Source: an uncultured Gemmatimonadaceae bacterium
Lineage (GTDB): Bacteria > Gemmatimonadota > Gemmatimonadetes > Gemmatimonadales > Gemmatimonadaceae
Length of the DNA: 64,000 bases
Reading direction: 5' to 3'
NCBI GenBank assembly: GCA_963740355.1
Contig: CAVUDW010000003.1
Location: forward strand, 192,001 to 256,000
In this document: piece by piece, positions 1 to 64,000 of the stretch
How the letters are laid out: every line of letters begins with the position of its first letter
Numbering within the stretch: position 1 is the stretch's first letter
Made by a program: the position numbers and the translations under genes
The notes under the pieces: generated by a model
What the model was told of the DNA's origin: nothing
The model's input: only the letters and a program-made list of their open reading frames with translations
Databases searched by the model: none

Positions 1-399
1 CCAGAGCAGTGCGCCGACCGTGATCACGGGGGCCCAGCCGCGCGTACGTGCATCGTGCGGCCACAGCAACCGTGCCAGTGACGCGGTCAACACCAGCGCC
101 ACGACACCGGCCAATGGCGCCACCAATCGCGCCCAGACTGCGCTGACACCGAACACCTTCCAGCCCAGCATCACGAGCCAGAACAGCAGTGGCGGCTTGT
201 GGCTGTACGTCGCGCCGTTGAGGTGCGGTACCAACCAGTCGCCGCGCTGCATCATCTCGAGTGCGACCGCCGCGTAGCGTGTCTCGTCGATCGCCAGCAA
301 GGGACGCGTGTACAGCCCGACGACGGTGATGAGTGCAATCAGGAGCGACGCCACGGTCACCCCGCCACCACGGGGCGCCTGCGACTCGTACACGGTCAC
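1..399 (-). CDS. ArnT/PMT-family (GT83-like) membrane glycosyltransferase, N-terminal part; runs off the left edge
   Basis: Not in the ORF track; translated by hand from GTG at 399: MTVYESQ...PLLAIDETRYAAVALEMMQRGDWLVPHLNGATYSHKPPLLFWL. This carries the DExRY / GDWxxP / KPPL motifs of ArnT-like enzymes and lies directly downstream of the LAB_N and GT2 genes. Confidence 0.88.
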   Translation of the reverse strand, partial: MTVYESQAPRGGGVTVASLLIALITVVGLYTRPLLAIDETRYAAVALEMMQRGDWLVPHLNGATYSHKPPLLFWLVMLGWKVFGVSAVWARLVAPLAGVVALVLTASLARLLWPHDARTRGWAPVITVGALLW

Positions 400-406
400 G
401 TGCGGC

Positions 407-721
407 TCAACGTTCGGTGTTGTCCGCGGACGGAGTCGGCATCGCGTCGCCCTGTCCGTCGCGACGCGGGCGCATGATCAGCATCAGGTTGCGCACGTAC
501 ACCAGCAGGCCGGCGGCCTGGCCTACCATGAAGACCTTGTCCTGTCGATGTATCGCATAGGCGAGCAGGATAACACCGCCGCCCAGCGAGAAGTACCAGA
601 ACGCAACCGGCGTCACACTCTTCCGACGTTTCTCGCTCACAAGCCACTGGATGATGAATCGCGCCGAGAACAGCGATTGCCCAAGAAAACCGATGCCGAG
701 CCACAGGTTCGAGCTCTCCAT
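407..721 (-). CDS. Lipid-A-disaccharide synthase N-terminal (LAB_N) domain small membrane protein
   Basis: GFLGQSLFSARFIIQWLVSEKRRKSVTPVAFWYFSL...GQ...YVRNL is the typical LAB_N signature. Its start overlaps the GT2 stop at 721. Confidence 0.88.
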   Translation of the reverse strand: MESSNLWLGIGFLGQSLFSARFIIQWLVSEKRRKSVTPVAFWYFSLGGGVILLAYAIHRQDKVFMVGQAAGLLVYVRNLMLIMRPRRDGQGDAMPTPSADNTER

Positions 722-1545
722 CAGCCGCCCCCGGTGCGCTTCCGTTCCGGGTGCTCACTGACGATCGGCACCTTCGCCCGCCGTGCAAGCCACACCACGC
801 CTGCCATATCGACGAGACCAGTCCAGAGGCGATTCATCAAGCCGTAGTGCGACTGCCCCCGTGTGCGCGGGCGATGGTTGACCGGCACCGACTCGATCGT
901 TCCCCCTTCTCGCCGCACCAGTGCCGGCATGAACCGGTGCATGTGGTCGAAGTACGGCAGTGCGACGAAGGTCGCGCGCGAATAGACCTTCAGTCCACAC
1001 CCGGTATCCGGCGTGCCATCGCGCAACAGCCGTGAGCGCACACCATTGGCAATCCGCGACTGCCAGCGCGTGAAGCCGGTATCGCGCCGCTTCGTTCGCC
1101 AGCCGGCGATCAGGACGCAGTCATCGCCCCGCTGCGCCGCCAGCGAGCAGGCGCGTGTCAGCAGCGCAGGAATGTCGGCGGGATCGTTCTGCCCGTCGCC
1201 GTCGAGGGTGGCGATCCATCGGCCTCGCGCTGCAAGCACACCAGTGCGAATCGCGGTGCTCTGCCCCGCGCTGCGGTCGTGGCGCAACACGCGCAACGCG
1301 GTGACCTGTGGCTGCATCAGTCGCAGCGCATCACCGGTGCCGTCACTGCTGCCATCATCGACATAGATGATCTCATACGACACGACACCCGAGAGCGCAG
1401 CCACGATCTCGGTGATGAGCGGCTCGATGTTCTCGCTCTCGTTGTGTACCGGCACCACGACGGAGAGTTCGAGCCACGGCTCGCGCGCGGCCTGCGCAGA
1501 CGCAGACCGCTCGGCAGGTGCGACGATATCTGTTGGATTTCGCAT
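721..1545 (-). CDS. Glycosyltransferase family 2 (polyprenol-phosphate glycosyltransferase, DPM1/ArnC-like)
   Basis: SVVVPVHNE, VDDGSSDGT, GQSTA, TLDGDGQNDP, DTGCGLK, HRFMPAL, VNHRPR motifs. Start trimmed to ATG 1545 (MRNPTD). Confidence 0.92.
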   Translation of the reverse strand: MRNPTDIVAPAERSASAQAAREPWLELSVVVPVHNESENIEPLITEIVAALSGVVSYEIIYVDDGSSDGTGDALRLMQPQVTALRVLRHDRSAGQSTAIRTGVLAARGRWIATLDGDGQNDPADIPALLTRACSLAAQRGDDCVLIAGWRTKRRDTGFTRWQSRIANGVRSRLLRDGTPDTGCGLKVYSRATFVALPYFDHMHRFMPALVRREGGTIESVPVNHRPRTRGQSHYGLMNRLWTGLVDMAGVVWLARRAKVPIVSEHPERKRTGGG

Positions 1546-1731
1546 ATCGATGACTGAGCAGCGGAGGAAGTCTCCGCATCCTTGAATGGTAAGTGAATCC
1601 GAAGTGGTGGGCGACCAGCCAGTTGGCCGGGTTGGCGGGTGGCGCCAGACTCGGCAATCGCCCATCCTGCGGGACCTCTCCACGTACACTTGAGACCGAA
1701 AATCCGCTGATATGTCATCTCCCCTGTTCGA

Positions 1732-2757
1732 GTGCCCTCGGCGCCCCGCCTCGCTCCGGCCGCAATCGCGTTGATCCCGACCATCATCCTGCGTCAGGTG
1801 CGCCGCGGCTTCGGCCTGCCGCGGGGCTCGGTGCGCGTGCTCAGCACACGTTTCGGCAAGGTCTGCCTCGCGCACCGGGCGAGCGACGGAACGCACACGC
1901 AGTTGCGGTTAGTGCAGGAAGTCGCGGACACGGCGTCACGGCTCGAGTCGGAGACAGCGTGGCTCACATATCTCGCCTCCCGCCACGCTCTCGCAGTCCC
2001 GGTGCCGATGCGCTGGGGTGGCGGTGCGATGGTCTCACCGCGACTGTCCGATGGCACCGATCAACCATGGCGCGCGATTGCCTGCAGCTGGGTCGCGGGA
2101 CGGCACCTCAACCGCGGGCTTCGCGCGAACGACTTCGTGCGCGCAGGTGCGTTGCTTGCTCACCTCCACCTGGCCAATCGCGATGCCCCCGAAGCGATTG
2201 CCGCGGCACGGCCCACGTGGGGTGTGCCGCGACTGTTCGAGCTGGCCACGACACTGCGCGACCTGATTCGCGCCGGCGCAGAGCCGCCAGCCGTGTCGAC
2301 TGCGCTCGCCGAGGCATTGCGCGGCGCACACAGTGCGCTGATGCAGGCGTGGGATGCGCTCCCAGCCGGACCGACCGACGTCGGCCTGATTCACACGGAT
2401 GCGCACTGGCAGAATCTGCGCTGGACCCGTGGCCGCGTCGGCCTGGTCGACTTCGAGGACTTCGCCACCGGGCGCTTCATGCTCGACATCGCCTGCCTGT
2501 GGGGCAAGGTCGAATTTCAGCCCGGCAGCCGAGCCTTTCTCGTCGCAATCCTCGAGGGCTACGACAGTGTGCGGCCGCTGCCTGGTGGGGCGCGGCGTGA
2601 CCTGCACGTGATGCTGGCCTTTCGTCGCTTCGACTACGCCGGCTGGGTGCTGAGCTGGCCCCGCGTCGACCTGCACCACTGGGGACCGGACCTGCTTCGT
2701 ACGGCGCCGGAGTACATGCGAGCACATCTCGCGGCCGCAGCCGCGTCAGCGAGCTGA
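1732..2757 (+). CDS. Aminoglycoside-phosphotransferase / choline-kinase-like phosphotransferase
   Basis: Brenner motif LIHTDAHWQNL and metal-binding LVDFED; LAHLH helix; GYDSVRPL. Start codon uncertain. Confidence 0.8.
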   Translation: MPSAPRLAPAAIALIPTIILRQVRRGFGLPRGSVRVLSTRFGKVCLAHRASDGTHTQLRLVQEVADTASRLESETAWLTYLASRHALAVPVPMRWGGGAMVSPRLSDGTDQPWRAIACSWVAGRHLNRGLRANDFVRAGALLAHLHLANRDAPEAIAAARPTWGVPRLFELATTLRDLIRAGAEPPAVSTALAEALRGAHSALMQAWDALPAGPTDVGLIHTDAHWQNLRWTRGRVGLVDFEDFATGRFMLDIACLWGKVEFQPGSRAFLVAILEGYDSVRPLPGGARRDLHVMLAFRRFDYAGWVLSWPRVDLHHWGPDLLRTAPEYMRAHLAAAAASAS

Positions 2758-2788
2758 GGCTGACTCACCGTCGGCGTGGGCCGTCGAC

Positions 2789-3535
2789 TCACGACGGACC
2801 GCGCGGGACGACCTTGAGTGACATCGTGTCGACTGCCGCCAGCGACAAGGTGTCGACGCGAAGTGGCGTCCGCTTGTCTCCGAACTCAACTGGCGTCTCG
2901 CCATCACCGAACCCCGCGACGAGAATCTTCCCGCCCTCGATCCGGCCGAGTGCGTGCAGCGCGCGGAAGACCTGCCCGCGGGCGGGATCGACCACCGTGA
3001 CGTGCAGGCTGCCCTGTCCCCCATCGCGCATGTGCACCAGCAACGCGCGGCGGCCAGCCACCTCCAGCAGCTCCACCCGAACGATCGGGAAGTAGTCCGC
3101 GACCACCCGTCGGCGCGCGCCCGTGGCAAGATCGATGACCGTCAGCGATTGCCCTTCATTCTCGAAGCCGCCGGCACCGTCCAGCCCCGAGACCGCCACC
3201 AGGCCGCCGCCGAGTTTCCAGACACGGTACGCGCTGTCGCTGACGACGATCGTATCGCCGGACGTGAGCGTCACCACGGCTGGGCCGACGCCGAAACTGG
3301 TCGTGTCGCGTCGCACGACGATGCGGCTCACACTGACGTTCGGGCGGGCGGGCAGCGCGGTCAGTTCCAGCGGCATCACGGGAACCGGGGCCGGCCGCTC
3401 GACGGTCGGGGCGGCGGCCGAATCCTTCCGCGGCGCATCGGCGCCAGGTCCGGCGCAGCCGGAAAATCCGACGATGGCGACAGCCGCCAACAACGCGACC
3501 TGTCGCCCTGACGTAGGTAGGTGGAGTGGCGTCAT
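2789..3535 (-). CDS. Hypothetical lipoprotein
   Basis: Signal peptide with lipobox-like VALLAAVAIVGFSGC, a Pro/Ala linker and a beta-rich body. Start trimmed to ATG 3535. Confidence 0.7.
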   Translation of the reverse strand: MTPLHLPTSGRQVALLAAVAIVGFSGCAGPGADAPRKDSAAAPTVERPAPVPVMPLELTALPARPNVSVSRIVVRRDTTSFGVGPAVVTLTSGDTIVVSDSAYRVWKLGGGLVAVSGLDGAGGFENEGQSLTVIDLATGARRRVVADYFPIVRVELLEVAGRRALLVHMRDGGQGSLHVTVVDPARGQVFRALHALGRIEGGKILVAGFGDGETPVEFGDKRTPLRVDTLSLAAVDTMSLKVVPRGPS

Positions 3536-3652
3536 GCGTGCAGGATAGTCACCACGGCAGGGCGCTGATACGGCACCGACAGCGGCGCACATTGACAGAT
3601 TGCCCGATCTGGCGTGCAGATTTGTGTACGAACCCCACCGGAGGCAGGAACA

Positions 3653-3835
3653 GTGAAGGACAACCAGCTCCAGAAGCTGCTCAAGAAGACGCAGGCGCAG
3701 GCCGCCGCGAAGGCCGCAAAGCCACGTCCATCGTTCGACGCCACGTTAGAAGCGACCAAGAAGCCGGGCGGCGAAGACGGCCCTGGGGCCGACGCGGAAG
3801 AGATCTTCAAGGAGATGAAGCGTCGGGAGTTCTGA
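3653..3835 (+). CDS. Small (60 aa) charged hypothetical protein
   Basis: GTG at 3653 preceded by GGAGG/AGGAA; GC3-rich codons; MKDNQLQKLLKKTQAQAAAKAAKP...EEIFKEMKRREF; followed by a hairpin. Confidence 0.7.
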   Translation: MKDNQLQKLLKKTQAQAAAKAAKPRPSFDATLEATKKPGGEDGPGADAEEIFKEMKRREF

Positions 3836-3841
3836 TGCGAT

Positions 3842-3860
3842 GATGGGGGCTGCCCCCATC
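3842..3860 (+). terminator. GC-rich hairpin after the small ORF (probable terminator)
   Basis: GATGGGGG-CTG-CCCCCATC, a perfect 8-bp stem 6 nt after the stop. No strong U-tract. Confidence 0.5.
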
Positions 3861-3901
3861 TGGTGACGGCGAGGGGCATCGACATTCCTTGCGTGGGTCC
3901 T

Positions 3902-3928
3902 TCAAACACCCCGGGAAGCGGTCGATAC
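3902..3928 (+). promoter_or_regulatory. Sigma-28 (FliA/WhiG)-like promoter
   Basis: TCAA-N15-GTCGATAC ending 10 nt before the ATG of the PAS-GGDEF-EAL gene; compare the consensus TAAA-N15-GCCGATAA. Confidence 0.65.
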
Positions 3929-3938
3929 CCCAAGGGAG

Positions 3939-6638
3939 ATGCTGCACTCTCCCCACGCCCCGCGACTCGACCGCGGCTCAGTCCTCACGCTCAGTCGTGT
4001 GCGGATTGCCTGCGTCGTCGTCATCCTGCTGCTGTGTGTGACCGCCACGCTGGCCGGCCTTGGCCTGTCCTGGTATGCCGCGCTCCTGACGCTGGCGTGG
4101 CTGGTGGCGTCGGGGGTCCAGGACCGCCTGCTTGCCGCACGCCATGACGCGGCACGTGTCGAGCGACTCGTCTTCGGCTCGCTCTGCCTCGACGGCACGA
4201 TGGTCGCGGCCCTTGTCGCATTCACTGGCGGTATCTGGTGGTGCGGTTCGGTGATGTTCGCGATCGTGACGGTGGCGGCTGCATCGCTACTGCCTCGGAA
4301 TCGGGTCCTGTTGGTCGGGCTGGTCTGCGGCGTCTCGTCACTGCTTTTCGCCGGCTTGCAGGTCGCTGGGCACCTGCCCAGCAGCGCATTCCTCAACGCT
4401 CCCACGATGCGTGGCGCCTGGTCGGCGGCGATCGCCGGCTCGATCCTGGTGTCGATCGAGATGTATGGGCTGGGGTGGACCCAGTACAACCTCACGATCC
4501 TGCTCCGCCATCGCGCGACTCGGTATCGAGCGCTGATGGATACGGCGTCCGACCTGTTCATCGTCCTGACGGCGGAGGGCCGCATCACGCACGTGAATCG
4601 TGCGACGCTCGCCCTCTCGCAGTGCGAACGCAAGGAGATGCTGCGCGACGGAATCGGCCGCCTGTTGGTGGACGAGGATGTGGCATTCTTCCGCAGTCGC
4701 GTGACCCGCGCCATCGGCGGCGAGCAGCAGACGATGATGCTGCGCGCGAAGGCCTATCATGGCATCCGGTGGCTGTCATGCACGCTGGCGCCGATGTCCC
4801 CTGGGCATCGCACGACGGACCTGCTCGCGATCTTCAGGGATGTCACCGATGACCGCCTCGCGGCTGACACAGTGCGCAGCAGTGAAGCGCGGTTGCGCGC
4901 GGTGTTCAACCAGGCCGCCATCGCCATCGCACTGCTCGATCTCGACGGCTTCTTCGTCGAGGTGAATCCGGCGGTGGAGCGGCTGCTCGGGTACGATGGC
5001 GTGAGCCTCATCGGACGTCGATGGAATGCATTCTCTCCGCCGGAGGACCTCGAAGGCACCGCCTCGATGATCTCCGAATTGAAGGGGCATCAGCGCGACA
5101 ACGTGACGATCGAGCAACGGTTCGTGCGCAACGACGGCCGCGTGTTGTGGACCATGCTCACGATCTCGCGCGTCGACAACCCGACCGGATCCGCTGGCCT
5201 GATCGCGATGTTGCAGGACATCACGGAGCGCCGGGCACTCGAGGCGCAGCTGACCTGGCAGGCGTATCACGACCCACTCACCAACCTCGCCAATCGTGCG
5301 CTCTTCCGCGAGCGCGTGGATCGCGCCCTGACGCAGCGCGACGCGACGCCTGGCACGGTCGCGGTGCTGTTTCTCGATCTCGACAACTTCAAGACCATCA
5401 ACGATTCGATGGGCCACGCAGCTGGCGACCTGCTGCTGTTCGAAGTCGGACGGCGCCTGCTCAACGCGACGCGTGGCTGTGACACCGTGGCGCGGCTCGG
5501 CGGCGACGAGTTTGCGATCCTGATCGACAACGTGCGGGCGGCCAGCGACTGCGTGCGCGTGGCGGAACGCATCCTGCACTCGATGCAGACCCCCGTGCAG
5601 CTCGACGGCGCGGAAGTGACCGTCAGCACCAGCATCGGCATCGTTCGCGATGCAGGCGATGAAACGGCGGACGATATCCTGCGCAATGCCGACGTGGCGA
5701 TGTACAACGCCAAGCAACGCGGCAAGGGACGCCATTCGTTGTTCGAGCCCGGGATGCACGACAAGGCCGTGGAGCGACTGCGATTGCAGACCGACCTGCG
5801 GACAGCGATCGAGAACAACGAGATCACGCTCTGCTTCCAGCCCATCGTCTGGCTCGAGGACAGCAAGCCGTGCGGTTTCGAGGCCCTCGCGCGCTGGACG
5901 CACCCGGAATTCGGCTCCGTTCCGCCAAGCACCTTCGTGCCACTGGCGGAAGAAACCGGCATGATCGTCGCGCTGGGATCCAGCCTGCTCCGGCAAGCCT
6001 GTCACGAAGCCACGATCTGGAACGAGACACCAGGGCTTCGACACCCGATCGGCATCACCGTCAATCTCTCCGGGCGCCAGCTCGAGGAAACGTCGGTGGT
6101 GGCCCACGTCCGCGAGGCGTTGCAATTCAGCGGACTCGATCCGGCGCGCCTGACGCTCGAGATCACGGAGACCGCGCTCGTGCACAACTCGGAGACGATG
6201 CGCGAGCGACTCTTCCAGCTCAAGGAACTCGGCGTCTCACTGGCGATCGATGACTTCGGCACCGGCTACAGTTCGCTGAGTTACATCCAGCAGTTCCCAG
6301 TCGATGTGCTGAAGATCGATCGCAGCTTCGTGGAGGGACTCGGTCGCTCGACCGGCACGGATGCGGCGCTGGCACGGACAATCATCGCGCTGGGTGCCTC
6401 ACTGCGCCTTCGCACCGTGGCCGAAGGGATCGAGGACGAGGCGCAACGCGCGATCCTGCGCGAGCTCGGGTGCGAACTTGGCCAGGGATATCTCTACGCC
6501 AAGCCAATGCTCGCGGAAGAAGTCCGGCCGTGGTTGATCGAGGCACTCGGCATCGTCCGGCCGCGCCCGATGCACAGCGACGGGACGATACGCCCGACGC
6601 CGCGCATCACCGGCGACATGGTGCGAATCAGCGCTTGA
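3939..6638 (+). CDS. Membrane-anchored PAS-PAS-GGDEF-EAL diguanylate cyclase/phosphodiesterase
   Basis: About 5 N-terminal TM segments, two PAS domains, AYHDPLTNLANR, FLDLDNFK, RGCD I-site then RLGGDEF, GFEALARW, DDFGTGYSSL, KIDRSF, AEGIE. AGGGAG RBS. Confidence 0.95.
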   Translation: MLHSPHAPRLDRGSVLTLSRVRIACVVVILLLCVTATLAGLGLSWYAALLTLAWLVASGVQDRLLAARHDAARVERLVFGSLCLDGTMVAALVAFTGGIWWCGSVMFAIVTVAAASLLPRNRVLLVGLVCGVSSLLFAGLQVAGHLPSSAFLNAPTMRGAWSAAIAGSILVSIEMYGLGWTQYNLTILLRHRATRYRALMDTASDLFIVLTAEGRITHVNRATLALSQCERKEMLRDGIGRLLVDEDVAFFRSRVTRAIGGEQQTMMLRAKAYHGIRWLSCTLAPMSPGHRTTDLLAIFRDVTDDRLAADTVRSSEARLRAVFNQAAIAIALLDLDGFFVEVNPAVERLLGYDGVSLIGRRWNAFSPPEDLEGTASMISELKGHQRDNVTIEQRFVRNDGRVLWTMLTISRVDNPTGSAGLIAMLQDITERRALEAQLTWQAYHDPLTNLANRALFRERVDRALTQRDATPGTVAVLFLDLDNFKTINDSMGHAAGDLLLFEVGRRLLNATRGCDTVARLGGDEFAILIDNVRAASDCVRVAERILHSMQTPVQLDGAEVTVSTSIGIVRDAGDETADDILRNADVAMYNAKQRGKGRHSLFEPGMHDKAVERLRLQTDLRTAIENNEITLCFQPIVWLEDSKPCGFEALARWTHPEFGSVPPSTFVPLAEETGMIVALGSSLLRQACHEATIWNETPGLRHPIGITVNLSGRQLEETSVVAHVREALQFSGLDPARLTLEITETALVHNSETMRERLFQLKELGVSLAIDDFGTGYSSLSYIQQFPVDVLKIDRSFVEGLGRSTGTDAALARTIIALGASLRLRTVAEGIEDEAQRAILRELGCELGQGYLYAKPMLAEEVRPWLIEALGIVRPRPMHSDGTIRPTPRITGDMVRISA

Positions 6639-7101
6639 CCGTCTTGGTCGCGGGCTTGGTGGCGACCTTCTTTGCCGGCGCCAGTCGAGTCCGCCCGTTG
6701 CGCGCCTTGGACGCCATGTCCGCGACCGTCTGGTGCTCGAGCAGGAATGCGACCTTCTCGCGCAAGGGCATCCACCGCTCGTGAATCGGGCAGGCCGCGT
6801 GGTCGGTGCACTTGCTGAGGCCAAGCAGGCATCCCGTGAACGGATCGTTGCCATCGGCCACCGTCACGATCTCACGCACCGGTGCATCAAGGGCGCGCTT
6901 CCGGATGCGATACCCGCCCCCACGGCCCTTGGCGCTATCGAGGTAGCCCAGCTGCGCGAATCGCTTCAGCACCTTCGCCAGATACGGCCCGGGCACCTCG
7001 AGGTGCGTGGCGACATCACGGTTGAGCCGGAACACGCTGGGGGTCAGCGCGAGGTGGATCAGCGCCTGCAGCGCGTATTCTTGCGTCTTGCTGAAGAGCA
7101 C
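6628..7101 (-). CDS. Rrf2-family transcriptional regulator (Fe-S type, three Cys)
   Basis: FSKTQEYALQAL, wHTH YLAKVL, SAKGRGGGY, CLLGLSKCTDHAACPIH. Start trimmed to GTG 7101; Lys-rich C-terminal tail. Confidence 0.92.
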   Translation of the reverse strand: MLFSKTQEYALQALIHLALTPSVFRLNRDVATHLEVPGPYLAKVLKRFAQLGYLDSAKGRGGGYRIRKRALDAPVREIVTVADGNDPFTGCLLGLSKCTDHAACPIHERWMPLREKVAFLLEHQTVADMASKARNGRTRLAPAKKVATKPATKTVKR

Positions 7102-7752
7102 GTGGTGTCTGCGAGAGGTGGAGGTACGTGTGGCCGGGAGGCCGGCCGCCATGCAAACGATCGCACCGGGGTCTGACCCTGGTGGCCGGGCGAGACAGGT
7201 GTCGTATCGGGCGCGATGGCCGATGACGAACACAACTCCTGTATGGACGGCCGGACGCAGACATTTTCCGGACGGTGTCCATCGGCGAACACAGGACCAT
7301 CGGGCCCGAAGGTCACCAGAGCAAGCGTCTCGGTTTTTCAGTCCAGTAGCATACGATGTCGAATACTCGCTAGAAAAGCGGATTCGTCAATGCGCGTCGC
7401 TTTCAGGCCGTGTGGCGACGATCGAGTGCAATTCGTGTGTGCATGCGCGCATTGCACACGGCGCCACATTCATTCGACATCGGCCTGACGTCGACAACGG
7501 TCTGGATTCGTCACTGAGGTGACGGCGGATCAATGTGTACGATCGACATGAAGCGCGGATTGGGCGCGGGAGGAGCGTGCGTGAGACGAACGCGACGCAT
7601 CTCGGTCACGCGCAGCGACGTGCGCTTCCGTGCGCGTGGAAAGGCGCCCCGCCCGGGTTGATGCTGCAGTTGTGCGCACGGTCGCGGCGGTACGCTCCTC
7701 CAGCGGGCTCACGGACGCCTCACGCGCGCCGTGAACCGGGGCAAGGGGCGAA

Positions 7753-7802
7753 TTCGCACCCGATTCACGCCAGTTTCACGGTGAATTCGGAGGATTTTCT
7801 CG
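7753..7802. repeat. Five TTC-led units phased at exactly 11 bp (candidate transcription-factor binding array)
   Basis: TTC starts at 7753, 7764, 7775, 7786 and 7797 (TTCGCA, TTCACG, TTCACG, TTCGGA, TTCTCG). Confidence 0.45.
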
Positions 7803-7865
7803 GACGAGGAGCCTACAACAGCCAGGTCGCTGGCGCGCCCCCAACGACCTGTCTGCCGAGCTCGG

Positions 7866-10800
7866 CTAAAACTGATAGCGAACGCCCGCCTGAACCTGGC
7901 GCGGATCGCCGAGGCCACTGCGCACCGTGCCGTCGAAGTTGAACAGCAGGCCCCCGAACGACGGATCCTTGAAGTTGTTCCGGCCCAGGACGTTGAAGAC
8001 TTCCAGCGTCGCCTCGATTGCCTGGCCGTCCCGAACCCGGAATGGGCGCGCCAGGCGCAGGTCCCAACTCGCGTACGCGTTGTCGCGACGGAGGGTGTTC
8101 CGATCGAGGATGGTGCCATTCGGGCAGAGTCGATCGGCCGCGCTGCTGATCCGCTGGCCCGTGCCAGCATTGTTCGCACCGCACTTCTCGGACACTGGCT
8201 GCGCCGAGGTGAATGTGAAGCGGTTGTTCAGCAGCAGCTTGCCCGGCAGCCGGTTGAGCAGGAATGCATTGAATCGGTGCCGTTGGTCACGGTCACTGTA
8301 GCCCCACTCGCGATCGAGGCGGTTCGCCTTCACGTAGCGGAAGGTGAAGGGGTCACGCTCGTTGTCATCATCCGACTTGTCGAACGCCAGCGTGTAATTG
8401 ACCTCGAAGTTGTAGTTGCTGGCATTTCGGCGCGCGACGCCGAAGGTGACGCCATTGTATTGGCTGCGCGCGGTGCTTTCCACGGTCGTCAGCGTCCCGA
8501 TGCCATTGCCGTTGGGGAGCGCATTCGTGAACGGCCCATCGGTGCCGTTGCCGAACACCGGGTCGTTGCGATTGACGAATCGCGTGAGGTGATCCGCCTT
8601 GGCGTACACATAGCTGACCGAGGCAGAGATCCCGGTGGCGATCTCTCGTTCGTAGGCCGCGGTGACGCTGGTGGTCCGCGGGTTCTGGAAGTCCTGATCG
8701 ATGACGAAGATATCCGGCTTGAACGGCGTACCCGTTGGCGCTGGCAGCAGTTGGTCGTACGCCGGCGGTGCACCAAGCACCCCGGTCAGCGCGCTGTTAC
8801 GGAAGATCGTCTGGCCGACCGAACCGTTGTTGTTCCTCACGCTGGCGAGATTGAGCGCGGCAATTCGCGCCACGTATCGCCCTGCGCTGGCGCGCAGCAC
8901 GGACTTGCCATCGCCATTCACATCCCAGGCGAGCCCGAAGCGCGGCTGAAACATCTTGTAGTCGCTCGGGATCAGGCCGTTGGACGGAAAGCGCTGGCCT
9001 GCGACCGACTGACCGATCAGCGGAGCGTAGAACACCGTGGCGGGGTCGGTGATCGGGTCGGGCTGCTGCTGTGCTTCCCATCGCAGTCCGTAGTTCAACG
9101 TCAGGCGCGGCGTGGGCGTCCAGGTGTCCTGAATGAAGACACCGAGGTCGGTCTGGGCGAGTGTCTGGGTGCCGCTCTGCTCCACCGTGCGCCCGCCGAC
9201 GCCCGCCTGCTGGAGGTATAGCTGCACCGGGCCGGTGATGCTCGATCCGCTCGGGCAGGCGCCGGTCACGTTGGTGGTACCGTTCGAGCATTCCACATAA
9301 TTGCGCCCCTGGTTCACGTAGTTGATGAACCCAGTGACGCTGCTGAAGATGAATCGCCCATTGGCGAAGCCGATGAAGGTCTGCGACGACTTCACCGAGT
9401 TCACTTCCGCGCCGACCTTGAAGAGATGATTCCCGGTCGCGAAGGTGACGTTATTCAGCAGTTGCAGGCGCGTGTCGTAGTACTCCACCGGAATGAAGAA
9501 CGGACGCCCGATGCGGAAGCCATTGGCGAAATCCATTCCCGTGTCCGGAAACCCCTGTCGCGTGCTGCCCGGGATGTTCGGACCGCCGTAGTCTCGTGGG
9601 CGATCTTCGCGGGCGACCTGGAAGCGAAACTCGTTCGCCACGCTGTTGGAGAGCTGCGACGTGAGCTGGCCACTGATCGCGTGCGAGAAGTCCTTCTCGG
9701 TCGCGTTCGAGCTCGCGCCCCACGAATCGACGTCGAAGGTCCCGTTCACCTGCCTGCTGTTGGTGAAGTTGTACTTGAGCGAGAAGTTGTTGGTCGCGTC
9801 GACGCGATAGTCGAGCTTGAGCAGGAACACCTGACCATCGTTGGTCCGGTCCACGGGGCGGAAGTCGTTGCGCAGGGCGCCGCCGAAGGCCGTGCTGAGA
9901 AAGGTGGTCAGCGAATCGAGTGCGGCGGTCTGCGGGCGTGTCTGCTGCTTCGTCTCGCGATACACCTGTTGGTCGTAGGCGGCGAAGAAGAAGAGCCGAT
10001 CCTTCACCAGCGGTCCGCCGAGCGTGAACCCGAACTGGTTCTGCGAAAAATCAGGGTTGAGCGTGACGCCATTGCCTTTCAGGTTTCCCGACAGGGCACC
10101 GCTTTTCCCGAAGTAGTGCACCGTGCCCTTCAAGGTATTTGTGCCGCTCTTCGTGATCACGTTCACGAAGCCGCCCGCGGAGCGCCCGAACTCCGCATTC
10201 GCTCCGGCGTTGGTGACGACCAGTTCCTGAACCGCGTCGAGATTGAAGGTGAACGCAGGTCGCTGGCCGCCGCGTTGCTCCCCGAAAAATGGGTTGTTGA
10301 AGTCGGCACCATCGACACTGACGTTGTTGTAGGTGCCACGCTGTCCTGCAATCGAGATCACGTCGCCGTCAGGGCCTTGCGTGGTCGCCACATTCGGCGT
10401 GAGCAAGGTGAGCGCGAGGAAATTCCGCCCATTGTTCGGCAGCCCCTTCACGACCTCCTCGGAGAGCGTAGTGGTGGCATCGGACCGCGTCGTACTAACC
10501 GTCGTCGAAGCGCGATCCGACACCTTCACGGCCGCCAGCGCCACCGCCTGGCGCGTCACTCTGAACGGCAGGTCGAGCGCCTGGCCCACACGCAGGACCA
10601 AGTCTCCCCGCGACACCGCCGCAAAGCCGATCGCGCGAACGCTCACCTCATACCGCCCAAGCGGAAGCAGCGGCGCGGCGTAGATGCCCCGATCACTCGT
10701 GCGCACCACGCGTGTGACGTTCGTTTCCTGGTTGCGGAGCGTGACCTGTGCACCAGCCACCGGCACATTGGCATCATCGGTCACCAAGCCGCGAATGACA

Positions 10801-10907
10801 CCGGTGGTGGCTTGGGACTGGGCGCGCAGCTGCGCCGGCAGGGTGGCGAAGAGCGCTGCCGCAACGAGCGTGAGCAACTGGCGCGAGTGCATGCGAATGT
10901 GGCGCAT
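7866..10907 (-). CDS. TonB-dependent receptor, Oar-like, with N-terminal carboxypeptidase-regulatory-like domain
   Basis: Signal peptide (…QLRAQ), GVIRGLVTD, LPNNGRNFLAL, AEFGRSAGGFVNVITKSGTN plug motif, QDTW, LNYGLRWE, PRFGLAWD, C-terminal PRQVQAGVRYQF. Start ATG 10907 (or 10892). Confidence 0.95.
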   Translation of the reverse strand: MRHIRMHSRQLLTLVAAALFATLPAQLRAQSQATTGVIRGLVTDDANVPVAGAQVTLRNQETNVTRVVRTSDRGIYAAPLLPLGRYEVSVRAIGFAAVSRGDLVLRVGQALDLPFRVTRQAVALAAVKVSDRASTTVSTTRSDATTTLSEEVVKGLPNNGRNFLALTLLTPNVATTQGPDGDVISIAGQRGTYNNVSVDGADFNNPFFGEQRGGQRPAFTFNLDAVQELVVTNAGANAEFGRSAGGFVNVITKSGTNTLKGTVHYFGKSGALSGNLKGNGVTLNPDFSQNQFGFTLGGPLVKDRLFFFAAYDQQVYRETKQQTRPQTAALDSLTTFLSTAFGGALRNDFRPVDRTNDGQVFLLKLDYRVDATNNFSLKYNFTNSRQVNGTFDVDSWGASSNATEKDFSHAISGQLTSQLSNSVANEFRFQVAREDRPRDYGGPNIPGSTRQGFPDTGMDFANGFRIGRPFFIPVEYYDTRLQLLNNVTFATGNHLFKVGAEVNSVKSSQTFIGFANGRFIFSSVTGFINYVNQGRNYVECSNGTTNVTGACPSGSSITGPVQLYLQQAGVGGRTVEQSGTQTLAQTDLGVFIQDTWTPTPRLTLNYGLRWEAQQQPDPITDPATVFYAPLIGQSVAGQRFPSNGLIPSDYKMFQPRFGLAWDVNGDGKSVLRASAGRYVARIAALNLASVRNNNGSVGQTIFRNSALTGVLGAPPAYDQLLPAPTGTPFKPDIFVIDQDFQNPRTTSVTAAYEREIATGISASVSYVYAKADHLTRFVNRNDPVFGNGTDGPFTNALPNGNGIGTLTTVESTARSQYNGVTFGVARRNASNYNFEVNYTLAFDKSDDDNERDPFTFRYVKANRLDREWGYSDRDQRHRFNAFLLNRLPGKLLLNNRFTFTSAQPVSEKCGANNAGTGQRISSAADRLCPNGTILDRNTLRRDNAYASWDLRLARPFRVRDGQAIEATLEVFNVLGRNNFKDPSFGGLLFNFDGTVRSGLGDPRQVQAGVRYQF

Positions 10908-11088
10908 GGAGGGGAGTCCATTTTCGTGAGTGTCAACGCACCGCACCAAGGGATTGCCTGGCGCGATCAGCCTAACATGTCACGAACTCCATCTGCCGGC
11001 GACACTTCGCATGTAACAACGCGCGGAAATCGATGCGCTGCAGCAGGCTCGTCAATGCACCCCTCGGCGCACGAGCGAACCGACGCGC

Positions 11089-11475
11089 CTACGGTTCGAA
11101 CTTTCCGCCGATGGTGCCGTCCTTCCGCCACTCGAATCGCACACCGTCGCACATGGTGGCCGCCGCAGCGAGCACCCGGGACAGGTTCTGCATCGCCTCG
11201 CTCTTCGTCATGCGCATCGCCTGTCCGTCCATCGAGACCAGCCAGGGCGAGGGCGTTTCCACGATCATCACCGACCAGAGCGCCTCTCCCTTGAGCAAGA
11301 CGCTCAGCGCGACGGGCTCGCGCGACGCCGACCAGGCCAGCGCATCGGCGGGAAACGCCTGTCGCTGCACCGCATGCCGGCAGATGTCGAGAAAGGGCCC
11401 CAGCTCATTGAGGACGTGCGCGAGGCCGGCGTTGCGGCGCGCCGCGAGGGCAAGATCGAAGGAGCGAGTGGACAT
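11089..11475 (-). CDS. Hypothetical protein (128 aa)
   Basis: ATG-started ORF with protein-like composition, filling the gap between co-oriented genes; no motif recognised. Confidence 0.6.
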   Translation of the reverse strand: MSTRSFDLALAARRNAGLAHVLNELGPFLDICRHAVQRQAFPADALAWSASREPVALSVLLKGEALWSVMIVETPSPWLVSMDGQAMRMTKSEAMQNLSRVLAAAATMCDGVRFEWRKDGTIGGKFEP

Positions 11476-11534
11476 CGGTATCCGCTGGTAAGGGCACGCG
11501 GGAAACTAAGCGCTCCAGCCCGCTTGGCGAAATA

Positions 11535-11951
11535 TCAGTACGCCATGCGCACCGTCAGCGTCGTGTCCCTTTGCACCACCACGCTCGCCTCGGCGAAGCG
11601 TGGCGCCCGGAAACGCGGACGCGGATCGTTGCTCACCCCGTACCCTTCTTTCGGAATGCCAAGGAAGTTGGAGTCGATCTTCCCGTTCGAATTGGCATCG
11701 TGGAACGCCGCGATCGCGTACGTCCCCGGCACCGCATCAAAAGAGAGTATCGTCTCCGGAGCCGCTGGCCTGACCTCCTGATTGGCGAACGGGGAGGGGC
11801 CAGGAAATCCCGTGCCTGGCGCTGGGTGCAGCCCCACCTGCAGCACCCCACCCTTCTGTGGTCGCACGTCGAGCAGTCGGACCGTTATGCGCACGGTGGC
11901 GGGCTGATACGACGTCAGGCCGAGCAGGGCGAGGCCGAACAGGAGACGCAT
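11535..11951 (-). CDS. DUF2141-family secreted protein
   Basis: Signal peptide; PGTYAIAAFHDANSNGKIDSNFLGIPKEGYGVSN and PRFAEA motifs. Confidence 0.9.
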   Translation of the reverse strand: MRLLFGLALLGLTSYQPATVRITVRLLDVRPQKGGVLQVGLHPAPGTGFPGPSPFANQEVRPAAPETILSFDAVPGTYAIAAFHDANSNGKIDSNFLGIPKEGYGVSNDPRPRFRAPRFAEASVVVQRDTTLTVRMAY

Positions 11952-12101
11952 GGGGATTCCCGAGCAGGGCGGAGGACACGAACGGTTCGGGCGTGGATTT
12001 CCAGCTGGAAATCGGGCCAGGCCTGAACGAGAATGCCTTCAGTTCTGGAACGCGGCCAGTCAGCGCGGTGTGCCGCCTGCGGTCGATACATTTCCGGTCC
12101 A

Positions 12102-12635
12102 ATGTCCAACCCGACTACGCCCATCATGATCCGCCCGGCGACCCTCTCCGATGCCGCGGCGCTCGCGGATCTCGGCCGGCGCACCTTCACCGATGCCTTC
12201 GCGGCCGACAACACGGCGGAAGACCTCGCCGCGTTTCTCGATGCCGCATATTCGCCGGCAATTCAGGAGCGGGAACTGCAGGACGCCTCGCTCACCTATC
12301 TCGTGGCCGAACGTCACGGCGAGCTGGTGGCCTTCGCGCTCTTGCGGACGGGCAAGGAGAGTGAGCACGTCACCGACCCGACCGCGCTCGAGGTGCAGCG
12401 TTTCTACGTTGACCGCTCGTGTCACGGCACCGGCCTCGCACAGACGCTGATGGCGTCGTGTGTCGCCGATGCCGCAGGACGCGGCGCGAAGTCGCTCTGG
12501 CTCGGCGTCTTCGAGAAGAACGCGCGCGCGATTCGGTTCTACCAATCGCAAGGCTTTGCGGAAATCGGCAAGCAGATCTTCGTCGTGGGTAGCGACCCAC
12601 AGCAAGATCTCGTGCTCTCGCGACCTATTCCGTAG
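12102..12635 (+). CDS. GNAT N-acetyltransferase (PaiA/spermidine acetyltransferase-like)
   Basis: IRPATLSDA, TFTDAF, EVQRFYV, HGTGLAQTLM (acetyl-CoA motif A), WLGVFEKNARAIRFY, FVVGSDPQQD. Confidence 0.9.
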   Translation: MSNPTTPIMIRPATLSDAAALADLGRRTFTDAFAADNTAEDLAAFLDAAYSPAIQERELQDASLTYLVAERHGELVAFALLRTGKESEHVTDPTALEVQRFYVDRSCHGTGLAQTLMASCVADAAGRGAKSLWLGVFEKNARAIRFYQSQGFAEIGKQIFVVGSDPQQDLVLSRPIP

Positions 12636-12641
12636 GCCTGC

Positions 12642-13610
12642 TCACGGCTTGGTGCGCAGTGCGAGAATGATGTACTGCCCGCGGTCGAGGAACTCGGCGG
12701 CCTTCGCCTTGGCTGGATCGGGCGTCGGCACAGCGCTCACGACGATGGTACGCGCCGAGGTACTCCGTCGGCTGACACGCGCCGCAGTGCCCAATCCATA
12801 GTCGCTGTGGAACGCGCCGTTGAAGTGCACCACGATCGCATCGCTGCCTGCCTTCGCGCGCGCCATCACGATCGACTCGGCCATCGTCTCGTCCTTCACA
12901 CACTGCGACTCGTAGAACAAGTCGGTCATCGAGCGAGCGCCCGACGGCGATGGCGCCGAGGCACCGCCGGCGCCACCGTGTCCACCGCCCATCACAGCCA
13001 CGAAGTTTTCGTAGTACTTGTCCTTCGGGCAGATCAACTCGCGCGCCACGAACGCACGATCGCCGGCCGTCATCGAGTCGACGGCAATCAATCCGCGCTT
13101 GCTGACGGCGCTCGCCAGCCGACGCGGGACGTTGGCCGCGATCACCGGCCAGTGCCTGGCCTTGGCCAGTTCCACCAGTGGTCGGTAGTCGGCAGCATAG
13201 TTCGGCCACGGACGCGACTGGGCACGGAAGTCGTCTTCGCTCAGTGTCCCGGCGAGATAGGCGTCCACCAGTGGCTGCACGTCGCGCTCGAACATCTCCA
13301 GCGAGAGCACGACCTTGCCGCGCCGATCGCCGATCGCGGTGAGCAGCGCGAGCTCGGCACGATGTGACTCGTCATCGTCGTGCTGTTCGCCGAAGAACAC
13401 GACGTCAGCCTTGGCCGCGGCATCGGCCATGGCCGCGAAGGAAATCGTCTGCCCGGTGGCGCTGGCCACGACACGCTGTGTGCCAGACGGCATGACACCC
13501 GTCGTGGGCGCGACCGGCGAGGTGCCGGCCGACGTGCGCGCGCCAACACAGCCTGTGAGCAGCGCGGCGAGAACGAGCGGTGCGGATGTAGCGTAACGGC
13601 GAAAAAACAT
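12642..13610 (-). CDS. ChaN/PhuW-family (haem-uptake-associated) lipoprotein
   Basis: Lipobox LLTGC; DVVFFGEQHDD, LSLEMFERDVQ, WPNYAADYRPLV, IAANVPR, QCVKDETMAESI, HFNGAFHS. Confidence 0.85.
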   Translation of the reverse strand: MFFRRYATSAPLVLAALLTGCVGARTSAGTSPVAPTTGVMPSGTQRVVASATGQTISFAAMADAAAKADVVFFGEQHDDDESHRAELALLTAIGDRRGKVVLSLEMFERDVQPLVDAYLAGTLSEDDFRAQSRPWPNYAADYRPLVELAKARHWPVIAANVPRRLASAVSKRGLIAVDSMTAGDRAFVARELICPKDKYYENFVAVMGGGHGGAGGASAPSPSGARSMTDLFYESQCVKDETMAESIVMARAKAGSDAIVVHFNGAFHSDYGLGTAARVSRRSTSARTIVVSAVPTPDPAKAKAAEFLDRGQYIILALRTKP

Positions 13611-13671
13611 CGACGGAAAATTGAGGGAGTCGCGAGTGAGTTGCCGCCGGAGTGACCCGGCGGCTGCACGG

Positions 13672-16600
13672 TCAGCTGATCGGCGGAGCGGTCTTCACGA
13701 CCTTGCGCACCGATACACCGGGCACGTTGCCATCCTGCAGCAACTTGTTGAATGCCGGCACATCGACCTGCTCGATGGTGTCGATCTCTCCGCGGATGGC
13801 AGCCCACTGCCCTTCCAGCTCGGCGAGGCGCTCACGCGCGGCCTTCGTCAACACCGGATTGCCTTCCACCTGGCCCATGAGGAAGCCGAACTGGCCATTG
13901 ATACCGTTGGCGAAGTTGATGATGTCCTGACCGTTGGCCGCCTTGGTGGTGAGCCGCGGATCCATGACATCGAGCTTCCCCACCAGTCCCTTGCCCGCGG
14001 CGGTGATGGCTGCAGCGTTGGTCGCATCGCGACCACGCGTCAGTGCACCGTTGACCTGCCCCTTGGTGTCGCGCAGGCGCAAGACGGCGTCGTGAATCTC
14101 GCGGATGCGATCGGCAATCAACGCCGACACGGAATCGCGCTCGGCGATCGCCACCGCTGGCACGTTCAGGCGCGGGTCCTGCAGCACCTGCAATGGCTGT
14201 GTCGTCACAGAGCTGCCCACCGTCATGCGCACACTGTACGTACCCGGCGAGACACGAGCACCACCGCTGCCAGGTGCACCGAACAGGATGACGCCGGCCA
14301 ACCGCGTCGGAGCCGTGCGGCGCAAGTCCCAATTCAAGACATTCAGGCCGGCCTTCGGCCGAAGGCGCGCAGCCACGACCGAGTCCTTCGACGAGAAGCT
14401 GCGCAGCACGTTCCCACGCGCGTCGAGCATGTCGAAGGTGATTCCCACCGTGCTGTCAGCAACGCTGGCGAGCCTGTAGTAGATGTTCGCGCCCGGCACC
14501 GGATTCCGCCCCGCACCACGCGTCGGGAACGACGGGCCACCGCTCAGGTACGCCGCACGCGGCGCATAGAGGTGTGCTGCCGCCGCGAGCAGCGAATCGG
14601 CATGCTGACGGATGGCCGAGATGTCGTCCATGATCCAGAAGGCACGGCCTTCCGTGGCGGCGACAAGGTCACCGTCATGGACTTCCAGATCGGTGACCGG
14701 CACGACCGGGAAGGTGGCCGGGAATGGCATCCACTTCGCACCACCGTCGAATGACAGGTAGATGCCGGTCTCGGTGCCCGCGTAGAGGAGGTTGCGACGC
14801 GTCGGGTCCTCACGCACGACACGTACGGGCTCGCCTTCGCGCAGGCCGTTGACGATCCGCGTCCAGGTGGTGCCGTAATCGGTGGACTTGAAGATGTGCG
14901 GTGTGTTGTCTCCGATGCGGTCGGTGCGATACGCGACGTAGACAGTGGCCGGGTCATGCGGCGACACTTCGATCTCGTTGGTGAGACCGTCGGTGAGGCC
15001 CTTCGGCGTGACGTTGGTCCAGGTCGCGCCGCCATCGCGGGTCCGCTGCACCAGCCCATCATCCGTGCCGACGTAGATCGTCTTTGGGTCACTCGGTGAT
15101 TCATGGATCACGACGATGGTGCCGTACACCTCACCACCGGCGCCTTCGTTCGTGATCGGGCCACCGCCCTTCCCCTGACGTGCCTTGTCGTTCTTGGTCA
15201 GGTCGCCGCCCATCGGCGTCCAGGTCTGGCCGCGATCGGTCGAACGGAACAAGACGTTGCCGCCGTGATAGATCACGTTGCCGTCGTGCTGCGAGACGCG
15301 AATCGGCGCGGTCCAGTTGAAGCGGTACCGCGTCTTGTCGGTCGGTTCGGTGAGGTTCATGGCGGGCCACGGCATGATGTCACGCGAGAGGCCCGTCTGC
15401 TGATCGAGTTCGTTGATCAGGCCCTGATAGCAGCCGCCGTACACATACCGCGAGTCCTTCGGCCCCACACCGATGTTGGCGCTTTCGCAGCCCGGGCCAT
15501 CCGTCCAGTCGCGCACACTGATCACCGCGTCATCGCTGCGGCTCTTGATGATCACGCTGCTGTTGTCCTGCTGCCCGCTGTAGAGGCGGTAGGGAAAGTC
15601 GTGGTCGGTCGTGACGTGATAGAACTGCGCCGTCGGCTGGTTGTCCTGCGAGCTCCAGCTGTTGCCACCATCGAGCGAGACCGACACGCCGCCGTCGTTG
15701 GAATTGATCATCGACTTGCCGTCGATCGGATTGATCCAGATGTGGTGATTGTCACCATGCGTCGCGTCGACCACGCGGAAGGTGCGCCCCCCATCGATCG
15801 ACTTCAGCACCGGTGCGTTGGTGACCCACACCACGTCGGCATTCTTCGGGTCGGCGAAGATCTTCATGTAGTACCAGCTGCGCGTCTGGATCAGGCGATC
15901 CTCGGACTGACGCGCCCAGGTCTTGCCGGCGTCGTCGGAGCGATAGAGCCCACCACGCTCCGCTTCCACGATGGCGAAGACGCGATCCGGATTGGCCGGT
16001 GACACACTGACGCCGATCTTGCCCATCAGCGAGGGCAGTCCGCCGCTCAGTCGCGTCCAGCTGTCGCCACCATCGATCGACTTCCAGATGCCGCTGCCCT
16101 CGCCACCGCTGCGAACCATCCATGGCGTGCGCTGGTGATCCCAGAACGACGCGTAGAGGATGCGCGGGTTGGTCGCATCCATCGTCAGGTCGCTGGCGCC
16201 GCTGAAGGCATTGACGCCTTTCAGCACCAGCTGCCAGGTGGCACCGCCATCCTTCGTACGGTAGATGCCACGATCGGCGCTGGCCTTCCACCGATCGCCC
16301 TGCGCCGCCACATACACGACGTTGGGGTCCGTGGGATGCACACGCACCGCAGAGATCTGCCGCGTGTTTCCAAGTCCGACGTTGGCCCAGGTGCGGCCCT
16401 GGTCGGTGCTCCGGTACACGCCGTCGCCATAGCTGGACGATTGCCCGCGAATCGCTTCTTCACCCGTGCCGACGTAGATCACATTTGCGTCGGAGGGTGC
16501 GACGGCGATCGCGCCGATCGAGCCGGTGCGAAACCAGCCGTCGGAGATATTGCGCCAGTTGATGCCTGCATCATCGGTGCGCCACAACCCACCGCCGGTG

Positions 16601-16848
16601 TAGCCGGCGAAATAGGTCAGCGGCTGCGTCGGGATGCCCGCAGCGGTGTTGGCGCGGCCGCCGCGATTCGGGCCGACGTTTCGCCATTGCATCGCGCGAA
16701 ACGCAGCGGTGTCAATCGCGCTCGCTGCACTGGCCGGCGGGGTCGCGGTCGCAGGCTTGCGCTGTGCAGCACTCGGCGTGCTCGAGGCAACGATCGCGAG
16801 TGCGGCAAGGGTCGGGTGGAACAGACGGCGATGGAGCATCGCAGACAT
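13672..16848 (-). CDS. VPS10/BNR (Asp-box)-repeat secreted glycosyl-hydrolase-like protein
   Basis: WRNVGPNRGGR and many S/T-x-D-x-G-x-T/S-W Asp-boxes (RTDDAGINW, STDQGRTW, TKDGGATW, SIDGGDSW, SDDAGKTW); helical C-terminus. Start ATG 16848. Confidence 0.9.
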   Translation of the reverse strand: MSAMLHRRLFHPTLAALAIVASSTPSAAQRKPATATPPASAASAIDTAAFRAMQWRNVGPNRGGRANTAAGIPTQPLTYFAGYTGGGLWRTDDAGINWRNISDGWFRTGSIGAIAVAPSDANVIYVGTGEEAIRGQSSSYGDGVYRSTDQGRTWANVGLGNTRQISAVRVHPTDPNVVYVAAQGDRWKASADRGIYRTKDGGATWQLVLKGVNAFSGASDLTMDATNPRILYASFWDHQRTPWMVRSGGEGSGIWKSIDGGDSWTRLSGGLPSLMGKIGVSVSPANPDRVFAIVEAERGGLYRSDDAGKTWARQSEDRLIQTRSWYYMKIFADPKNADVVWVTNAPVLKSIDGGRTFRVVDATHGDNHHIWINPIDGKSMINSNDGGVSVSLDGGNSWSSQDNQPTAQFYHVTTDHDFPYRLYSGQQDNSSVIIKSRSDDAVISVRDWTDGPGCESANIGVGPKDSRYVYGGCYQGLINELDQQTGLSRDIMPWPAMNLTEPTDKTRYRFNWTAPIRVSQHDGNVIYHGGNVLFRSTDRGQTWTPMGGDLTKNDKARQGKGGGPITNEGAGGEVYGTIVVIHESPSDPKTIYVGTDDGLVQRTRDGGATWTNVTPKGLTDGLTNEIEVSPHDPATVYVAYRTDRIGDNTPHIFKSTDYGTTWTRIVNGLREGEPVRVVREDPTRRNLLYAGTETGIYLSFDGGAKWMPFPATFPVVPVTDLEVHDGDLVAATEGRAFWIMDDISAIRQHADSLLAAAAHLYAPRAAYLSGGPSFPTRGAGRNPVPGANIYYRLASVADSTVGITFDMLDARGNVLRSFSSKDSVVAARLRPKAGLNVLNWDLRRTAPTRLAGVILFGAPGSGGARVSPGTYSVRMTVGSSVTTQPLQVLQDPRLNVPAVAIAERDSVSALIADRIREIHDAVLRLRDTKGQVNGALTRGRDATNAAAITAAGKGLVGKLDVMDPRLTTKAANGQDIINFANGINGQFGFLMGQVEGNPVLTKAARERLAELEGQWAAIRGEIDTIEQVDVPAFNKLLQDGNVPGVSVRKVVKTAPPIS

Positions 16849-16965
16849 CGGATCGGGGGTGGGAGTCGAGGCGGCTGAATCAACCTGCATCAGCAGGAGG
16901 AAATAAAGCCTCGGATCGCCCTGCGGTGAGCCCCGGCGCCTCGCCATCCCGCCAGCGGTCGCGCG

Positions 16966-18880
16966 CTATCGTGTCAGGTAATCCGCGAATGAGGCCTGCA
17001 GCAGAGCACTTCCGCTGCGGAAATGGCCTCGCCCGGCGGCGCTGGACTGCGCGATGACGCGACGGGCCCGTTCATCGAAGACCAACCACCCGGTGGGGTC
17101 GATGAAGGTGAACCCCTCGTTGTACGCAAAATAGGCGAAGCCGCCGGCACCCGGCTGCAGGATGTTCTGTCCCCACCGGAAGCCCTCGGGCGAGACGCCC
17201 AGTTGGCCGAGCAGCGTTGGCGCGACATCCACCGAGGCGCTGATCCTGTGGACCACGGTGTCGCGAACGCGCAGCGCACCACCAACCCAGAGCATGGGAA
17301 TGTGATGCCGATCCGGGACCGACTCCACCGTCCCCGCGACCGGCGATGGCAGCGGGCTGCCGTGATCGGCGATGATCACCACCAGCGTACTGTCCCACCA
17401 CGGCTGCTTCGACGCCAGGTCGAGAAACTGCCCGATGCTGGCATCCGTGTAGTGGTGCGCGTTGAGGAACTTCGTCGACTCGTCGTCACCGGCGAACGCT
17501 GGCGCGACTGGCACCTCGAATGGCTCGTGGCTGCTGAGCGTGAAAAGCGTGGCGAAGAACGGCCGTTGCTCCGCAGACAGCTCCCCCAGTGCGCGCCCGA
17601 GCACCACGTGATCGTGCGCCCCCCACTTCGAGTTGCGATCCGATGGCGCGAATGCCTCGACGCCGGTCACACGGTCGTAGCCGCCGTTGAGCACATAGGC
17701 CTTCATGTTCGCGAAGGCCAGTTCCCCGCCGTAGTAGTACGACGTGTGATACCCGTCACGTCGCATCACCTGCCCCAGTTGCGGCAGGGCGGCGGCCTTT
17801 CTGCGAGCGCGTCATGATCGCCTCGTTCGGCACCGAGGGGAATCCGCTCAGGATCGACACCAGCCCCTGCGCGCTGCGTTCGCCGGAGGCGAACAGCGAA
17901 TCGAACAACACCCCCTGATGTGTCCACCGATCGAACTGCGGCGTCACCTTCGGCCTGCCGCCGAGTCGCGCGACCACCTTGGCCGTGAAACTCTCCCAGA
18001 TGATGAGAATCACGTTCGGCCGCGACACCCGCAACAGGTTCTGCGGCGCGTCATTCGCATGCTGGAACAGGCTATCGACGATCGCGGTGGCATCACTCGC
18101 GCTCAGGACACGATACGGGTTGTCCGTCGGCACCTTCTGCTGCGCCAATGTGGTCGAGAGCAGGTACCACGGCGCGTTCAGGGCGCCACTGTTCGCCATC
18201 TCCGACTGCGAAAAGAAGACGGTGCTTTCGTTGATCGGCGTCCACTGCACACCGCCGCGAATCGGAATGGCGAGCAGCAATCCCGTGAAAAAGGTCGCGA
18301 GGCCGGCCGCGACCGCCTGCACGCCACGCGGACGCTGCAAGCGCTGCTCCGGCGCTCGCATCACGCGCCGGTAGCCCCACCAGGTCGCGAGGATCACCAG
18401 GCCAAGCACACCAAGGAGGGGGCCGAGTGCGATCGACTCCGCCGACGCGTACGCTTCGCGGGGGGTCGCGAGATAGGTCCAGATGGAGGCGTCGAGGCGC
18501 CGCCGCCATGGGCCGAACGTGCCGATGTCGGTGCAGACCACTAGTGCGACGAACACGATCACGAAGGCGGCAAAGCCACGGAGCAATCGACGGGTGACGG
18601 TGGGTGCCAACGCCACGGCGAGCGTGAGGATCAGCCACTGCACCGCAGTCAGGTAGGCGGCCGCGGAGAGGTCCATCCTCGCCCCATAGCCGAAGCTCCG
18701 AAGCACGTCACCGCGTTCGGCCGCCGGTATGACCGCCCAGTGCCAGGCATAGAACAGCGCCCGGGCACCGGCAAACCACACCGTCCAGAACCCGAGCGAC
18801 CGGAGGAGCAGCGCCGCACGCTCACGCCACGCGACGACCCAACCCACCGGGGTCGAGGACGTGGGGCTGGCAACAGTCAC
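16966..18880 (-). pseudogene. LTA-synthase/MdoB-like sulfatase-family membrane protein, split by a +1 frameshift near 17798-17800 (pseudogene or sequencing error)
   Basis: Upstream frame: TM helices, GARMDLSAAAY, IRGG, RPNVILIIWESF, SGERSAQGL. Downstream frame: GYHTSYYYGG, WGAHD, TLSSHEPF, HYTD, IIADHG, SVDVAPTLL. Removing one A from CAG-AAA-GGC restores QKAAALPQLGQVMRR. Confidence 0.85.
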
Positions 18881-19009
18881 TGGACTACCGACACACACTT
18901 CACGAGCATCATCACTGCGAGCGTCACGGGGTGCTGGGCTTCTGAATCGGGAACGACACGCCGGAATATAAGTTTCGTGTCCACAGGTTCCTGTCCCCCG
19001 CCCGTTCCC

Positions 19010-20227
19010 ATGCCGATGCCCTCCTGTCGCCCGTTCGCTCGCGCGATCTCGCGCCTCGCTCTCGTCCTGGGGGCATTCGGATCGCTGACTGGATGCGCCG
19101 CAGTACATCGGCCCGCGACCACGATTCCTGCGCTACTCACCGACGCCGACGCCTCGCGGGCTGCGGAACGCTCGCTGCGCGATACGGTCGTGGCACGGCT
19201 GGCGCGCCGCGTGATCACACGTCCCGATCACACCGTGGATGTGCTGCTACTCTCGGGCGGCGGGCAGAACGGCTCGTATGGCGTCGGGTTCATGCGTGGA
19301 TGGCGGACGCGCACCGACCTGCCGATGCCCAAATTTGACCTCATCACCGCGATCAGCACGGGGGCGTTGCAGGCGCCGTTCGCGCTCCTCGGCACGACGG
19401 CGGCGGTCGATACCCTCACCTCGCTCTACCGCAACGCTGCCGACCGCATCGCCCCATCCATCGACTGGTGGTTCTGGCTGCGAAAGACCGGTGGCCTGGT
19501 GAACACGAAGCGCTACGACGCGAGCATCGCCCATGTGGTCGACGCCGCCCTGCGTGATTCATTGCGTGCGCAATTCGCGCAGGATCGGCAGGTCGTATTC
19601 GGCACGACCGACATGGACATCGGCACGGGCCGCACGTGGGACCTGCGCTCGACGCTCGACGGTGGCGACGAGGGATTGGTCCGCACGCGGACGCTGCTCA
19701 AGGCCGCCTCCGCGATTCCGGGAATCTTCCCGCAGGTGGTGTACGAGGGTCACGTGCACTCGGATGGTGGCGTCGTCTCGAACATCCTCACGCTCCTCAC
19801 ATACGACGACTACGCCGCCGTCGTGAAGCGTGTGCGGGCTGCCGGCGTCACGGGACCAGTGACGATCCGGATGTGGCTGATCGTGAACGGGTGGACCACC
19901 GCGGCACCGATGGTGATCGACCCGGCCAGCCGCAAGCAGATCAACCGCCGTTGGAGCAACCTCTCGTTCTACATGCACCAACCGCAGGTGATCGAGGGTC
20001 TTGACTACCTCGCCCGCGCCGCCAGCACCGGGATTCCGGGGCTGTCGATGCAGTTGAAGTGGACCGCCATCCCATCCGAGCTGGCCGTCGATCCAGCGGC
20101 CAGTTCCCTCTTCGACAAGGCGTGGATGCAGCGTCTCGAGGACCTCGGCACACAACGCGCGATTGGCGCTGCGCCGTGGGACACGCTCTATTCGCCGTAC
20201 GTGCGGCCGGTGCCGATCAAGCCCTGA
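19010..20227 (+). CDS. Patatin-like phospholipase lipoprotein
   Basis: Lipobox SLTGC; LLLSGGGQNGSYGVG oxyanion loop; TAISTGA nucleophile elbow (AxSxG variant); ASAIPGIFP; SDGG. Confidence 0.88.
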   Translation: MPMPSCRPFARAISRLALVLGAFGSLTGCAAVHRPATTIPALLTDADASRAAERSLRDTVVARLARRVITRPDHTVDVLLLSGGGQNGSYGVGFMRGWRTRTDLPMPKFDLITAISTGALQAPFALLGTTAAVDTLTSLYRNAADRIAPSIDWWFWLRKTGGLVNTKRYDASIAHVVDAALRDSLRAQFAQDRQVVFGTTDMDIGTGRTWDLRSTLDGGDEGLVRTRTLLKAASAIPGIFPQVVYEGHVHSDGGVVSNILTLLTYDDYAAVVKRVRAAGVTGPVTIRMWLIVNGWTTAAPMVIDPASRKQINRRWSNLSFYMHQPQVIEGLDYLARAASTGIPGLSMQLKWTAIPSELAVDPAASSLFDKAWMQRLEDLGTQRAIGAAPWDTLYSPYVRPVPIKP

Positions 20228-20332
20228 ACAGATGGGTGGCGCAGGTCACCTTGAAGGGTGATTGCGAAGCGGGAGGACACGGTCGAGCTTGATGTCCGAC
20301 AGCAGCCTCCGACCTCTGCACAGGACCCGATC

Positions 20333-20671
20333 GTGGACCAGGACCAGAAGACTCGACTTGGCGGATTGTTCATGATCGTCAGCGGCGCCGTACTCGGCTA
20401 TCTCTCGATCTGGCGCACCTACCAGGAGGCGCTGGCCGGCAGCCAGACGCTGGTGCTGAACCAGACGGGCATCGCCCTGTCGATCCTCTTCCCGCTGATG
20501 GGCATTGTGCTGATCGTCGGCGGCGAATCGGCGATGAATCACCTCAAGGCCAACACCGCCGGCAAGAAGACCAAGCGTGGCTGGGTTTACATCGGCATCC
20601 TCGGTGCCATCGCGCTCGGTGTGTTCTACGTGGTGCAGTCGAAGTTCGAGGCGATGGGCTACCACGTGTGA
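20333..20671 (+). CDS. Small hypothetical membrane protein (3 TM)
   Basis: Three hydrophobic segments; GTG 20333 with CAGGA upstream; GC3-rich codons. Confidence 0.7.
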   Translation: MDQDQKTRLGGLFMIVSGAVLGYLSIWRTYQEALAGSQTLVLNQTGIALSILFPLMGIVLIVGGESAMNHLKANTAGKKTKRGWVYIGILGAIALGVFYVVQSKFEAMGYHV

Positions 20672-20672
20672 C

Positions 20673-20709
20673 GACGCGGCGTGAACAGTGTCTCCGTTCA
20701 CGCCGCGTC
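20673..20709. terminator. Hairpin between convergent genes (probable bidirectional terminator)
   Basis: GACGCGGCGTGAAC-N9-GTTCACGCCGCGTC, a perfect 14-bp stem. Confidence 0.75.
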
Positions 20710-20737
20710 TGGCACAGAGGTACTGCCAATCGCGAGC

Positions 20738-21880
20738 CTAGCCGGCGCTGGGCAGCGCGTCCGCGGGTGGCACGTCCATCACCCCTTCGGCGGTCTCGAT
20801 GATCAGCTGATCCACGACGGCCTTCAGGTCATTCGTCTTCGCGAAGGTTGCCAGCTGTCGATCGGCACTCGATCCTTCGGCGAGAATCTTGTACGCGTAC
20901 TCGACTTCCTTGCGCGTGCCCAGTTCGTCGACGATGTCCCCAAGGAACCAGTCGAGAAATTCGCGGATCAGCTGCGGCGCGGGAAGTTCGACCTGCTTGC
21001 CGAAGTCGATCAGCTTGCCGCCGAGCCCATATCGCACGGCGCGCCACTTGTTCTCCTCGATCAGGGCTGAGGAGTAGACGCGGAACGTCGTGTTGTCGCG
21101 CCGCATCTTGTAGAGCTTTGCGATCAGTGCCTGCAGGATGGCCGCGATGCACACCGCCTCGTCGACGCGGGTGCAGACATCGCAGACGCGGAATTCGAGC
21201 GTCGGATAAGTGCCATGCGGCCGGATGTCCCACCAGATCTTGTGCGACCCGGGAATCGATCCTGTTTCGACGAGGGTATCGATGTACGAGGTGTAGTCGT
21301 AGTACGAGTTCAGCAGCGGTGGCACACCGGAGCGCGGGAAGGCGCGGAACACGACACTGCGATATGAGCGCAGCCCCGTCTCACGCCCGTACCAGAACGG
21401 CGAACTGCTGGTGAGGCAGAGGATGTGCGGCAGGAAATAGCGCGCCACGTTGCAGGCATCGACGAGGAAGTCCTTGTCCTCGATGCCGATGTGCACATGC
21501 GTACCGAAGATCAGCAGGCGCTGGGCGAGGTCGCCCATGTCATTGCGCGTGCCGAGATAGTGATCGTACGGCGTGATCTCCTGCGTCTGCCAGTTCGCGA
21601 AGGGGTGGGTGCCTGCGGCGGCGATGCGATATCCCTTCTTCGCCGCCAGTTCCATCACGCCCTTGCGCAGCATGACGAGTTCCTTGCGCACCTCGGCCGG
21701 CGTCTGGCAGATGTTGGTGCCCACCTCGATGATCGACTGGTGCAACTCCGGCTTCACCTGCGTCAGCACGCGGTGGTCTTCGGCCAGGAGCTGCGTCACG
21801 TACGACACCAGATCTCGCGAGACCGGGTCGATGATCTGGTACTCTTCCTCGACGCCCAGGGTGAGGGATGGTGCCTTCAT
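20738..21880 (-). CDS. Carboxylate-amine ligase, YbdK/GCS2 (glutamate-cysteine ligase-like) family
   Basis: TLGVEEEYQIID, ELHQSIIEVGT, AAGTHPF, IFGTHVHIG, SSPFW, FPRSG, IWWDIRP, TLEFRVCD, ENKWRAVRYG. Confidence 0.93.
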   Translation of the reverse strand: MKAPSLTLGVEEEYQIIDPVSRDLVSYVTQLLAEDHRVLTQVKPELHQSIIEVGTNICQTPAEVRKELVMLRKGVMELAAKKGYRIAAAGTHPFANWQTQEITPYDHYLGTRNDMGDLAQRLLIFGTHVHIGIEDKDFLVDACNVARYFLPHILCLTSSSPFWYGRETGLRSYRSVVFRAFPRSGVPPLLNSYYDYTSYIDTLVETGSIPGSHKIWWDIRPHGTYPTLEFRVCDVCTRVDEAVCIAAILQALIAKLYKMRRDNTTFRVYSSALIEENKWRAVRYGLGGKLIDFGKQVELPAPQLIREFLDWFLGDIVDELGTRKEVEYAYKILAEGSSADRQLATFAKTNDLKAVVDQLIIETAEGVMDVPPADALPSAG

Positions 21881-21949
21881 GGGTCGATTCCGGCTGGGGT
21901 GTGGCCTGCAAAGCGGAGGTGCGCCGGCGGCGCCTGCCGCAGAATAGTC

Positions 21950-23319
21950 CTAACGTGGCTGTACAAGAAAGGTGGGCACCGTGGACCCACCGCCCGCCGA
22001 GACGTTGAGCAGTGCGGCCGTCGACAAGCGGCAGAGCCAGCCGTCCGAGTAGGCGCCGTCGCAGAGGAAGGGCGCGGTGTCGTACATGCGGTCGATCACC
22101 TGTGACGCGCCGTCCACCAGCGACGGATATCCCTGCGACGGAATGCCGACCCGTTCCTGTACCACGTACGGATGCTCGACGGCGGTGCGCAGCGCGGCGC
22201 TCCACGTGTCACCATCGACCGTCCACCCGAGCACGATGCCAGCGCCACCGTAATCGTCGTTCGGCTTCAGCACGAAGCGATCGCGGTGCTGGGCCGCATA
22301 CGACAGCAGGTCGATTTGCTCGCCATGAAAGGTCGTGGAGCGTTCCTCGACCACCCGTGTCCACGGGATGCACGACGTCACCGCGGCATGCTGGTCGGCC
22401 GAGAGGAAATGTGCGTTGCGCTCGTCGGTGAGTGCTGCCAGCGATGCCTTCTTGTGCAGGAACTTGCAGCGCGGTGGATTGACCATGCAGACGTTGCCAT
22501 CGCGATAGGCACGGAAGACCGGATGATCGGCGCCACCCCGTTCAGCCAGCTCGTGCAACAGGACGCGCTTGTAGAGCAACGTGACCGGCGTGCCGGCGAA
22601 GGTCAGCGTCGTGCCGTCGTAGGACGCGTCACGCGGATCGACGATCGAGCACGGGATCCCCAGGTGCCGGAAATGCGTCTGGAAAATCTCGAACTCGCTG
22701 GCGGTCGGCACTTCCTTCCAGTCGATGATCCCGATCTGCGGCACTTCGCGAACACCGCGCCAGGCCGCCCATGCGTCGAGCACGGCGCGAATGACACCAT
22801 GCCGCGTCGGGACGGGGATCAGCTCCCAGTCACGTGCAAACCGTCGTGTCACCGGCAGGTCGCTGAACATGTCGGCCAGCGCGTCATTGTAGCCGGCGCC
22901 AGCAGGCGTTTCCGCGTTGTACTCGGTGAGTGAGATCTCGCCCGACTCGTCATTGACGAAATAGTCGAGTCGCGAGGTCGGGCTGGCCGACGGAAATCCG
23001 GGATCGATGTCCACCAATCCCTCCTCCCAGTCGGCGAGCCGGAACTGCTGCCGAACCGTCGGGTCGCTGAGGGCGGCGGCGAGGATCGCATCGAAGGCCG
23101 GCATCAGCCGCCGCGTCAACTGCTGCACGCGATCGTACTGCCAGCGCGTGACGAGCCGCGGGCGCAACACGGTGCAGAGTGGCCGGCCGCCGAAGATCAG
23201 CCCGCGCGAGGCGAGCTGTGAGGTCATCAGCGACGAGGACTCCTGAGCCAGTGCCGAATCGGCCAGGAGGTCATGCCACGCACTGATGGCATTGGTGGCG
23301 GTACTGCCCTGCTCCATCA

Positions 23320-23320
<1 letters not shown>
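21950..23320 (-). CDS. Circularly permuted ATP-grasp ligase (glutathionylspermidine-synthase-like)
   Basis: SRLDYF and EYNAETPAG occur before FVLKPNDDYGGAGIVLG and YVVQERV (permuted order); C-terminal LLNVSAGGG. Start overlaps the upstream stop (TGATG). Confidence 0.85.
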
Positions 23321-24264
<944 letters not shown>

Positions 24265-24286
24265 GTGTGCTGCCCTTGTTGGTGAG

Positions 24287-25009
24287 TTAGTCGTGTCCGC
24301 TGACGTACATCCGGATCATCTTTTCCCAGTACGGCCAGTCGTGTGACCAGCCATCCCAGATGCGGAGCGCGTTGCCGACGCCCTTGCTCCACAGCAGCGA
24401 CGAGAACTGCTCGTTGTTGCGACAGCTCGGGTCATCCCGCCCGATGGCCATGATGATGTCGATGCGCCGCATCGCCTCGAGCCGGTTGTGATCCTGCTCG
24501 TGCGCCATGAACGCCATCGGGTTCGCCCAGTAGACATTGTGATCCATGTGTCCACTGGCCTGCCGGCTGATGTCGTACAGGCCGCTGAGGCCGATGATGC
24601 GATTGACGAGGTGCGGGAAGCGCAGCCCGAACGACATCGCGTGGTAGGCCCCGAAGGAGGCACCGGCGGCGATCACGAACGAATTCCGGTTGCGGTGATG
24701 CATGAACGGCATCACCTCATCCTTGATGTACGCGTGGTACTGCAGGTGGCGGTAGGCGCGGGCGCCCGGGTGCCGGCCCTTGTCGTACCAGCTCTCGTGG
24801 TGCACATGATCGACCGAAAAGATCTGCAGCCAGCCGTTGTCGATCTGGTCGCGCAGCACATGCTGCATCTTGCGGTCGGTCCATTCGCGATGGCTGCCGA
24901 GCGAGGTCGGAAACACCAGCATCTTGGCGCCCGCGTGCCCCCACACGTGCAACCCCATCTCCTTGCCGTCCAGTGCCGGGCTCCGCCAGGACTTGTACTC
25001 GTGGTGCAT
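24287..25009 (-). CDS. Putative esterase (alpha/beta hydrolase, esterase/antigen-85-like family)
   Basis: WRSPAL, WGHAG, LVFPTS, GASFG nucleophile elbow, SGLYD, HDWPYW. CAGGAG RBS; start ATG 25009 overlaps the upstream stop. Confidence 0.88.
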   Translation of the reverse strand: MHHEYKSWRSPALDGKEMGLHVWGHAGAKMLVFPTSLGSHREWTDRKMQHVLRDQIDNGWLQIFSVDHVHHESWYDKGRHPGARAYRHLQYHAYIKDEVMPFMHHRNRNSFVIAAGASFGAYHAMSFGLRFPHLVNRIIGLSGLYDISRQASGHMDHNVYWANPMAFMAHEQDHNRLEAMRRIDIIMAIGRDDPSCRNNEQFSSLLWSKGVGNALRIWDGWSHDWPYWEKMIRMYVSGHD

Positions 25010-25830
25010 CAGTTTCTCCTGTCGGACTTGGGAACGGCGAGCAACGCGGGAAGTGCCTTGCGGAACCGGCGACCCCACGCGCTTTCATGGTGCACGCCAA
25101 GCGAATCTTCGACCCACCGCAGCCGTTCCCCGGGCAGGTATCCCTTCTCCACCAGCATGTCACGCATGCGTCGCGCGTTCGCCAGCGTCCGCTCGCCTTC
25201 ACGCGCGCCGATGTCGAGGTAGATGCGCGAGTCGACGAATGGCTGCCCGCGCACCCAGTCGAAGATCGCCCCCTGCGCGAACCAGAGCGACGGGCTCATG
25301 ACGGCCGCGAAACCGTACACATCGCTGCGCGCGAACATCGCATAGAGCGAGAGCAACCCACCCATCGACGAGCCGGCGACGCCGGTATGCTCGCGCGCCG
25401 GCAACGTGCGATACCGGTCGTTGATCACCGGTCGCAGCACATCCGCCATCCAGGTCAGGTAGGTGGCCGCGGCACCGCCGCCGACACGCTCGTCCATGAA
25501 CGGGCTGTACTCGTCGATTCGATGCTGCGACGCATGGTGAACGCCGACGATGATGGCATCGGCGCCCAGCCGCGAGGCCGAGACCAGTTCCTCACCCAGC
25601 CCCCACGAGCCGGCGAACGAGGTCCCTTCCTCGAACAGGTTCTGCCCATCCTGCATGTAGATCACGGGATACCGACGCACTTCCTCGTCATAGGCCCCGG
25701 GCAGGTGCACCACCACGGTGCGCATCTCATCCGGATTCGGGCCGGGGATGTCCGTCACCAGCTGATGACGGCCCGCCTGCGTCCTCGTACGAAACAACCG
25801 CCGCAAGGAGCGGCGCAAACGCGTGGGCAT
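25009..25830 (-). CDS. Putative esterase (alpha/beta hydrolase)
   Basis: RYPVIYMQDGQNLF, RIDEYSPF, GSSMGG nucleophile elbow, IYLDIG, HHESAWGRR. Confidence 0.9.
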   Translation of the reverse strand: MPTRLRRSLRRLFRTRTQAGRHQLVTDIPGPNPDEMRTVVVHLPGAYDEEVRRYPVIYMQDGQNLFEEGTSFAGSWGLGEELVSASRLGADAIIVGVHHASQHRIDEYSPFMDERVGGGAAATYLTWMADVLRPVINDRYRTLPAREHTGVAGSSMGGLLSLYAMFARSDVYGFAAVMSPSLWFAQGAIFDWVRGQPFVDSRIYLDIGAREGERTLANARRMRDMLVEKGYLPGERLRWVEDSLGVHHESAWGRRFRKALPALLAVPKSDRRN

Positions 25831-25833
25831 GGA

Positions 25834-27051
25834 TTACGACGCGTAAAGTTGGAGATCGGTGCCGACAGCATCGGCAATCAGGCAGGCCTGCTCGAAGTCC
25901 GGATGACGAACCGTGACATACCCATCGGAAATCAGCGTCAGGATCCAGTCACGCCGCGTCGCACCGACCGGCAGCAGGTCGACGTGCACGATGTGTTCGC
26001 CGAACCGCTGGATCAGCTGTTCGAGGCCAGAGATACGGCGAATGGTGCCGTGCCCCTGTGCGCGCTTGAAGATGTTGACGGTGGTGTACTTCCGCTTCAC
26101 GTCGATCGAGAAGGTGCCCTTCAACTCGGCCTCGGCATAGCCCATGTAGAGGTCAATGTCCGAGACGTAGTTCATGAGGTCCACAGTGCGCGCGCCGGGC
26201 GGGCGGGCCGCGATCTCGCCGAACACCACTTCACCGTCGGACTTCCGGTACCACTCCATGTGGGTGAACGCGTTGCCCGGGTTCATCGCCTTCAGCACGT
26301 CCTCACCCATCTTGCGGCCGCCGGCCACCCAGTCGGTGTCCACGTCGCGCAGGCAGAGCGTCTGCGGGCTGATCCACTCCACCTGACGCGCAACCAGCGG
26401 GCGGGGACGGTAGAAGCCAACGTTGAAGAACTGCATCTCGCCGTTGATGCAGATCGTGTCGAAGGTGAATTCCTCGGCTTCGATGAACTCCTCGATGTTC
26501 ACGTGGTCGATGTGCGGCATGCGCTTGATCGCCGCCTCGAGCTCCTTCGCATCATCGACACGGAATGTGTCCATCGAACCGGCGCCGTCGATCGGCTTGA
26601 TGATCAGCGGATAGCCGATGTACTCGGCCGCCGCGCGAACCTCTGCGGCAGTGGTGGCACCGCGATGCTTCGGCGTCCGGATCCCCGCCGCTGCCACACG
26701 CGCCTTCATGATGTCCTTGTTCCGGAACGCGATGGCGTCGTCGATGCTCATGCCCGGCACGCCGAGGGCGGCGCGAAGCTTGGCCGCCAGCACCACGCCA
26801 GGTTCCCAGAGGCAGATCACGCGATCGAAGGAGAGCTGCGACCAGTGCGCCGTGACTTCCACCACTACCGCGTCTTCCTGGTTCAGCTGCGACGTCTGCA
26901 GGTAGCCGCTGAGGTGGCGTCGCGTCATCTCCGGGAGGTTGCCAACCGGGACGTCACTGATGCCGTACACGTTGGCGCCGTAGGTGGACAACCCGCGGCA
27001 GAAGAGCGGCATTTCGTCGGGATACCCCGGCGCAATCATCAACACGTTCAT
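25834..27051 (-). CDS. ATP-grasp domain protein (L-amino-acid-ligase / carbamoyl-phosphate-synthase-like)
   Basis: FRNKDIMK, GYPLIIKPIDGAGSMDT, IEEFI, FTHMEWY, FGEIAARPPG. Confidence 0.88.
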   Translation of the reverse strand: MNVLMIAPGYPDEMPLFCRGLSTYGANVYGISDVPVGNLPEMTRRHLSGYLQTSQLNQEDAVVVEVTAHWSQLSFDRVICLWEPGVVLAAKLRAALGVPGMSIDDAIAFRNKDIMKARVAAAGIRTPKHRGATTAAEVRAAAEYIGYPLIIKPIDGAGSMDTFRVDDAKELEAAIKRMPHIDHVNIEEFIEAEEFTFDTICINGEMQFFNVGFYRPRPLVARQVEWISPQTLCLRDVDTDWVAGGRKMGEDVLKAMNPGNAFTHMEWYRKSDGEVVFGEIAARPPGARTVDLMNYVSDIDLYMGYAEAELKGTFSIDVKRKYTTVNIFKRAQGHGTIRRISGLEQLIQRFGEHIVHVDLLPVGATRRDWILTLISDGYVTVRHPDFEQACLIADAVGTDLQLYAS

Positions 27052-27097
27052 TCAGCACCCCTTGCAGAAGCGTTCCGTCGCAAGCACGACCGCGTGC

Positions 27098-28318
27098 CTA
27101 TCCAAGTTCCACGTGCACCAATTCCACGACGCGCCGGATCGCACGCTCAACGACCGCCGTCTCCGGGTGACGGAGGATGATGTAGCCATCGCCCTCGTAC
27201 GTCGCCGCCGGCGGCTGGCCGATCTCCGGCAGCTTCACGTCACAGACCATCGCACCGACTTCCTCGTGCACGCGGTCGATGCCGCGCACATGCCGCACCA
27301 CGCCACTCCCCTGCCCCCGCAAGAACGCCGCAGCCACCGCGTACTTCCGCTCCGGCGGCGTGAATTCACCATACACCATCAGGTTCGCCCACGCACCTAC
27401 GAAATCGACATCGTTGGCGCGGCTGATCAGCGTCGTGATCTGCGCACCGGGCGGTCGCGCCGCCACCTCTGAAATAGCCACGCTGCCATCGGCACGCCGG
27501 AACCATTCCATGTGCGTCAGGCCGGTGGTCTGGCCCAGCGCGGTCAGTGCTTGTACCGCCGCATCCTTGATGTCATCGAACATCGGATGGTCCACCTCGC
27601 GCGGCAGCACCACCACCCATTGAATCCACGGATTCCGCAGCACTTCCAGCGGCGTGGGGTGATAGTGCGTGAGCGAGTGCCAGACCGCCTTACCGTCGAT
27701 CGAAACCGTCTCGAACGAGTGTTCGGAGCCGGTGATGAATTCCTCCAGCATCAGCGGCGACGCCACCGACGGTCGCGTCATGTCGAGCGCCTCGCTCAAC
27801 GCCTGTGCATCGTCGACCCGATACGTGGACTGCGCGCCGGCACCAGCCAATGGCTTCAGCACCAGCGGAAATCCCACCCGCTCGGCGAAGGCAATCGCAT
27901 CCACGTACTTCACCACCAACGCATGTTTCGCACACGGCAGGCCGCTGGCGCGCAGCACATCCTTCATCCGCGACTTGTCGCGGAAGTTGAGCGCAGCCTC
28001 CACTGGCAGGCCTGGAATGCCCATCGACTCGCGCACCTGAGCCAGCGGCACCTGCAACTGCTCGTAGGCACCGAACAGGCGCTCCACGCCACCGATCCGT
28101 GCTGCGACCTGCTCCACGGCGTGCCGCAACTGTGCCAGGTCCAGCACGTCATCGACACGCCAATGCTGCACGATCACGTCGCGCGTGGCCGGCGCGGCAT
28201 GCTCGACCCAATCCGAACTGATCACGCCGAGCTGCACACCAGGCAGCGCGCCGATCGCCTCCACCATCCTCGACGCGTTGTCCGAGAGACGCGGCGCGAC
28301 GAAGATCACCGGGATCAC
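27098..28318 (-). CDS. ATP-grasp domain protein, paralogue of the adjacent gene
   Basis: FRDKSRMK, GFPLVLKPLAGAGAQST, LEEFI, LTHMEWF, ISEVAARPPG. The GTG start overlaps the GH57 stop (GTGA). Confidence 0.88.
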   Translation of the reverse strand: MIPVIFVAPRLSDNASRMVEAIGALPGVQLGVISSDWVEHAAPATRDVIVQHWRVDDVLDLAQLRHAVEQVAARIGGVERLFGAYEQLQVPLAQVRESMGIPGLPVEAALNFRDKSRMKDVLRASGLPCAKHALVVKYVDAIAFAERVGFPLVLKPLAGAGAQSTYRVDDAQALSEALDMTRPSVASPLMLEEFITGSEHSFETVSIDGKAVWHSLTHYHPTPLEVLRNPWIQWVVVLPREVDHPMFDDIKDAAVQALTALGQTTGLTHMEWFRRADGSVAISEVAARPPGAQITTLISRANDVDFVGAWANLMVYGEFTPPERKYAVAAAFLRGQGSGVVRHVRGIDRVHEEVGAMVCDVKLPEIGQPPAATYEGDGYIILRHPETAVVERAIRRVVELVHVELG

Positions 28319-29910
28319 GACAGCGCCGCCCGCAGCGCCGGGAGAATCTCGGGGAAGCAGTCGTCACGCGTCTTCAACTCGGTTGCGAAGGCATGCGCAT
28401 CCGTGAAATCGCCACTGGCGAAGCTGTCGTGCATCTTGGCCAGCAATTCCTCGAGATCGGAACAGTGCGAATGGAAGCGGTGATCCGCATAGTCCGCAGC
28501 TTCCGCCATCGTGATGATGAACTGCCAGTCACTCGACTGGGCGAGCAGGAGCGTGCGCGCAGCCTGCTCGAGCGACGTGTGCGCCAGCGGATCGCCGAGC
28601 GCGCGCCCCGCGATTTCCCAGAACGCATTCTCGAGCGGCCACAGTCGGCGCCAGGTGTGCGCGACCTTCGGCCCCACCCAGGTGGACCAGTCAGCGTGAG
28701 CACCCCAGGAGCCCGGCTCCACCGGAATGGCCGGCGCATGCGGATTGTCGCGCAAGTGCTGTGACGCCATCACCGGACGCAGCAACTGCGAGTGCTGCAA
28801 TTCGCGATACAGCTTGTTGAGGAACTCGGGGCCTTCGTACCACCAGTGGCCGAACAGCTCGGTGTCGAACGGCGCCATGATCAGCGTGGTGCCGAACGGA
28901 TGCTGTTCGCGAGCGATCGAATTCAACAGTGTGGCGAAGTGTCGCGCATGCTCCTCGACCTTGTTCTGTGCGACTTCCGGCCAGTACGGATGCTTGTGGC
29001 CGAGGTCCACGGTACGACCAGTGATGCGCCACAGCTTCAGGCCACCATTGTGATGCGTCTTGTGGAACTCGAGGTATGCCCCGTCACCCGGATAGCCGCC
29101 GTCCGCGCTCCAGATCTGGGCGGCCGTGCGCTGGTCACGTGCAAGCGCCGCGACATGCCCTTCACCATTCTCCTGCTTGATCCGATAGGCGCGATACGCG
29201 CTGCGTTCCTTGTGACGCCCCTGCACCAGCGGTGCATCGAGGGTCACGTACTGGAAACCGGCCGCGCGAACCTCGTGCTCGATGCCGTGCCGAATGCCAC
29301 GATTCGGTGCCTTCGGCAAGGGCTCCCACCAGCCGCCGGGACGATACGCGCACTCCGGCAACCAGCAGCCCACCGGCGTGCGACCGAAGAGTCGCTCGTG
29401 CTCACGGCGGCCAAGCTGCAGCTGGAACTTGATGCTTTCATCGCGACCGAGGAGCGGCAGGAAGCCGTGTGTGGCGGCAGAGCCCGTGATCTCGATCCGG
29501 CCTTCGTCGGCCAGCCGCTTGAACTCGCCGAGGATGTCGGAGTTGAGCGAGCGATAGAGGTCGCGATACTTGGTCAGCGTCGCTGCATGCACGCCGCAGA
29601 CATGGCTCAAGCCATCGTCGCCGTTGGCTGCGAACGCTTTCCCTTCCGTCTCGTAGCTCTCGAGCTTGCCTGCGATCCACTTCTCGAAGATTGCCGGGAA
29701 TGTGGGATGCGCGAGCTGGTTGGCGAGAATCGGCGTGATGCCGAGGGTGAGCGGCGCCCAGACGTTGTCACCTTGCAGCCACCGCATCTTCTCGATCAGC
29801 GGCAGGTAGGTCTCGACGGTGGCCTCGGACAACCAGTCGCTGCCGTGCGGCCAGTCGCCGTGATTGAGCACCCACGGGAGATGCGAGTGCAGCTGTAGGA
29901 CGAAGTCCAT
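28315..29910 (-). CDS. GH57 1,4-alpha-glucan branching enzyme (DUF1957 C-terminus)
   Basis: HSHLPWV, ETYLPL, ATHGFLP, WLPECAY (nucleophile), PFDTELFGHWWYEG (acid/base), AQSSDWQFI. Confidence 0.92.
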   Translation of the reverse strand: MDFVLQLHSHLPWVLNHGDWPHGSDWLSEATVETYLPLIEKMRWLQGDNVWAPLTLGITPILANQLAHPTFPAIFEKWIAGKLESYETEGKAFAANGDDGLSHVCGVHAATLTKYRDLYRSLNSDILGEFKRLADEGRIEITGSAATHGFLPLLGRDESIKFQLQLGRREHERLFGRTPVGCWLPECAYRPGGWWEPLPKAPNRGIRHGIEHEVRAAGFQYVTLDAPLVQGRHKERSAYRAYRIKQENGEGHVAALARDQRTAAQIWSADGGYPGDGAYLEFHKTHHNGGLKLWRITGRTVDLGHKHPYWPEVAQNKVEEHARHFATLLNSIAREQHPFGTTLIMAPFDTELFGHWWYEGPEFLNKLYRELQHSQLLRPVMASQHLRDNPHAPAIPVEPGSWGAHADWSTWVGPKVAHTWRRLWPLENAFWEIAGRALGDPLAHTSLEQAARTLLLAQSSDWQFIITMAEAADYADHRFHSHCSDLEELLAKMHDSFASGDFTDAHAFATELKTRDDCFPEILPALRAALS

Positions 29911-29915
29911 GGTGA

Positions 29916-31589
29916 TTAGCGAGCGGAGAGGACGGTACGATACAGATCGCGATAGCGCTCTTCCGAGCGTTCCCAGCCAAAGTCCCTCGCCATGGCGTCA
30001 CGCATCATCCGGAACCACTGGTCCCGGTCACGATAGGCAACGATGGCGCGTGCGATTGCCTCGGCGAACGCCGACGCCGAGAACTCATTGAAGACGAATC
30101 CGGTGACTCCATCATGCACCGTGTCCGCGAGACCGCCAACCCGCCGGACCAGCGGAACCGTACCGTAGCGCTGTGCGCGCATCTGCGTGAGGCCGCAGGG
30201 CTCGTAGCGGCAGGGCATGAGCAGGATGTCGCCGCCCGCCATCAGGCGGTGTTCGCGTTCGTCGGAGAAGTGTGTATTGATGAAGACGCGATCCGGGTAC
30301 CGCGCGGCAATGGCGCGCAGGCCGTCCACATACCGATGGTCACCGTTACCGAGGAAGACCCATTGTGCCTCGGCATTGAAGATCCAGGGATTCTCGAGGA
30401 TCAGGTCGAGCCCCTTCTGCTGCACGAGGCGCGCGGTCATGACGAAGATCGGAACATCCTGGCGCTCGGCGAGGCCCAGTTCGCGCTGCAGCGCCTGTCG
30501 GCAGACCGCCTTGTTGCCGATGTCCTCGCGCGAGAAGGGCGCGGCGATGTCCGGATCGCGGGACGGGTCCCAGCGCGTCTGGTCGATGCCGTTGAGGATG
30601 CCGACGAAGCGATCGCCCTTGAGCTGGAAGTTCTCGTGGAGGCCAAAGCCCCCTTCCGCTGTGCGGAGTTCCTCGGCGTGCGTCATGCTCACGGTGGTGA
30701 CCGCGTCGGCGAAGGAGATGCCGCCCTTGAGCAGGTTCATGCGGCCGTACCACTCGAAGCGGTCGAACGAATAGAGCGACATCGGCAGGCCGACGTCGTG
30801 CATGGTCTCCGGCGAATAGTGCCCCTGAAAGCCCGCGTTGTGGACCGTGAGCACCGTGGCCACGTCGCGGTGGTAGGGGCTATCTGCATACCAGGTGCGG
30901 AGATAGGCGAGTGCGAGACAGGTGTGCCAGTCGTGCGCGTGGAGCAGGACGGGAGCCGCGGTGATCCGCGGGAGCACGCGCATCGCGGCGGCGCAGAGGA
31001 AGGCGTAGCGTCGGGCACTATCGGCGTAGCTCCCGGTCTCGTCGCCATAGATGCCGGAGCGATCGAAGAAGTCGCGGTTGTCGATGAAGTAGACCGACGG
31101 CGGCGGTGCGGTGCCGCGCATGGCGATGATCTCCGTGGCGGCCTCGACAGGAAGCTTGTACAGCTGGGCACCGTGTGAACGGTAGGCGACCTCGACGGTG
31201 AATGGACCGTCGACCGGCTCCAGATTCGGGAACTGATCACGAATCTGCCTGTACAGCGGCATCAGGATCGCAACGTTGAGTCCGGCAGCAGCCTGATACG
31301 CAGCGAGGCTCGCGACCACCTCACCGAGACCACCGGTTCGTGCGATCGGAGCGAGCTCGGCCGTCAAGTGCACGACGGACACCGGCCTCGCATCGTTCGA
31401 CTTCAGCGGCTCCGACGGCGTCCGCTTGAGAAAGCGACCATCGGGACCACGAACCGCCTGCCCCGGCTTCGCACGCGCCGTTTTCTCAGCGGCACGTTTG
31501 GCTTTTGCGGCTGGCTTGGCGATCGCCTTGGGCGCGGGTTCTGGCGCCGTGGTGGGTTTCGCAGCCGGCTTGGGAGTCCGAGGAGGCAT
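29916..31589 (-). CDS. glgA: Glycogen synthase (GT5) with a Lys/Ala/Pro-rich N-terminal extension
   Basis: AELAPIARTGGLGEV, HAHDWHT, TVHNAGFQG, GILNGID, RLVQQKG, MPCRYEPCGLTQMRAQRYG, VGGLADTV. Start ATG 31589. Confidence 0.93.
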   Translation of the reverse strand: MPPRTPKPAAKPTTAPEPAPKAIAKPAAKAKRAAEKTARAKPGQAVRGPDGRFLKRTPSEPLKSNDARPVSVVHLTAELAPIARTGGLGEVVASLAAYQAAAGLNVAILMPLYRQIRDQFPNLEPVDGPFTVEVAYRSHGAQLYKLPVEAATEIIAMRGTAPPPSVYFIDNRDFFDRSGIYGDETGSYADSARRYAFLCAAAMRVLPRITAAPVLLHAHDWHTCLALAYLRTWYADSPYHRDVATVLTVHNAGFQGHYSPETMHDVGLPMSLYSFDRFEWYGRMNLLKGGISFADAVTTVSMTHAEELRTAEGGFGLHENFQLKGDRFVGILNGIDQTRWDPSRDPDIAAPFSREDIGNKAVCRQALQRELGLAERQDVPIFVMTARLVQQKGLDLILENPWIFNAEAQWVFLGNGDHRYVDGLRAIAARYPDRVFINTHFSDEREHRLMAGGDILLMPCRYEPCGLTQMRAQRYGTVPLVRRVGGLADTVHDGVTGFVFNEFSASAFAEAIARAIVAYRDRDQWFRMMRDAMARDFGWERSEERYRDLYRTVLSAR

Positions 31590-31860
31590 GAGTTCGTTTC
31601 CGCGCGAGGGCACGCGCCGCCCGGGGAGATCCTCGGGGTGTGTCGATGGAGAAATGACGAGAGAACCGCGAGAACCGCGCGAGGCTGCCTCGGTCGCGAG
31701 CGAATGTGCCGACACTGCCAGCGAGCACTGCAGACCACTTTGGCAAGGTGCGCAGCCACCCCTCACAATTCCAGTAGGGGCACGGGTGCGGGACGGAATT
31801 GCCACATGTGCGTCTGTAGGCAACTGCCCGACTCAACCAGATCGCTCTAGTTTAGGTTAC

Positions 31861-33999
31861 GTGACCAATCCAATCCCCAGCCGGATCGCCGGCCTGCAAG
31901 AGCTCGCGAGCAATCTCTCGTGGAGCTGGAACCGTGAAGCGCGTGCGCTTTTCGCGTCCATCGATGACCGTTTGTGGCTCGCCACGCGCCACAACCCCGT
32001 CACTTTCCTCAAGCGCGTCTCGCCCGAGCGACTTCAGGCCTGTGCCGACACCCCGGCATTCCGCGCGCAGTATGACGAGGCGATGCACTGGGTTCGGACC
32101 GAGTCGCAAACCGACAACACCTGGTTTGCGAAGACGTATCCGGAGCTGACGCAGTCGAAGATCGCGTACTTCTGCGCTGAGTTCGGCCTGCACTCATCGG
32201 TCCCGATCTACTCCGGCGGCCTCGGCGTGCTGGCGGGCGATCACTGCAAGACGGCGTCGGACCTCGGCCTTCCACTGGTCGGCATCGGCTTGCTGTACCG
32301 GAACGGCTACTTCGACCAGCGCATCAATGTCGATGGCTGGCAGGAGAACATGGATGACACCTTCGACCTCGCCAGCACACCGATCACGCCAGTCCTGAAC
32401 GCCGATGGCACCGACCTCACGGTCTCGGTGCAGGTGGCAGGCCATGAAGTGCTCGTGCGCGCGTGGCGCCTGATGGTGGGCCGCGTGCCACTGTTGCTGC
32501 TCGACACCGACTTGCCGGCCAACCGTCCGGAAGATCGTGAGCTGCTGAGCCGTCTCTACGCCGGCGGTGTGGACCTGCGCCTGCGCCAGGAATGGCTGCT
32601 CGGCGTTGGTGGCGTGCGCATCCTGCGCGCGCTCAAGATGGAGCCGGATGTGTGGCATGCGAACGAAGGGCACGCCAGCTTCATGTTCATCGAGCGCCTG
32701 CGCGAACTGCGCGAGAAGGGCGTCGAGATGGCGGAAGCGATCACGAAGGTGCGTCGCGCCTCGGTGTTCACGACGCACACACCAGTGCCGGCAGGTCACG
32801 ATGTGTTCCAGCGCACCGCTGTCGAGGCGGTGCTCGGCCCGGTGTGGAAGGAGCTCGGTGTGGACGCCGATACCTTTGCGAACTACGGCTTCCATCCGCA
32901 TTACGGGAAGGACCAGTTCCACATGACTGCATGCGCGGTGCGCTTCGCCTCGAAGGTCACGGGTGTGGCCAAGATGCACGGCGAAGTCTCGCGTGAGCTG
33001 CTGCACCCGATGTGGCCCAACCGTGCGGTGAATCAGGTGCCGGTCGGTCACGTCACCAACGGCGTGCACCTGGCCACCTGGATGGCCAACCCGATCATGA
33101 GCACGCTCGACCGGCATCTCGGTCGCGATTGGGGCTTCACGCTCGACAATCCCGATACGTGGAACCGCATCATGAAGGTGCCGGATGCCGACCTCTGGTC
33201 AGCGCATCAGGAACTGAAGGATGTGCTGGTCGACCGCATCATCGAGAAGGCCCGTCGCAGCTTTGCGCGTGGGCACAAGGAAGCGACGCAGACGGTCGGA
33301 TCAGGGGTGCTGCTCGATCGCACGAGCCTGATGATCGGCTTCGCGCGTCGCTTTGCGACCTACAAGCGTGCGGATCTCCTGTTCCACGATCCGGAGCGCC
33401 TCCGCAAGATCCTCACGAACCCGAATGCACCGGTGCAGCTGGTGTTCGCGGGCAAGGCCCATCCGGCCGACGTGCCGGGCAAGACCGTCTTGCAGCGTGT
33501 GTATCAGTTCACACGGGATCCGCGCTTCGAAGGCCGCGTGGCGTTCATCGAAGACTACGACATGCATATCGCCCATCTGTTGGTACAGGGCGTGGACATG
33601 TGGATGAACCTCCCGCGTCCACCGCTCGAAGCCTCGGGCACCAGCGGCATGAAGGCGGCGCTGAACGGCGTGCCCCAGCTTTCCACCATCGATGGCTGGT
33701 GGGCGGAAGGGTACGACGGCACGAACGGTTGGGCCGTCACGGCACCGAAGAACGGTGACGAGGACGCAGCGGCAGCGAACAACGTGTATGAATTGCTGGA
33801 ACGTGAAGTCGTGCCGCGCTACTACGATCGTCCGATGCGCGATGCGGTGCCCACCAAGTGGCTCGCCACGATGAAGCACAGCATCCGTCAGGCCGGCCGA
33901 TTCTTCACCGGCGCCCGCATGGTGCAGCAGTACACGCGGGAGTACTACGCGCCGGCGATCATCGGCGGCGACTTCCCTGATGATCCGCCGACGGCGTGA
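31861..33999 (+). CDS. glgP: Alpha-glucan (glycogen) phosphorylase
   Basis: AYFCAEFG, YSGGLGVLAGD, NEGH, FTTHTPVPAGHD, TNGVH, ARRFATYKR, AGKAHP, EASGTSGMKAALNG (PLP lysine). Start GTG 31861. Confidence 0.95.
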   Translation: MTNPIPSRIAGLQELASNLSWSWNREARALFASIDDRLWLATRHNPVTFLKRVSPERLQACADTPAFRAQYDEAMHWVRTESQTDNTWFAKTYPELTQSKIAYFCAEFGLHSSVPIYSGGLGVLAGDHCKTASDLGLPLVGIGLLYRNGYFDQRINVDGWQENMDDTFDLASTPITPVLNADGTDLTVSVQVAGHEVLVRAWRLMVGRVPLLLLDTDLPANRPEDRELLSRLYAGGVDLRLRQEWLLGVGGVRILRALKMEPDVWHANEGHASFMFIERLRELREKGVEMAEAITKVRRASVFTTHTPVPAGHDVFQRTAVEAVLGPVWKELGVDADTFANYGFHPHYGKDQFHMTACAVRFASKVTGVAKMHGEVSRELLHPMWPNRAVNQVPVGHVTNGVHLATWMANPIMSTLDRHLGRDWGFTLDNPDTWNRIMKVPDADLWSAHQELKDVLVDRIIEKARRSFARGHKEATQTVGSGVLLDRTSLMIGFARRFATYKRADLLFHDPERLRKILTNPNAPVQLVFAGKAHPADVPGKTVLQRVYQFTRDPRFEGRVAFIEDYDMHIAHLLVQGVDMWMNLPRPPLEASGTSGMKAALNGVPQLSTIDGWWAEGYDGTNGWAVTAPKNGDEDAAAANNVYELLEREVVPRYYDRPMRDAVPTKWLATMKHSIRQAGRFFTGARMVQQYTREYYAPAIIGGDFPDDPPTA

Positions 34000-35279
34000 G
34001 ATCGGTCGTCATTCACGCGCACTGCTACCAACCACCGCGCGAGGACCCGTTCACGGGCCTCGTGCCGGTGGAGCGGTCGGCGGCCCCGTTCCATGACTGG
34101 AACGCGCGCATCACTGATGAGTCGTACCTCCCACTCGCCAACGCACGCGACCTGACGGCGCGTGCGCGCATCAACCTGTTCGAGTGGATCAGCTTCAACG
34201 TCGGTCCCACGCTGGCTGTGTGGCTGGAACGTGAGGCACCGGCGGTGCTGGATGCGATGCGCCTTGGCGACGCGCGCTCCGTCGAGCGACTCGGGCACGG
34301 CAACGCCATTGCGAGCGCCTACAATCATGTCATCCTCCCGCTCGCGTCGCCGCATGAACGCAAGCGGGAAATCTTCTGGGGCCTGCACGACTTCCGTGTG
34401 CGATTCGGTCGTGAGTCGCGCGGTTTCTGGTGTCCGGAAACCGCGATCGACGAAGACACGGCGCAGGCGCTGGCGGAGGCCGGTGTGCAGTTCGCCATCG
34501 TCGCACCGTACCAGATCCGCGACGGTGGGCACGACGGTCAACCACGCGTCTGGCGCGGCGCCAAGGGGCATTCCCTGCACCTCACGCCGTACCATGGTGA
34601 GCTGAGTGGCTCGATCGGCTTCGGTGACATGGCGCAGAATGGCGAAAAGCTCGCACATGCCCTCGCGCACATCGCCGAAGAACGTGGCATCGCCAGCATT
34701 GCGACCGACGGCGAAACCTTCGGCCACCACAAGCGGCACGGCGAGATGGCGCTGGCCGAGGCGATCGGTGCGCTGCGCCGCAACCAGAAGGCCACGGTCA
34801 CGAACTTCGCTGCGATCATCAATGCGCAGGAGAAGTGGCACGACTGCCAGTTGCTGTCGCCCAGTTCCTGGAGCTGTGCGCATGGCATCGAGCGGTGGCG
34901 CTCCAACTGCGGCTGTGGCGCGACACACGAAACCGGTCGCGCGCAGGAGTGGCGTGGTCCGCTTCGCGCGGCGTTGCGCTGGCTGGCGGAGGCGCTCGAC
35001 ACCGCTGACGGTGATGATCCGGAGCTGACGCCCCAGCGGAAGGCGCGCTATGGCATGTTCACCAGTTGCGGCTGGTTCTTCGATCGTTTCGAAGGGCATG
35101 AGCCGCGCTTGTTGATGCGCATGGCCGCCTTCGCCATCGCGGGGCGGAAGGACGCTGAGGAGCTCGAGGCCGGACTGGTGGCGCGCCTGATCCATGCCCA
35201 CGCCAATGATCGCTCGCTCGGCAATGGTGCCGATATCTGGTATCGCGACTTTCATCACCTGATCGCCGCGACGAAGTAG
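33996..35279 (+). CDS. GH57-family DUF3536 glycoside hydrolase (compact form)
   Basis: HAHCYQPPREDP, PFHDWNARITDESY, SFNVGPTL, YNHVILPL, FWCPETA, ATDGETFGHH, SWSCAHGIERWRSNCGC, MFTSCGWFF. Start overlaps the glgP stop (GTGA). Confidence 0.9.
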   Translation: MRSVVIHAHCYQPPREDPFTGLVPVERSAAPFHDWNARITDESYLPLANARDLTARARINLFEWISFNVGPTLAVWLEREAPAVLDAMRLGDARSVERLGHGNAIASAYNHVILPLASPHERKREIFWGLHDFRVRFGRESRGFWCPETAIDEDTAQALAEAGVQFAIVAPYQIRDGGHDGQPRVWRGAKGHSLHLTPYHGELSGSIGFGDMAQNGEKLAHALAHIAEERGIASIATDGETFGHHKRHGEMALAEAIGALRRNQKATVTNFAAIINAQEKWHDCQLLSPSSWSCAHGIERWRSNCGCGATHETGRAQEWRGPLRAALRWLAEALDTADGDDPELTPQRKARYGMFTSCGWFFDRFEGHEPRLLMRMAAFAIAGRKDAEELEAGLVARLIHAHANDRSLGNGADIWYRDFHHLIAATK

Positions 35280-35469
35280 CGAGAGACAAGCGCTGTCCTG
35301 TCCGTTGGCCGGGCCGACAGCTGAGTGTGCCAGCACGATCGTGAACGCCCGCACCTGCCGAGAGAAAATGGTCAGTGCGGGCGTTCTTGTTGTTGTGCGC
35401 GCTTGATGGACGGTGGATCAGGCGGTACTCAATAGCGCACGGCTGAAAAGCGCGCGCTGTTTCTGAAGG

Positions 35470-37725
35470 GTGGCCCTGACGGAGCGAGTCATGCTGATCT
35501 ATCCCCTGGTGCTCGACGCAGAGCAGCATGCGGGTGAAGTGCTGGACGTGCTCGCCACTCGCGACACAGAATCGTCGGCCGCCATGGTGGCCGTCCGCAA
35601 ACGTGATCGACTGCGCGTAGTGTGGTATCTGCTCCCGGCACGGGAGATTCGCACCGATTGCGAGGCCGCCGCGGCAAACGCCACGCTCGACAGTGCCTGC
35701 GATTTCGCACGGAACTACTACCGCGACGTTGCTGAGGTCTGCGACGTTCGGACACTGCCGCGTCCTTCGCTTGAAGCGCATGGATGGCTAATCGCAATGT
35801 CCGGCGGTCGTCTCGTCGGTGCAGTGCCTCCAGCATTCATGGCGGCGCCACCACCCCCGGAAGCGCCACAGGCGCCCGCGCCGGCTCCCGCTCCCGCTCC
35901 TGCTCCCGCCCCAGCGGCAGGCATGCCGCCGGCGGTGATCCTGCCCTACCCCTACATCGAGCCCGAGCCGGCGGCAGTGACACCCGCGCGCCCGAAACGC
36001 AGTGCAGCACACCGCGGACAGCGTGCGAAACCACCGACAGGCGCAGAGCAGCCGCAGGCCGCGGGGGCGGCGCCGGAAGAAGGCGTTGGCCGCGGTATCG
36101 AGGAGTCCGCCGGCACTCCGCCGGATGACGTCCTGCTGGCGCTGCCGCGCGTCGAGTCGCGCGAGCGGTATCTCCCGGGTGAGTCCGGCCTCGAACTGAC
36201 GATCGGGCTCAAAGCACCCGTCACGGCCACCGACCCGGGTGTCATGACCTTCGTGTCACCACACGCGGCGACCAGCATCGACATCGACGTCATGGTGGAG
36301 GCGCCGGACTTCACCTGCGCACAGGGTTGGAAACACACACTGACAGTCGACAAGTCTGCACCCTACGTGGCATCGCTGCAGTTGGTCCTCGTGAACGCAA
36401 CACCCGAGGATCATGCGCCCCGCATGGCCACCGTTCGCGTGCACTTCTCGTACAAGGGCCAACCCGCCGGCATGGCGGTGCGATTGGTAGCACTCGGCGA
36501 GGCAACGCTGGAGGAAGCAGAAGCGATCGCGCAGCCGACAGCTGCACCGCTGCAACTCGAAGCCAGCAAGACGCCGCTCGACCTCGTCATCCGGATTTCA
36601 CGGCGCGATCAGAGTGAGACCGCGCGCGAGTTGATCTGGACGCTGGTCGATTGTGCGCATCCGATCGCGTTGCCGGACGCCCCGCTGACGCAGAAAGTCG
36701 GCGATCGCGACACCGCTGCATCGTTCGCCGCCAAGGTCACGAGCCAGGTCGGTGGCGCCGACGGCACGGTGACGATCGACAACATCATGCGCAGCATCGG
36801 GACGCTGATCCGCCGCGCGATGCCGCCACAGGTGCTCCAGGCACTCACGGACGTGGCGAAAGCCGTCGGTCCGACGCGTCTTCCCTGGGTGTTGTTGCTG
36901 ACCGATGAGTGCAACGTGCCGTGGGAGTTGGCGCTGCTCGACGCGCCACCCGACGCCACGCGGGCACCATATCTCGGCGCGCAGTTCGCCGTCTCGCGAT
37001 GGATTCATGGCGAAACCGACATTCCGGTGCCACCGCCCGCCGTCCTCGAGGTCAGCAACCTCGCCGTCGTGCTGGGCAACTACGATGCGTCGAGCCTGGC
37101 GGCGCTGCCGCACGCGAAGGAGGAATCGACCGAACTCGCCGCGGAATCGGCGGCCGCCCCGTCGCGGTTTCCTCGCGTCACGAGCGTCGATGCCAGCGCA
37201 GACAGTCTGGTCGACCTGTTGAATGGTGCGCTGCCGTCCAACGGTGGGCCGATCGCGCCGGAACTGGTGCACTTCGCCTGCCATGGCGAGGTGCTGGGCA
37301 GCGGCGTCTCGAAGCGATCGGTCCTCTACCTCAGTGACGGTTCGCCGATGTCGGAGCTGCTCTTCGTGTCGTCGGCGCTGGGCAGGAAGACGAAGTCATT
37401 CCTCTTCATGAACGCCTGCCAGGTGGGTGTCGGCGGCGATGAGCTGGGCCAGTATGCCGGGTTCCCCGGCATGGCCATCGGTGCCGGATTCAGTGGCTTC
37501 GTCGGACCGCTGTGGAGCGTGAACGACCTGATCGCGAAGTCGATCGCGCTCGATTTCTACCGCAAGGCGTTCGGCAGCGATGGCGCATCACCGAGGGCGG
37601 TGGCCGAGGTCCTGGCCGACATGCGCTCGACGTATGCCAACGAGCCTGACCCGAAGAAGCGACAGGCCACATGGCTCGCGTACGTGCACTACGGACACCC
37701 GCACTTCACTCTTTCTCACGCGTGA
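35470..37725 (+). CDS. CHAT-domain (caspase-like cysteine protease) multidomain protein
   Basis: C-terminal CHAT domain: VPWEL, LPHAKEE, VHFACHG (His), FMNACQVG (Cys), GPLWSVND, FY, WLAYVHYG. N-terminal globular domain, Pro/Ala linker and beta-rich middle domain. Confidence 0.88.
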   Translation: MALTERVMLIYPLVLDAEQHAGEVLDVLATRDTESSAAMVAVRKRDRLRVVWYLLPAREIRTDCEAAAANATLDSACDFARNYYRDVAEVCDVRTLPRPSLEAHGWLIAMSGGRLVGAVPPAFMAAPPPPEAPQAPAPAPAPAPAPAPAAGMPPAVILPYPYIEPEPAAVTPARPKRSAAHRGQRAKPPTGAEQPQAAGAAPEEGVGRGIEESAGTPPDDVLLALPRVESRERYLPGESGLELTIGLKAPVTATDPGVMTFVSPHAATSIDIDVMVEAPDFTCAQGWKHTLTVDKSAPYVASLQLVLVNATPEDHAPRMATVRVHFSYKGQPAGMAVRLVALGEATLEEAEAIAQPTAAPLQLEASKTPLDLVIRISRRDQSETARELIWTLVDCAHPIALPDAPLTQKVGDRDTAASFAAKVTSQVGGADGTVTIDNIMRSIGTLIRRAMPPQVLQALTDVAKAVGPTRLPWVLLLTDECNVPWELALLDAPPDATRAPYLGAQFAVSRWIHGETDIPVPPPAVLEVSNLAVVLGNYDASSLAALPHAKEESTELAAESAAAPSRFPRVTSVDASADSLVDLLNGALPSNGGPIAPELVHFACHGEVLGSGVSKRSVLYLSDGSPMSELLFVSSALGRKTKSFLFMNACQVGVGGDELGQYAGFPGMAIGAGFSGFVGPLWSVNDLIAKSIALDFYRKAFGSDGASPRAVAEVLADMRSTYANEPDPKKRQATWLAYVHYGHPHFTLSHA

Positions 37726-37743
37726 ACTCCTTCGGAGACGGCA

Positions 37744-39291
37744 ATGCCTGACTTCGTGCTCGATGGTAGCGGTGCCAAGGTCGATATCGGTCAGGGGTAT
37801 GCGATTCGCGCTCCCGGCATGACCGCCACGGGTCGGACCAGCGAAGGGCCGCGTCGACCCGGCACACGATCCCCAGAAGCGCAGGAGATGCCTGCGCTGG
37901 ATGCGGCGCTGGCATCGGCGAATGTGACGGAGATCAAGCAGGTCGAGCTGAATGATGTCCGGGTGCAGCCGGCCGGCGGCGCGACCCGCGCCTCGCGCGC
38001 GCCGAATGGCGACGATGCGCTGGAACTCGACGTGCCGGTCACGAACCCGGATCAAGGGTGCATCGTGCTCAGCGTCGTCGATGGCGCCCTCACCTGGCAT
38101 GTGCCACTGAACGATGACAACTCGGTGCAGACACCGACGACGCGTGGCGGCGGCACGGGGGCGAAGTATCGGTTCCGCATTCCGAACACGCCGCCACCAA
38201 AACCCGCGCCGGGGACTGGTGGCAAGCGCGGCATCATTGGCGCCATCGGCAAGAAGTTGCTGAAGGTGCTCGTCTACCCAATCACCGACCCCATCCTCGG
38301 CCCGATCGGTGAGCACTTCACGCGCAAGTGGGAGGAGAAGAGCCGCCCGTATGGCGTGCGGACCTTCACGCCGGAGAACTTCCAGACGCCAGCCGCCGGC
38401 GCATTCACCAGCGACGACTGGCAACGCATGGCCGGTGGTCGCGCGCTGATGTTCGTTCACGGCACCTTCAGCACGGCGCACGGTGGCTTCATGCAACTGC
38501 CAAAGGCCACCTTGCAGGAACTGAGCGAGCACTATGGCGGCCGTGTGTTCGCCTACAATCATTTTTCGCTCAGTGCGGACCCGCAGGCCAACGCCAGGGA
38601 GTTCATCAAGCGCATGCGCGAGGCCGGCGTGACACTCGATGTCGATATCATCTGCCACAGCCGCGGGGGCCTCGTGTCGCGTGCGCTCGCGGAGCGTGCC
38701 GCTGGCAGTGACCAGACGGACGACGAGTTTCGTGTCGGCGCAATCGTCTTCGTGGGAACACCCAACGCCGGCACCCTGCTCGCGCAGCCGGATCACATGA
38801 TGAGCATGATCGACCGCTACACCACGGCGCTGAACGTGATTCCGACGGGCCCGGTGACGGAGATTCTCGAGGCGATCGTCACCACGGTGAAGATCGTGGC
38901 ACACGCGACCATGAAGGCGCTCGACGGACTGATGTCGATGAATCCCGACGGTGGATACCTGAAGACCGTCAACCGGCCGAGTGCAATCGGGACTCGTTAC
39001 TACGCCATCGCCGCCAACTTCGAGCCGAATACGCCAGAGACGGCGCCGCTGAAGACCGTGATCAAGCAGAAAGTCGGCGATGCAATCGTGGATCGCATCT
39101 TCAAGGAGCAGCCGAACGACCTGGTGGTGCCGACGAACGGCGTGTTCACGGCTGGCGGTCCGCATTTCCCGCTGGAGGAGACTGCGCGGCTGGTCTTCCC
39201 TTCCGAGCGCGCCATCTGGCATTCCGCGTACTTCGAGCAGCCAGAGACGGCTGCGAAGTTGAAGGAATGGCTGATGACGCCCGTGGCCTGA
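37744..39291 (+). CDS. Lipase-like alpha/beta hydrolase (PGAP1/lipase-2-like) with an N-terminal extra domain
   Basis: LMFVHGTFS oxyanion motif, ICHSRGGLVSR nucleophile, VGTPNAGT, NDLVVP (Asp), IWHSAYF (His). 18 nt after the CHAT stop, GGAGA RBS, no signal peptide. Confidence 0.88.
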   Translation: MPDFVLDGSGAKVDIGQGYAIRAPGMTATGRTSEGPRRPGTRSPEAQEMPALDAALASANVTEIKQVELNDVRVQPAGGATRASRAPNGDDALELDVPVTNPDQGCIVLSVVDGALTWHVPLNDDNSVQTPTTRGGGTGAKYRFRIPNTPPPKPAPGTGGKRGIIGAIGKKLLKVLVYPITDPILGPIGEHFTRKWEEKSRPYGVRTFTPENFQTPAAGAFTSDDWQRMAGGRALMFVHGTFSTAHGGFMQLPKATLQELSEHYGGRVFAYNHFSLSADPQANAREFIKRMREAGVTLDVDIICHSRGGLVSRALAERAAGSDQTDDEFRVGAIVFVGTPNAGTLLAQPDHMMSMIDRYTTALNVIPTGPVTEILEAIVTTVKIVAHATMKALDGLMSMNPDGGYLKTVNRPSAIGTRYYAIAANFEPNTPETAPLKTVIKQKVGDAIVDRIFKEQPNDLVVPTNGVFTAGGPHFPLEETARLVFPSERAIWHSAYFEQPETAAKLKEWLMTPVA

Positions 39292-39309
39292 ACGGCGCTC
39301 CGCCGGGAG

Positions 39310-39816
39310 TCAGTCGCTCAGCAGTGCTGGGGTGCTCGCCTTGGTGAACAACACCGTACGGCGAGCGCCCTGATTCTCGACCTGCACGACGTTCACCTGA
39401 TCGGTGTGTGACTCCGTCATCATCTGGTTGCGCAGCCACGCGCCTTTCAGTCCTCGCGGCATCGTCGCACGAACACACACCCACACGAGGTCTTCAGCGC
39501 GCCGGGTGCCACACGGTTGCAACTGGATGAGCACACCACCGGCATCGCGGATGGCAAACTGCGCGCGCACATAGCGCAGCAGGTCAGCCTCCGACATCGC
39601 CGCACCAGATGGCAAGGGCTTGCCAGCGCTCTTCGCCACTGACGCCGCGAGATCATCAGCAAAGGCCCGGATCATGAGCGTGACGGTCTGGCCATCTGCG
39701 GTGACCTGCGTCATGGTGGTGTGAATCGCGTGCGCCTGCGCGACACTCGACAGCAGGACGAGCAGCGCAGCGGCACGCCGCGCGATGCGCGAGACGGTTG
39801 TCAGTCGGTGAGTCAT
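39310..39816 (-). CDS. DUF6702-like secreted protein
   Basis: Signal peptide ending AQA-HAIHTTMT, IRAFADDL, NQMMTE..DQVNVV. Confidence 0.72.
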   Translation of the reverse strand: MTHRLTTVSRIARRAAALLVLLSSVAQAHAIHTTMTQVTADGQTVTLMIRAFADDLAASVAKSAGKPLPSGAAMSEADLLRYVRAQFAIRDAGGVLIQLQPCGTRRAEDLVWVCVRATMPRGLKGAWLRNQMMTESHTDQVNVVQVENQGARRTVLFTKASTPALLSD

Positions 39817-39832
39817 GTCGGCGGCTTGTGCG

Positions 39833-41065
39833 TCAATCAGCGAGTGGAGTCTGCGGTGTGCTCACGCCGATGATGCGTGCATGGCGGGTGAGCAGCGGAT
39901 CTGGTGTGCCGAGTCGAAGCGCGGCGCGCATCGCCGCCTGTGCATCGGCATGTCGGCCGGATTTTTCCAGCGCCCAGGCGACGATGTCGTAGCCGTAGAC
40001 ATCCTTGCGAGCCCGAAGCTCTTCCTGCGCGCGCTCGAGCACTGTATCGACTTGCAGGCCGTGGTCGAGGAGGTAGAGGCTCCAGGCACGGTGATACGCA
40101 CCCGGCTGGAGACTCACCGCCACTTCGAGGGTGTGGAAATACTCGGCGGCTTTCGCGTGGTGGCCGAGAGCCTCTTCGGCATCACCAACCAGTCCCAGCG
40201 TGGCAGGGTCGAGCTGGCTCGCGATCGCCTTCTCACCCCACTCGACGACGTCGTGCCAGTCCTGTCGCGACGCCGCGAGGCGCGCCATTGCGGCGAGTAG
40301 TCGCGGATCCTCCGGTTCGATGCGCAGTCCGGCCTCGAATGCCGCTTCCGCCGCGTTGAGTCGGCCCGCGCGCAGTTCGAGGTCACCGACGCGCATCTCG
40401 AACCAGGCCTGCGTTTCGCTGGCCACATCGCGCCGCGAAAGGGCGTCGTCCCGCGCCGTCGTCAACAATGCGCGCGCTTCCGGCACATGGTTGTTCAGCT
40501 CCAGCCACCGTGCGAGACGCGCGGCGATGGTGAGCGTACTGCGAGCTTTCCAGACCGACCGGAAGAGCGTATCGGCAGCGCGATCGTCGCCCAGTTCCAT
40601 CGCAACTTCGGCCAGTGTCGCACGATACTCGGGCGTCTCCGGATCGTAGCGGACCAGGTTCTCCGCCACGACGCGCGCTTCGTTGAAGCGATGTTGCGCA
40701 AGCAGGATGGAGACGAGCGTCGACGAGGCCGCGGCATTCTTGTTCGTGCGCTTGGCGATCGAGCGACGGGCGAAGTCTTCTGCGGTGACGTAGTCCTCCC
40801 AGCCCCCACCCTCTCGCGCGCGCTGCAGGTGGAGCGCGGCGAGCTGGCCGGTGACGATCGCGCTGGTGGGATCCGCATCCAGCGCCTGATGCCAGACGCG
40901 GATCTGTACATCGCGGTTCGCCCGTTCGGAAAATCCTTGCACGCGCGGCGTCGCGGCCGGGGTGGCGGCCCGCGACTCCCGCGCGCTGCGGGCGAGCACC
41001 AAACCGCCGACCGTGACGATCACCGCCGCGGCGCTGATCAGGCGCATCGCCCGCATCGTATTCAT
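39833..41065 (-). CDS. Tetratricopeptide-repeat protein with N-terminal signal/anchor
   Basis: Repeated Ala-rich helical TPR-like units (AQHRFNEA, AEAAFEAGLRIEP, DVYGYDIVAWAL..SGR, ALRLGTPDP). Start overlaps the upstream stop (ATGA). Confidence 0.85.
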   Translation of the reverse strand: MNTMRAMRLISAAAVIVTVGGLVLARSARESRAATPAATPRVQGFSERANRDVQIRVWHQALDADPTSAIVTGQLAALHLQRAREGGGWEDYVTAEDFARRSIAKRTNKNAAASSTLVSILLAQHRFNEARVVAENLVRYDPETPEYRATLAEVAMELGDDRAADTLFRSVWKARSTLTIAARLARWLELNNHVPEARALLTTARDDALSRRDVASETQAWFEMRVGDLELRAGRLNAAEAAFEAGLRIEPEDPRLLAAMARLAASRQDWHDVVEWGEKAIASQLDPATLGLVGDAEEALGHHAKAAEYFHTLEVAVSLQPGAYHRAWSLYLLDHGLQVDTVLERAQEELRARKDVYGYDIVAWALEKSGRHADAQAAMRAALRLGTPDPLLTRHARIIGVSTPQTPLAD

Positions 41066-41619
41066 CGTGCGGCTTCGAGGTACGGGAACGTGGTCGGATA
41101 CGTGCGGACGCTGGTACTGATGTTGTCGGACGTCAGCCCGGTGACGACCGTCGCGTTCGCATCGAGCAGCTTGCCGAAGATGGCAGTCAGGCCTGCATCG
41201 ACGACGTCATCCTGGATCTTGCGGCCGCCGTATCCACCAGCGAGTGCCCAGCTGAGCCAGCCGGCGGTGTTGCCGGCGCGGTTCGGGTAGACCATCAACA
41301 TGTCGGGCACGAGCACGGCCGCGAGGGTGTTGGCGATCGTCGGGCCGCGATTGAAGGCGTTGGTGAATGCCTTGATCTTGTCGCCGAAGCCGTTTGCGAC
41401 GTCGGTGGCAGGGGCCGTGCTGTTGTGCAGGCCGTGGTCGCGCTTCATGAAGAAGACTTCGCTGACCAGCGGATTGCCGAGTCGCTCGACCTGGTTGTAG
41501 GTGCGGGTGACGTCAGGCGAGGTGGAGCCGCCACCGTTGTTGTCGTCCGAGCAGCCGGCGACGAGCAGAGGCAGGGCAAGCGCAGCACAGAGTGTGCGCG
41601 TACGGAACGTGGAACGCAT
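41062..41619 (-). CDS. DUF4331-family lipoprotein (C-terminal half of the family motif set)
   Basis: Lipobox LVAGC; QVERLGNPLVSE, LVPDML, GGRKIQDDVVD, TFPYL. Start ATG 41619. Confidence 0.8.
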   Translation of the reverse strand: MRSTFRTRTLCAALALPLLVAGCSDDNNGGGSTSPDVTRTYNQVERLGNPLVSEVFFMKRDHGLHNSTAPATDVANGFGDKIKAFTNAFNRGPTIANTLAAVLVPDMLMVYPNRAGNTAGWLSWALAGGYGGRKIQDDVVDAGLTAIFGKLLDANATVVTGLTSDNISTSVRTYPTTFPYLEAAR

Positions 41620-41663
41620 CGACAGATCCCGGAAGAGTGGTGTGATCGAATGAAGGCGGCGCA

Positions 41664-42386
41664 TCAGCGGCTGATCGTGCCCCACACGCCGAACTTCGCG
41701 TCGGCGGCGGTGCTGGACAGGAGCGCGGACTTCGGGAGCTCGATGGCGATCGCCAGCGTGTTGAACGGGCGCAGGAAGTCGACGCCAGGGGTGCGGAATG
41801 ACGTTGCGGCCGCACCATTCTGTGTCGCCAGCGGGCCGGTCGATGGGCGACGATCGGGGATGATGTTGAAGAACTGCTCGAGGTCGATCACGAACGGATC
41901 CGCCTTGAGACCAGCGAATGCCTGAATGCCTGCGGCGTCACCGCTGGCGCTGCCGACAGTGCCGGTGACGACGGTGCCGGAGGTAACGAGCATGGTCTTG
42001 GTGCCGGTCATCGTCGGCGCGACGGGACCGCGCACGGTGTACTTCTGTGCGGCGCCGACACCGTTGTCGAAGGTCACCTGAAAGACGAGATCCTCGACCG
42101 CGTCGCCGGTGTTGTCGACCTTCAGCTGGTACAGAAGGTTGGGATCGAACGAGGCGCTCTGCCCGGCAATGGGGCTCGAGGTGGTGAGCACCAGGGCAAT
42201 GCGCGAGTCGCTCGATCCCGGGAAGGCGTAGACATCGTTGATGTCCATGCGCGGGCTGAGCTCGACTTCAGGGGTATCCTGATGGTCTGAAGCGTAGACG
42301 CGCTGTCCGATTACGAGCGCTGCGGCACCGAGGGCAACCAGTGCCGTCGTGCGCAACGGGCGTCGCGAAAAGGAAGGAAGATTCAT
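41664..42386 (-). CDS. DUF4331-family secreted protein (N-terminal half of the family motif set)
   Basis: Signal peptide then ASDHQDTP, DINDVYAF, FDPNLLYQLKVDNTGDAVED, FAGLKADPFVIDL, NTLAIAIELP, VWGTISR. Start ATG 42386. Confidence 0.85.
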   Translation of the reverse strand: MNLPSFSRRPLRTTALVALGAAALVIGQRVYASDHQDTPEVELSPRMDINDVYAFPGSSDSRIALVLTTSSPIAGQSASFDPNLLYQLKVDNTGDAVEDLVFQVTFDNGVGAAQKYTVRGPVAPTMTGTKTMLVTSGTVVTGTVGSASGDAAGIQAFAGLKADPFVIDLEQFFNIIPDRRPSTGPLATQNGAAATSFRTPGVDFLRPFNTLAIAIELPKSALLSSTAADAKFGVWGTISR

Positions 42387-42480
42387 GTGTGGCGGCCGTG
42401 AGCGGGTGAGCGGCAGGTAGTTCACCGGTGACCTGTGAGAGGTCACACAGAGCCGGTCAGGATGGACCGGTTGCTCGAGC

Positions 42481-42505
42481 TACGACACGGACCGCCAATC
42501 GGATC
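42481..42505 (-). promoter_or_regulatory. ECF sigma-factor-like promoter for the DUF4331 operon
   Basis: Minus strand reads GATCC-N16-CGTA (aaGATCCgattggcggtccgtgtCGTAgc), about 95 nt upstream of the DUF4331 start. Confidence 0.55.
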
Positions 42506-42561
42506 TTTCCGCCAGAACATCGCTCTTCGCCGGGAGAGCCCCCTCCGCGGCGTGCAGTCCG

Positions 42562-43410
42562 TCAGGCCGGCCTGAACATCTGCCGCTGTGCGCCGAGGTG
42601 GGCCACGCGAAGGTCGACGACGTCGCCGGCGACGAGGAAGGTTGGCGGCGTCATCGCCATGCCGACACCCGGTGGTGTGCCGGTGGCGATCAGATCACCG
42701 GCCTCGAGCGTCATGAACTGCGAGAGGTAGTGTACGAGAAAGTACGGATCGAACACCATGTTGGCGGTCGTCCCGGTCTGCCGGCGAACGCCATTCACAT
42801 CCAGCTCGAGTGACAGCGCGTTGACGTCCGGGATTTCGTCGGGCGTCGCCATCCACGGTCCGGTCGGGGCGAACGTGTCGCACGACTTGCCTTTCGTCCA
42901 CTGCCCGCCGCGTTCCACCTGGAACTCGCGCTCGGACACATCATGCACGATGCAATAGCCGGCGATGTGCGATGCAGCATCGGCGACCGTGTCGAGGTAC
43001 CGCGCATCGCGGCCAATCACGATCCCGAGTTCCACTTCCCAGTCGGTCTTTTGGGACAGGCGCGGAATGAGCACGTCGTCGTACGGGCCCACGACGGTGT
43101 TGGTGCCCTTGAGAAAGACGATCGGCTCCCTCGGCACCTTGGCGCCGACTTCAGCGGCATGATCGGTGTAGTTCAACCCGATGCACACCACCTTGCCCGG
43201 TCGGGGCACACACGCCGCCCATCGCGCATCTGCCGGGACATCCGTGAACGCCACGCCCGATGCGAGCGCCTCGCGCAATTGCGTGAGGCCGCCAGACCGG
43301 AAGAACGCGGGCGTCCAGTCACTGAAGTGTGCCGAGCAGTCCTTGCGCACGCCATTCACGAGAATGCCAGGACGTTCGGCGCCGACAGCCCCCCATCGGA
43401 TCAGTTGCAT
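42562..43410 (-). CDS. Fumarylacetoacetate hydrolase family protein
   Basis: KVVCIGLNYTDHAAE, EPIVFLK, DWEVELGIVIG, HDVSEREFQ, GQWTKGKSCDTF, GDLIATGTPPGVG. Confidence 0.93.
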   Translation of the reverse strand: MQLIRWGAVGAERPGILVNGVRKDCSAHFSDWTPAFFRSGGLTQLREALASGVAFTDVPADARWAACVPRPGKVVCIGLNYTDHAAEVGAKVPREPIVFLKGTNTVVGPYDDVLIPRLSQKTDWEVELGIVIGRDARYLDTVADAASHIAGYCIVHDVSEREFQVERGGQWTKGKSCDTFAPTGPWMATPDEIPDVNALSLELDVNGVRRQTGTTANMVFDPYFLVHYLSQFMTLEAGDLIATGTPPGVGMAMTPPTFLVAGDVVDLRVAHLGAQRQMFRPA

Positions 43411-43459
43411 CAGTGTGACCTGGCGGAATGAAGGAACCTGCGGACAGTATTGAGAACGG

Positions 43460-43912
43460 TCATTTCTTCTTGCGCGGCGCGGATTCGTGGGCCGCGATCA
43501 TCCGCTCCACCGGCGTCGATGCGACGATGTCACCGATCACGTCCAGTGGAAGATCCTCGAGCTTCTTGAATCGGATGCAGCACTTCCCCATGTCGAGCTT
43601 CTTGCCAGCCGCCTTGAAGCCGGCGACAAGACGGTCGTGCAGCCTCTTGTCGCCGTAGACGTTCATCATGTAGATGGCGTAGTTGTTCTTCTGCGCGGCA
43701 AGCCCAATGTATGACAGCGGCTGCTTGTTATACGTGATCGGGTACCGGCTGAGCGGAACCTCGTACGAGAGCATGCCCCAGTTCATCGTTTCGACATAGC
43801 CGTCAGGCAGCCGCCGGTTCACCAGATCGCGAACCGCAGCGATCACCGCCCGACGCTCTGGTGGGAGGCTGGCGAGGTAGGCCGTCGGTGTGGTTTCCTT
43901 GCTCGAGACCAT
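43460..43912 (-). CDS. DUF1801 (YdhG-like) domain protein, copy 2
   Basis: YLASLPPERR, GYVETMNWGM, LAAQKNNY, LDMGKCCIRFK. GGAG RBS before ATG 43912. Confidence 0.88.
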   Translation of the reverse strand: MVSSKETTPTAYLASLPPERRAVIAAVRDLVNRRLPDGYVETMNWGMLSYEVPLSRYPITYNKQPLSYIGLAAQKNNYAIYMMNVYGDKRLHDRLVAGFKAAGKKLDMGKCCIRFKKLEDLPLDVIGDIVASTPVERMIAAHESAPRKKK

Positions 43913-43947
43913 CGGTGCTCCACCGTCAGGGTGAACGAGCGTGCAAG

Positions 43948-44397
43948 TCAGGCCTTCTCGCGTGAGGCTTCGTAGATCTCGATGCGCTTCTCCACGGGCG
44001 TCGACGCCACCATGTCCGCCACGACATCCAGCGGCAGCTCCTCGAGGGTCTTGAAGCGCAGGCATCCCTTCCCCATGTCGAGCTTCTTTCCCGCCGCCTT
44101 GTACGCTGCGGCGAGGCGCGCCATCAGCGTCTTGTCACTCGAGACACTGGTGAGGTAGAGTGCGTAGTTGTTCTTTTGCGCCGCAAGCGCCATGTACATC
44201 AGGGGCTGCTTGTTGTACGTATCGGGGTAGCGCGCGAGGGGAATTTCATAGGCCAGCATGCCCCAGTTCATCGTCTCGACATACCCTTTCGGCAAGTGCT
44301 TCTTCACCACGGTGCGCACTGCAGACACGACCTTGCGCCGTTCCGGTGGAAGGCTGGCCAGATACGCTGCGGGCGTGACTTCCTTGCTTGTTGCCAT
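43948..44397 (-). CDS. DUF1801 (YdhG-like) domain protein, copy 1
   Basis: Same motifs as the neighbour; GGAG RBS. Confidence 0.88.
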   Translation of the reverse strand: MATSKEVTPAAYLASLPPERRKVVSAVRTVVKKHLPKGYVETMNWGMLAYEIPLARYPDTYNKQPLMYMALAAQKNNYALYLTSVSSDKTLMARLAAAYKAAGKKLDMGKGCLRFKTLEELPLDVVADMVASTPVEKRIEIYEASREKA

Positions 44398-44469
44398 GTG
44401 CGCTCCATTGCCTGATCAGTGCGACCCGTGCTCGGACCGAGCGGCGATCCGATCAACACAATCGGCGAC

Positions 44470-45180
44470 GTGACAGCGCTGATCAAGTACCTCGGCAACC
44501 TTGGGTACGGATCTCGCCGTGAGGTGGAGGCGATGGTGAAGGCGCGGCGCGTGACACGCGCCGACGGCACGGTACTGCGCGACGAGGATCGCTGGACACA
44601 CGACGACCTCCGCCTGGATGGCGCCGGCCTCGATCCGGCCCCGGGATCGGTCCTGCTGCTGCACAAGCCGGTCGGCTACGTCTGCTCCACCAGTGACGTG
44701 CCGCCGTTGGTGTACGAGCTCCTGCCAGAACGCTTTCTACGCCGCAGGCCGGTGATCGCCACCGTGGGCCGTCTCGACCGCGACACGAGCGGCCTGCTGC
44801 TGCTGACCGATGACGGCGCCCTGAACCATCGGCTTACGTCGCCGAAGTCACACCTGCCGAAGACGTACCGCGCCACCCTCGCCGATCCCGTGCGCGGCGA
44901 TGAGGCGGTGCTTTTCGCCAGTGGCACGTTGCAGCTGAGCGGCGAGGACACCCCGCTCGCACCGGCGCAACTGGTGATCCTCGATCCGCAGACAGTGGAG
45001 CTCACACTTACCGAAGGGCGCTATCATCAGGCCCGGCGCATGTTCGCGGCCGTTGGCAATTTTGTCGTCACCTTGCACCGCACCCGATTCGGCTCGCTGT
45101 CACTCGACGACCTGTCATCCGGTGCCTGGCGCACGCTGTCGGACGCGGAGCGAATCCAGCTCGACGTGCGTCAGCGCTGA
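44470..45180 (+). CDS. rsuA: rRNA pseudouridine synthase, RsuA family
   Basis: S4-like GYGSRREV, HKPVGYVCS, VGRLDRDTSGLLL (catalytic Asp), EGRYHQARRMFAAVG. Start GTG 44470 (alternative 44419). Confidence 0.88.
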   Translation: MTALIKYLGNLGYGSRREVEAMVKARRVTRADGTVLRDEDRWTHDDLRLDGAGLDPAPGSVLLLHKPVGYVCSTSDVPPLVYELLPERFLRRRPVIATVGRLDRDTSGLLLLTDDGALNHRLTSPKSHLPKTYRATLADPVRGDEAVLFASGTLQLSGEDTPLAPAQLVILDPQTVELTLTEGRYHQARRMFAAVGNFVVTLHRTRFGSLSLDDLSSGAWRTLSDAERIQLDVRQR

Positions 45181-46382
45181 CGAGTCGCGCCGAGCACCTT
45201 GAAGCGCGGTCCGTCGTGCAGCATCGTGAGGTTGCCGAAGGTATCGTGCACGATCTTTTCGTACGGCAGCGTGCGATTCGCCACCAGCGCGACTCGACCT
45301 CCCGGCTTGAGCACGCGCCACGCGTCGAGAATGAACTGCGTCGGAACATCGAGGTCCGTCATCTTGCCGACGTGGAATGGCGGATTGCACACCACCAGAT
45401 CAAAGCGCTCGTCGAGCACTGCGGACGCGACATCACTGGTCAGTGCACGGCAGTTGGTATACGCCCCCAGCGCCAACGCACGCTCGACGCACCGAATGGC
45501 CTCGGAATCGACATCGACGAGGGTCACCGTGCCGGTATCGACGAGGTGTGATGCGAGCAGGCCGAGGGCTCCGCTTCCGCACCCGAGATCGAGCACATCG
45601 TCAGCGCTGCGCACCTCCATCACATCAGCGAGAATGGATGTGGCTTCATCGAGATGCTCCCAGGAGAACACGCCCGGCCGACTGTAGAGATGCAGAGGGG
45701 TCTCGCGCAGCGTGACATCCAATTCGCGGAAACTGTCGTGCGCCAGGTACGGGTTCTGGAACGGCGTAGCGTCCACCGGCGTGGCACCACGCTTGACCGC
45801 CATCACCGCGCGGTGCCCGCTGTCGTTGCCGAGGACCGTAGCATTCCCGAACAGCTCCTTGAGCAACGAGGCAGCAGATTTCACGCCTTCACCGGTGGCG
45901 CCGGCGATGCAGCACTGGCCCCCTATCCGCAGGATCCGGAAGGCGTCGGATAGCAGCTGCAAGAGCGCGATCTTCTCCGTCGGGATCCGGATCACGACCA
46001 CATCCGCGACCACCGATGGCTCGAGCGGCGCCGCGCCATGGCCGGCCAGCACGAGAGCATTCGTCACGCCATTGGCAGCGATCGTCCGCCGCGCCGCCTC
46101 GACGGCTACCAGGCTGCGGTCGGTGAGGTACACCTGCTTCGCGCCACGGCCGAGTGCGGCCACGACACCGAACAACCCACTGCCGCACTGCATCTGCACC
46201 ACGATCGCACCGGGCGAGACGACCACGCGCTCGGCAAGGAGTGTGGCGGCGGTATCATCCCGCCCATGCGCCAACAGGCCCGGCTTGGTCGCGACGGCGT
46301 ACGCATGGCCGGCGACGGTGACGGTACGCTGACGCCAGGTGTGGTAGTCGAGCGGACGAGCTGGGACGAAGCGATCGGCCAT
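45171..46382 (-). CDS. rsmC: Two-domain class I SAM methyltransferase, RsmC-like (16S rRNA m2G)
   Basis: Degenerate N-terminal MTS domain plus C-terminal PGVFSWEHLD, VLDLGCGSG, NPPFH, LVANRTLPY, FKVL. Start ATG 46382 (alternative 46454). Confidence 0.75.
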   Translation of the reverse strand: MADRFVPARPLDYHTWRQRTVTVAGHAYAVATKPGLLAHGRDDTAATLLAERVVVSPGAIVVQMQCGSGLFGVVAALGRGAKQVYLTDRSLVAVEAARRTIAANGVTNALVLAGHGAAPLEPSVVADVVVIRIPTEKIALLQLLSDAFRILRIGGQCCIAGATGEGVKSAASLLKELFGNATVLGNDSGHRAVMAVKRGATPVDATPFQNPYLAHDSFRELDVTLRETPLHLYSRPGVFSWEHLDEATSILADVMEVRSADDVLDLGCGSGALGLLASHLVDTGTVTLVDVDSEAIRCVERALALGAYTNCRALTSDVASAVLDERFDLVVCNPPFHVGKMTDLDVPTQFILDAWRVLKPGGRVALVANRTLPYEKIVHDTFGNLTMLHDGPRFKVLGATRQR

Positions 46383-46543
46383 CTTTTGTCGAAAGGAAGC
46401 AAACTCTGCCGCAAACTGTCGGGGCGGCTGGAGCCGGAAGGATAAGTCGTCCATTGATCCACCGTTGGGGACACGGGCACTGCGAGCGTTGCCCGCCGTC
46501 ATCCCCACAGGCAGCTTCAGGCACGGCCCTTTCCCTTCACTCG

Positions 46544-47650
46544 ATGCTTCCACTCCCCTCCGGAAGCCCGGCACGATACCTGAGCGGCGTGTATGCGGCG
46601 CTGCTGGTGGCGTTCACACCATCGCTCCACGCACAGGAAGTGCGCGGTTTGGCGCGATTTGACGCACGCGGCGACGCCGTCTGGGGTGCGAATGTCACGC
46701 TGATCGACTCGCTCGGTCGACAGGCTGGGACCGCGCGCACGAATCGACGCGGCGAATTCTCTGTGCGGGCGCCGCTGCCCGGGACGTATTGGCTCGAGCT
46801 GTCGGCACGCACCGTGGGCCGAACGTCATCACCGGTGTTCGTGCTCGACAGCGGTGCCACGTTGAATTACGAGCACGTCTTCCGCCAAAGCCTGTCGGCG
46901 ACCGCGCGTGGCGAGAACGTGACGGCGCAGACTGTCCTGCAGGGCCCGTTCCGTGACAGTAGCTCGGGCAAGGTGTACCGCGCCGTGGGCCGCAGGAAGA
47001 GCCCACAGGTGCAGGTCACGGTCCTCGACGCTCGCAACGAGTCCCCCATCGCCAACGCGGAACTGGCCCTGGTGGCGATCGACTCGCGCCTCGAGCAGGT
47101 GGTTGGCGCGGCGACGATGGCGGACGGCACGGCTGGCTTCCGCGACCTGCAGCCTACGTGGTACCGGGTGGTCGGTCGCCGGATCGGCTTCGAGCCTGGA
47201 GGCACGATCTCGTTCCCGATTCTCGGCGAGAACGACAGCGTCTCGGTCGTGCTGCGACTCAACACCGTGACCGTGCTGGACGAGGTGAAGGTGATGGAGC
47301 AGCGCATTACGGCCTTCGGGTTCAACCTCAACCTGATGAACCGCTTCTACCTCGGCGGTGAGCAGCTCCGCGAGCGCAATCCCTCGGCGCGCAACATCGA
47401 CGAGTTGATCTATTCGCTGCGCATCCCGGGCCTGAGCGTGAAGACCGGCGAAATGGAGTCCATCGTCACCTATCGCGGGCAACGTGTGCGCGTCTTCATC
47501 CTCGACGGCAGTCGCACCAACGGCGAACTGCCACTGCTCGAGCCGGGCTCGGTGGAATCGCTGATGTTCGTGCCGCCCAATGAAGCAGGCGCCGTCTTTG
47601 GGCCGGATGCGAGCGGCGGGGTGTTGATCCTGAATACCCGCCGGAGATAA
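46544..47650 (+). CDS. Secreted protein: two carboxypeptidase-regulatory-like domains plus a C-terminal TonB-plug-like domain, no barrel
   Basis: Signal peptide (SLHAQ); GANVTL...TNRRGEFSV..PGTY; VLDARNESPIANAEL..RRIGF; LDEVKV; ILDG...VESLMF..AGAVFGPDASGGVLILNTRR, then stop. Confidence 0.7.
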   Translation: MLPLPSGSPARYLSGVYAALLVAFTPSLHAQEVRGLARFDARGDAVWGANVTLIDSLGRQAGTARTNRRGEFSVRAPLPGTYWLELSARTVGRTSSPVFVLDSGATLNYEHVFRQSLSATARGENVTAQTVLQGPFRDSSSGKVYRAVGRRKSPQVQVTVLDARNESPIANAELALVAIDSRLEQVVGAATMADGTAGFRDLQPTWYRVVGRRIGFEPGGTISFPILGENDSVSVVLRLNTVTVLDEVKVMEQRITAFGFNLNLMNRFYLGGEQLRERNPSARNIDELIYSLRIPGLSVKTGEMESIVTYRGQRVRVFILDGSRTNGELPLLEPGSVESLMFVPPNEAGAVFGPDASGGVLILNTRRR

Positions 47651-47791
47651 CGCAGGCGGCGCGTTGTGGTGTCGCAGATTTCGTTAGCGCGTCACAATAA
47701 ACACATCGCGCAGCCTCGGCACGCAGGACGCATCAAAAACGACATACGCGTCTGCGATTTCCCTGCGTAGTACATCACGAATCGGGCATGT

Positions 47792-47818
47792 TCAGCTTCA
47801 CGCGAAACCGGTCGATAC
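47792..47818 (+). promoter_or_regulatory. Sigma-28-like promoter of MCP1
   Basis: TCAG-N15-GTCGATAC about 70 nt upstream of the MCP start. Confidence 0.65.
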
Positions 47819-47887
47819 AAGCAAGTACGGCTTGTCGCCCCCACCCTCCGCGACTGCAAGCCATACATCCTTACTCAAGAAACCGTT

Positions 47888-49679
47888 GTGACTGACACAC
47901 AGCATACGATGCTGCAGCGCGGGCGCGCCGATGTGGATCGCGCCCTCGGCCTCCTGCTCCTTGCACACTTCCCCGTGGCACTGGCGCTGGCGTTCTGGCA
48001 TGGCACATGGGCGGTAGCGCTATTGATTGCCGCCCCCGTGTCACTCGGTGTTTTCTGGCGGACCCGAACCAGTGCAGGTGCGCCATCGACGCGCTATGCA
48101 GTGGCGGCGGCCTTCATGACCTATTCGGCCATCTTCATTCACCAATCGAATGGGATGATCGAGCTCCACTTCCACATCTTCGTCTGCCTTGCCTTCCTGC
48201 TGACCTATCGCGACTGGCATGTGCCTGTGATCGGCGCTGCGGTCATCGCGGTGCATCACGTGTTGTTCATGTTCATCCAGAATGCCGGCGTCAAAGCCTA
48301 TGCCTTCCCGATCGGGCATCACACGGAATTCGGCCTGGTGGCATTGCACGCTGGCTTCGTGGTGCTTGAAACCGCGAGTCCTGGTGTGGATGAGCCTGAA
48401 GCTGGCGCAGGAAGTGAGCGAAGCCGATGGCCTGCAGGCCGTGGCACGGCAACTGGCACGTGGCAACCTCGATGTGGAGGTCGCTGGCGGCGAGATGGCA
48501 GCTGCGTATCGCCAGGTCATCATCGCCGTACGGTCACTGGTGAGTGAAGCCACCGCCGTCTCCGATGCCACGCAGCGGAATGACTTCAGCCGCCGCGGCA
48601 ACACCGCGCTCTTCGAAGGTTCGTTTCGGAGCGTGATCGAGGGGCTGAACGCCTCGATGGATGCGGTGCACGCCTCGCAGCAGACCGCGGAGACGCAGCG
48701 CGATGATGTGTTGTCCTTCCTTGCCGCGCTGCAGACAGCTGTGGGCAGCGTTGGCGACCGCGACATGACGGCGCGACTGGCCGGCACGTTCTCGGGCGAC
48801 CAGGCGGAGGCGCAGAACACATTCAACGCGGCGATCGAACGTCTCGAAATCACACTGGCGGATGCCTCGACGCTTTCCACCAAGTGTCGCGACGCCAGCG
48901 CCACCATTTCCGAGGGCAGCGGGCGCCTCGCACGCGGCGCATCGGATCAGGCGGCCGCCGTGGAAGAATCGTCGGCGTCGCTGCAGGAACTGAGCGCCAT
49001 GACCAAGTCCACCTCCGAGCACGCCCGCGAGGCGCGCTCGCTGGCGGACACCACCCGCACCGCAGCCTCCAACAGTGTGCAGGCGATGGAAGCGTTGAGC
49101 GTGGCGATGGAGAAGATCAAGCGCAGCGCCGATGAGACAGCCAAGATCGTGCGCACGATCGACGAGATCGCGTTCCAGACCAACCTGCTGGCCCTGAATG
49201 CTGCCGTGGAAGCAGCACGAGCGGGCGACGCTGGTCGCGGGTTTGCCGTGGTGGCAGACGAGGTGCGCAGCCTCGCGCTGCGCAGTGCTGAAGCCGCGCG
49301 GACGACCTCTGAGCTGATCGCCGACTCCGTCACACATGCCGCCACCGGTGCGCGCCTGTCTGGCGACGTCTCGGCGCGGCTGGCCGACATCGACACACAC
49401 GTGCACAAGGTGCGCGACGTCATCAACGAAATCGCATCGGCGAACGAGCAGCAGGCCGAAGGCGTGGAGCAGATCACGACAGCCATCGAGCAGGTCGGAC
49501 GGATCACCATCGAGACCTCGGCCAACGCCGAGCAGTCGCAGGAGATTGCGGGCTCCCTCTCGGCCGAGGCCGAGCGCATGGCGCTGTTGCTGGCGGACTT
49601 CAAGGTTCGCACGACGAGCGGCGCCTCGAAGGCTCGCCCGCCGGTGCGCAACAAGCGCGTTCTGTCACTCGCAGGCTGA
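47888..49679 (+). pseudogene. Methyl-accepting chemotaxis protein (MCP1) with a multi-TM His-rich sensor, split by a +1 frameshift near 48376-48377 (pseudogene or sequencing error)
   Basis: Frame 1 gives TM helices with [27 protein letters not shown]. Deleting one base in GCG-A-GTC joins this to [16 protein letters not shown] regions and [23 protein letters not shown]. Confidence 0.85.
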
Positions 49680-49694
49680 CGCATGATCGAATGA

Positions 49695-49737
49695 CGCCGC
49701 ACACGCCGTGAATGACGGTGTGTGCGGCGCTTTCGTT
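49695..49737 (+). terminator. Rho-independent terminator after MCP1
   Basis: 15-bp stem CGCCGCACACGCCGT-gaatg-ACGGTGTGTGCGGCG (one G-U pair) followed by CTTTCGTT. Confidence 0.8.
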
Positions 49738-49802
49738 CGCCAGGGTGAGTCGCGCGGCCAACGCATGTGGATTTCCTCATACGCGCCAACACACGGGGCG
49801 GC

Positions 49803-49830
49803 TCAAGCGATAGGACCCGAGGTCCGAAAC
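49803..49830 (+). promoter_or_regulatory. Weaker sigma-28-like promoter of MCP2
   Basis: TCAAG-N15-TCCGAAAC between the terminator and the MCP2 start. Confidence 0.45.
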
Positions 49831-49897
49831 TCGTTCCATGTAGGGCAACGCTGGACGCGTCTGTCCGGCCGTCGCCTCCCCCTGAATCCCCGAACCG

Positions 49898-51985
49898 ATG
49901 CTGTCCTCCATGTCGTTGCGTGCCCGCATGTTTGCGGTGGCGCTGCTCGGTGCCGTCGGCACCGTCGTCGTTGGATCGGTCGGGTATCTCGGCCTCAATC
50001 GCAGCCTGACTGCGACCCAGGACCTGTCCACCGCAGCCGTGATGCAGCGCGACCAGATGCAGGCCGACATGATGCATGACGCCATCAGGTCCGATGTCTA
50101 CTCGGCGCTGCTGGCAAGCAACACGGCAGACTCGGTACGCGCGAACGCCGCAGTCGCCGACCTCTCGGAGCACACCAAGGAATTCCGCACGGCGATCGCA
50201 ACGATCGACAAGACGACGCGAAGCGTGAAACTCCGGGCCAAGATCAAGGAGATGACGCCCGACATGGACGCCTATCTGGCAGGCGCCGGCAAGATCATCG
50301 GTGATGCGTCGTCAGGCTCGTTCTCTTCGCGCTCCGAGATCGCGGCGTTCGAGGCGCAGTTCAAGGCCCTCGAAGGGCAGATGGAAGCGTTCGGGAACAT
50401 CATCGGCAGCGAAGCAAGCACGGCATCGGCATCCGCGACAGCGCTCTTCCGCACGGCGAAGGTCGTCATGGTGTGCGTCTCGCTGCTCATCATCGTCGTG
50501 TCGCTGTTCGCGTCGATACGAACGGAGCAACGCATCAGTCGCGGCCTGAAGGCCGTGGGTGACCGGGCCGCGCAGCTCCGCAGCGCCTGCATCACGGACC
50601 TCAACACCGCCATCCTCGCCATGGCGCGCGGCGACCTGACGGCGTCCGTGCAAGCCACGACGCAGCAACTGGCTGTGACATCGACGGACGAGCTGGGCGA
50701 GCTGACCACCAACGTGAACCAGATCATCGCGATGTCGCAGTCCACGATCGTCGCGTTCAATGCCGCACGCGACAGCGTACAGCGGCTGGTCGCCGAGACG
50801 CATGGATTGACCCTCGCGGCGCAGACGGGCGACCTCGCCAAGCGCGCCGATGCGACGGGTTTCGAGGGAAGCTTCCGCGACGTGGTGCTCGGTGTGAACC
50901 AGACCCTCGACTCGGTGATCGCCCCCGTCAACGAAGCGACCACGCAGCTCGAGCGGCTCGCCGAGCGCGACCTCACCGCGCGCGTCACCGGGACGTTCCA
51001 CGGCGATCATGCCAAGATCCAGCACGCCTTCAACACCGCGCTCGAAAATCTCGCCGGCGCGATGACTGCCGTATCGGAGACGGCGGAAGGCGTGGCAACC
51101 AGCGCGGCGCAGATCGACGCTGGAAGCCAGTCGCTGGCGCAGTCGGCAAGCGACCAGGCGGCATCATTGCAGGAAATCTCGGCCAGCGCCCGCGAGCTGT
51201 CCGCCATGACCAAGCGAAATGCGGAGAGCGCCTCCGAAGGACGCACGTTGTCCGAAGGCGCACAACGGAGCACGGCGGAAGGGGTGACCGAGGCCCAGCG
51301 TCTCGCTGAAGCGATTGGTCGCATCAAGACCAGCTCGGAGGCCACCGCTCGCATCGTCAAGACCATCGATGAAATCGCATTCCAGACGAACCTGCTGGCG
51401 TTGAACGCCGCCGTCGAGGCCGCCCGTGCCGGCGACAGCGGACGCGGATTTGCCGTGGTTGCCGAGGAGGTGCGCAGTCTGGCACTGCGGTCGGCCGAGG
51501 CCGCGCGCACCACCTCGGAGTTGATCGAGGAGTCGGTGCGGAGCACCGAGCAGGGTGTGGCGATCAACGCTCGTGTGATCACGCAGCTCGGTGATATCGA
51601 GACGCGCGTCAGCCGCGTGGGCCAGGTCGTGACGGAGATTGCGGCCGCCAGCGACGAGCAGTCGAAGGGTGTGCAGCTGATCGACGGGGCGCTGGAAGAC
51701 ATGGCCCGCCGGACGCAGGAAGTCGCGGCGAATGCGGACCAGAGCAAGGGCGCCTCCGATGCTTTGCAAGAGCGGAGCGCGGAGATGCGTGAGCTGGTGA
51801 CCGGCTTCGAGCTTGGGCAGGGCGGCTCGAACATGAAGGCGGAACCGGCGTCGCGAGCGAGCGTTGGGCGAGGCCGCCCGCGTCGTAGTGCCTCGGCACG
51901 GTCGATCGCGTACGTCGCGTCCAGCAGCGTCGATCGGCCAGCGCCGGTCGAAGCCGAAGAATGGCAGGGTGCTGACCAGTTCTGA
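49898..51985 (+). CDS. Methyl-accepting chemotaxis protein (MCP2)
   Basis: TM, helical periplasmic domain ([12 protein letters not shown]), TM, several HAMPs, [24 protein letters not shown]-terminal EEWQGADQF. Confidence 0.94.
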
Positions 51986-52006
51986 CTGGTTCAGCACCCC
52001 GCAGCG

Positions 52007-52885
52007 TCAGTCTTCGCCGTTGAGCAACGGGAAGAGTTCCGCGACCTGAGCCGCTAGCGACTCGGCGACGGTGTCGACATCCGCAGCGGTCAGACCGAGC
52101 TTCGTCAGCACTGCCTCGTCAATACTCTCACCTTCGACGGTTCGGGAGTAGCCGACACCGATCCGTGCGGCAAGATGGTCTGCGACGAACACGACGGCCG
52201 TCGTGGCGCAGAAGCCGGTGGGTACTTCGAGCGGACGATGATGGTATCCGGTGACACGCTGCAGCGACGCCGGAAATCGCCAGGCAACACAGAGCGCCTC
52301 GCCAAACGCCTCGTGCGTCGCACCCAGCGCCTCCTGTTCGGCGGCACGGAATGCAAGCAATGGATCAGCGGCCACCGCCGCGATCGCCTCGCTGAAGCCC
52401 TCGCGGCACGACTGCAACTCGATAATGATGCCGATGTCGTGCATCAGCCCGGCGAGGAAGACATCGCTCGGATCCACACCTGCGACTCGTGACGCGAGCT
52501 GTCGCGCAGCGGTGGCCACTGCGATCGAGTGCTTCCAGACATCGCGCGCGTCAAAACCACCCGGCAAGGCGCCAGCGCGGAACATTCGGGTCAGGCTCGC
52601 AGCGATGGCGATACTGCGCACAGCACCAAAACCCAGCAGGCCAATCGCCGTGCTGATCGATGACACCTCTCGACGGACGCCATAATACGCGGAGTTCACG
52701 ATCTTCAGCACGCGAGCACTGAGCGTCGGGTCCTGCGACAGCACCCTCACCAGGTCGTCGCCCGTAGCGTTGGGATTCTCCGCGACACGAACCACTTCCA
52801 GCGCGATGTCCGGGAAGGTCGCCAACTGGCCCGCACGTGCGATTGCCGATGCAATCACGTCTGCCGAAGCGAGCGACTCAGACAT
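52007..52885 (-). CDS. HDOD domain protein
   Basis: LATFPDIA, DPTLSARVLKIVNSAYYG, AIGLLG, WKHSIAVA, AGLMHDIG, THEAFG..L..AWRFP, YHH. Start ATG 52885 overlaps the upstream stop. Confidence 0.92.
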   Translation of the reverse strand: MSESLASADVIASAIARAGQLATFPDIALEVVRVAENPNATGDDLVRVLSQDPTLSARVLKIVNSAYYGVRREVSSISTAIGLLGFGAVRSIAIAASLTRMFRAGALPGGFDARDVWKHSIAVATAARQLASRVAGVDPSDVFLAGLMHDIGIIIELQSCREGFSEAIAAVAADPLLAFRAAEQEALGATHEAFGEALCVAWRFPASLQRVTGYHHRPLEVPTGFCATTAVVFVADHLAARIGVGYSRTVEGESIDEAVLTKLGLTAADVDTVAESLAAQVAELFPLLNGED

Positions 52886-54638
52886 GGGCTGCCTGCGCGA
52901 CCTGGTCGGCAAGGAATTGCACCAGCGCCGCCGCTGGCATGGGTCGAGCCATCAGGTAGCCCTGCCCGAAGGCGCAGCCGAGTGCCTGAAGCAGCACCAG
53001 CTGTTCCTCCGTCTCGATGCCCTCCGCCACGACCTTCAACCCGAGGTTGTCGGCCAGGGTGACGACAGCATGGAGCAGCGCCGCGAAGTCACGACCGTTG
53101 CCGGCGTTCACGACGAAGCTGCGATCGACCTTCAACACGTCGAGAGGAAATTCCTGCAGGCAGGACAGCGACGAGTAGCCGGTCCCGAAGTCGTCCATGG
53201 CAAGACGAACGCCTTGCGCACGCAACTCGGCCAGCAGGCCCAGTGAGACCCCGCGATGCTGCATGATCTGCGACTCAGTCACCTCGAGCTGGAGCTGCTC
53301 CGGGCGCATGCCGACTTCCTGCAGGACAGCCATCGTCCGTTTGACGAGGCAACTGTCCACCAGCTGCAGTCGTGAGAGGTTAACGCTCACGTAGCGCGGG
53401 GCCGCGGCACCGAGCGTCTGCTGCCAGTGCATGAACGTCGCGCAGGCATCACGAAAGAGCTGGTCGCTGAGCGGCACGATGAGGCCGGTCTCTTCAGCGA
53501 TCGGGATGAACGTCACCGGGGAGATGGCGCCACGAGTCGGGTGCATCCACCGCGCCAGCGCCTCGACGCCACAAACCGCCCGATCCTCGAGGGAAACGAT
53601 CGGCTGGTAGACGAGGGAGAGCTGCGATGTGCCGATCGCATCGCGAAGCGCATTCTCGATCTCGATCCGTTCACGGACGGCGTCGCGCATGTCCGGCGTG
53701 AACGCCACGTGGCGTCCCTTCCCTTGCGCCTTGGCTTCGTACATCGCGATGTCCGCATCGCGAAGCATGTCCTCGGCGGTCTCGTACCCGTCGTTGCTGT
53801 AGACGATGCCGATGCTGGCGGTCGAACGCACTGTGTGCTCTCCGAGCTGGTACGGCGCACTCAGCGCGCCAAGCAGCCGGTCGGCAATCGTGAGCGCAAT
53901 CGTGCTGCTGGTCACTCCGTCCAGCACCACCACGAATTCGTCGCCGCCGAGTCGCGCGACGGTGTTGCCGAGCGCCTCGCGTGCGGTGGAGTCGCTGGAG
54001 CGCAGGTTGTTGCGCAGCCGGCTGGCGATGCCCTGCAGCAGCATGTCACCGACATCGTGGCCCAAACTGTCGTTGACCAGCTTGAAGCGGTCAAAATCCA
54101 GGAACAACAGGGTAAATCCGGCCCGAGTGTCCACCTTGGCACGGGCCAGCGCGTGCGCGACGCGGTCCAGCAGCAGCGCCCGATTCGTGAGCCCAGTCAG
54201 CTTGTCGATGCGGGCCGCATTCGTGAGTTCGCCCAGCATCCGCTGTCGTTCCAGGACCGACCCAACCCGCGCGCGCAATTCAGCAGCCGTGAATGGCTTC
54301 CGGATATAGTCGATGGCCCCAGCGGCAAAGCAGGCGCTGAGTGTCTTGTTACTCTCGCTCCCCGTTTCCATGATCACGGGCAACGCGGCCAGTGCGGGAT
54401 CCGCCTTGAGCCATTGCAGCACCTCCAGTCCACTCGCGCCCGGCATCTCGTTGTCGAGCAGGATCAGGTCCGGCGCCTCCGCCTTCACCAGGGCAAGGCC
54501 GGCATCACCACCGGTGGCCCACGAAATCCGCACACCGAGCGGCTTCAGCATCACACTCACCAGCGCGTGGATCGCAGGATCGTCATCGATCAGCACGACG
54601 TGCGATTCCGTCATGGGAGCAACTTCAGCCGCGTTCAT
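52878..54638 (-). CDS. Response regulator REC-GGDEF-EAL (diguanylate cyclase/phosphodiesterase)
   Basis: REC (LIDDD, LILLDNEMP, YIRKPF), DKLTGLTNR, RLGGDEF, GVEALARW, DDFGTGYSSL, KVDRSF, AEGIE. Confidence 0.94.
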   Translation of the reverse strand: MNAAEVAPMTESHVVLIDDDPAIHALVSVMLKPLGVRISWATGGDAGLALVKAEAPDLILLDNEMPGASGLEVLQWLKADPALAALPVIMETGSESNKTLSACFAAGAIDYIRKPFTAAELRARVGSVLERQRMLGELTNAARIDKLTGLTNRALLLDRVAHALARAKVDTRAGFTLLFLDFDRFKLVNDSLGHDVGDMLLQGIASRLRNNLRSSDSTAREALGNTVARLGGDEFVVVLDGVTSSTIALTIADRLLGALSAPYQLGEHTVRSTASIGIVYSNDGYETAEDMLRDADIAMYEAKAQGKGRHVAFTPDMRDAVRERIEIENALRDAIGTSQLSLVYQPIVSLEDRAVCGVEALARWMHPTRGAISPVTFIPIAEETGLIVPLSDQLFRDACATFMHWQQTLGAAAPRYVSVNLSRLQLVDSCLVKRTMAVLQEVGMRPEQLQLEVTESQIMQHRGVSLGLLAELRAQGVRLAMDDFGTGYSSLSCLQEFPLDVLKVDRSFVVNAGNGRDFAALLHAVVTLADNLGLKVVAEGIETEEQLVLLQALGCAFGQGYLMARPMPAAALVQFLADQVAQAAHV

Positions 54639-57600
54639 GCGTGCAACCTCTCAGGCGTGACGGTTCCACTATTCAACTCACAGGTCAACGCGTTACCGCC
54701 GCGAAGTGCAGCGCGGCAGCGTGTCACCAAAGCATCGACCGCCACGTCGCATTCCTTCTGCGTGCCTCCGGCGGAGGCAAATCGCTCGACGGTCCGCGCT
54801 GCCTCGCTGATCGGCATGTACCCGTACCCACCTGCCGCGCCCTTCAACTGATGCGCCAGCGAGGCCAATGGCGCTCGCTGTGCCGGTGCTCGATGCGCCT
54901 CGAGCGCCTCGATTCGCTCGGGAAGCATCCCCAGAAACTGCTGAATCAACTCCGCCATGTCGGGATCATCGGCCATGTCACTCAGCAGCACATCAGGCGC
55001 TGCCGCTGGTGCGGGCGCCGGAGTGCCTTGCATCGCAGGGTTGCGCGGCGGAGCGCCCACTGTGTCGGCAGGGCTTGCCGGCGACACGATCCACTTCGCG
55101 CAGGTGGCGATGAGCCGCTCGCGATCGATCGGCTTGCTGGCATAGTCGTCGCAGCCCGCGTTGAGGCACTTGTCGCGATCCTCCGCCATGGCGTGTGCCG
55201 TGAGTGCCACGATGCCTAGCGATGACCCGCGCTTCCGCAGCGCCCGTGCCAACGAGTAGCCGTCCATCACGGGCATCTGCATGTCCGTCACGAGCAGGTT
55301 GTACGGCCGATTTTCGCGGTTGGCGGCGTCGATCATGTCGAGGGCGACGCGCCCGTTGACCGCGACATCGACCTCGGCGCCGGCCCGGCTCAGGTGATGG
55401 GTGATCAACCGTCGATTGTCGTCGCCGTCCTCTGCGAGGAGGATGCGGCCGGTCAGGCGAGGGGCAGGTATTCCTGCGTCGTGACCGTCAGGCGCTGTAC
55501 GCACACTCGCGCAGTCTTCGAGGTCGGAGACGAGGCGAGAGCCGGGCACGGCAACCAGGGGAAGTTCGACCACGAAGCAGGAGCCCTTGCCCGGTGCCGT
55601 GCGCTCGAGCTGCACGGTGCCCGACATCAGCCCGGCGAGGCGCCGACAGATCGTGAGGCCCAGGCCGGTGCCGCCATACTTGCGCGTCACCGATGCGTCA
55701 GCCTGCGTGAACGCCTGAAACAGGGTGCGGGCCTGCGCCGGCGTCATGCCTGTGCCGGTATCCTCGACCTCGATCCGGAGCACGGGTCCGTCCCGGTGCT
55801 CAACATACGTCTCGGAGACTCGCACATCGACGCGGCCCACCTCGGTGAACTTGACGGCGTTGCCGACGAGATTCATCAGGATCTGCCGGAGGCGCGTCGG
55901 ATCACACCGGATGTGCTCAGGCAGTGGCGTGGCGATGGTCGTTTGCAGACTCACGTTCTTCGCACTCGCCCGTGCCTGCATCATGGCATCGACGTCGAAG
56001 AGCAGTTGCGGAAGGTCGAGATCCGTCTCTTCGATGACCAGCCGGCCCGCCTCGATTTTCGAGAGGTCGAGGATGTCGTTGATCACGACCAACAGATGCT
56101 CACCTGCGCGCCGGATCGTGTCCACCGACCCGAGGCTGCCGGCGGCGAGGCCACTATCGGCAATTTCGTCGCGAAGGAGGTCAGCGTAACCCAGAATCGC
56201 CGTCAATGGCGTCCGGATCTCATGGCTCATGTTGGCGAGGAATTCACTCTTGGTGTGGCTCGCCATCGCGGCCTGCGCCGCCATGTCATTGGCGCGCACC
56301 GTCTCGTCCTCGAGAAAGCGATTCGTCTCGAGCAGCATCGCACTCGCCGCTTCGGCCTCGGCGCGTGCGACGCGCAAGGCTTCCTCGCGCTCGACTTCCG
56401 CGGTGACGTCGGTTGCGGTGCCGAACAGGCCCACGATCGTGCCATTGGCGTCGCGCCGTGCCCTGCCATCGCCTCGGACATATCGCACGCCATTGTGTGC
56501 ATTTCGGGTACGCAGCACGATGGAATACGGTGTACCGTCACGTGCGGCCTGCTCGACGGCGGCGCTCAGGCGGGCTTCGTCCTCGTCGGTGTAGGCACTC
56601 ACGGCGGTGCGGTAATCAGGTGGCCCCTCCCGCTCATCCCGCCCGAAGAGAACGTAGATCTGCTTCGACCACTCGACCGCGCCCGTCGCAAGATCCAGCG
56701 ACCAACTCCCGGTGCGCGCCAGCACCTGCGCTTCCTCGAGCATCAAGGTCGTACGGAGCAGCGCGTCGTCCGAGGCGCGCTGCGCCGACACGTCGAAGCG
56801 GATCGAGACGTACTTCTCCACCGCGCCGTCGCTTCCGCGATAGGGAACGATGGTGCTGTCCACCCAGTACAGCGTGCCGTCCTTGCGCCGGTTGCAGACT
56901 TCACCGCGCCAGGGCTTACCGCTCGAGATGGTGCTCCAGACATCGCTCCAGAACGGCCTTGGATGAGTGCCCGAATTCAGCATCCGATGATCCTGACCCA
57001 GCAGTTCCTCGCGAGTGAAGCCACTGATGCGACAGAAGGCCGTGTTCGCGTCGGTGATGCGACCACTGCGGTCGGCGACGGAGATGATGGAGTGTTCATC
57101 AAGCGCGTCCCGCAACGCCGCCACTTCGCGCAGCGCGCACTCGGCCTGTTCGCGTGCCCGCACCAGCTCACATTCAGCTGCCTTGATTGCGTGAATGTCC
57201 TGGATCGACCCCGCGAGCCGCACGGCACGTCCTGCAGCATCACGCTCCGCGAGACACCGGGAACGAAACCAGCGGTAGCCACCGTCCTGGAGTCGCAGGC
57301 GAAACTCGACGTTGTACGGCGCGCCGTGCTCGACGAGCGCTGCCAGGGCTGCCTGTGTGGCGAGACGATCGTCCTCGTGCAGTCGCTCGAAGAACACTGC
57401 GCGCGTCACCGGCGGGCGAGCTTCGCCCTTGGCATAGCCAAGCAACTCCCAACCGCGTGGTGAGAGCCAGAAGTCGTCGGCCGCGATGCGCCACGTCCAG
57501 AGCCCGTCACTGGTTCCCGCAACGGCCGCCTCGAATTGGTGCTGCTGTTCGAGCAAGGCCGTGACATCACCGAAGCTTGCGACCACCGACGTCACGGCAC

Positions 57601-58192
57601 CGGCAGCATCCACGATCGGCTCCGTCGAGACGCTGATCCATCGACGCGATCCATCGGGGAGTTGCACGCCGTGCACGAAGTCACGCAATGACTCACCGGT
57701 ACGCAACGTGTACATCGCGGGGGTATCGATTCCGGCTAGTGGTGTGCCGTCACGCTGGATGTTGCCCCAGCTCGGGTCGATCGCGACGCGACCGCGGATC
57801 TGATCAGCGCTCAGTCCGAGGATCCGCTCCGCCGCGCGGTTGCATTCGAGGATCTCGCCGCCAGGCAGGATGAAGACGATCCCTTCCGAAACCGTCTCGA
57901 AGATCGTCGTCAGGCGGCCACTCGCCGTCTGCTCGACTTCAGCGTGCGCCAGCACCATGTCGTGCAGGCGCTTCACCAGACGGACCACCGGCTCGACGAC
58001 CGAACCGGTGGCGATGAACAACAGGCCGAGCACTGCCCACGGCAGCTGTGGATGGACGCCATGCAGGCCGAAGGCGCCGACCGCGGCGACCGCCAGCAGC
58101 CCACACAGCAGCGCAGTCCGGACGCGCCGATGCGGGCTGCCTACGACGGAGGCTGCGGTGCTGCGGGAGTCCGTGTGCAGTTGCTGCGCCAC
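54635..58192 (-). CDS. Hybrid sensor histidine kinase: 2 TM, 4 PAS, HisKA, HATPase, REC, Hpt
   Basis: FLANMSHEIRTPL, NLVGNAVKFT, DTGTG, GGTGLGL, REC (LAEDG, VTDMQMP, SKP), Hpt AHQLKGAAG. Confidence 0.94.
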   Translation of the reverse strand: MAQQLHTDSRSTAASVVGSPHRRVRTALLCGLLAVAAVGAFGLHGVHPQLPWAVLGLLFIATGSVVEPVVRLVKRLHDMVLAHAEVEQTASGRLTTIFETVSEGIVFILPGGEILECNRAAERILGLSADQIRGRVAIDPSWGNIQRDGTPLAGIDTPAMYTLRTGESLRDFVHGVQLPDGSRRWISVSTEPIVDAAGAVTSVVASFGDVTALLEQQHQFEAAVAGTSDGLWTWRIAADDFWLSPRGWELLGYAKGEARPPVTRAVFFERLHEDDRLATQAALAALVEHGAPYNVEFRLRLQDGGYRWFRSRCLAERDAAGRAVRLAGSIQDIHAIKAAECELVRAREQAECALREVAALRDALDEHSIISVADRSGRITDANTAFCRISGFTREELLGQDHRMLNSGTHPRPFWSDVWSTISSGKPWRGEVCNRRKDGTLYWVDSTIVPYRGSDGAVEKYVSIRFDVSAQRASDDALLRTTLMLEEAQVLARTGSWSLDLATGAVEWSKQIYVLFGRDEREGPPDYRTAVSAYTDEDEARLSAAVEQAARDGTPYSIVLRTRNAHNGVRYVRGDGRARRDANGTIVGLFGTATDVTAEVEREEALRVARAEAEAASAMLLETNRFLEDETVRANDMAAQAAMASHTKSEFLANMSHEIRTPLTAILGYADLLRDEIADSGLAAGSLGSVDTIRRAGEHLLVVINDILDLSKIEAGRLVIEETDLDLPQLLFDVDAMMQARASAKNVSLQTTIATPLPEHIRCDPTRLRQILMNLVGNAVKFTEVGRVDVRVSETYVEHRDGPVLRIEVEDTGTGMTPAQARTLFQAFTQADASVTRKYGGTGLGLTICRRLAGLMSGTVQLERTAPGKGSCFVVELPLVAVPGSRLVSDLEDCASVRTAPDGHDAGIPAPRLTGRILLAEDGDDNRRLITHHLSRAGAEVDVAVNGRVALDMIDAANRENRPYNLLVTDMQMPVMDGYSLARALRKRGSSLGIVALTAHAMAEDRDKCLNAGCDDYASKPIDRERLIATCAKWIVSPASPADTVGAPPRNPAMQGTPAPAPAAAPDVLLSDMADDPDMAELIQQFLGMLPERIEALEAHRAPAQRAPLASLAHQLKGAAGGYGYMPISEAARTVERFASAGGTQKECDVAVDALVTRCRAALRGGNALTCELNSGTVTPERLHA

Positions 58193-58199
58193 ACTGCGG

Positions 58200-60341
58200 T
58201 CAGAACGAGTTCAGGACGTCATCGCCCGGGCCATCATCATCATCGAATGGAATCATTGCTGATGCGGCGGATGCAGCGGTGCTGGCGCGTGCGGCCTGCG
58301 CCGACGATTCAACGGCGGCCCGAGGTGTCGGCCTGGCGGCAGCACGAGGCGGTCGGCCGGAGCCGATCGACACGCGTGAAGCCGGTTCGCGACGGCGAGG
58401 TACCTCTTCCTCGGCTTCGTAGCGCGAGCCTTCGCCGACGTTGAACTGCGCCGCGAGGTCGTGCATTTCGCGCGCTTGCGCTGACAGCTCCGCGGCGGCA
58501 CTGGCTGATTCCTCGGCGTTGGCGGCCGTGCGCTGCGTGAGGCCACCAATCTGTCCCATCGACTCGGTGACTTCCGCCAGTTCCTTCTCCTGCGAGACCG
58601 CACCTTCGGCAATCTCGTTCATGATCGCGGCAGCACCCTGCACGCCGGTCCGGATCTCTTCGAGGCGGCGCTTCACGCTTTCGTTCAGCTTCACACCCGT
58701 CTCGGCCTTCGCCACCGACTCCTCGATCAGCGTTGCCGTGTTGCGCGACGCCTCCGAGGCACGGATGGCCAGGCTGCGCACTTCGTCGGCCACCACGGCG
58801 AAGCCCTTGCCAGCGTCACCAGCACGCGCTGCTTCCACTGCGGCATTCAGTGCCAGCAGGTTCGTCTGGAACGCGATCTCGTCGATGGTCTTCACGATCT
58901 TGGCCGTTGCATCGGCTGACCGCTTGATCTCGTCCACGGCCTGTGCCAGGGCCACCATGCGCTCCACGCCCTGCTCGGTCGAGGTGTTGGCGCGCTCCAT
59001 GGCGCTGCGGGCCTCGCGGGCATTGGCAGCGTTGGCCTTCGTGCGCTCGTCCACCACCTTGATGCGATTCGTGACCTGGTCGATGGCGCCGGCCTGGTCG
59101 GACGCGCCACTGGCCAGCTCCTGACTGCCGTCGCCGATCTCGCTGGCGGCCGAGTTCACCTGTTCGATCGCCATCGTCAGCGATGAGAAGACCTCAGCGA
59201 TGTTCTCGAGCGCCGTGTTGAGCGAATCCTTGATGGCCGCGTGTTCGCCGCGGTAGGCACCCGTCACACGTGCCGAAAGATCGCGATTGGCGACACGCTC
59301 CAGCACATCACGCGCCTCGGTGATCGGCTCCACCACCGCATCGAGCATGGCATTCGTGCCGTTGATCAACTCGAAGTACGCGCCCTGAAATTGCCCGGCG
59401 TTTCCGCGCTTTGCGAGATCGCCATGCTTCGCTGCATCGATCACCGTGTTGGCTTCACCGACGATGCCCCGCAGCGTCTCCGTCGCGCGATTGATGCTGC
59501 GTGACAGGACGTCATGCTCGGAGCGAACTTCGACGGTGCTCGAGAGGTCACCGGATGCGAGGCGGTCGGCAGCCTTGGAGATGCCGGAGATGTATTCCAC
59601 CATCCCCTGGAAGGCGGTGCCGAGCGTACCGATCTCGTCGCGGCTGTTGACCACGATCTGCTGCTCGATCTGGCCGCGCGCGATCTCGGTGGCGGCATTG
59701 GAGAGCGACTGCACGGCACCGATCACACTGCGCAGGGTGGCAGTGGCGATCACGCCGAGTGCGATCAAGGACAGCAGCAGGACGCCGGCCGTGACCTGCA
59801 GGACGGTGTTCTGCAGCTTCCCGGCATTCCCATACGCGGTGGCGATGGCCGCCTGCTGCGCCTTCGTCTGCGCCGTGAGCTTCTTCGAGAGGTCGGCGTA
59901 TTGCGACCGCATCCCTTGCATCGTGCCCATCAGGTCGTCCACCGACCCGCTGATCATCTTGATGCTCCCCGATCGCGCCTGCGTGAAGTAGGTCGCAAAA
60001 TCGGCCTTGATGGACTTCAGCGCGGCGGCGTCGACTGCAGGATTGAGGGCCAGCGAATCAGCCAGTGTGTTGAACGCGACCGTCAGCGTATCGGCGGCGA
60101 TCACCGACACCGTGTCGCTCGCGGCGACGGCATCGCGGAGAGCGCGCTGATAAGAGTCGAGGCGTGTCTCGAGTCGGCGGCTCGCATCGAGTGCGGGCGA
60201 GGCCTGTGTCTCGAGTACGACCAGCTCAGACTGCGCACGGCGCCCGAGAATGATGGTCGTGGCGAGCGTGGCAACGAAGCCGACTGTCGCAACCAGCGGC
60301 AGTGCGATGATCTTCGATCGGAGAGTCAGGGACTGGAACAT
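58200..60341 (-). CDS. Methyl-accepting chemotaxis protein (MCP3)
   Basis: TM, four-helix-like periplasmic domain, TM, tandem HAMPs (SRDEIG, SEHDVL), [24 protein letters not shown]-terminal DDVLNSF. Start ATG 60341. Confidence 0.94.
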
Positions 60342-60411
60342 GATTCGCGTCAGGGAGTGGCCGACATGAAGCACAGCCACGGACGGTGGGCCCGTGGATG
60401 CTCGGCTTGTG

Positions 60412-60438
60412 GTATCGGCCTCGAATGTCCCCCCCTGA
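60412..60438 (-). promoter_or_regulatory. Sigma-28-like promoter of the MCP3 / kinase / REC-GGDEF-EAL / HDOD operon
   Basis: Minus strand TCAG-N15-GCCGATAC, 70 nt upstream of ATG 60341; near-consensus -10 element. Confidence 0.72.
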
Positions 60439-60469
60439 AGTGGCCACCACGCCATATTTGAACGCACTC

Positions 60470-61102
60470 ATGACCGCCCCCCTTCGATATCCCGTCCCTG
60501 ACGCGCCGTGCAGGGCGGAAGTGATCATCGACCGCAGCCGATTCATTTGTACGCTCTCACGAGCGGCAACGGCTGAGGATGCGCAGGCAATGATCCGGTC
60601 GATGAACGCCGAGTTTCCGGACGCGACACACAACTGCTGGGCCTACGTGATTGGGGCGCCCGGCAGCACCGCGCGGATCGGCATGAGTGATGACGGCGAG
60701 CCCCACGGCACGGCGGGGCGCCCCATGCTGACGGTCCTCCTGCACTCGGGCATTGGAGAGATCGTCGCGGTGGTGACACGCTACTACGGCGGCACAAAAC
60801 TCGGCACCGGCGGTCTCGTGCGCGCCTACTCGGCCGCCGTGCAGGCAGCACTCGAGGCACTCACCACGATTGAACGGGTCGAGTACGCGGAAGTCTCGGT
60901 GGTCTTCGGCTATGATCGCATTTCCGCCGTCCTCCATCTGCTGCCGACCTACGAAGCGGTCGTCACGACCGAAGCATTCACGGAATCGGTGACGATGTCC
61001 CTTCGTGTGCCGCGGCAACACGAGACCGCCCTCAGAGCCGCGCTTGGCAACGCAACGCAGGGTCAGGCCGTTTTCCCCGACGTCACGCATGCGGGCGATT
61101 GA
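60470..61102 (+). CDS. yigZ: YigZ/IMPACT-family protein
   Basis: SRFI, DATHNCWAY, SDDGEPHGTAGRPML, VTRYYGGTKLGTGGLVRAY. Start ATG 60470. Confidence 0.92.
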   Translation: MTAPLRYPVPDAPCRAEVIIDRSRFICTLSRAATAEDAQAMIRSMNAEFPDATHNCWAYVIGAPGSTARIGMSDDGEPHGTAGRPMLTVLLHSGIGEIVAVVTRYYGGTKLGTGGLVRAYSAAVQAALEALTTIERVEYAEVSVVFGYDRISAVLHLLPTYEAVVTTEAFTESVTMSLRVPRQHETALRAALGNATQGQAVFPDVTHAGD

Positions 61103-61163
61103 ATCCCCAGGCGTGATGTCGGACGCGCGAGTTCCATTCCCTCATCATTGGTCTGTCCACGTC

Positions 61164-63335
61164 ATGGTCCGTCGCGTCCTTGTTGCCGCCATCCTCGCGT
61201 CCCTCGTCCCGGCTCGCTCGTCGGCCCAACCCGCGCGAACGCCGTTGACGATCGAACGTTTCGTTTCGTCGCCGTCGCTGACCGGGGTGACGCCAGTCAA
61301 TCCGCTCTGGTCGCCGAATTCACAGCGCCTCGCGTTCCTGTGGAACGATGCCGGCGTTGGAGCGCGGACGCTGTTCCTGGTCGATCGGGCAGGCGGAGCT
61401 CCAACGCGACTGCTGCCGGCGAGCAACGTGGCGCCAGTCAGCGACTTTACGTGGAGTCCTTCCGGCGATGCGATCTATTTCCTGCAGGCCGGCGACATCT
61501 GGCGCGTGGCAAACTCCGGCGGAGCGGCGGAACGTCTCACGACCGATGGCGGTGAGAAGTCGGATTTGGCGGTATCACCGAATGCTGCGACGATCTCGTT
61601 CCTTCGAGACGGTGAGCTCTGGTTGATGCCTCTGGCATCGAGGGCCCCGGTTCGCGCGACCTCCGTGTCCGCGCCACCCATCGGGACGGTGCCGCTGGGA
61701 AACTACTTCCGCAACGATGCCGAGATCGGGAGCGCGACGTGGGGTGGTGATGCGCCTGCCTACAGCTGGTCGCCAGACTCACGCGCGATCGCGGTGCATT
61801 TCGTCGACCGTCGCGGTGTACCGACCCTGCGCATCCCGTACTACCTCGGCGACTCGACCAGCCTGAACACCGTGCGACGCAGTGCACCGGGTACGGCCAA
61901 CGAGGTACGCAAGGTCGGGGTGCTGGACGTGGAAACGCGAGCGCTGCGTTTCGTCGAGCTGCCGGACTCCAGCGCCACACGGATCGTCAACTTTGCCTGG
62001 TCTCCAACGGGTGTGCTGCTCATCGACCGGGAGAGCGACGACGCAATCGATCGTGGACTGTATCTCGTCTCGCCGGGCACCGTCACGCCGCGGCGTATCT
62101 GGCACGATCACCGTGAGTCACGCATCTACAATGACGTGGCGTCTGCGTGGAGCGGTGATGGAATCCGCATCCTGCTGACCGGCGATCTCAGCGATCGGTA
62201 CCGCCTCTACCTGCTGACCGCCGGCGACACCACGCCACAAGCGCTGACGCCGGCGGAATTCGACGTCGCTGGCGCGGGGATCGCGAATGCGGCGACCCGC
62301 TCGATCACCTATGTCAGTGCGGAGCCACTACCATCGGAGCGACATGTGTGGCGGATGGACGCGAACGGGGCACATTGTCGTCGACTGACGACGCGCCCGG
62401 GGACGCACACACCGTTCGTGTCGCCAGATGGGCGGACGGTTGCGCTGCTGTCGTCCGACGACGTCACGCCAACGGAGCTCTACCTGCTCGACACGCGGCC
62501 CGGTGCTGCCGAGCGGCGCGTCACGCGGAGTCAGGCCACGGATTTTGGAACGACACCGTGGATACGCGGCACCTACGTCACGTTCCGCAGCCGAACCGAC
62601 ACGCCGCCCCTGCACGCCAGGATCCTCTACCCGCCGAATCTCGACTCGACGAAGAAATACCCCGTCCTCTTCGGCCCGGTGTACTCCAACACCGTACGCA
62701 ACCGATGGGAGGGCCGCTACGCAGTCCTGCAGCAGTACCTGGCGCTGGAGAAAGGCTACATCGTCGTGCAGGTCGACGTCCGGGGAAGCACCGGCTATGG
62801 CCGTGATTTCCGAGAGAAATTCCTGATGGACTGGGGTGGCCAGGATCTGGAAGATCTCGAGAGTGCCGTGGACTACATGAAATCCCTGCCCTTCGTCGAC
62901 GGATCGCGATTCGGCATCTGGGGCAGCAGTTACGGCGGCACGCTCACGGTGTACTCGCTGCTGCGAAAGCCCGGCCTCTTCGCGGCTGGCGTGGCCGGCG
63001 CGCCAGCCACCGATCCGAAGTTCTTCGGCAGCGACGACGTCGCCATCGCGCGGCGCCCGCAAACGCACCCGCAGTCATTCACGCGCGGTGCGCTGCAGTA
63101 TGCGGGCAACCTTCGCGACCACCTGCTGATCATTCACGGGATGGAGGACGACGTCGTGCCGTTCGCCACCAGCGTCGCCCTCGCGGAGGAATTCATGCGA
63201 CTTGGAAAGTCCTTCGACTTCGCGTTTGCGCCCTCCGCGACGCACGGATGGACGCAGCGCCCGTATTACGCCACCTACCTCATGCACCGCCTGGTGGATC
63301 ATTTCGACCGATACCTTGGTCCGGGGCCGAGGTAG
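61164..63335 (+). CDS. S9-family (dipeptidyl-peptidase IV-like) secreted serine peptidase
   Basis: Signal peptide, beta-propeller WSP repeats, [18 protein letters not shown] (Ser), IHGMEDDVV (Asp), THG (His). Confidence 0.92.
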
Positions 63336-64000
63336 GTACGCACGAGAGCAGTCGCTCGACCACGCCGTCACCGAATGCAGACGTTGAACAGGCTGGCTGG
63401 CCGGGGGCCGCGCAGTCTGCCGTACGCAGACCACCCGCAATCGCATCGAACACCGCGGCCTCGATCGCCGCTGAATCGTCTTCGAGGCCCAGCGAATGAC
63501 GCAGCATGAGGGCAACGGAGAGGATCGCACCGGCAGGATTCGCGATGCCCTTCCCGGCAATGTCCGGCGCCGAGCCATGAATCGGCTCGTACAGTCCGCG
63601 GCGCAAGCCGTTCGTGCTCGCGTTGCCCAGCGAGGCGGAAGGCAAGACGCCGATGGACCCAGCCAGCACCGCCGCTTCATCGGTCAGGATGTCACCGAAG
63701 AGATTTTCCGTCACCACGACATCGAAGCGTGACGGATTGGTGATCAGGTGCATCGCGAAGGAGTCCACGAGTGCGTGTTCGAGCACGACATCGGGGAACT
63801 CGTCGCGCAGGACACGCGTGGTCACCTCGCGCCACAACCGCGACGTCGCCAGCACATTGGACTTGTCCACCGAGAGCAGCTTGCCGCGCCGCGACCGCGC
63901 GATGGCCGCCGCCATTCGCACCACCCGCTCCACCTCCTCGGCCGTGTAGACACAGAGGTCTGACGCGCGGGTCGAGGCGCCCGCAGCATTGCGCTCGTGG
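63280..64000 (-). CDS. leuB: 3-isopropylmalate dehydrogenase, C-terminal part; runs off the right edge
   Basis: [76 protein letters not shown]. The frame stays open to the window end. Confidence 0.93.

What the first reader, a model, noticed from the sequence alone, without database searches (positions are those of the whole stretch)
20738..35279. Glycogen genes fused into one operon with five amide ligases and two esterases: candidate undescribed peptide/amide-alpha-glucan system
Seen in sequence: nine co-oriented genes, glgA > GH57 branching enzyme > ATP-grasp > ATP-grasp > esterase > esterase > RimK-like ATP-grasp > circularly permuted ATP-grasp > YbdK/GCS2 ligase. The junctions in order are 5 nt, GTGA overlap, 46 nt, 3 nt, TGATG overlap, 22 nt, TGATG overlap and 69 nt, and a 14-bp hairpin closes the unit. 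glgP and a DUF3536 GH57 sit divergently. No precursor peptide, transporter, NRPS or glgC is visible. Established: ATP-grasp and GCS2 enzymes form amide bonds via acyl-phosphates; the esterase family includes antigen-85-type acyltransferases that esterify sugars; classical glycogen metabolism needs no amide ligase. Inference: the operon makes a non-ribosomal (probably gamma-glutamyl-containing) oligopeptide or polyamide that is attached to or removed from glycogen/maltodextrin by the esterases. Alternatives are a nitrogen store co-regulated with the carbon store, or peptide tagging of the glycogen enzymes. I know of no characterised product for this arrangement.
Basis: partly seen in the sequence, partly recalled or inferred. 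Interest (0 to 1): 0.88.

Follow-up and report, generated by a model that had tools for sequence, protein, structure and literature searches.

The report
Glycogen operon carrying peptide-ligase and esterase modules
A soil-type bacterium has joined its glycogen-building genes in one operon with five ATP-dependent amino-acid ligases and two esterases, a combination that recurs beside glycogen genes in several phyla, matches no described pathway, and probably makes and recycles a small peptide together with, or on, stored glycogen.

Summary
They are GT5 glycogen synthase, the genome's only branching enzyme (GH57), two L-amino-acid-ligase-type ATP-grasps, two PF00756 serine esterases, a small divergent ATP-grasp, a ligase with the glutathione-synthetase fold, and a YbdK/GCS2 ligase.

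The ligases and esterases form two portable modules: M1 (AG1-AG2) and M2 (Est1-Est2-small ATP-grasp-GS-like ligase-GCS2, plus a C26 hydrolase in relatives).
- Of 80 AG1 loci, 41 carry an alpha-glucan gene.
- In an even sample of Gemmatimonadota, 21 of 37 AG1 loci do.
- A differently built variant, with an S51 peptidase and a third ligase, sits inside glycogen loci of Gemmatimonadota, Acidobacteriota and Planctomycetota.

Both modules also occur away from glycogen genes. No carbohydrate-binding module was found.

Best reading (0.45): stepwise synthesis and hydrolytic turnover of a short gamma-glutamyl peptide, co-regulated with glycogen.

My four literature searches found no description. This scan has already noted the S51-type variant on eight other genomes; the GCS2/GS-like variant here extends it.

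The parts
29916..31589 (-). GT5 glycogen synthase (GlgA2) with a 69-aa Lys/Pro/Ala-rich N-terminal extension; catalytic part begins near 31382
   Evidence: TIGR02095 486 bits (cut-off 328), PF08323 223 bits; start and extension
28315..29910 (-). GH57 1,4-alpha-glucan branching enzyme; the only branching enzyme found in the genome
   Evidence: PF03065 122.5 bits + BE_C 70.9 bits; NF041566 421 bits, below its equivalog cut-off of 920; no GH13 GlgB over cut-off; no paralogue
27098..28318 (-). AG1, L-amino-acid-ligase-type ATP-grasp; GTG start overlaps the GH57 stop codon (GTGA)
   Evidence: ATP-grasp Pfam hits; closest solved structures are L-amino acid ligases 4wd3 (E 1.2e-18), 3vot and BacD; forms the N-terminal half of natural fusion P0121
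25834..27051 (-). AG2, paralogous L-amino-acid-ligase-type ATP-grasp (33% identical to AG1)
   Evidence: PDB 3vot E 1.2e-20 and 4wd3 E 1.3e-17; forms the C-terminal half of P0121; fused to Peptidase_S51 in P0125 and to M20_dimer in P0126
25009..25830 (-). Est1, PF00756 serine esterase
   Evidence: PF00756 88.9 bits; GxSxG Ser and His conserved; nearest solved structures are CE1 feruloyl esterase 5cxu and IroE-like siderophore esterases 6gud
24287..25009 (-). Est2, divergent PF00756 serine esterase; ATG overlaps the Est1 stop codon (TGATG)
   Evidence: PF00756 32.2 bits; nucleophile Ser and His conserved, invariant C-terminal G-H-D in type-A copies; junction
23320..24264 (-).
   Evidence: No Pfam hit; rimK_fam 41.8 bits, below cut-off; profile against PDB: Ddl E 2e-6, RimK E 0.11; 55 invariant columns shared with the S51-variant copies; 532 representatives at E<=1e-30
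21950..23320 (-). Circularly permuted ATP-grasp ligase with the eukaryotic glutathione-synthetase / glutathionylspermidine-synthetase fold
   Evidence: Model pLDDT 86.6; Foldseek 2hgs E 3e-17 TM 0.71, 3kal, 1m0w, 9cjn, 2io8; ESM Atlas clusters named CP type-2 ATP-grasp / GSP_synth
20738..21880 (-). YbdK/GCS2 carboxylate-amine ligase; the only GCS2 member in the genome
   Evidence: PF04107 192.7 bits; NF010039 506.8 bits (cut-off 371); single copy
20673..20709 (-). 16-pair GC-rich hairpin closing the operon, between convergent genes
31590..31860 (.). Divergent intergenic region between glgA and glgP, the likely shared control region
   Evidence: Start codons; one weak sigma-70-like match on the + strand at 31740-31769, not above chance
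31861..33999 (+). Alpha-glucan phosphorylase (GlgP, DUF3417 type)
   Evidence: TIGR02094 766.8 bits (cut-off 191.7); PF11897 + PF00343
33996..35279 (+). GH57/DUF3536 protein, short 427-aa form
   Evidence: PF03065 60.7 bits, PF12055 65.1 bits; 427-429 aa in 5 same-genus-like loci against a median of 682 aa elsewhere

Best explanation
The nine genes are one operon. It couples the cell's main glycogen-building genes (a GT5 synthase and its only branching enzyme) to two portable modules. M1 is a heteromeric pair of L-amino-acid-ligase-type ATP-grasp enzymes (AG1-AG2). M2 consists of two PF00756 serine esterases, a small divergent ATP-grasp, a glutathione-synthetase-fold ligase and a YbdK/GCS2 ligase. 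Each ligase activates a carboxylate as an acyl phosphate and adds one residue, so together they build a short non-ribosomal peptide that probably contains a gamma-glutamyl bond. The hydrolases take it apart again: the two esterases here, plus a C26 gamma-glutamyl-hydrolase-type enzyme that is adjacent in relatives and unlinked in this genome. The compound is made and turned over under the same control as glycogen, as a companion nitrogen or stress reserve or metabolite. Shown: gene order and coupling, family and fold assignments, modularity, natural fusions, and enrichment beside glucan genes. Inferred: the peptide product, the pairing of ligases with hydrolases, and co-regulation. Not shown: any covalent link to the glucan.
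For: Operon anatomy. Families: AG1 and AG2 are closest to solved L-amino acid ligases. The GS/GspS fold is assigned at TM 0.71. GCS2 scores over both curated cut-offs. Both esterases keep Ser and His. AG1 and AG2 occur fused in gene order in P0121. AG2 occurs fused to Peptidase_S51 (P0125) and M20_dimer (P0126), which points to a peptide product. M2 is autonomous: in 20 of 20 sampled AG1-less Gemmatimonadota genomes the block Est2/small ATP-grasp/GS-like/GCS2/C26 recurs, with Est1 in about 12; Est2 is missing from two of them (L146 and L148). Ligases are matched by hydrolases in both variants, as in other reserve systems. Enrichment beside glucan genes: 41 of 80 AG1 loci; 21 of 37 loci from an even phylum sample; at least 29 of 76 CPAG-positive genomes have GT5 glgA within 15 kb (hand-collated; the place table is truncated). 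A rough expectation for a random gene is about 1%, taken from the size of this genome's two glycogen loci. Genome level: 37 of 39 AG1-positive genomes have GT5 glgA against 142 of 262 AG1-negative ones. The cassette-linked glgA is the only GT5 glgA in 3 of 5 genomes checked, so these are the housekeeping glycogen genes.
Against: PF00756 members known to me (recalled) are esterases, thioesterases or acyltransferases, not peptidases. A pure peptide would therefore not explain the two esterases that belong to the conserved trio; Est2 was not detected in 2 of the 20 M2 blocks (L146, L148). The cassette is inserted inside glycogen clusters in several different arrangements and is translationally coupled to the branching enzyme here, which is tighter than co-regulation alone would need. 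Kin are not independent: genus g23 supplies 13 genomes and genus g82 supplies 13. No product, transcript or activity was observed.
Confidence: 0.45

Rival explanations
1. Reversible covalent decoration of the alpha-glucan. The accessory ligases build a short peptide or amino acid. An ATP-grasp, most plausibly the small divergent one kept in both the M2 and the S51-type variants, activates its carboxylate and esterifies a glucose hydroxyl of glycogen or maltodextrin. The two PF00756 enzymes then transfer or remove it, and C26 or S51 peptidases recycle the released peptide.
For: Est1, Est2 and the small ATP-grasp recur in both the M2 and the S51-type variants, while the other ligases and the peptidases are swapped: GCS2 + GS-like + C26 in one, third Lal + S51 in the other. 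In one search, Est2 was absent from 2 of the 20 M2 blocks (L146, L148). Two esterases imply an ester bond, and the neighbourhood encodes a polyol polymer as a possible acceptor. The cassette is embedded between glycogen genes in different orders: GlgP | cassette | GlgB-GlgA-GH57 in 13 of 14 S51-type loci, and between GH57b and the GH57 glucanotransferase in 4 of 4 loci of genus g16. It overlaps the branching-enzyme stop codon here. All 16 of 16 module-bearing genomes without adjacent or GT5 glycogen genes still encode a GH13 branching enzyme. ATP-grasp enzymes can form esters (D-Ala-D-lactate ligases, microviridin ligases; recalled), and the small ATP-grasp's best specific PDB matches are Ddl-type.
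Against: No carbohydrate-binding module was detected in any cassette protein. The N-domain of the long esterase form shows no likeness to CBM48 (hhalign probability 0.4%). M1 and M2 frequently lie far from glycogen genes. AG1 alone, without esterases or glucan genes, occurs in Chloroflexota (0 of 5), Bacteroidota (0 of 9), Proteobacteria (0 of 2) and Myxococcota (0 of 2). Cassette-linked GlgA is not a dedicated cross-phylum clade. Branching enzymes are common, so the 16 of 16 result is weak.
Confidence: 0.3
2. M2 is simply this lineage's low-molecular-weight thiol pathway, making a glutathione-like gamma-Glu-Cys-X peptide. GCS2 makes the gamma-glutamyl bond, the GS-fold ligase adds the next residue, the PF00756 enzymes act as thioesterases on S-acyl adducts, and C26 degrades the peptide. 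It has no chemical link to glycogen, and the proximity reflects shared stress regulation or history.
For: GCS2 lies next to a ligase whose best structural matches are human, plant and yeast glutathione synthetases. No canonical gshB (best 19 bits), no PF04262 gshA and only one GCS2 were found in a genome that is 94.5% complete. S-formylglutathione hydrolase is a PF00756 member (recalled). M2 stands alone in 16 of 20 sampled loci.
Against: CPAG is present in only 76 of 301 Gemmatimonadota genomes (29 of 127 genera) and in 0 of 70 genomes of families f6 and f7, so it is not housekeeping. Est1 and Est2 match siderophore and feruloyl esterases, and no S-formylglutathione hydrolase model scored at E<=0.01. 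The S51-type variant keeps the esterases and the small ATP-grasp without GCS2 or the GS-like ligase. Enrichment beside glgA is far above chance.
Confidence: 0.1
3. Peptide tagging of proteins: RimK-, Pup- or LysW-like addition of residues to a glycogen enzyme or granule protein, with the hydrolases removing the tag.
For: RimK-size ATP-grasp and CP type-2 ATP-grasp families include protein-modifying enzymes (recalled). Type-A Est2 has an invariant C-terminal G-H-D. GlgA here carries a basic disordered N-terminal extension.
Against: AG1 and AG2 are closest to ligases of free amino acids. The RimK membership test fails. No carrier or tag gene fits in the 3-69 nt gaps. No alpha-E or transglutaminase partner of tagging-type CP ATP-grasps is present.
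Confidence: 0.07
4. No functional coupling: two mobile metabolic modules landed next to glycogen genes by chance and were inherited together.
For: The modules are portable and often unlinked. Much of the adjacency lies within one phylum, where shared ancestry inflates the counts.
Against: Adjacency recurs with different gene orders, different glycogen genes (GH57 BE, GH13 GlgB, GDE, GlgP) and different cassette variants, in Gemmatimonadota, Acidobacteriota, Planctomycetota and three unclassified MAGs. Coupling here is by overlapping stop and start codons.
Confidence: 0.05

Closest known systems
L-amino acid ligases of the ATP-grasp superfamily (RizA 4wd3, BL00235 3vot, BacD/YwfE 3vmm)
   Same: AG1 and AG2 have the same size (about 406 aa) and ATP-grasp architecture, and these are their best solved relatives (E 1e-18 to 1e-20). 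Weak LAL_C2 hits appear in the natural AG1-AG2 fusion.
   Different: They come as an obligate-looking paralogous pair that is sometimes fused. They are not in an antibiotic cluster. They are linked to esterases, peptidases and glycogen genes. Their substrates are unknown.
Glutathione biosynthesis (gamma-glutamylcysteine ligase + glutathione synthetase) and glutathionylspermidine synthetase
   Same: A GCS2-family ligase is adjacent to a ligase with the eukaryotic GS / GspS circularly permuted ATP-grasp fold. A C26 hydrolase adjacent in relatives could reverse the gamma-glutamyl bond.
   Different: The GCS2 protein meets the YbdK 'carboxylate-amine ligase' model, not the Glu-Cys ligase equivalogs. 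Identity to GS is 13-17%. The pair is always accompanied by a third ATP-grasp and usually two esterases. Its distribution is patchy (76 of 301 genomes).
Cyanophycin metabolism (CphA synthetase, CphB/CphE cyanophycinase of family S51)
   Same: The logic is shared: ATP-grasp-driven, template-free amide synthesis co-encoded with its own hydrolase, as a reserve compound. The sister variant of this cassette carries an S51 peptidase, and AG2 occurs fused to S51.
   Different: There is no Mur-ligase-type domain. The match to CphA is only 38 bits in the ATP-binding stretch (cut-off 850). This genome has no S51 homologue of the cassette type. Esterases have no counterpart in cyanophycin metabolism.
Enterobactin / salmochelin esterases (Fes, IroD, IroE) and CE1 feruloyl esterases, antigen 85 acyltransferases (PF00756)
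   Same: Est1 and Est2 belong to PF00756 with the catalytic Ser and His retained. The nearest solved structures are IroE-like and CE1 enzymes. The long form in the S51-type variant has an Enterochelin_N-like N-domain (25 bits, below cut-off).
   Different: No siderophore synthesis or uptake genes are nearby. The proteins appear cytoplasmic, with no signal peptide evident on reading (not tested with a predictor). They are paired with ATP-grasp ligases.
Classical GlgC-GlgA and GH57-type glycogen clusters (Thermus/Thermococcus-like)
   Same: The GlgA, GH57 BE, GlgP and GH57/DUF3536 genes pass their family tests and are the organism's main glycogen genes.
   Different: No described glycogen operon contains amide ligases or esterases. 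Literature searches found none.

Membership tests
L-amino acid ligase (Lal) ATP-grasp family (AG1, AG2) | ATP-grasp domain with pre-ATP-grasp N-domain, about 400 aa | tested here: met
   PF02222 / PF13535 over cut-off for AG1 and AG2
L-amino acid ligase (Lal) ATP-grasp family (AG1, AG2) | Closest characterised or solved relatives are Lals | tested here: met
   4wd3, 3vot and BacD are the top hits for both proteins
L-amino acid ligase (Lal) ATP-grasp family (AG1, AG2) | LAL_C2 C-terminal domain (PF18603) | tested here: inconclusive
   Seen only in fusion P0121, at 25.3 bits against a cut-off of 29.4; not reported for the window proteins
L-amino acid ligase (Lal) ATP-grasp family (AG1, AG2) | Forms alpha-dipeptides from free L-amino acids | not testable with these tools
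   Needs an enzyme assay
YbdK / GCS2 carboxylate-amine ligase | PF04107 and the NCBIfam YbdK-type model over their curated cut-offs | tested here: met
   192.7 bits (cut-off 21); NF010039 506.8 bits (cut-off 371); the Glu-Cys ligase equivalog NF010043 scores 338.5, below its cut-off of 409
Circularly permuted ATP-grasp (eukaryotic GS / GspS superfamily) | Whole-length fold match to GS / GspS | tested here: met
   2hgs TM 0.71, 3kal 0.71, 2io8 0.61, all probability 1.00, on a model of pLDDT 86.6
Circularly permuted ATP-grasp (eukaryotic GS / GspS superfamily) | Pfam CP_ATPgrasp_2 over the gathering score | tested here: not met
   19.6 bits against 32; ESM Atlas neighbours carry the name (a lead only)
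Circularly permuted ATP-grasp (eukaryotic GS / GspS superfamily) | gamma-Glu-Cys and glycine binding residues of glutathione synthetase | not tested
   At 13-17% identity no residue mapping was attempted
RimK family alpha-L-glutamate ligase (small ATP-grasp 23320-24264) | TIGR00768 / PF08443 over cut-off | tested here: not met
   41.8 bits against 143.4; no Pfam hit; RimK structures score only E 0.11 with the family profile
PF00756 esterase (Est1, Est2) | Family model over cut-off, with nucleophile Ser (GxSxG) and His retained | tested here: met
   88.9 and 32.2 bits (cut-off 22); invariant S155 and H247 in 17 sequences
Cyanophycin system | CphA-type synthetase (ATP-grasp + Mur-ligase-like domain) and S51 cyanophycinase | tested here: not met
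   CphA model scores 38 bits against a cut-off of 850; no cassette-type S51 homologue in the genome
GT5 glycogen synthase / GH57 branching enzyme / alpha-glucan phosphorylase | Curated family models over cut-off | tested here: met
   TIGR02095 486 > 328; PF03065 + PF09210; TIGR02094 766.8 > 191.7. The GH57 BE equivalog models are below their cut-offs (421 < 920).

The most novel reading that the evidence does not exclude
Bacterial glycogen in these lineages is reversibly esterified with an ATP-grasp-built amino acid or short gamma-glutamyl peptide. The small divergent ATP-grasp plus the two PF00756 enzymes form the write/erase core, and the swappable ligase and peptidase sets define the decoration. 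This would be a previously unknown covalent modification of a storage polysaccharide.
Probability: 0.3. Interest if true: 0.92.

Novelty: new variant of a known kind. Interest (0 to 1): 0.7.

Why it matters
Glycogen metabolism is regarded as fully mapped in bacteria. Here the main glycogen locus of several soil and sediment phyla carries a conserved set of amino-acid ligases and esterases with no assigned product.

If the product is a companion reserve or stress peptide, it is a new storage or metabolite system on the scale of cyanophycin. If it is attached to the glucan, it is a new polysaccharide modification.

Either way the module is now directly testable. It has defined genes, cultured and complete-genome carriers, and two natural variants that predict which parts are core (the two esterases and the small ATP-grasp) and which are swappable.

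Tried and rejected
1. An apparent AG2-GH13 GlgB fusion (ORF cluster c52) is false. ORF listings show AG2 and GlgB in different frames, so they are adjacent genes only.
2. I tested whether the extra N-domain of the long esterase form (S51-type variant) is CBM48-like. hhalign probability was 0.4%, so there is no support.
3. A dedicated cross-phylum clade of cassette-linked GlgA was not found. Gemmatimonadota copies form one clade, and Acidobacteriota copies group elsewhere with the glgC-linked pair (quick IQ-TREE, careful search unfinished).
4. The structure model of the small ATP-grasp was too poor (pLDDT 57.3) for a fold search, so none was run.
5. Fifteen long relatives of the small ATP-grasp were scanned for fused domains. 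None had an extra Pfam domain.
6. RNA evidence for co-transcription: no RNA holder was listed.
7. The promoter/terminator scan found nothing above shuffled expectation.
8. The 2009 amidoligase survey that I recalled could not be read, as it is not held. Whether it lists this neighbourhood is therefore unchecked.
9. Literature searches returned no paper describing ATP-grasp ligases or esterases in glycogen operons.
10. The scan's own notes for this genome were empty.
12. Genome-level dependence on GT5 glgA is not strict. Twelve of the 76 CPAG-positive genomes lack it. Eleven of these were checked further: 10 of 11 also lack GH57, but 11 of 11 have a GH13 branching-enzyme match, 10 of them over cut-off.


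Full report
**What is there**

The window has 63-68% G+C. Source names of near-identical proteins and the titles of related contigs place it in a Gemmatimonadaceae genome.

On the minus strand, between 31589 and 20738, lie nine co-oriented genes:
- a GT5 glycogen synthase (TIGR02095 486 bits, cut-off 328);
- a GH57 branching enzyme (PF03065 plus BE_C);
- two paralogous 405-406 aa ATP-grasp proteins, AG1 and AG2;
- two PF00756 esterases, Est1 and Est2;
- a 314-aa divergent ATP-grasp;
- a 456-aa protein with only a sub-threshold CP_ATPgrasp_2 hit;
- a YbdK/GCS2 ligase (NF010039 506.8 bits, cut-off 371).

A 16-pair hairpin (z = -5.7) follows the last stop codon. An alpha-glucan phosphorylase and a short GH57/DUF3536 gene diverge from glgA. 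A simple promoter/terminator scan shows nothing inside the unit above chance.

**What the parts are**

- **AG1 and AG2** are closest, among solved structures, to L-amino acid ligases (4wd3, 3vot, BacD; E down to 1e-20).
  - They occur naturally fused in gene order: P0121 residues 1-406 are 47% identical to AG1, and residues 413-815 are 49% identical to AG2.
  - AG2 also occurs fused to a Peptidase_S51 domain (P0125) and to an M20 dimerisation domain (P0126).
- **The 456-aa protein** modelled well (pLDDT 86.6). Over its whole length it matches human, soybean and yeast glutathione synthetases (TM about 0.7), then the E-64 ligase Cp1B, then glutathionylspermidine synthetases.
  - For Cp1B I saw only the search listing and the start of the abstract of PMC12568646.
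  - It is therefore a circularly permuted ATP-grasp ligase of the GS/GspS kind, sitting next to a GCS2 ligase.
- **Both esterases** keep the GxSxG serine and the histidine. Est1's nearest solved relatives are CE1 feruloyl esterases and IroE-like siderophore esterases.
- **The 314-aa ATP-grasp** is not a RimK member by the curated model (41.8 against 143.4 bits). With a family profile it matches D-Ala-D-Ala ligases and biotin carboxylases better than RimK. Its family has 532 representatives at E<=1e-30 among 1.84 billion and no Pfam model. Its structure model was poor.

**Genome context**

- The genome holds a second glgA (37% identical) divergent from glgC, 2 Mb away.
- It has no GH13 branching enzyme over cut-off and no paralogue of the GH57 enzyme, the phosphorylase or any ligase. 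The window therefore carries the cell's only branching enzyme.
- It has no canonical gshB or gshA and only this one GCS2.
- A C26 (gamma-glutamyl-hydrolase-type) gene is adjacent to GCS2 in relatives. Here it sits unlinked at C3:2075742-2076512.

**Related loci**

With an AG1 alignment I fetched 80 loci from one-per-species genomes. I mapped homologues of every window protein by tblastn, clustered the ORFs and annotated neighbours.

Of the 80 loci, 41 carry at least one alpha-glucan gene within the flanks held:

| Phylum | Loci with a glucan gene |
|---|---|
| Gemmatimonadota | 31 of 43 |
| Acidobacteriota | 6 of 14 |
| Unclassified | 3 of 3 |
| Planctomycetota | 1 of 2 |
| Chloroflexota | 0 of 5 |
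| Bacteroidota | 0 of 9 |
| Proteobacteria | 0 of 2 |
| Myxococcota | 0 of 2 |

An even sample of 301 Gemmatimonadota genomes has AG1 orthologues in 39 (13 of 127 genera). I fetched 37 of these loci, leaving out the window itself and the same-genus genome G005. Of the 37, 21 carry glucan genes within 20 kb. Three layouts appear:
- **Type A** (8 loci) is window-like: glycogen genes, AG1-AG2, Est1-Est2, small ATP-grasp, GS-like ligase, GCS2 and C26, in several orders.
- **Type B** (15 loci) has AG1-AG2 alone.
- **Type C** (14 loci, 13 of them with glucan genes) reads Est2'-small ATP-grasp'-Est1' (398 aa, PF00756 with an Enterochelin_N-like N-domain)-Peptidase_S51-a third Lal | AG1-AG2. This block is sandwiched between GlgP and GlgB(GH13)-GlgA-GH57-GH57. 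The same type C layout occurs in Acidobacteriota and Planctomycetota loci.

The small ATP-grasps of types A and C align over their whole length with 55 invariant columns. Est1, Est2 and the small ATP-grasp are the trio kept in both variants. The other ligases and the peptidases are interchangeable sets.

**The second module on its own**

The GS-like ligase occurs in 76 of 301 genomes (29 of 127 genera). That includes all 24 AG1-positive genomes of families f1 and f2 other than the window's own, and none of the 70 genomes of families f6 and f7.

I fetched loci from 20 AG1-negative carriers.
- The block (Est1)-Est2-small ATP-grasp-GS-like-GCS2-C26 recurs in 20 of 20. Est2 is missing from two of them (L146, L148).
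- Glucan genes are adjacent in 4 of 20, all from genus g16, where the block is inserted between two GH57 genes.

In a type B genome (G103) the small ATP-grasp-GS-like-C26-GCS2 block lies next to GH57-GlgA-GlgP, while AG1-AG2 lies 187 kb away.

Collating the place tables by hand, at least 29 of 76 carriers have a GT5 glgA within 15 kb. The place table is truncated, so this is a lower bound.

**Genome-level profile**

- GT5 glgA is found in 179 of 301 genomes.
- It is found in 37 of 39 AG1-positive genomes and 142 of 262 AG1-negative ones.
- Twelve of the 76 GS-like carriers lack it.
- Eleven of those were checked. Ten of the 11 also lack GH57. All 11 have a GH13 branching-enzyme match, 10 of them over cut-off.
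- Five further AG1 carriers without adjacency all have GH13 branching enzymes.
- Every carrier tested can therefore make a branched glucan. Branching enzymes are common and kin are not independent, so this is weak support.
- The cassette-linked GlgA is the only GT5 glgA in 3 of 5 genomes checked. It does not form a dedicated cross-phylum clade. These are the ordinary glycogen genes.

**Interpretation**

The coupling to glycogen genes is real. It recurs with different cassette variants, different gene orders and different glucan genes in at least three phyla. In this window it extends to overlapping stop and start codons.

The ligase families, the AG2-peptidase fusions and the matched hydrolases point to stepwise ATP-driven assembly and hydrolytic recycling of a short peptide. 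Here that peptide very likely contains a gamma-glutamyl bond.

Whether the peptide is free or ester-linked to the glucan cannot be settled from sequence.
- **For a free companion compound:** both modules are portable and often unlinked, no carbohydrate-binding module is detectable, and the known fusions are to peptidases.
- **For attachment:** two esterases of a family with no known peptidase members (recalled) belong to the trio kept in both variants, the block sits inside glycogen clusters, and the small ATP-grasp's best specific PDB matches are Ddl-type. That kinship includes ester-forming ligases (recalled).

I put the companion-compound reading at 0.45 and covalent decoration at 0.30. A plain thiol pathway gets 0.10, protein tagging 0.07 and chance 0.05.

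**Novelty**

Four full-text searches found no description of ligases or esterases in glycogen operons. The 2009 amidoligase survey that I recalled is not held, so it remains unchecked.

This scan's own notes list eight earlier findings of the S51-type module on other genomes. They are leads, not evidence, but my type C loci agree with them.

The new points here are:
- the GCS2 / GS-fold variant;
- the demonstration that it is a separate portable module sharing the esterase/ATP-grasp trio;
- the AG1-AG2 and AG2-peptidase fusions;
- the retraction of a tempting but false AG2-GlgB fusion.

Noticed in passing
window 31382-31589 (-): The cassette-linked GlgA carries a 69-aa basic Lys/Pro/Ala-rich, probably disordered N-terminal extension (10 K, 7 R, 14 P, 15 A in 72 residues). 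Extensions of similar composition but different sequence precede GlgA in several other type-A loci (L013, L017, L066, L082, L092, L106). They are absent from the glgC-linked GlgA and from the Acidobacteriota copies.
   Followed up: partly
window 33996-35279 (+): The GH57/DUF3536 protein is only 427 aa here and 427-429 aa in five same-genus-like loci, against a median of 682 aa in other Gemmatimonadota. It is a conserved short form lacking most of the DUF3536 C-terminal part, not an obvious pseudogene.
   Followed up: partly
G000:C3:2258057-2260858 (outside the window): A second GT5 glgA (542.8 bits, 37% identical to the window copy) lies divergent from glgC (496 bits). The genome therefore has a classical glgC-glgA pair in addition to the operon studied here. 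The same duplication is seen in G103.
   Followed up: partly
window 16966-17769 and about 17756-18020 (-): A sulfatase gene appears split. Pfam Sulfatase positions 1-70 end one ORF, and positions 87-301 start the next ORF in another frame with a 14-nt overlap. This is either a frameshift (pseudogene) or an assembly error.
   Followed up: no
window 35470-39291 (+): A CHAT-protease protein with an N-terminal TCAD7 (ternary-complex-associated) domain is followed by a DUF7362/DUF7379 protein. This looks like a conflict or defence-type pair. PADLOC gave no hit.
   Followed up: partly
window 18740-20227 (+): A patatin-like phospholipase has weak likeness to CBASS and other anti-phage phospholipase effectors (NF041079 34 bits; PADLOC PDLC00758 44 bits). 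It is conserved downstream of the operon in same-genus loci.
   Followed up: no
G000:C3:2075742-2076512: The C26 peptidase sits directly beside GCS2 in relatives but is unlinked in this genome. It is 83% identical to the copy in L065, clearly higher than the 50-75% of the other cassette proteins against that locus.
   Followed up: no
L038, L054, L068, L071, L088 (Chloroflexota); L062, L069, L077, L078, L083, L087, L089, L090 (Bacteroidota): AG1 orthologues (52-60% identical) occur singly, without AG2, esterases or glucan genes, next to unrelated genes (GAPDH, PPDK, GDSL lipase, GH3, reprolysin-like protease). AG1 may therefore have a stand-alone role in these phyla.
   Followed up: partly
L021:8829-9833 and the neighbouring ORF: In a Pyrinomonadaceae locus, two MvdD-type (microviridin-like) ATP-grasp genes lie just upstream of AG1-AG2.
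   Followed up: no

Follow-up and report, generated by a model that had tools for sequence, protein, structure and literature searches.

Two adjoining genes in the 64,000-nt stretch of DNA analysed here (the window) are reasonably likely to form a self-contained module of the self-destruct type, a 'protease-licensed zymogen' in which a caspase-fold protease would trigger an alpha/beta hydrolase. Their adjacency in every assessable locus among the best-matching relatives and their repeated fusion (see below) support the view that the two genes function as one unit. The licensing logic is not new, as both the pairing of caspases with alpha/beta hydrolases and the zymogen activation of one such hydrolase are in print in the papers cited below. 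Not characterised before are the hydrolase family, the design with a pro-domain and the fast-evolving TCAD7 head.

Layout of the locus

35470..39291, + strand: pair unit, gene 1 then gene 2, separated by an 18-nt gap
35343..35395, + strand: terminator-like 12-bp perfect inverted repeat and T-rich run (sequence inspection)
37734..37737, + strand: GGAG ribosome-binding site of gene 2, read within the 18-nt intergenic gap

We confirmed both open reading frames of the pair, which the initial annotation had described as an isolated two-gene unit; this description agrees with its surroundings, namely glycogen genes (GlgA, phosphorylase, GH57) upstream and a convergent DUF6702 gene downstream. The 12 window ORFs around the pair encode only glycogen enzymes and DUF6702, TPR, DUF4331, FAA hydrolase and DUF1801 proteins, and no NTPase sensor or trigger gene adjoins the pair in the window. 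The arms of the inverted repeat (35343-35354 and 35375-35386) are followed by the T-rich run on their 3' side, and the repeat was missed by a consensus scan because its loop measures 20 nt. Judged by inspection, the repeat resembles a terminator that closes the upstream glycogen operon and sets the pair apart from that operon. An antisense ORF at 37588-39222 had no Pfam match.

Gene 1, a CHAT protease with a divergent head

35470..37725, + strand: gene 1, TCAD7/beta-sandwich/CHAT cysteine protease, 751 aa from GTG 35470
35497..35829, + strand: N-terminal alpha/beta domain of TCAD7 type, residues 10-120 (Pfam, predicted model)
35845..36114, + strand: Pro/Ala-rich disordered linker, residues about 126-215 (pLDDT <50 at 139-212)
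36127..36495, + strand: beta sandwich (Ig/macroglobulin-like), residues 220-342 (predicted model, Z 8-9 to Ig-like domains)
36889..37695, + strand: CHAT caspase-fold protease domain, residues 474-742 (Pfam, structure matches)

The reading frame from GTG 35470, from which gene 1 had been counted, was upheld as an ORF but not as the true start, which is probably ATG 35491 (giving 744 aa) because a GGAG lies 6 nt 5' of this ATG and close homologues start with MLIYPL. This start would move the residue numbers by -7 (His598/Cys643); the numbers used here are those from the GTG. The CHAT family (PF12770) matched gene 1 with E 1.1e-15 (58.3 bits, cut-off 24). The intact catalytic dyad noted before was found exactly where it had been placed, with His605 (codon 37282-37284) in HFACHG at residues 601-606 and Cys650 (codon 37417-37419) in NAC at 648-650, and H605, G606, N648 and C650 were invariant in an alignment of 43 homologues. 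The predicted model (pLDDT 82.5) reproduces the proposed order of an N-terminal globular domain, a Pro/Ala linker, a beta-rich domain and a CHAT domain, with the alpha/beta domain at 10-120, the beta sandwich at 220-342 and the CHAT fold reaching residue 751. A caspase-like fold is supported by this model and by structural matches of the protease domain to separase (Z 24.2, rmsd 3.9, 316 residues aligned), Csx29 (Z 22.7; E 1e-11 in Foldseek), gingipain R (Z 20.7), DdvA and a SAVED-CHAT protein (Z 17.9); Arg-specific gingipain R and separase are thus among the best fold matches. The beta sandwich is conserved jointly with the CHAT domain, the tblastn matches of most homologues beginning near residue 224.

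The N-terminal head behaves differently from the protease domain. Its match to TCAD7 (PF19973) scored 22.3 bits on the protein and 26 bits in a six-frame genome search (cut-off 24), which makes it a borderline and divergent member by sequence, and TCAD7 was detected at E 0.001 or better in 29 of 43 aligned partner proteases (best 5.6e-29). Against eight close relatives, the head of gene 1 was 31-37% identical, compared to 74-83% for CHAT, and the neighbouring phosphorylase, at 88-94% in close relatives, lies far above the head. Measured by these identities, the TCAD7 domain is the fastest-evolving folded part of gene 1 and a candidate sensor or regulatory head. To our knowledge, TCAD7 has no known function.

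Gene 2, a hydrolase with an N-terminal extension

37744..39291, + strand: gene 2, DUF7362 + DUF7379 alpha/beta hydrolase, ATG 37744, 515 aa, proposed zymogen effector
37822..38247, + strand: DUF7362 region, Pfam residues 27-168, a beta-rich N-terminal domain and disordered linker
38230..38343, + strand: Gly-rich hydrophobic start (GIIGAIGKKLLKVLVYP) of a long predicted helix, residues 163-200 (predicted model)
38446..38973, + strand: DUF7379 core with alpha/beta-hydrolase fold, residues 235-410 (Pfam E 3.4e-55)

Gene 2 matched DUF7362 (PF24062) with 31.4 bits (cut-off 27.6) and DUF7379 (PF24096) with 187.4 bits (cut-off 33), and the beta-rich domain occupies residues 1-147 of the predicted model. 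No mention of DUF7379, DUF7362 or their accessions was found in the literature searched. A Ser-Asp-His triad behind an N-terminal extension, as initially described, was confirmed: Ser306 (CHSRGG; codon 38659-38661), Asp459 (NDLVVP; 39118-39120) and His493 (39220-39222) were invariant in 41 sequences, the oxyanion HG is at 239-240, and DUF7362 and the linker precede the core. The nucleophile elbow reads H-S-R-G-G, and a large helical insert lies at 349-452. Between extension and core, the model places a helix at 165-200. Of all 19-mers in the hydrolase, the one at the start of the 163-200 segment ranks second in hydrophobicity (KD 1.22, hydrophobic moment 0.38), and G166, G169, K174, P179, D182 and G186 show a conservation of at least 90%. 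The top Foldseek matches of gene 2 were family I lipases and generic alpha/beta hydrolases (E 1e-7 to 1e-6, 14-18% identity, TM-score on query 0.27-0.31), and the label 'lipase' rests on generic similarity of the predicted fold.

These lipase-like matches and the gingipain-like match of gene 1 would suit an ordinary exported or nutritional protease and lipase that share nothing but an operon. We regard this as very improbable, as hydropathy indicates that neither protein has a signal-like N-terminus or a transmembrane segment, and the strict cross-phylum pairing and fusions described below are unexpected for independent secreted enzymes. In 19-residue windows no segment of either protein reached the usual hydropathy level for a transmembrane segment (maxima 1.36 and 1.24), and by the same hydropathy check, the only one applied, neither N-terminus resembles a signal peptide, in line with what had been annotated. 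Family I lipases (Pseudomonas, Burkholderia, Proteus) share the alpha/beta-hydrolase fold and the Ser-Asp-His triad with gene 2, but differ from it in its elbow, its insert at 349-452, its cytoplasmic location (by hydropathy), its pro-domain and the low identity given above.

Pairing, fusions and distribution

Hydrolase relatives accounted for 455 of 470 candidate stretches in a species-representative genome collection, and the best 80, from many phyla, were retained. Four of these lacked upstream sequence, and in all 76 assessable loci a caspase-fold protease was found directly upstream (65) or fused to the hydrolase (11), confirming the expectation that the two genes are conserved as neighbours. 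All 65 upstream CHAT genes lie on the same strand, 63 of them detected by tblastn (median gap 26 nt) and two by Pfam only. The 11 fusions display three topologies: eight with Peptidase_C14 at the N-terminus and the hydrolase at the C-terminus (one frameshifted), two hydrolase-CHAT and one hydrolase-C14. In an independent sample, the best 150 of 4448 cluster representatives, 31 proteins had at least 700 aa, and 23 of these 31 carried Peptidase_C14 (19) or CHAT (4). Among plasmid matches to the hydrolase core, which are distant relatives, 9 of 11 fell inside genes annotated as caspase or CHAT; no plasmid match covered 80% of the hydrolase, and nothing was found in phage records.

Across 820 pairs from 41 loci, the identity between two hydrolases rises with that between their CHAT partners (Pearson 0.89, Spearman 0.75). 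There is no third conserved gene, as no cluster of next genes is present in more than 9 of 71 loci. A second CHAT protein adjoins the pair at 6 of the 20 diverse loci examined and also adjoins two of the fused forms (L077, L083). The module occurs across phyla at 38-50% identity, 8 of the 201 genomes in a sample of the phylum have a DUF7379 score above the cut-off, and a genome of the same genus has an empty site in which GH57 and DUF6702 are separated by about 110 nt and the pair is absent. Overall, the pair is an accessory unit, inherited together across phyla and repeatedly fused.

Candidate cleavage sites and proposed activation

Four near-invariant Arg-(Gly/Ser/Ala) dipeptides, at R42, R85, R134 and R162, lie in low-pLDDT loops of the N-terminal domain and linker of gene 2 (residues 158-168 below 50). 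The arginine is present in 70 of 71 sequences at R85, in 69 of 70 at R134 (codon 38143-38145) and in 71 of 72 at R162 (codon 38227-38229), each time with Gly, Ser or Ala directly after it, and these three are preceded by variable Ala/Pro/Gly stretches. The Arg-Gly/Ser dipeptides are retained even in fused forms. Evans et al. 2025 (bioRxiv, PMC12642450) report two sites, R73|G and R117|G, at which LcCaspase of Lysobacter capsici AZ78 cuts LcHydrolase; cleavage there is needed for toxicity, and the co-expressed LcHydrolase fragments kill E. coli. In sequence, the dipeptides of gene 2 resemble these sites; the conserved arginines could be structural instead of scissile.

We propose that the protease would stay silent until the TCAD7 head, perhaps together with the beta sandwich, registers a signal, and that CHAT (His605/Cys650) would then cut the hydrolase after conserved arginines in exposed loops, most likely at R162|G and R134|G and possibly at R85 and R42. 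Cleavage would detach or loosen the DUF7362 pro-domain and free a hydrolase from about Gly163 whose new N-terminus would be the Gly-rich hydrophobic helix. The freed enzyme may act on an ester substrate, most plausibly a membrane lipid, and would thereby kill or arrest the cell in an abortive-infection or conflict response. The mechanism suggested in the initial annotation, namely that the protease cleaves the hydrolase and thereby licenses it, is plausible by sequence and by analogy, because of the precedent in Evans et al. 2025 and the conserved Arg-Gly/Ser dipeptides in disordered N-terminal loops.

An alternative explanation is that the two enzymes are coupled otherwise, either as parallel co-effectors or with the hydrolase upstream, where it would control the protease, for example by stripping an acyl or ester group from it or from a ligand. 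Adjacent or fused genes prove that the enzymes are functionally linked but not in which direction, fusions exist in both orders, and the second CHAT proteins mentioned above would permit more complex cascades. However, the extra conserved domain with its disordered-loop Arg-Gly/Ser dipeptides is present on the hydrolase alone, even when fused, and the sole tested caspase/alpha-beta-hydrolase pair, as reported by Evans et al. 2025, runs from protease to hydrolase; we therefore consider such coupling improbable.

Comparison with known systems

The LcCaspase-LcHydrolase pair is similar to the present one in having the protease gene first, a caspase-fold protease adjoining an alpha/beta hydrolase, a widespread conserved pairing and conserved Arg-Gly sites. 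LcHydrolase, by contrast, has 296 aa and no N-terminal domain, compared to 515 aa with DUF7362 for gene 2. Its cuts fall inside the catalytic fold, between the oxyanion HG (8-9) and Ser (about 183, counted by eye on Table S1), whereas the candidate sites of gene 2 lie in DUF7362 and the linker; the HG-to-Ser spacing is 66 residues in gene 2 and about 174 in LcHydrolase by the same by-eye count. LcCaspase carries its catalytic Cys at 129 in an N-terminal caspase domain, while in gene 1 a C-terminal CHAT domain follows TCAD7 and the beta sandwich. Compared by length and motif spacing, LcHydrolase is of a different design, and the precedent may not transfer.

According to Kaur et al. 2020 (eLife, PMC7159879), caspase domains of VMAP ternary systems always neighbour an alpha/beta-hydrolase gene, and the vWA-MoxR-VMAP ternary and GAP1-N1 GTPase systems of Kaur, Burroughs, Iyer and Aravind resemble our pair in combining a caspase-superfamily peptidase with an alpha/beta hydrolase as a predicted operating pair. 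TCAD7, which the N-terminal domain of gene 1 matches with a borderline score, is a Pfam family named after those systems; the term 'TCAD' is absent from the main text and two supplements of that paper. The pair was not assigned to the vWA-MoxR-VMAP ternary system, as none of the 12 window ORFs around it encodes a MoxR, vWA, VMAP or GTPase protein. A MoxR-type AAA_3 gene was seen nearby at only one locus (L032) in the flanks of 20 diverse loci.

Craspase (type III-E gRAMP/Cas7-11, with TPR-CHAT Csx29 cleaving Csx30) and SAVED-CHAT/PCaspase cascades likewise use a CHAT switch that cleaves a dedicated partner; they differ in that the partner is Csx30 or a second caspase there and a proposed enzyme zymogen here. 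Type III-E Craspase was rejected, since gene 1 and its neighbours have neither Cas genes nor TPR-CHAT architecture nor SAVED, and PADLOC matched neither protein. In bacterial gasdermin operons, a neighbouring protease, caspase-like or of another kind, sets free a death effector that is otherwise autoinhibited. Here the partner is a DUF7362+DUF7379 Ser-Asp-His hydrolase and no pore-forming gasdermin, again with no PADLOC match, and a gasdermin system was likewise dismissed. Evans et al. 2025 (PMC12642450) also place bGSDM among protease-associated effectors. CBASS with a phospholipase effector was also discarded: there is no cyclase among the neighbours, PADLOC matched neither protein of the pair, and the hydrolase is not a patatin.

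Genomic setting

As the initial annotation expected, the pair has no named defence system, PADLOC and NCBIfam giving no matches for the two proteins. The proximity to defence islands for which it had allowed was not seen, either among the window neighbours (glycogen and DUF genes) or among 117 flanking ORFs at 20 diverse loci, where integrase, transposase, restriction and CRISPR families were absent at E 1e-5 or better. Where a close relative's sequence extends downstream of the pair, 7 of 8 share the downstream neighbours, and where it extends upstream, 5 of 7 share the upstream ones; a place kept in most close relatives is less typical of defence islands. These observations would suit a chromosomal trait in which the licensing biochemistry is unchanged and its purpose physiological, namely a switch for lipid remodelling or programmed death that stress, starvation or development would trigger, and stress-response roles for protease-effector modules were raised by Evans et al. 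2025 (PMC12642450). We nevertheless hold a physiological purpose to be unlikely, although less so than the other alternatives considered above. The pair is patchy within the phylum and has an empty site inside the genus, it spreads across phyla at the identities given above with a very fast-evolving N-terminal head, and its distant fused relatives adjoin AAA/STAND NTPases, an AbiEii gene and IS elements. Because of this patchiness, spread, fast head and the neighbours of the distant relatives, a conflict system fits better than a housekeeping switch.

Architecture of the protease-hydrolase pair

Gene 1 and gene 2 are a strongly conserved accessory protease-hydrolase module, whose two open reading frames lie on the same strand with 18 nt between them and fill 35470-39291 of the window. 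Residues of gene 1 were counted from GTG 35470 and those of gene 2 from ATG 37744, and the following features were assigned:

35470-37725, + strand: gene 1, CHAT protease, open reading frame of 751 aa from GTG 35470
Gene 1 product, residues 10-120: alpha/beta domain (AlphaFold2 model)
Gene 1 product, residues 139-212: disordered Pro/Ala stretch (AlphaFold2 model)
Gene 1 product, residues 220-342: beta sandwich (AlphaFold2 model)
Gene 1 product, after the beta sandwich to the C-terminus: CHAT fold (AlphaFold2 model)
37744-39291, + strand: gene 2, hydrolase, open reading frame of 515 aa
Gene 2 product, residues 1-147: beta-rich domain (model)
Gene 2 product, disordered linker: pLDDT < 50 at residues 158-168 (model)
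Gene 2 product, residues 165-200: long helix (model)
Gene 2 product, from residue 204: alpha/beta-hydrolase core (model)

Pfam CHAT matched residues 474-742 of the gene 1 product (E 1.1e-15), and TCAD7 ("ternary complex associated domain 7") was recovered at its N-terminus, slightly below the cut-off with the protein and slightly above it when the genome was searched in six frames. AlphaFold2 modelling on a 43-row alignment gave a pLDDT of 82.5 and a pTM of 0.82, and the best structural matches of the protease domain were separase (Z 24.2), Csx29/TPR-CHAT of Craspase (Z 22.7) and gingipain R (Z 20.7), with further matches to the anti-sigma factor DdvA and to SAVED-CHAT. H605 and G606 of the HFACHG motif (residues 601-606) and N648 and C650 of the NAC motif (648-650) were invariant among 43 homologues. 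The dyad reported in the initial annotation is thus intact at the GTG-based positions His605 and Cys650, but these numbers fall by seven if translation starts at ATG 35491, which is probably the true start since a GGAG lies 6 nt upstream of it and close homologues begin with MLIYPL.

The gene 2 product matched DUF7379 (E 3.4e-55) and DUF7362 (31.4 bits; cut-off 27.6), with only sub-threshold matches to lipase, PGAP1 and thioesterase families. Foldseek searches with its model (pLDDT 79.4, 41-row alignment) returned generic alpha/beta hydrolases at 14-18% identity, family I lipases being prominent, and "lipase" is best read as a fold-level guess from this model; the DUF7362 region gave no usable match in the ESM Atlas. 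Ser306 (C-H-S-R-G-G), Asp459 (N-D-L-V-V-P), His493 and the oxyanion residues H239-G240 were invariant in hydrolase homologues, and a hydropathy check found neither a hydrophobic N-terminus nor a transmembrane-grade segment in either protein. Reading frames, invariant residues and hydropathy agree with the earlier description of a two-gene unit with intact dyad and triad and without signal peptides. An antisense open reading frame across gene 2 (37588-39222, - strand, 544 aa, without a family match) is of the spurious kind common in high-GC DNA.

Conservation of the pair across genomes

Full-length hydrolase relatives with 38-50% identity were found in at least 10 phyla, which according to the record titles include Gemmatimonadota, Acidobacteriota, Pseudomonadota, Desulfobacterota-type deltaproteobacteria, Actinomycetota, Rhodothermales/Bacteroidota, Chloroflexota, Planctomycetota and Eisenbacteria. 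Searched against 1.84 billion cluster representatives, the hydrolase profile recovered 4448 at E <= 0.001 and 1486 at E <= 1e-30. A pattern scan confirmed 455 hydrolase loci, of which the best 80 were examined, four of them without upstream sequence. The two genes had been proposed to act as a unit, and this pairing was maintained throughout, protease and hydrolase being adjacent or fused in all 76 assessable loci among these best 80 of 455. A CHAT gene detectable by tblastn lay upstream of the hydrolase in 63 of the 76 (median gap 26 nt), a TCAD7-CHAT gene visible by Pfam alone in two more, and the remaining 11 were protease-hydrolase fusions: seven with Peptidase_C14 at the N-terminus and the hydrolase at the C-terminus (1120-1216 aa), one frameshifted copy of the same form, two hydrolase-CHAT and one hydrolase-C14. 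The frameshifted copy, from a Longimicrobium MAG (L067:5936-9467, frameshift near 6660; L-numbers denote fetched loci), points to a pseudogene or else to an error in assembly.

Fusions were also seen beyond these loci. Among the best 150 of the 4448 representatives, 31 were at least 700 aa long, and 23 of the 31 carry C14 (19) or CHAT (4). The hydrolase core also had 11 distant matches on plasmids, nine of which fell within genes annotated as caspase or CHAT; on the Ruegeria pomeroyi megaplasmid an AAA ATPase gene comes after one for a hydrolase-CHAT protein, and on an Anabaena plasmid a caspase-hydrolase protein adjoins a CHAT-TPR protein. Three fusion topologies with two caspase-fold families are difficult to account for unless the protease and the hydrolase work together or one acts on the other. 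Pairwise identities of hydrolase and CHAT protein were correlated (Pearson 0.89; 820 pairs from 41 loci), a figure to which host relatedness adds. All-against-all BLAST clustering of 1859 open reading frames near the hydrolase, from which nine close relatives and frames < 130 aa had been dropped, revealed no third conserved gene, none of the clusters beyond the pair being present in more than 9 of 71 loci.

Genomic setting, accessory status and divergence of the TCAD7 head

Upstream of the pair lie a GlgA gene (- strand) and then phosphorylase and GH57 genes (+ strand), and downstream a convergent DUF6702 gene is followed by TPR and DUF4331 genes. One further feature lies 3' of the GH57 gene:

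35343-35395, + strand: 12-bp perfect inverted repeat with a 20-nt loop and a TTGTTGTTG T-rich tail

This terminator-like repeat would mark the end of the glycogen genes, and was missed by a consensus terminator scan because of its long loop. The CHAT gene was directly upstream of the hydrolase in all nine close relatives that carry the hydrolase, while the downstream neighbours were conserved in seven of the eight with downstream sequence (exception L004) and the upstream neighbours in five of the seven with upstream sequence (exceptions L003 and L006). In G207, a genome of the same genus whose GH57 is 89% identical, the GH57 and DUF6702 genes are ~110 nt apart without the pair between them, and target-site duplications were not evident by eye at the indel junction. 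DUF7379 exceeded the cut-off in 8 of 201 sampled genomes of the phylum, the window's genome counted; two unpublished genomes within this sample (G057 and G097) gave sub-threshold DUF7379 matches only. The empty site in G207 and the 8 of 201 genomes indicate that the unit is dispensable and patchy.

As anticipated in the initial annotation, no named system was recovered: PADLOC matches were zero, and NCBIfam likewise had no match for either protein. Proximity to defence islands, which the initial annotation put forward as a check, was not borne out, as no defence context was found among the window neighbours or among 117 flanking open reading frames in 20 diverse loci. Close relatives of the hydrolase were not found on phage or plasmid records. 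The stable position of the pair in most close relatives is compatible with a physiological, non-antiviral role. Sequence divergence was also compared within the module. Close relatives shared 88-94% identity in the phosphorylase, 74-80% in the hydrolase and 55-65% in the CHAT protein (full or near-full length). Within the CHAT protein, identity to eight close relatives (gaps scored as mismatches) was 31-37% in TCAD7, 19-44% in the linker, 47-63% in the beta sandwich and 74-83% in the CHAT domain. Such very fast divergence of TCAD7 would be expected for a part facing a changing partner, for example a phage product. The start of TCAD7 is modelled as beta-alpha-beta-beta-alpha, recalling CBS domains; PDB sequences searched with a TCAD7 profile yielded no hits other than one at E 0.32 and one, a CBS-pair protein, at E 0.99, the ESM Atlas placed a CBS cluster at rank 3 (0.88, under the 0.9 lead level), and results of a wide structural search of gene 1 were filled by its CHAT and beta-sandwich domains. 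We regard "CBS-like" as a weak lead for TCAD7.

Two neighbouring genes are recorded here for their reading frames. The DUF4331 profile is split over 41062-41685 and 41664-42446 (- strand, different frames, 22-nt overlap; profile 125-236 and 250-420), and the split is kept with a similar overlap in close relatives and G207, which suggests two real genes or a conserved frameshift. The GH57 gene (33996-35279, + strand) is short (427 aa) and its DUF3536 profile matched only at 86-152 of 284; matches in the family's other genera cover about the first 215-351 residues of the query and lie within open frames of 477-858 aa. The close relatives and the pair-less G207 have the short form too, so the presence of the pair did not cause it.

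Candidate cleavage sites and proposed mechanism

Of the two proteins, only the hydrolase has an additional conserved region at its N-terminus, in which an alignment of 72 sequences showed four near-invariant arginines, each with a small residue next and a variable Ala/Pro/Gly/Thr stretch before it: R42 (54 of 69 sequences), R85 (70 of 71), R134 (69 of 70; next residue Gly in 59) and R162 (71 of 72; next residue Gly in 44, Ser in 24). The alignment included fused forms, and the candidate sites are therefore retained in fusions. All four fall within low-confidence loops of the hydrolase model. Separase is Arg-specific, and arginine specificity would fit the predicted fold neighbours gingipain R and separase. 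The conserved arginines might be structural instead of scissile. Conserved arginines with small residues in loops are the signature expected of protease sites and match the Lysobacter capsici AZ78 case, in which LcCaspase cuts the 296-aa LcHydrolase after R73 and R117, Gly being next in each (Evans et al. 2025, PMC12642450).

On the basis of the extra Arg-bearing region and the LcCaspase precedent, we propose a licensing scheme for the pair. A signal would relieve inhibition of the CHAT protease via the TCAD7 head, the protease would cut the hydrolase after R162 and R134, perhaps after R85 and R42 too, and the DUF7362 pro-domain would be set free. The hydrolase, with G163 as its new start and a Gly-rich hydrophobic helix, would turn active, plausibly on membrane lipid, with cell death or growth stop as the end result. 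The helix following R162 is the second most hydrophobic 19-mer of the hydrolase. When residues 215-751 of the CHAT protein and 1-215 of the hydrolase were modelled as a complex, each with an alignment, the score was 0.00 (mark 0.32), which speaks neither for nor against binding. Overall, the protease-licensed hydrolase mechanism of the initial annotation is the best current explanation, and we consider it somewhat probable. A further reading, which we judge unlikely, takes the pair for a minimal suicide switch that needs no NTPase, in which TCAD7 would be a CBS-like small-molecule (nucleotide/metabolite) or phage-protein sensor fused directly to CHAT, and the R162 cut, besides removing an inhibitor, would unmask a Gly-rich amphipathic N-terminal helix taking the lipase to the membrane. 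If true, such licensing would differ from the double cut made within LcHydrolase, and it would name the long-missing substrate class of caspase-associated hydrolases.

Comparison with known systems

The logic of a protease licensing a hydrolase is already in print. In a preprint, double cleavage and toxicity were shown for one alpha/beta-hydrolase example, the alpha/beta hydrolase is ranked with the most abundant of the protease-associated effectors still to be characterised, and 161 hydrolase homologues are reported, of which Tables S1 and S2 list none beyond the construct row (Evans et al. 2025, PMC12642450). From that Table S1 row, counted by eye, LcHydrolase lacks a pro-domain and both cuts fall between oxyanion motif and nucleophile. 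According to Kaur et al. 2020 (PMC7159879), the caspase domains of VMAP ternary systems are always accompanied by an alpha/beta-hydrolase gene next to them, and a related hydrolase is described there in GAP1-N1 GTPase systems; "TCAD" is absent from the supplements of that paper; the family names DUF7379 and DUF7362 were found in no paper of the literature searched. By analogy, the pair in all likelihood works like these caspase-hydrolase systems. However, here the hydrolase combines a DUF7362 pro-domain with a DUF7379 core bearing a large helical insert, CHAT stands at the protease C-terminus, a TCAD7 head is present, there is no NTPase partner, and the predicted cut positions differ. The module departs from the sole tested caspase/hydrolase pair in that its pro-domain is discrete, its protease is of the CHAT type and a very fast-evolving TCAD7 head stands where an NTPase sensor would be. 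Assignments as a vWA-MoxR-VMAP system, Craspase, gasdermin system or CBASS were each rejected, their defining partners being missing.

Death effectors licensed by a protease are increasingly recognised as a common design in bacterial immunity, mirroring animal caspase biology. The value of the module lies in a large uncharacterised family (1486 representatives at E <= 1e-30, at least 10 phyla) that is yet absent from PADLOC and NCBIfam, in conserved R134 and R162 as a directly testable cleavage map, and in natural caspase-hydrolase, hydrolase-CHAT and hydrolase-caspase fusions as ready constructs on how self-cleavage is avoided. A tractable second family would also help settle the substrate of caspase-associated hydrolases.

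Other heads, partners and neighbours

Members of the module carry varied heads and neighbours, recalling the sensor swapping described for protease-effector modules (Evans et al. 2025, PMC12642450). A TPR-S head was found in one hydrolase-family member (P0263), an RRM in 1 of 43 partner proteases, CHAT-AAA_16 in L024 and caspase-nSTAND1-WD40 in L068 and L072. Seven loci (L034, L052, L077, L083, L084, L091 and L093) encode Ser/Thr kinases of ~850-1160 aa no more than a few kb from the module, and four of these loci hold caspase-hydrolase fusions; the L077 kinase was the sole scanned example showing TPR repeats.

A second, different CHAT gene, with AAA_16, CBM9 or PD40 partners, adjoins the module in L024, L028, L044, L075, L079 and L088, and also in L077 and L083, which hints at protease cascades in some lineages. 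In Variovorax, Luteibacter, Dyella, Dokdonella and Burkholderiaceae loci (L048, L049, L050, L057, L058, L059, L071 and L073), the CHAT gene is immediately preceded by a same-strand open reading frame of ~530-1000 aa, located ~2.5 kb before the hydrolase. This frame may be a third component of the subclade; the three scanned (L048, L049 and L057) had no Pfam match, and no such frame is encoded beside the pair in the window. Four Gemmatimonadota loci (L024:11824-17436, L041:10878-16757, L045:13468-17655 and L047:9318-15062) encode a giant protein of ~1400-1960 aa downstream of the module; of the two scanned with Pfam, that of L041 had no match and that of L024 a peptidoglycan-binding domain only. 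The window's own genome holds five more CHAT-domain open frames of 767-1375 aa (L011-L015), and among its CHAT frames gene 1 alone has a DUF7379 partner beside it, the single DUF7379 match of the genome.
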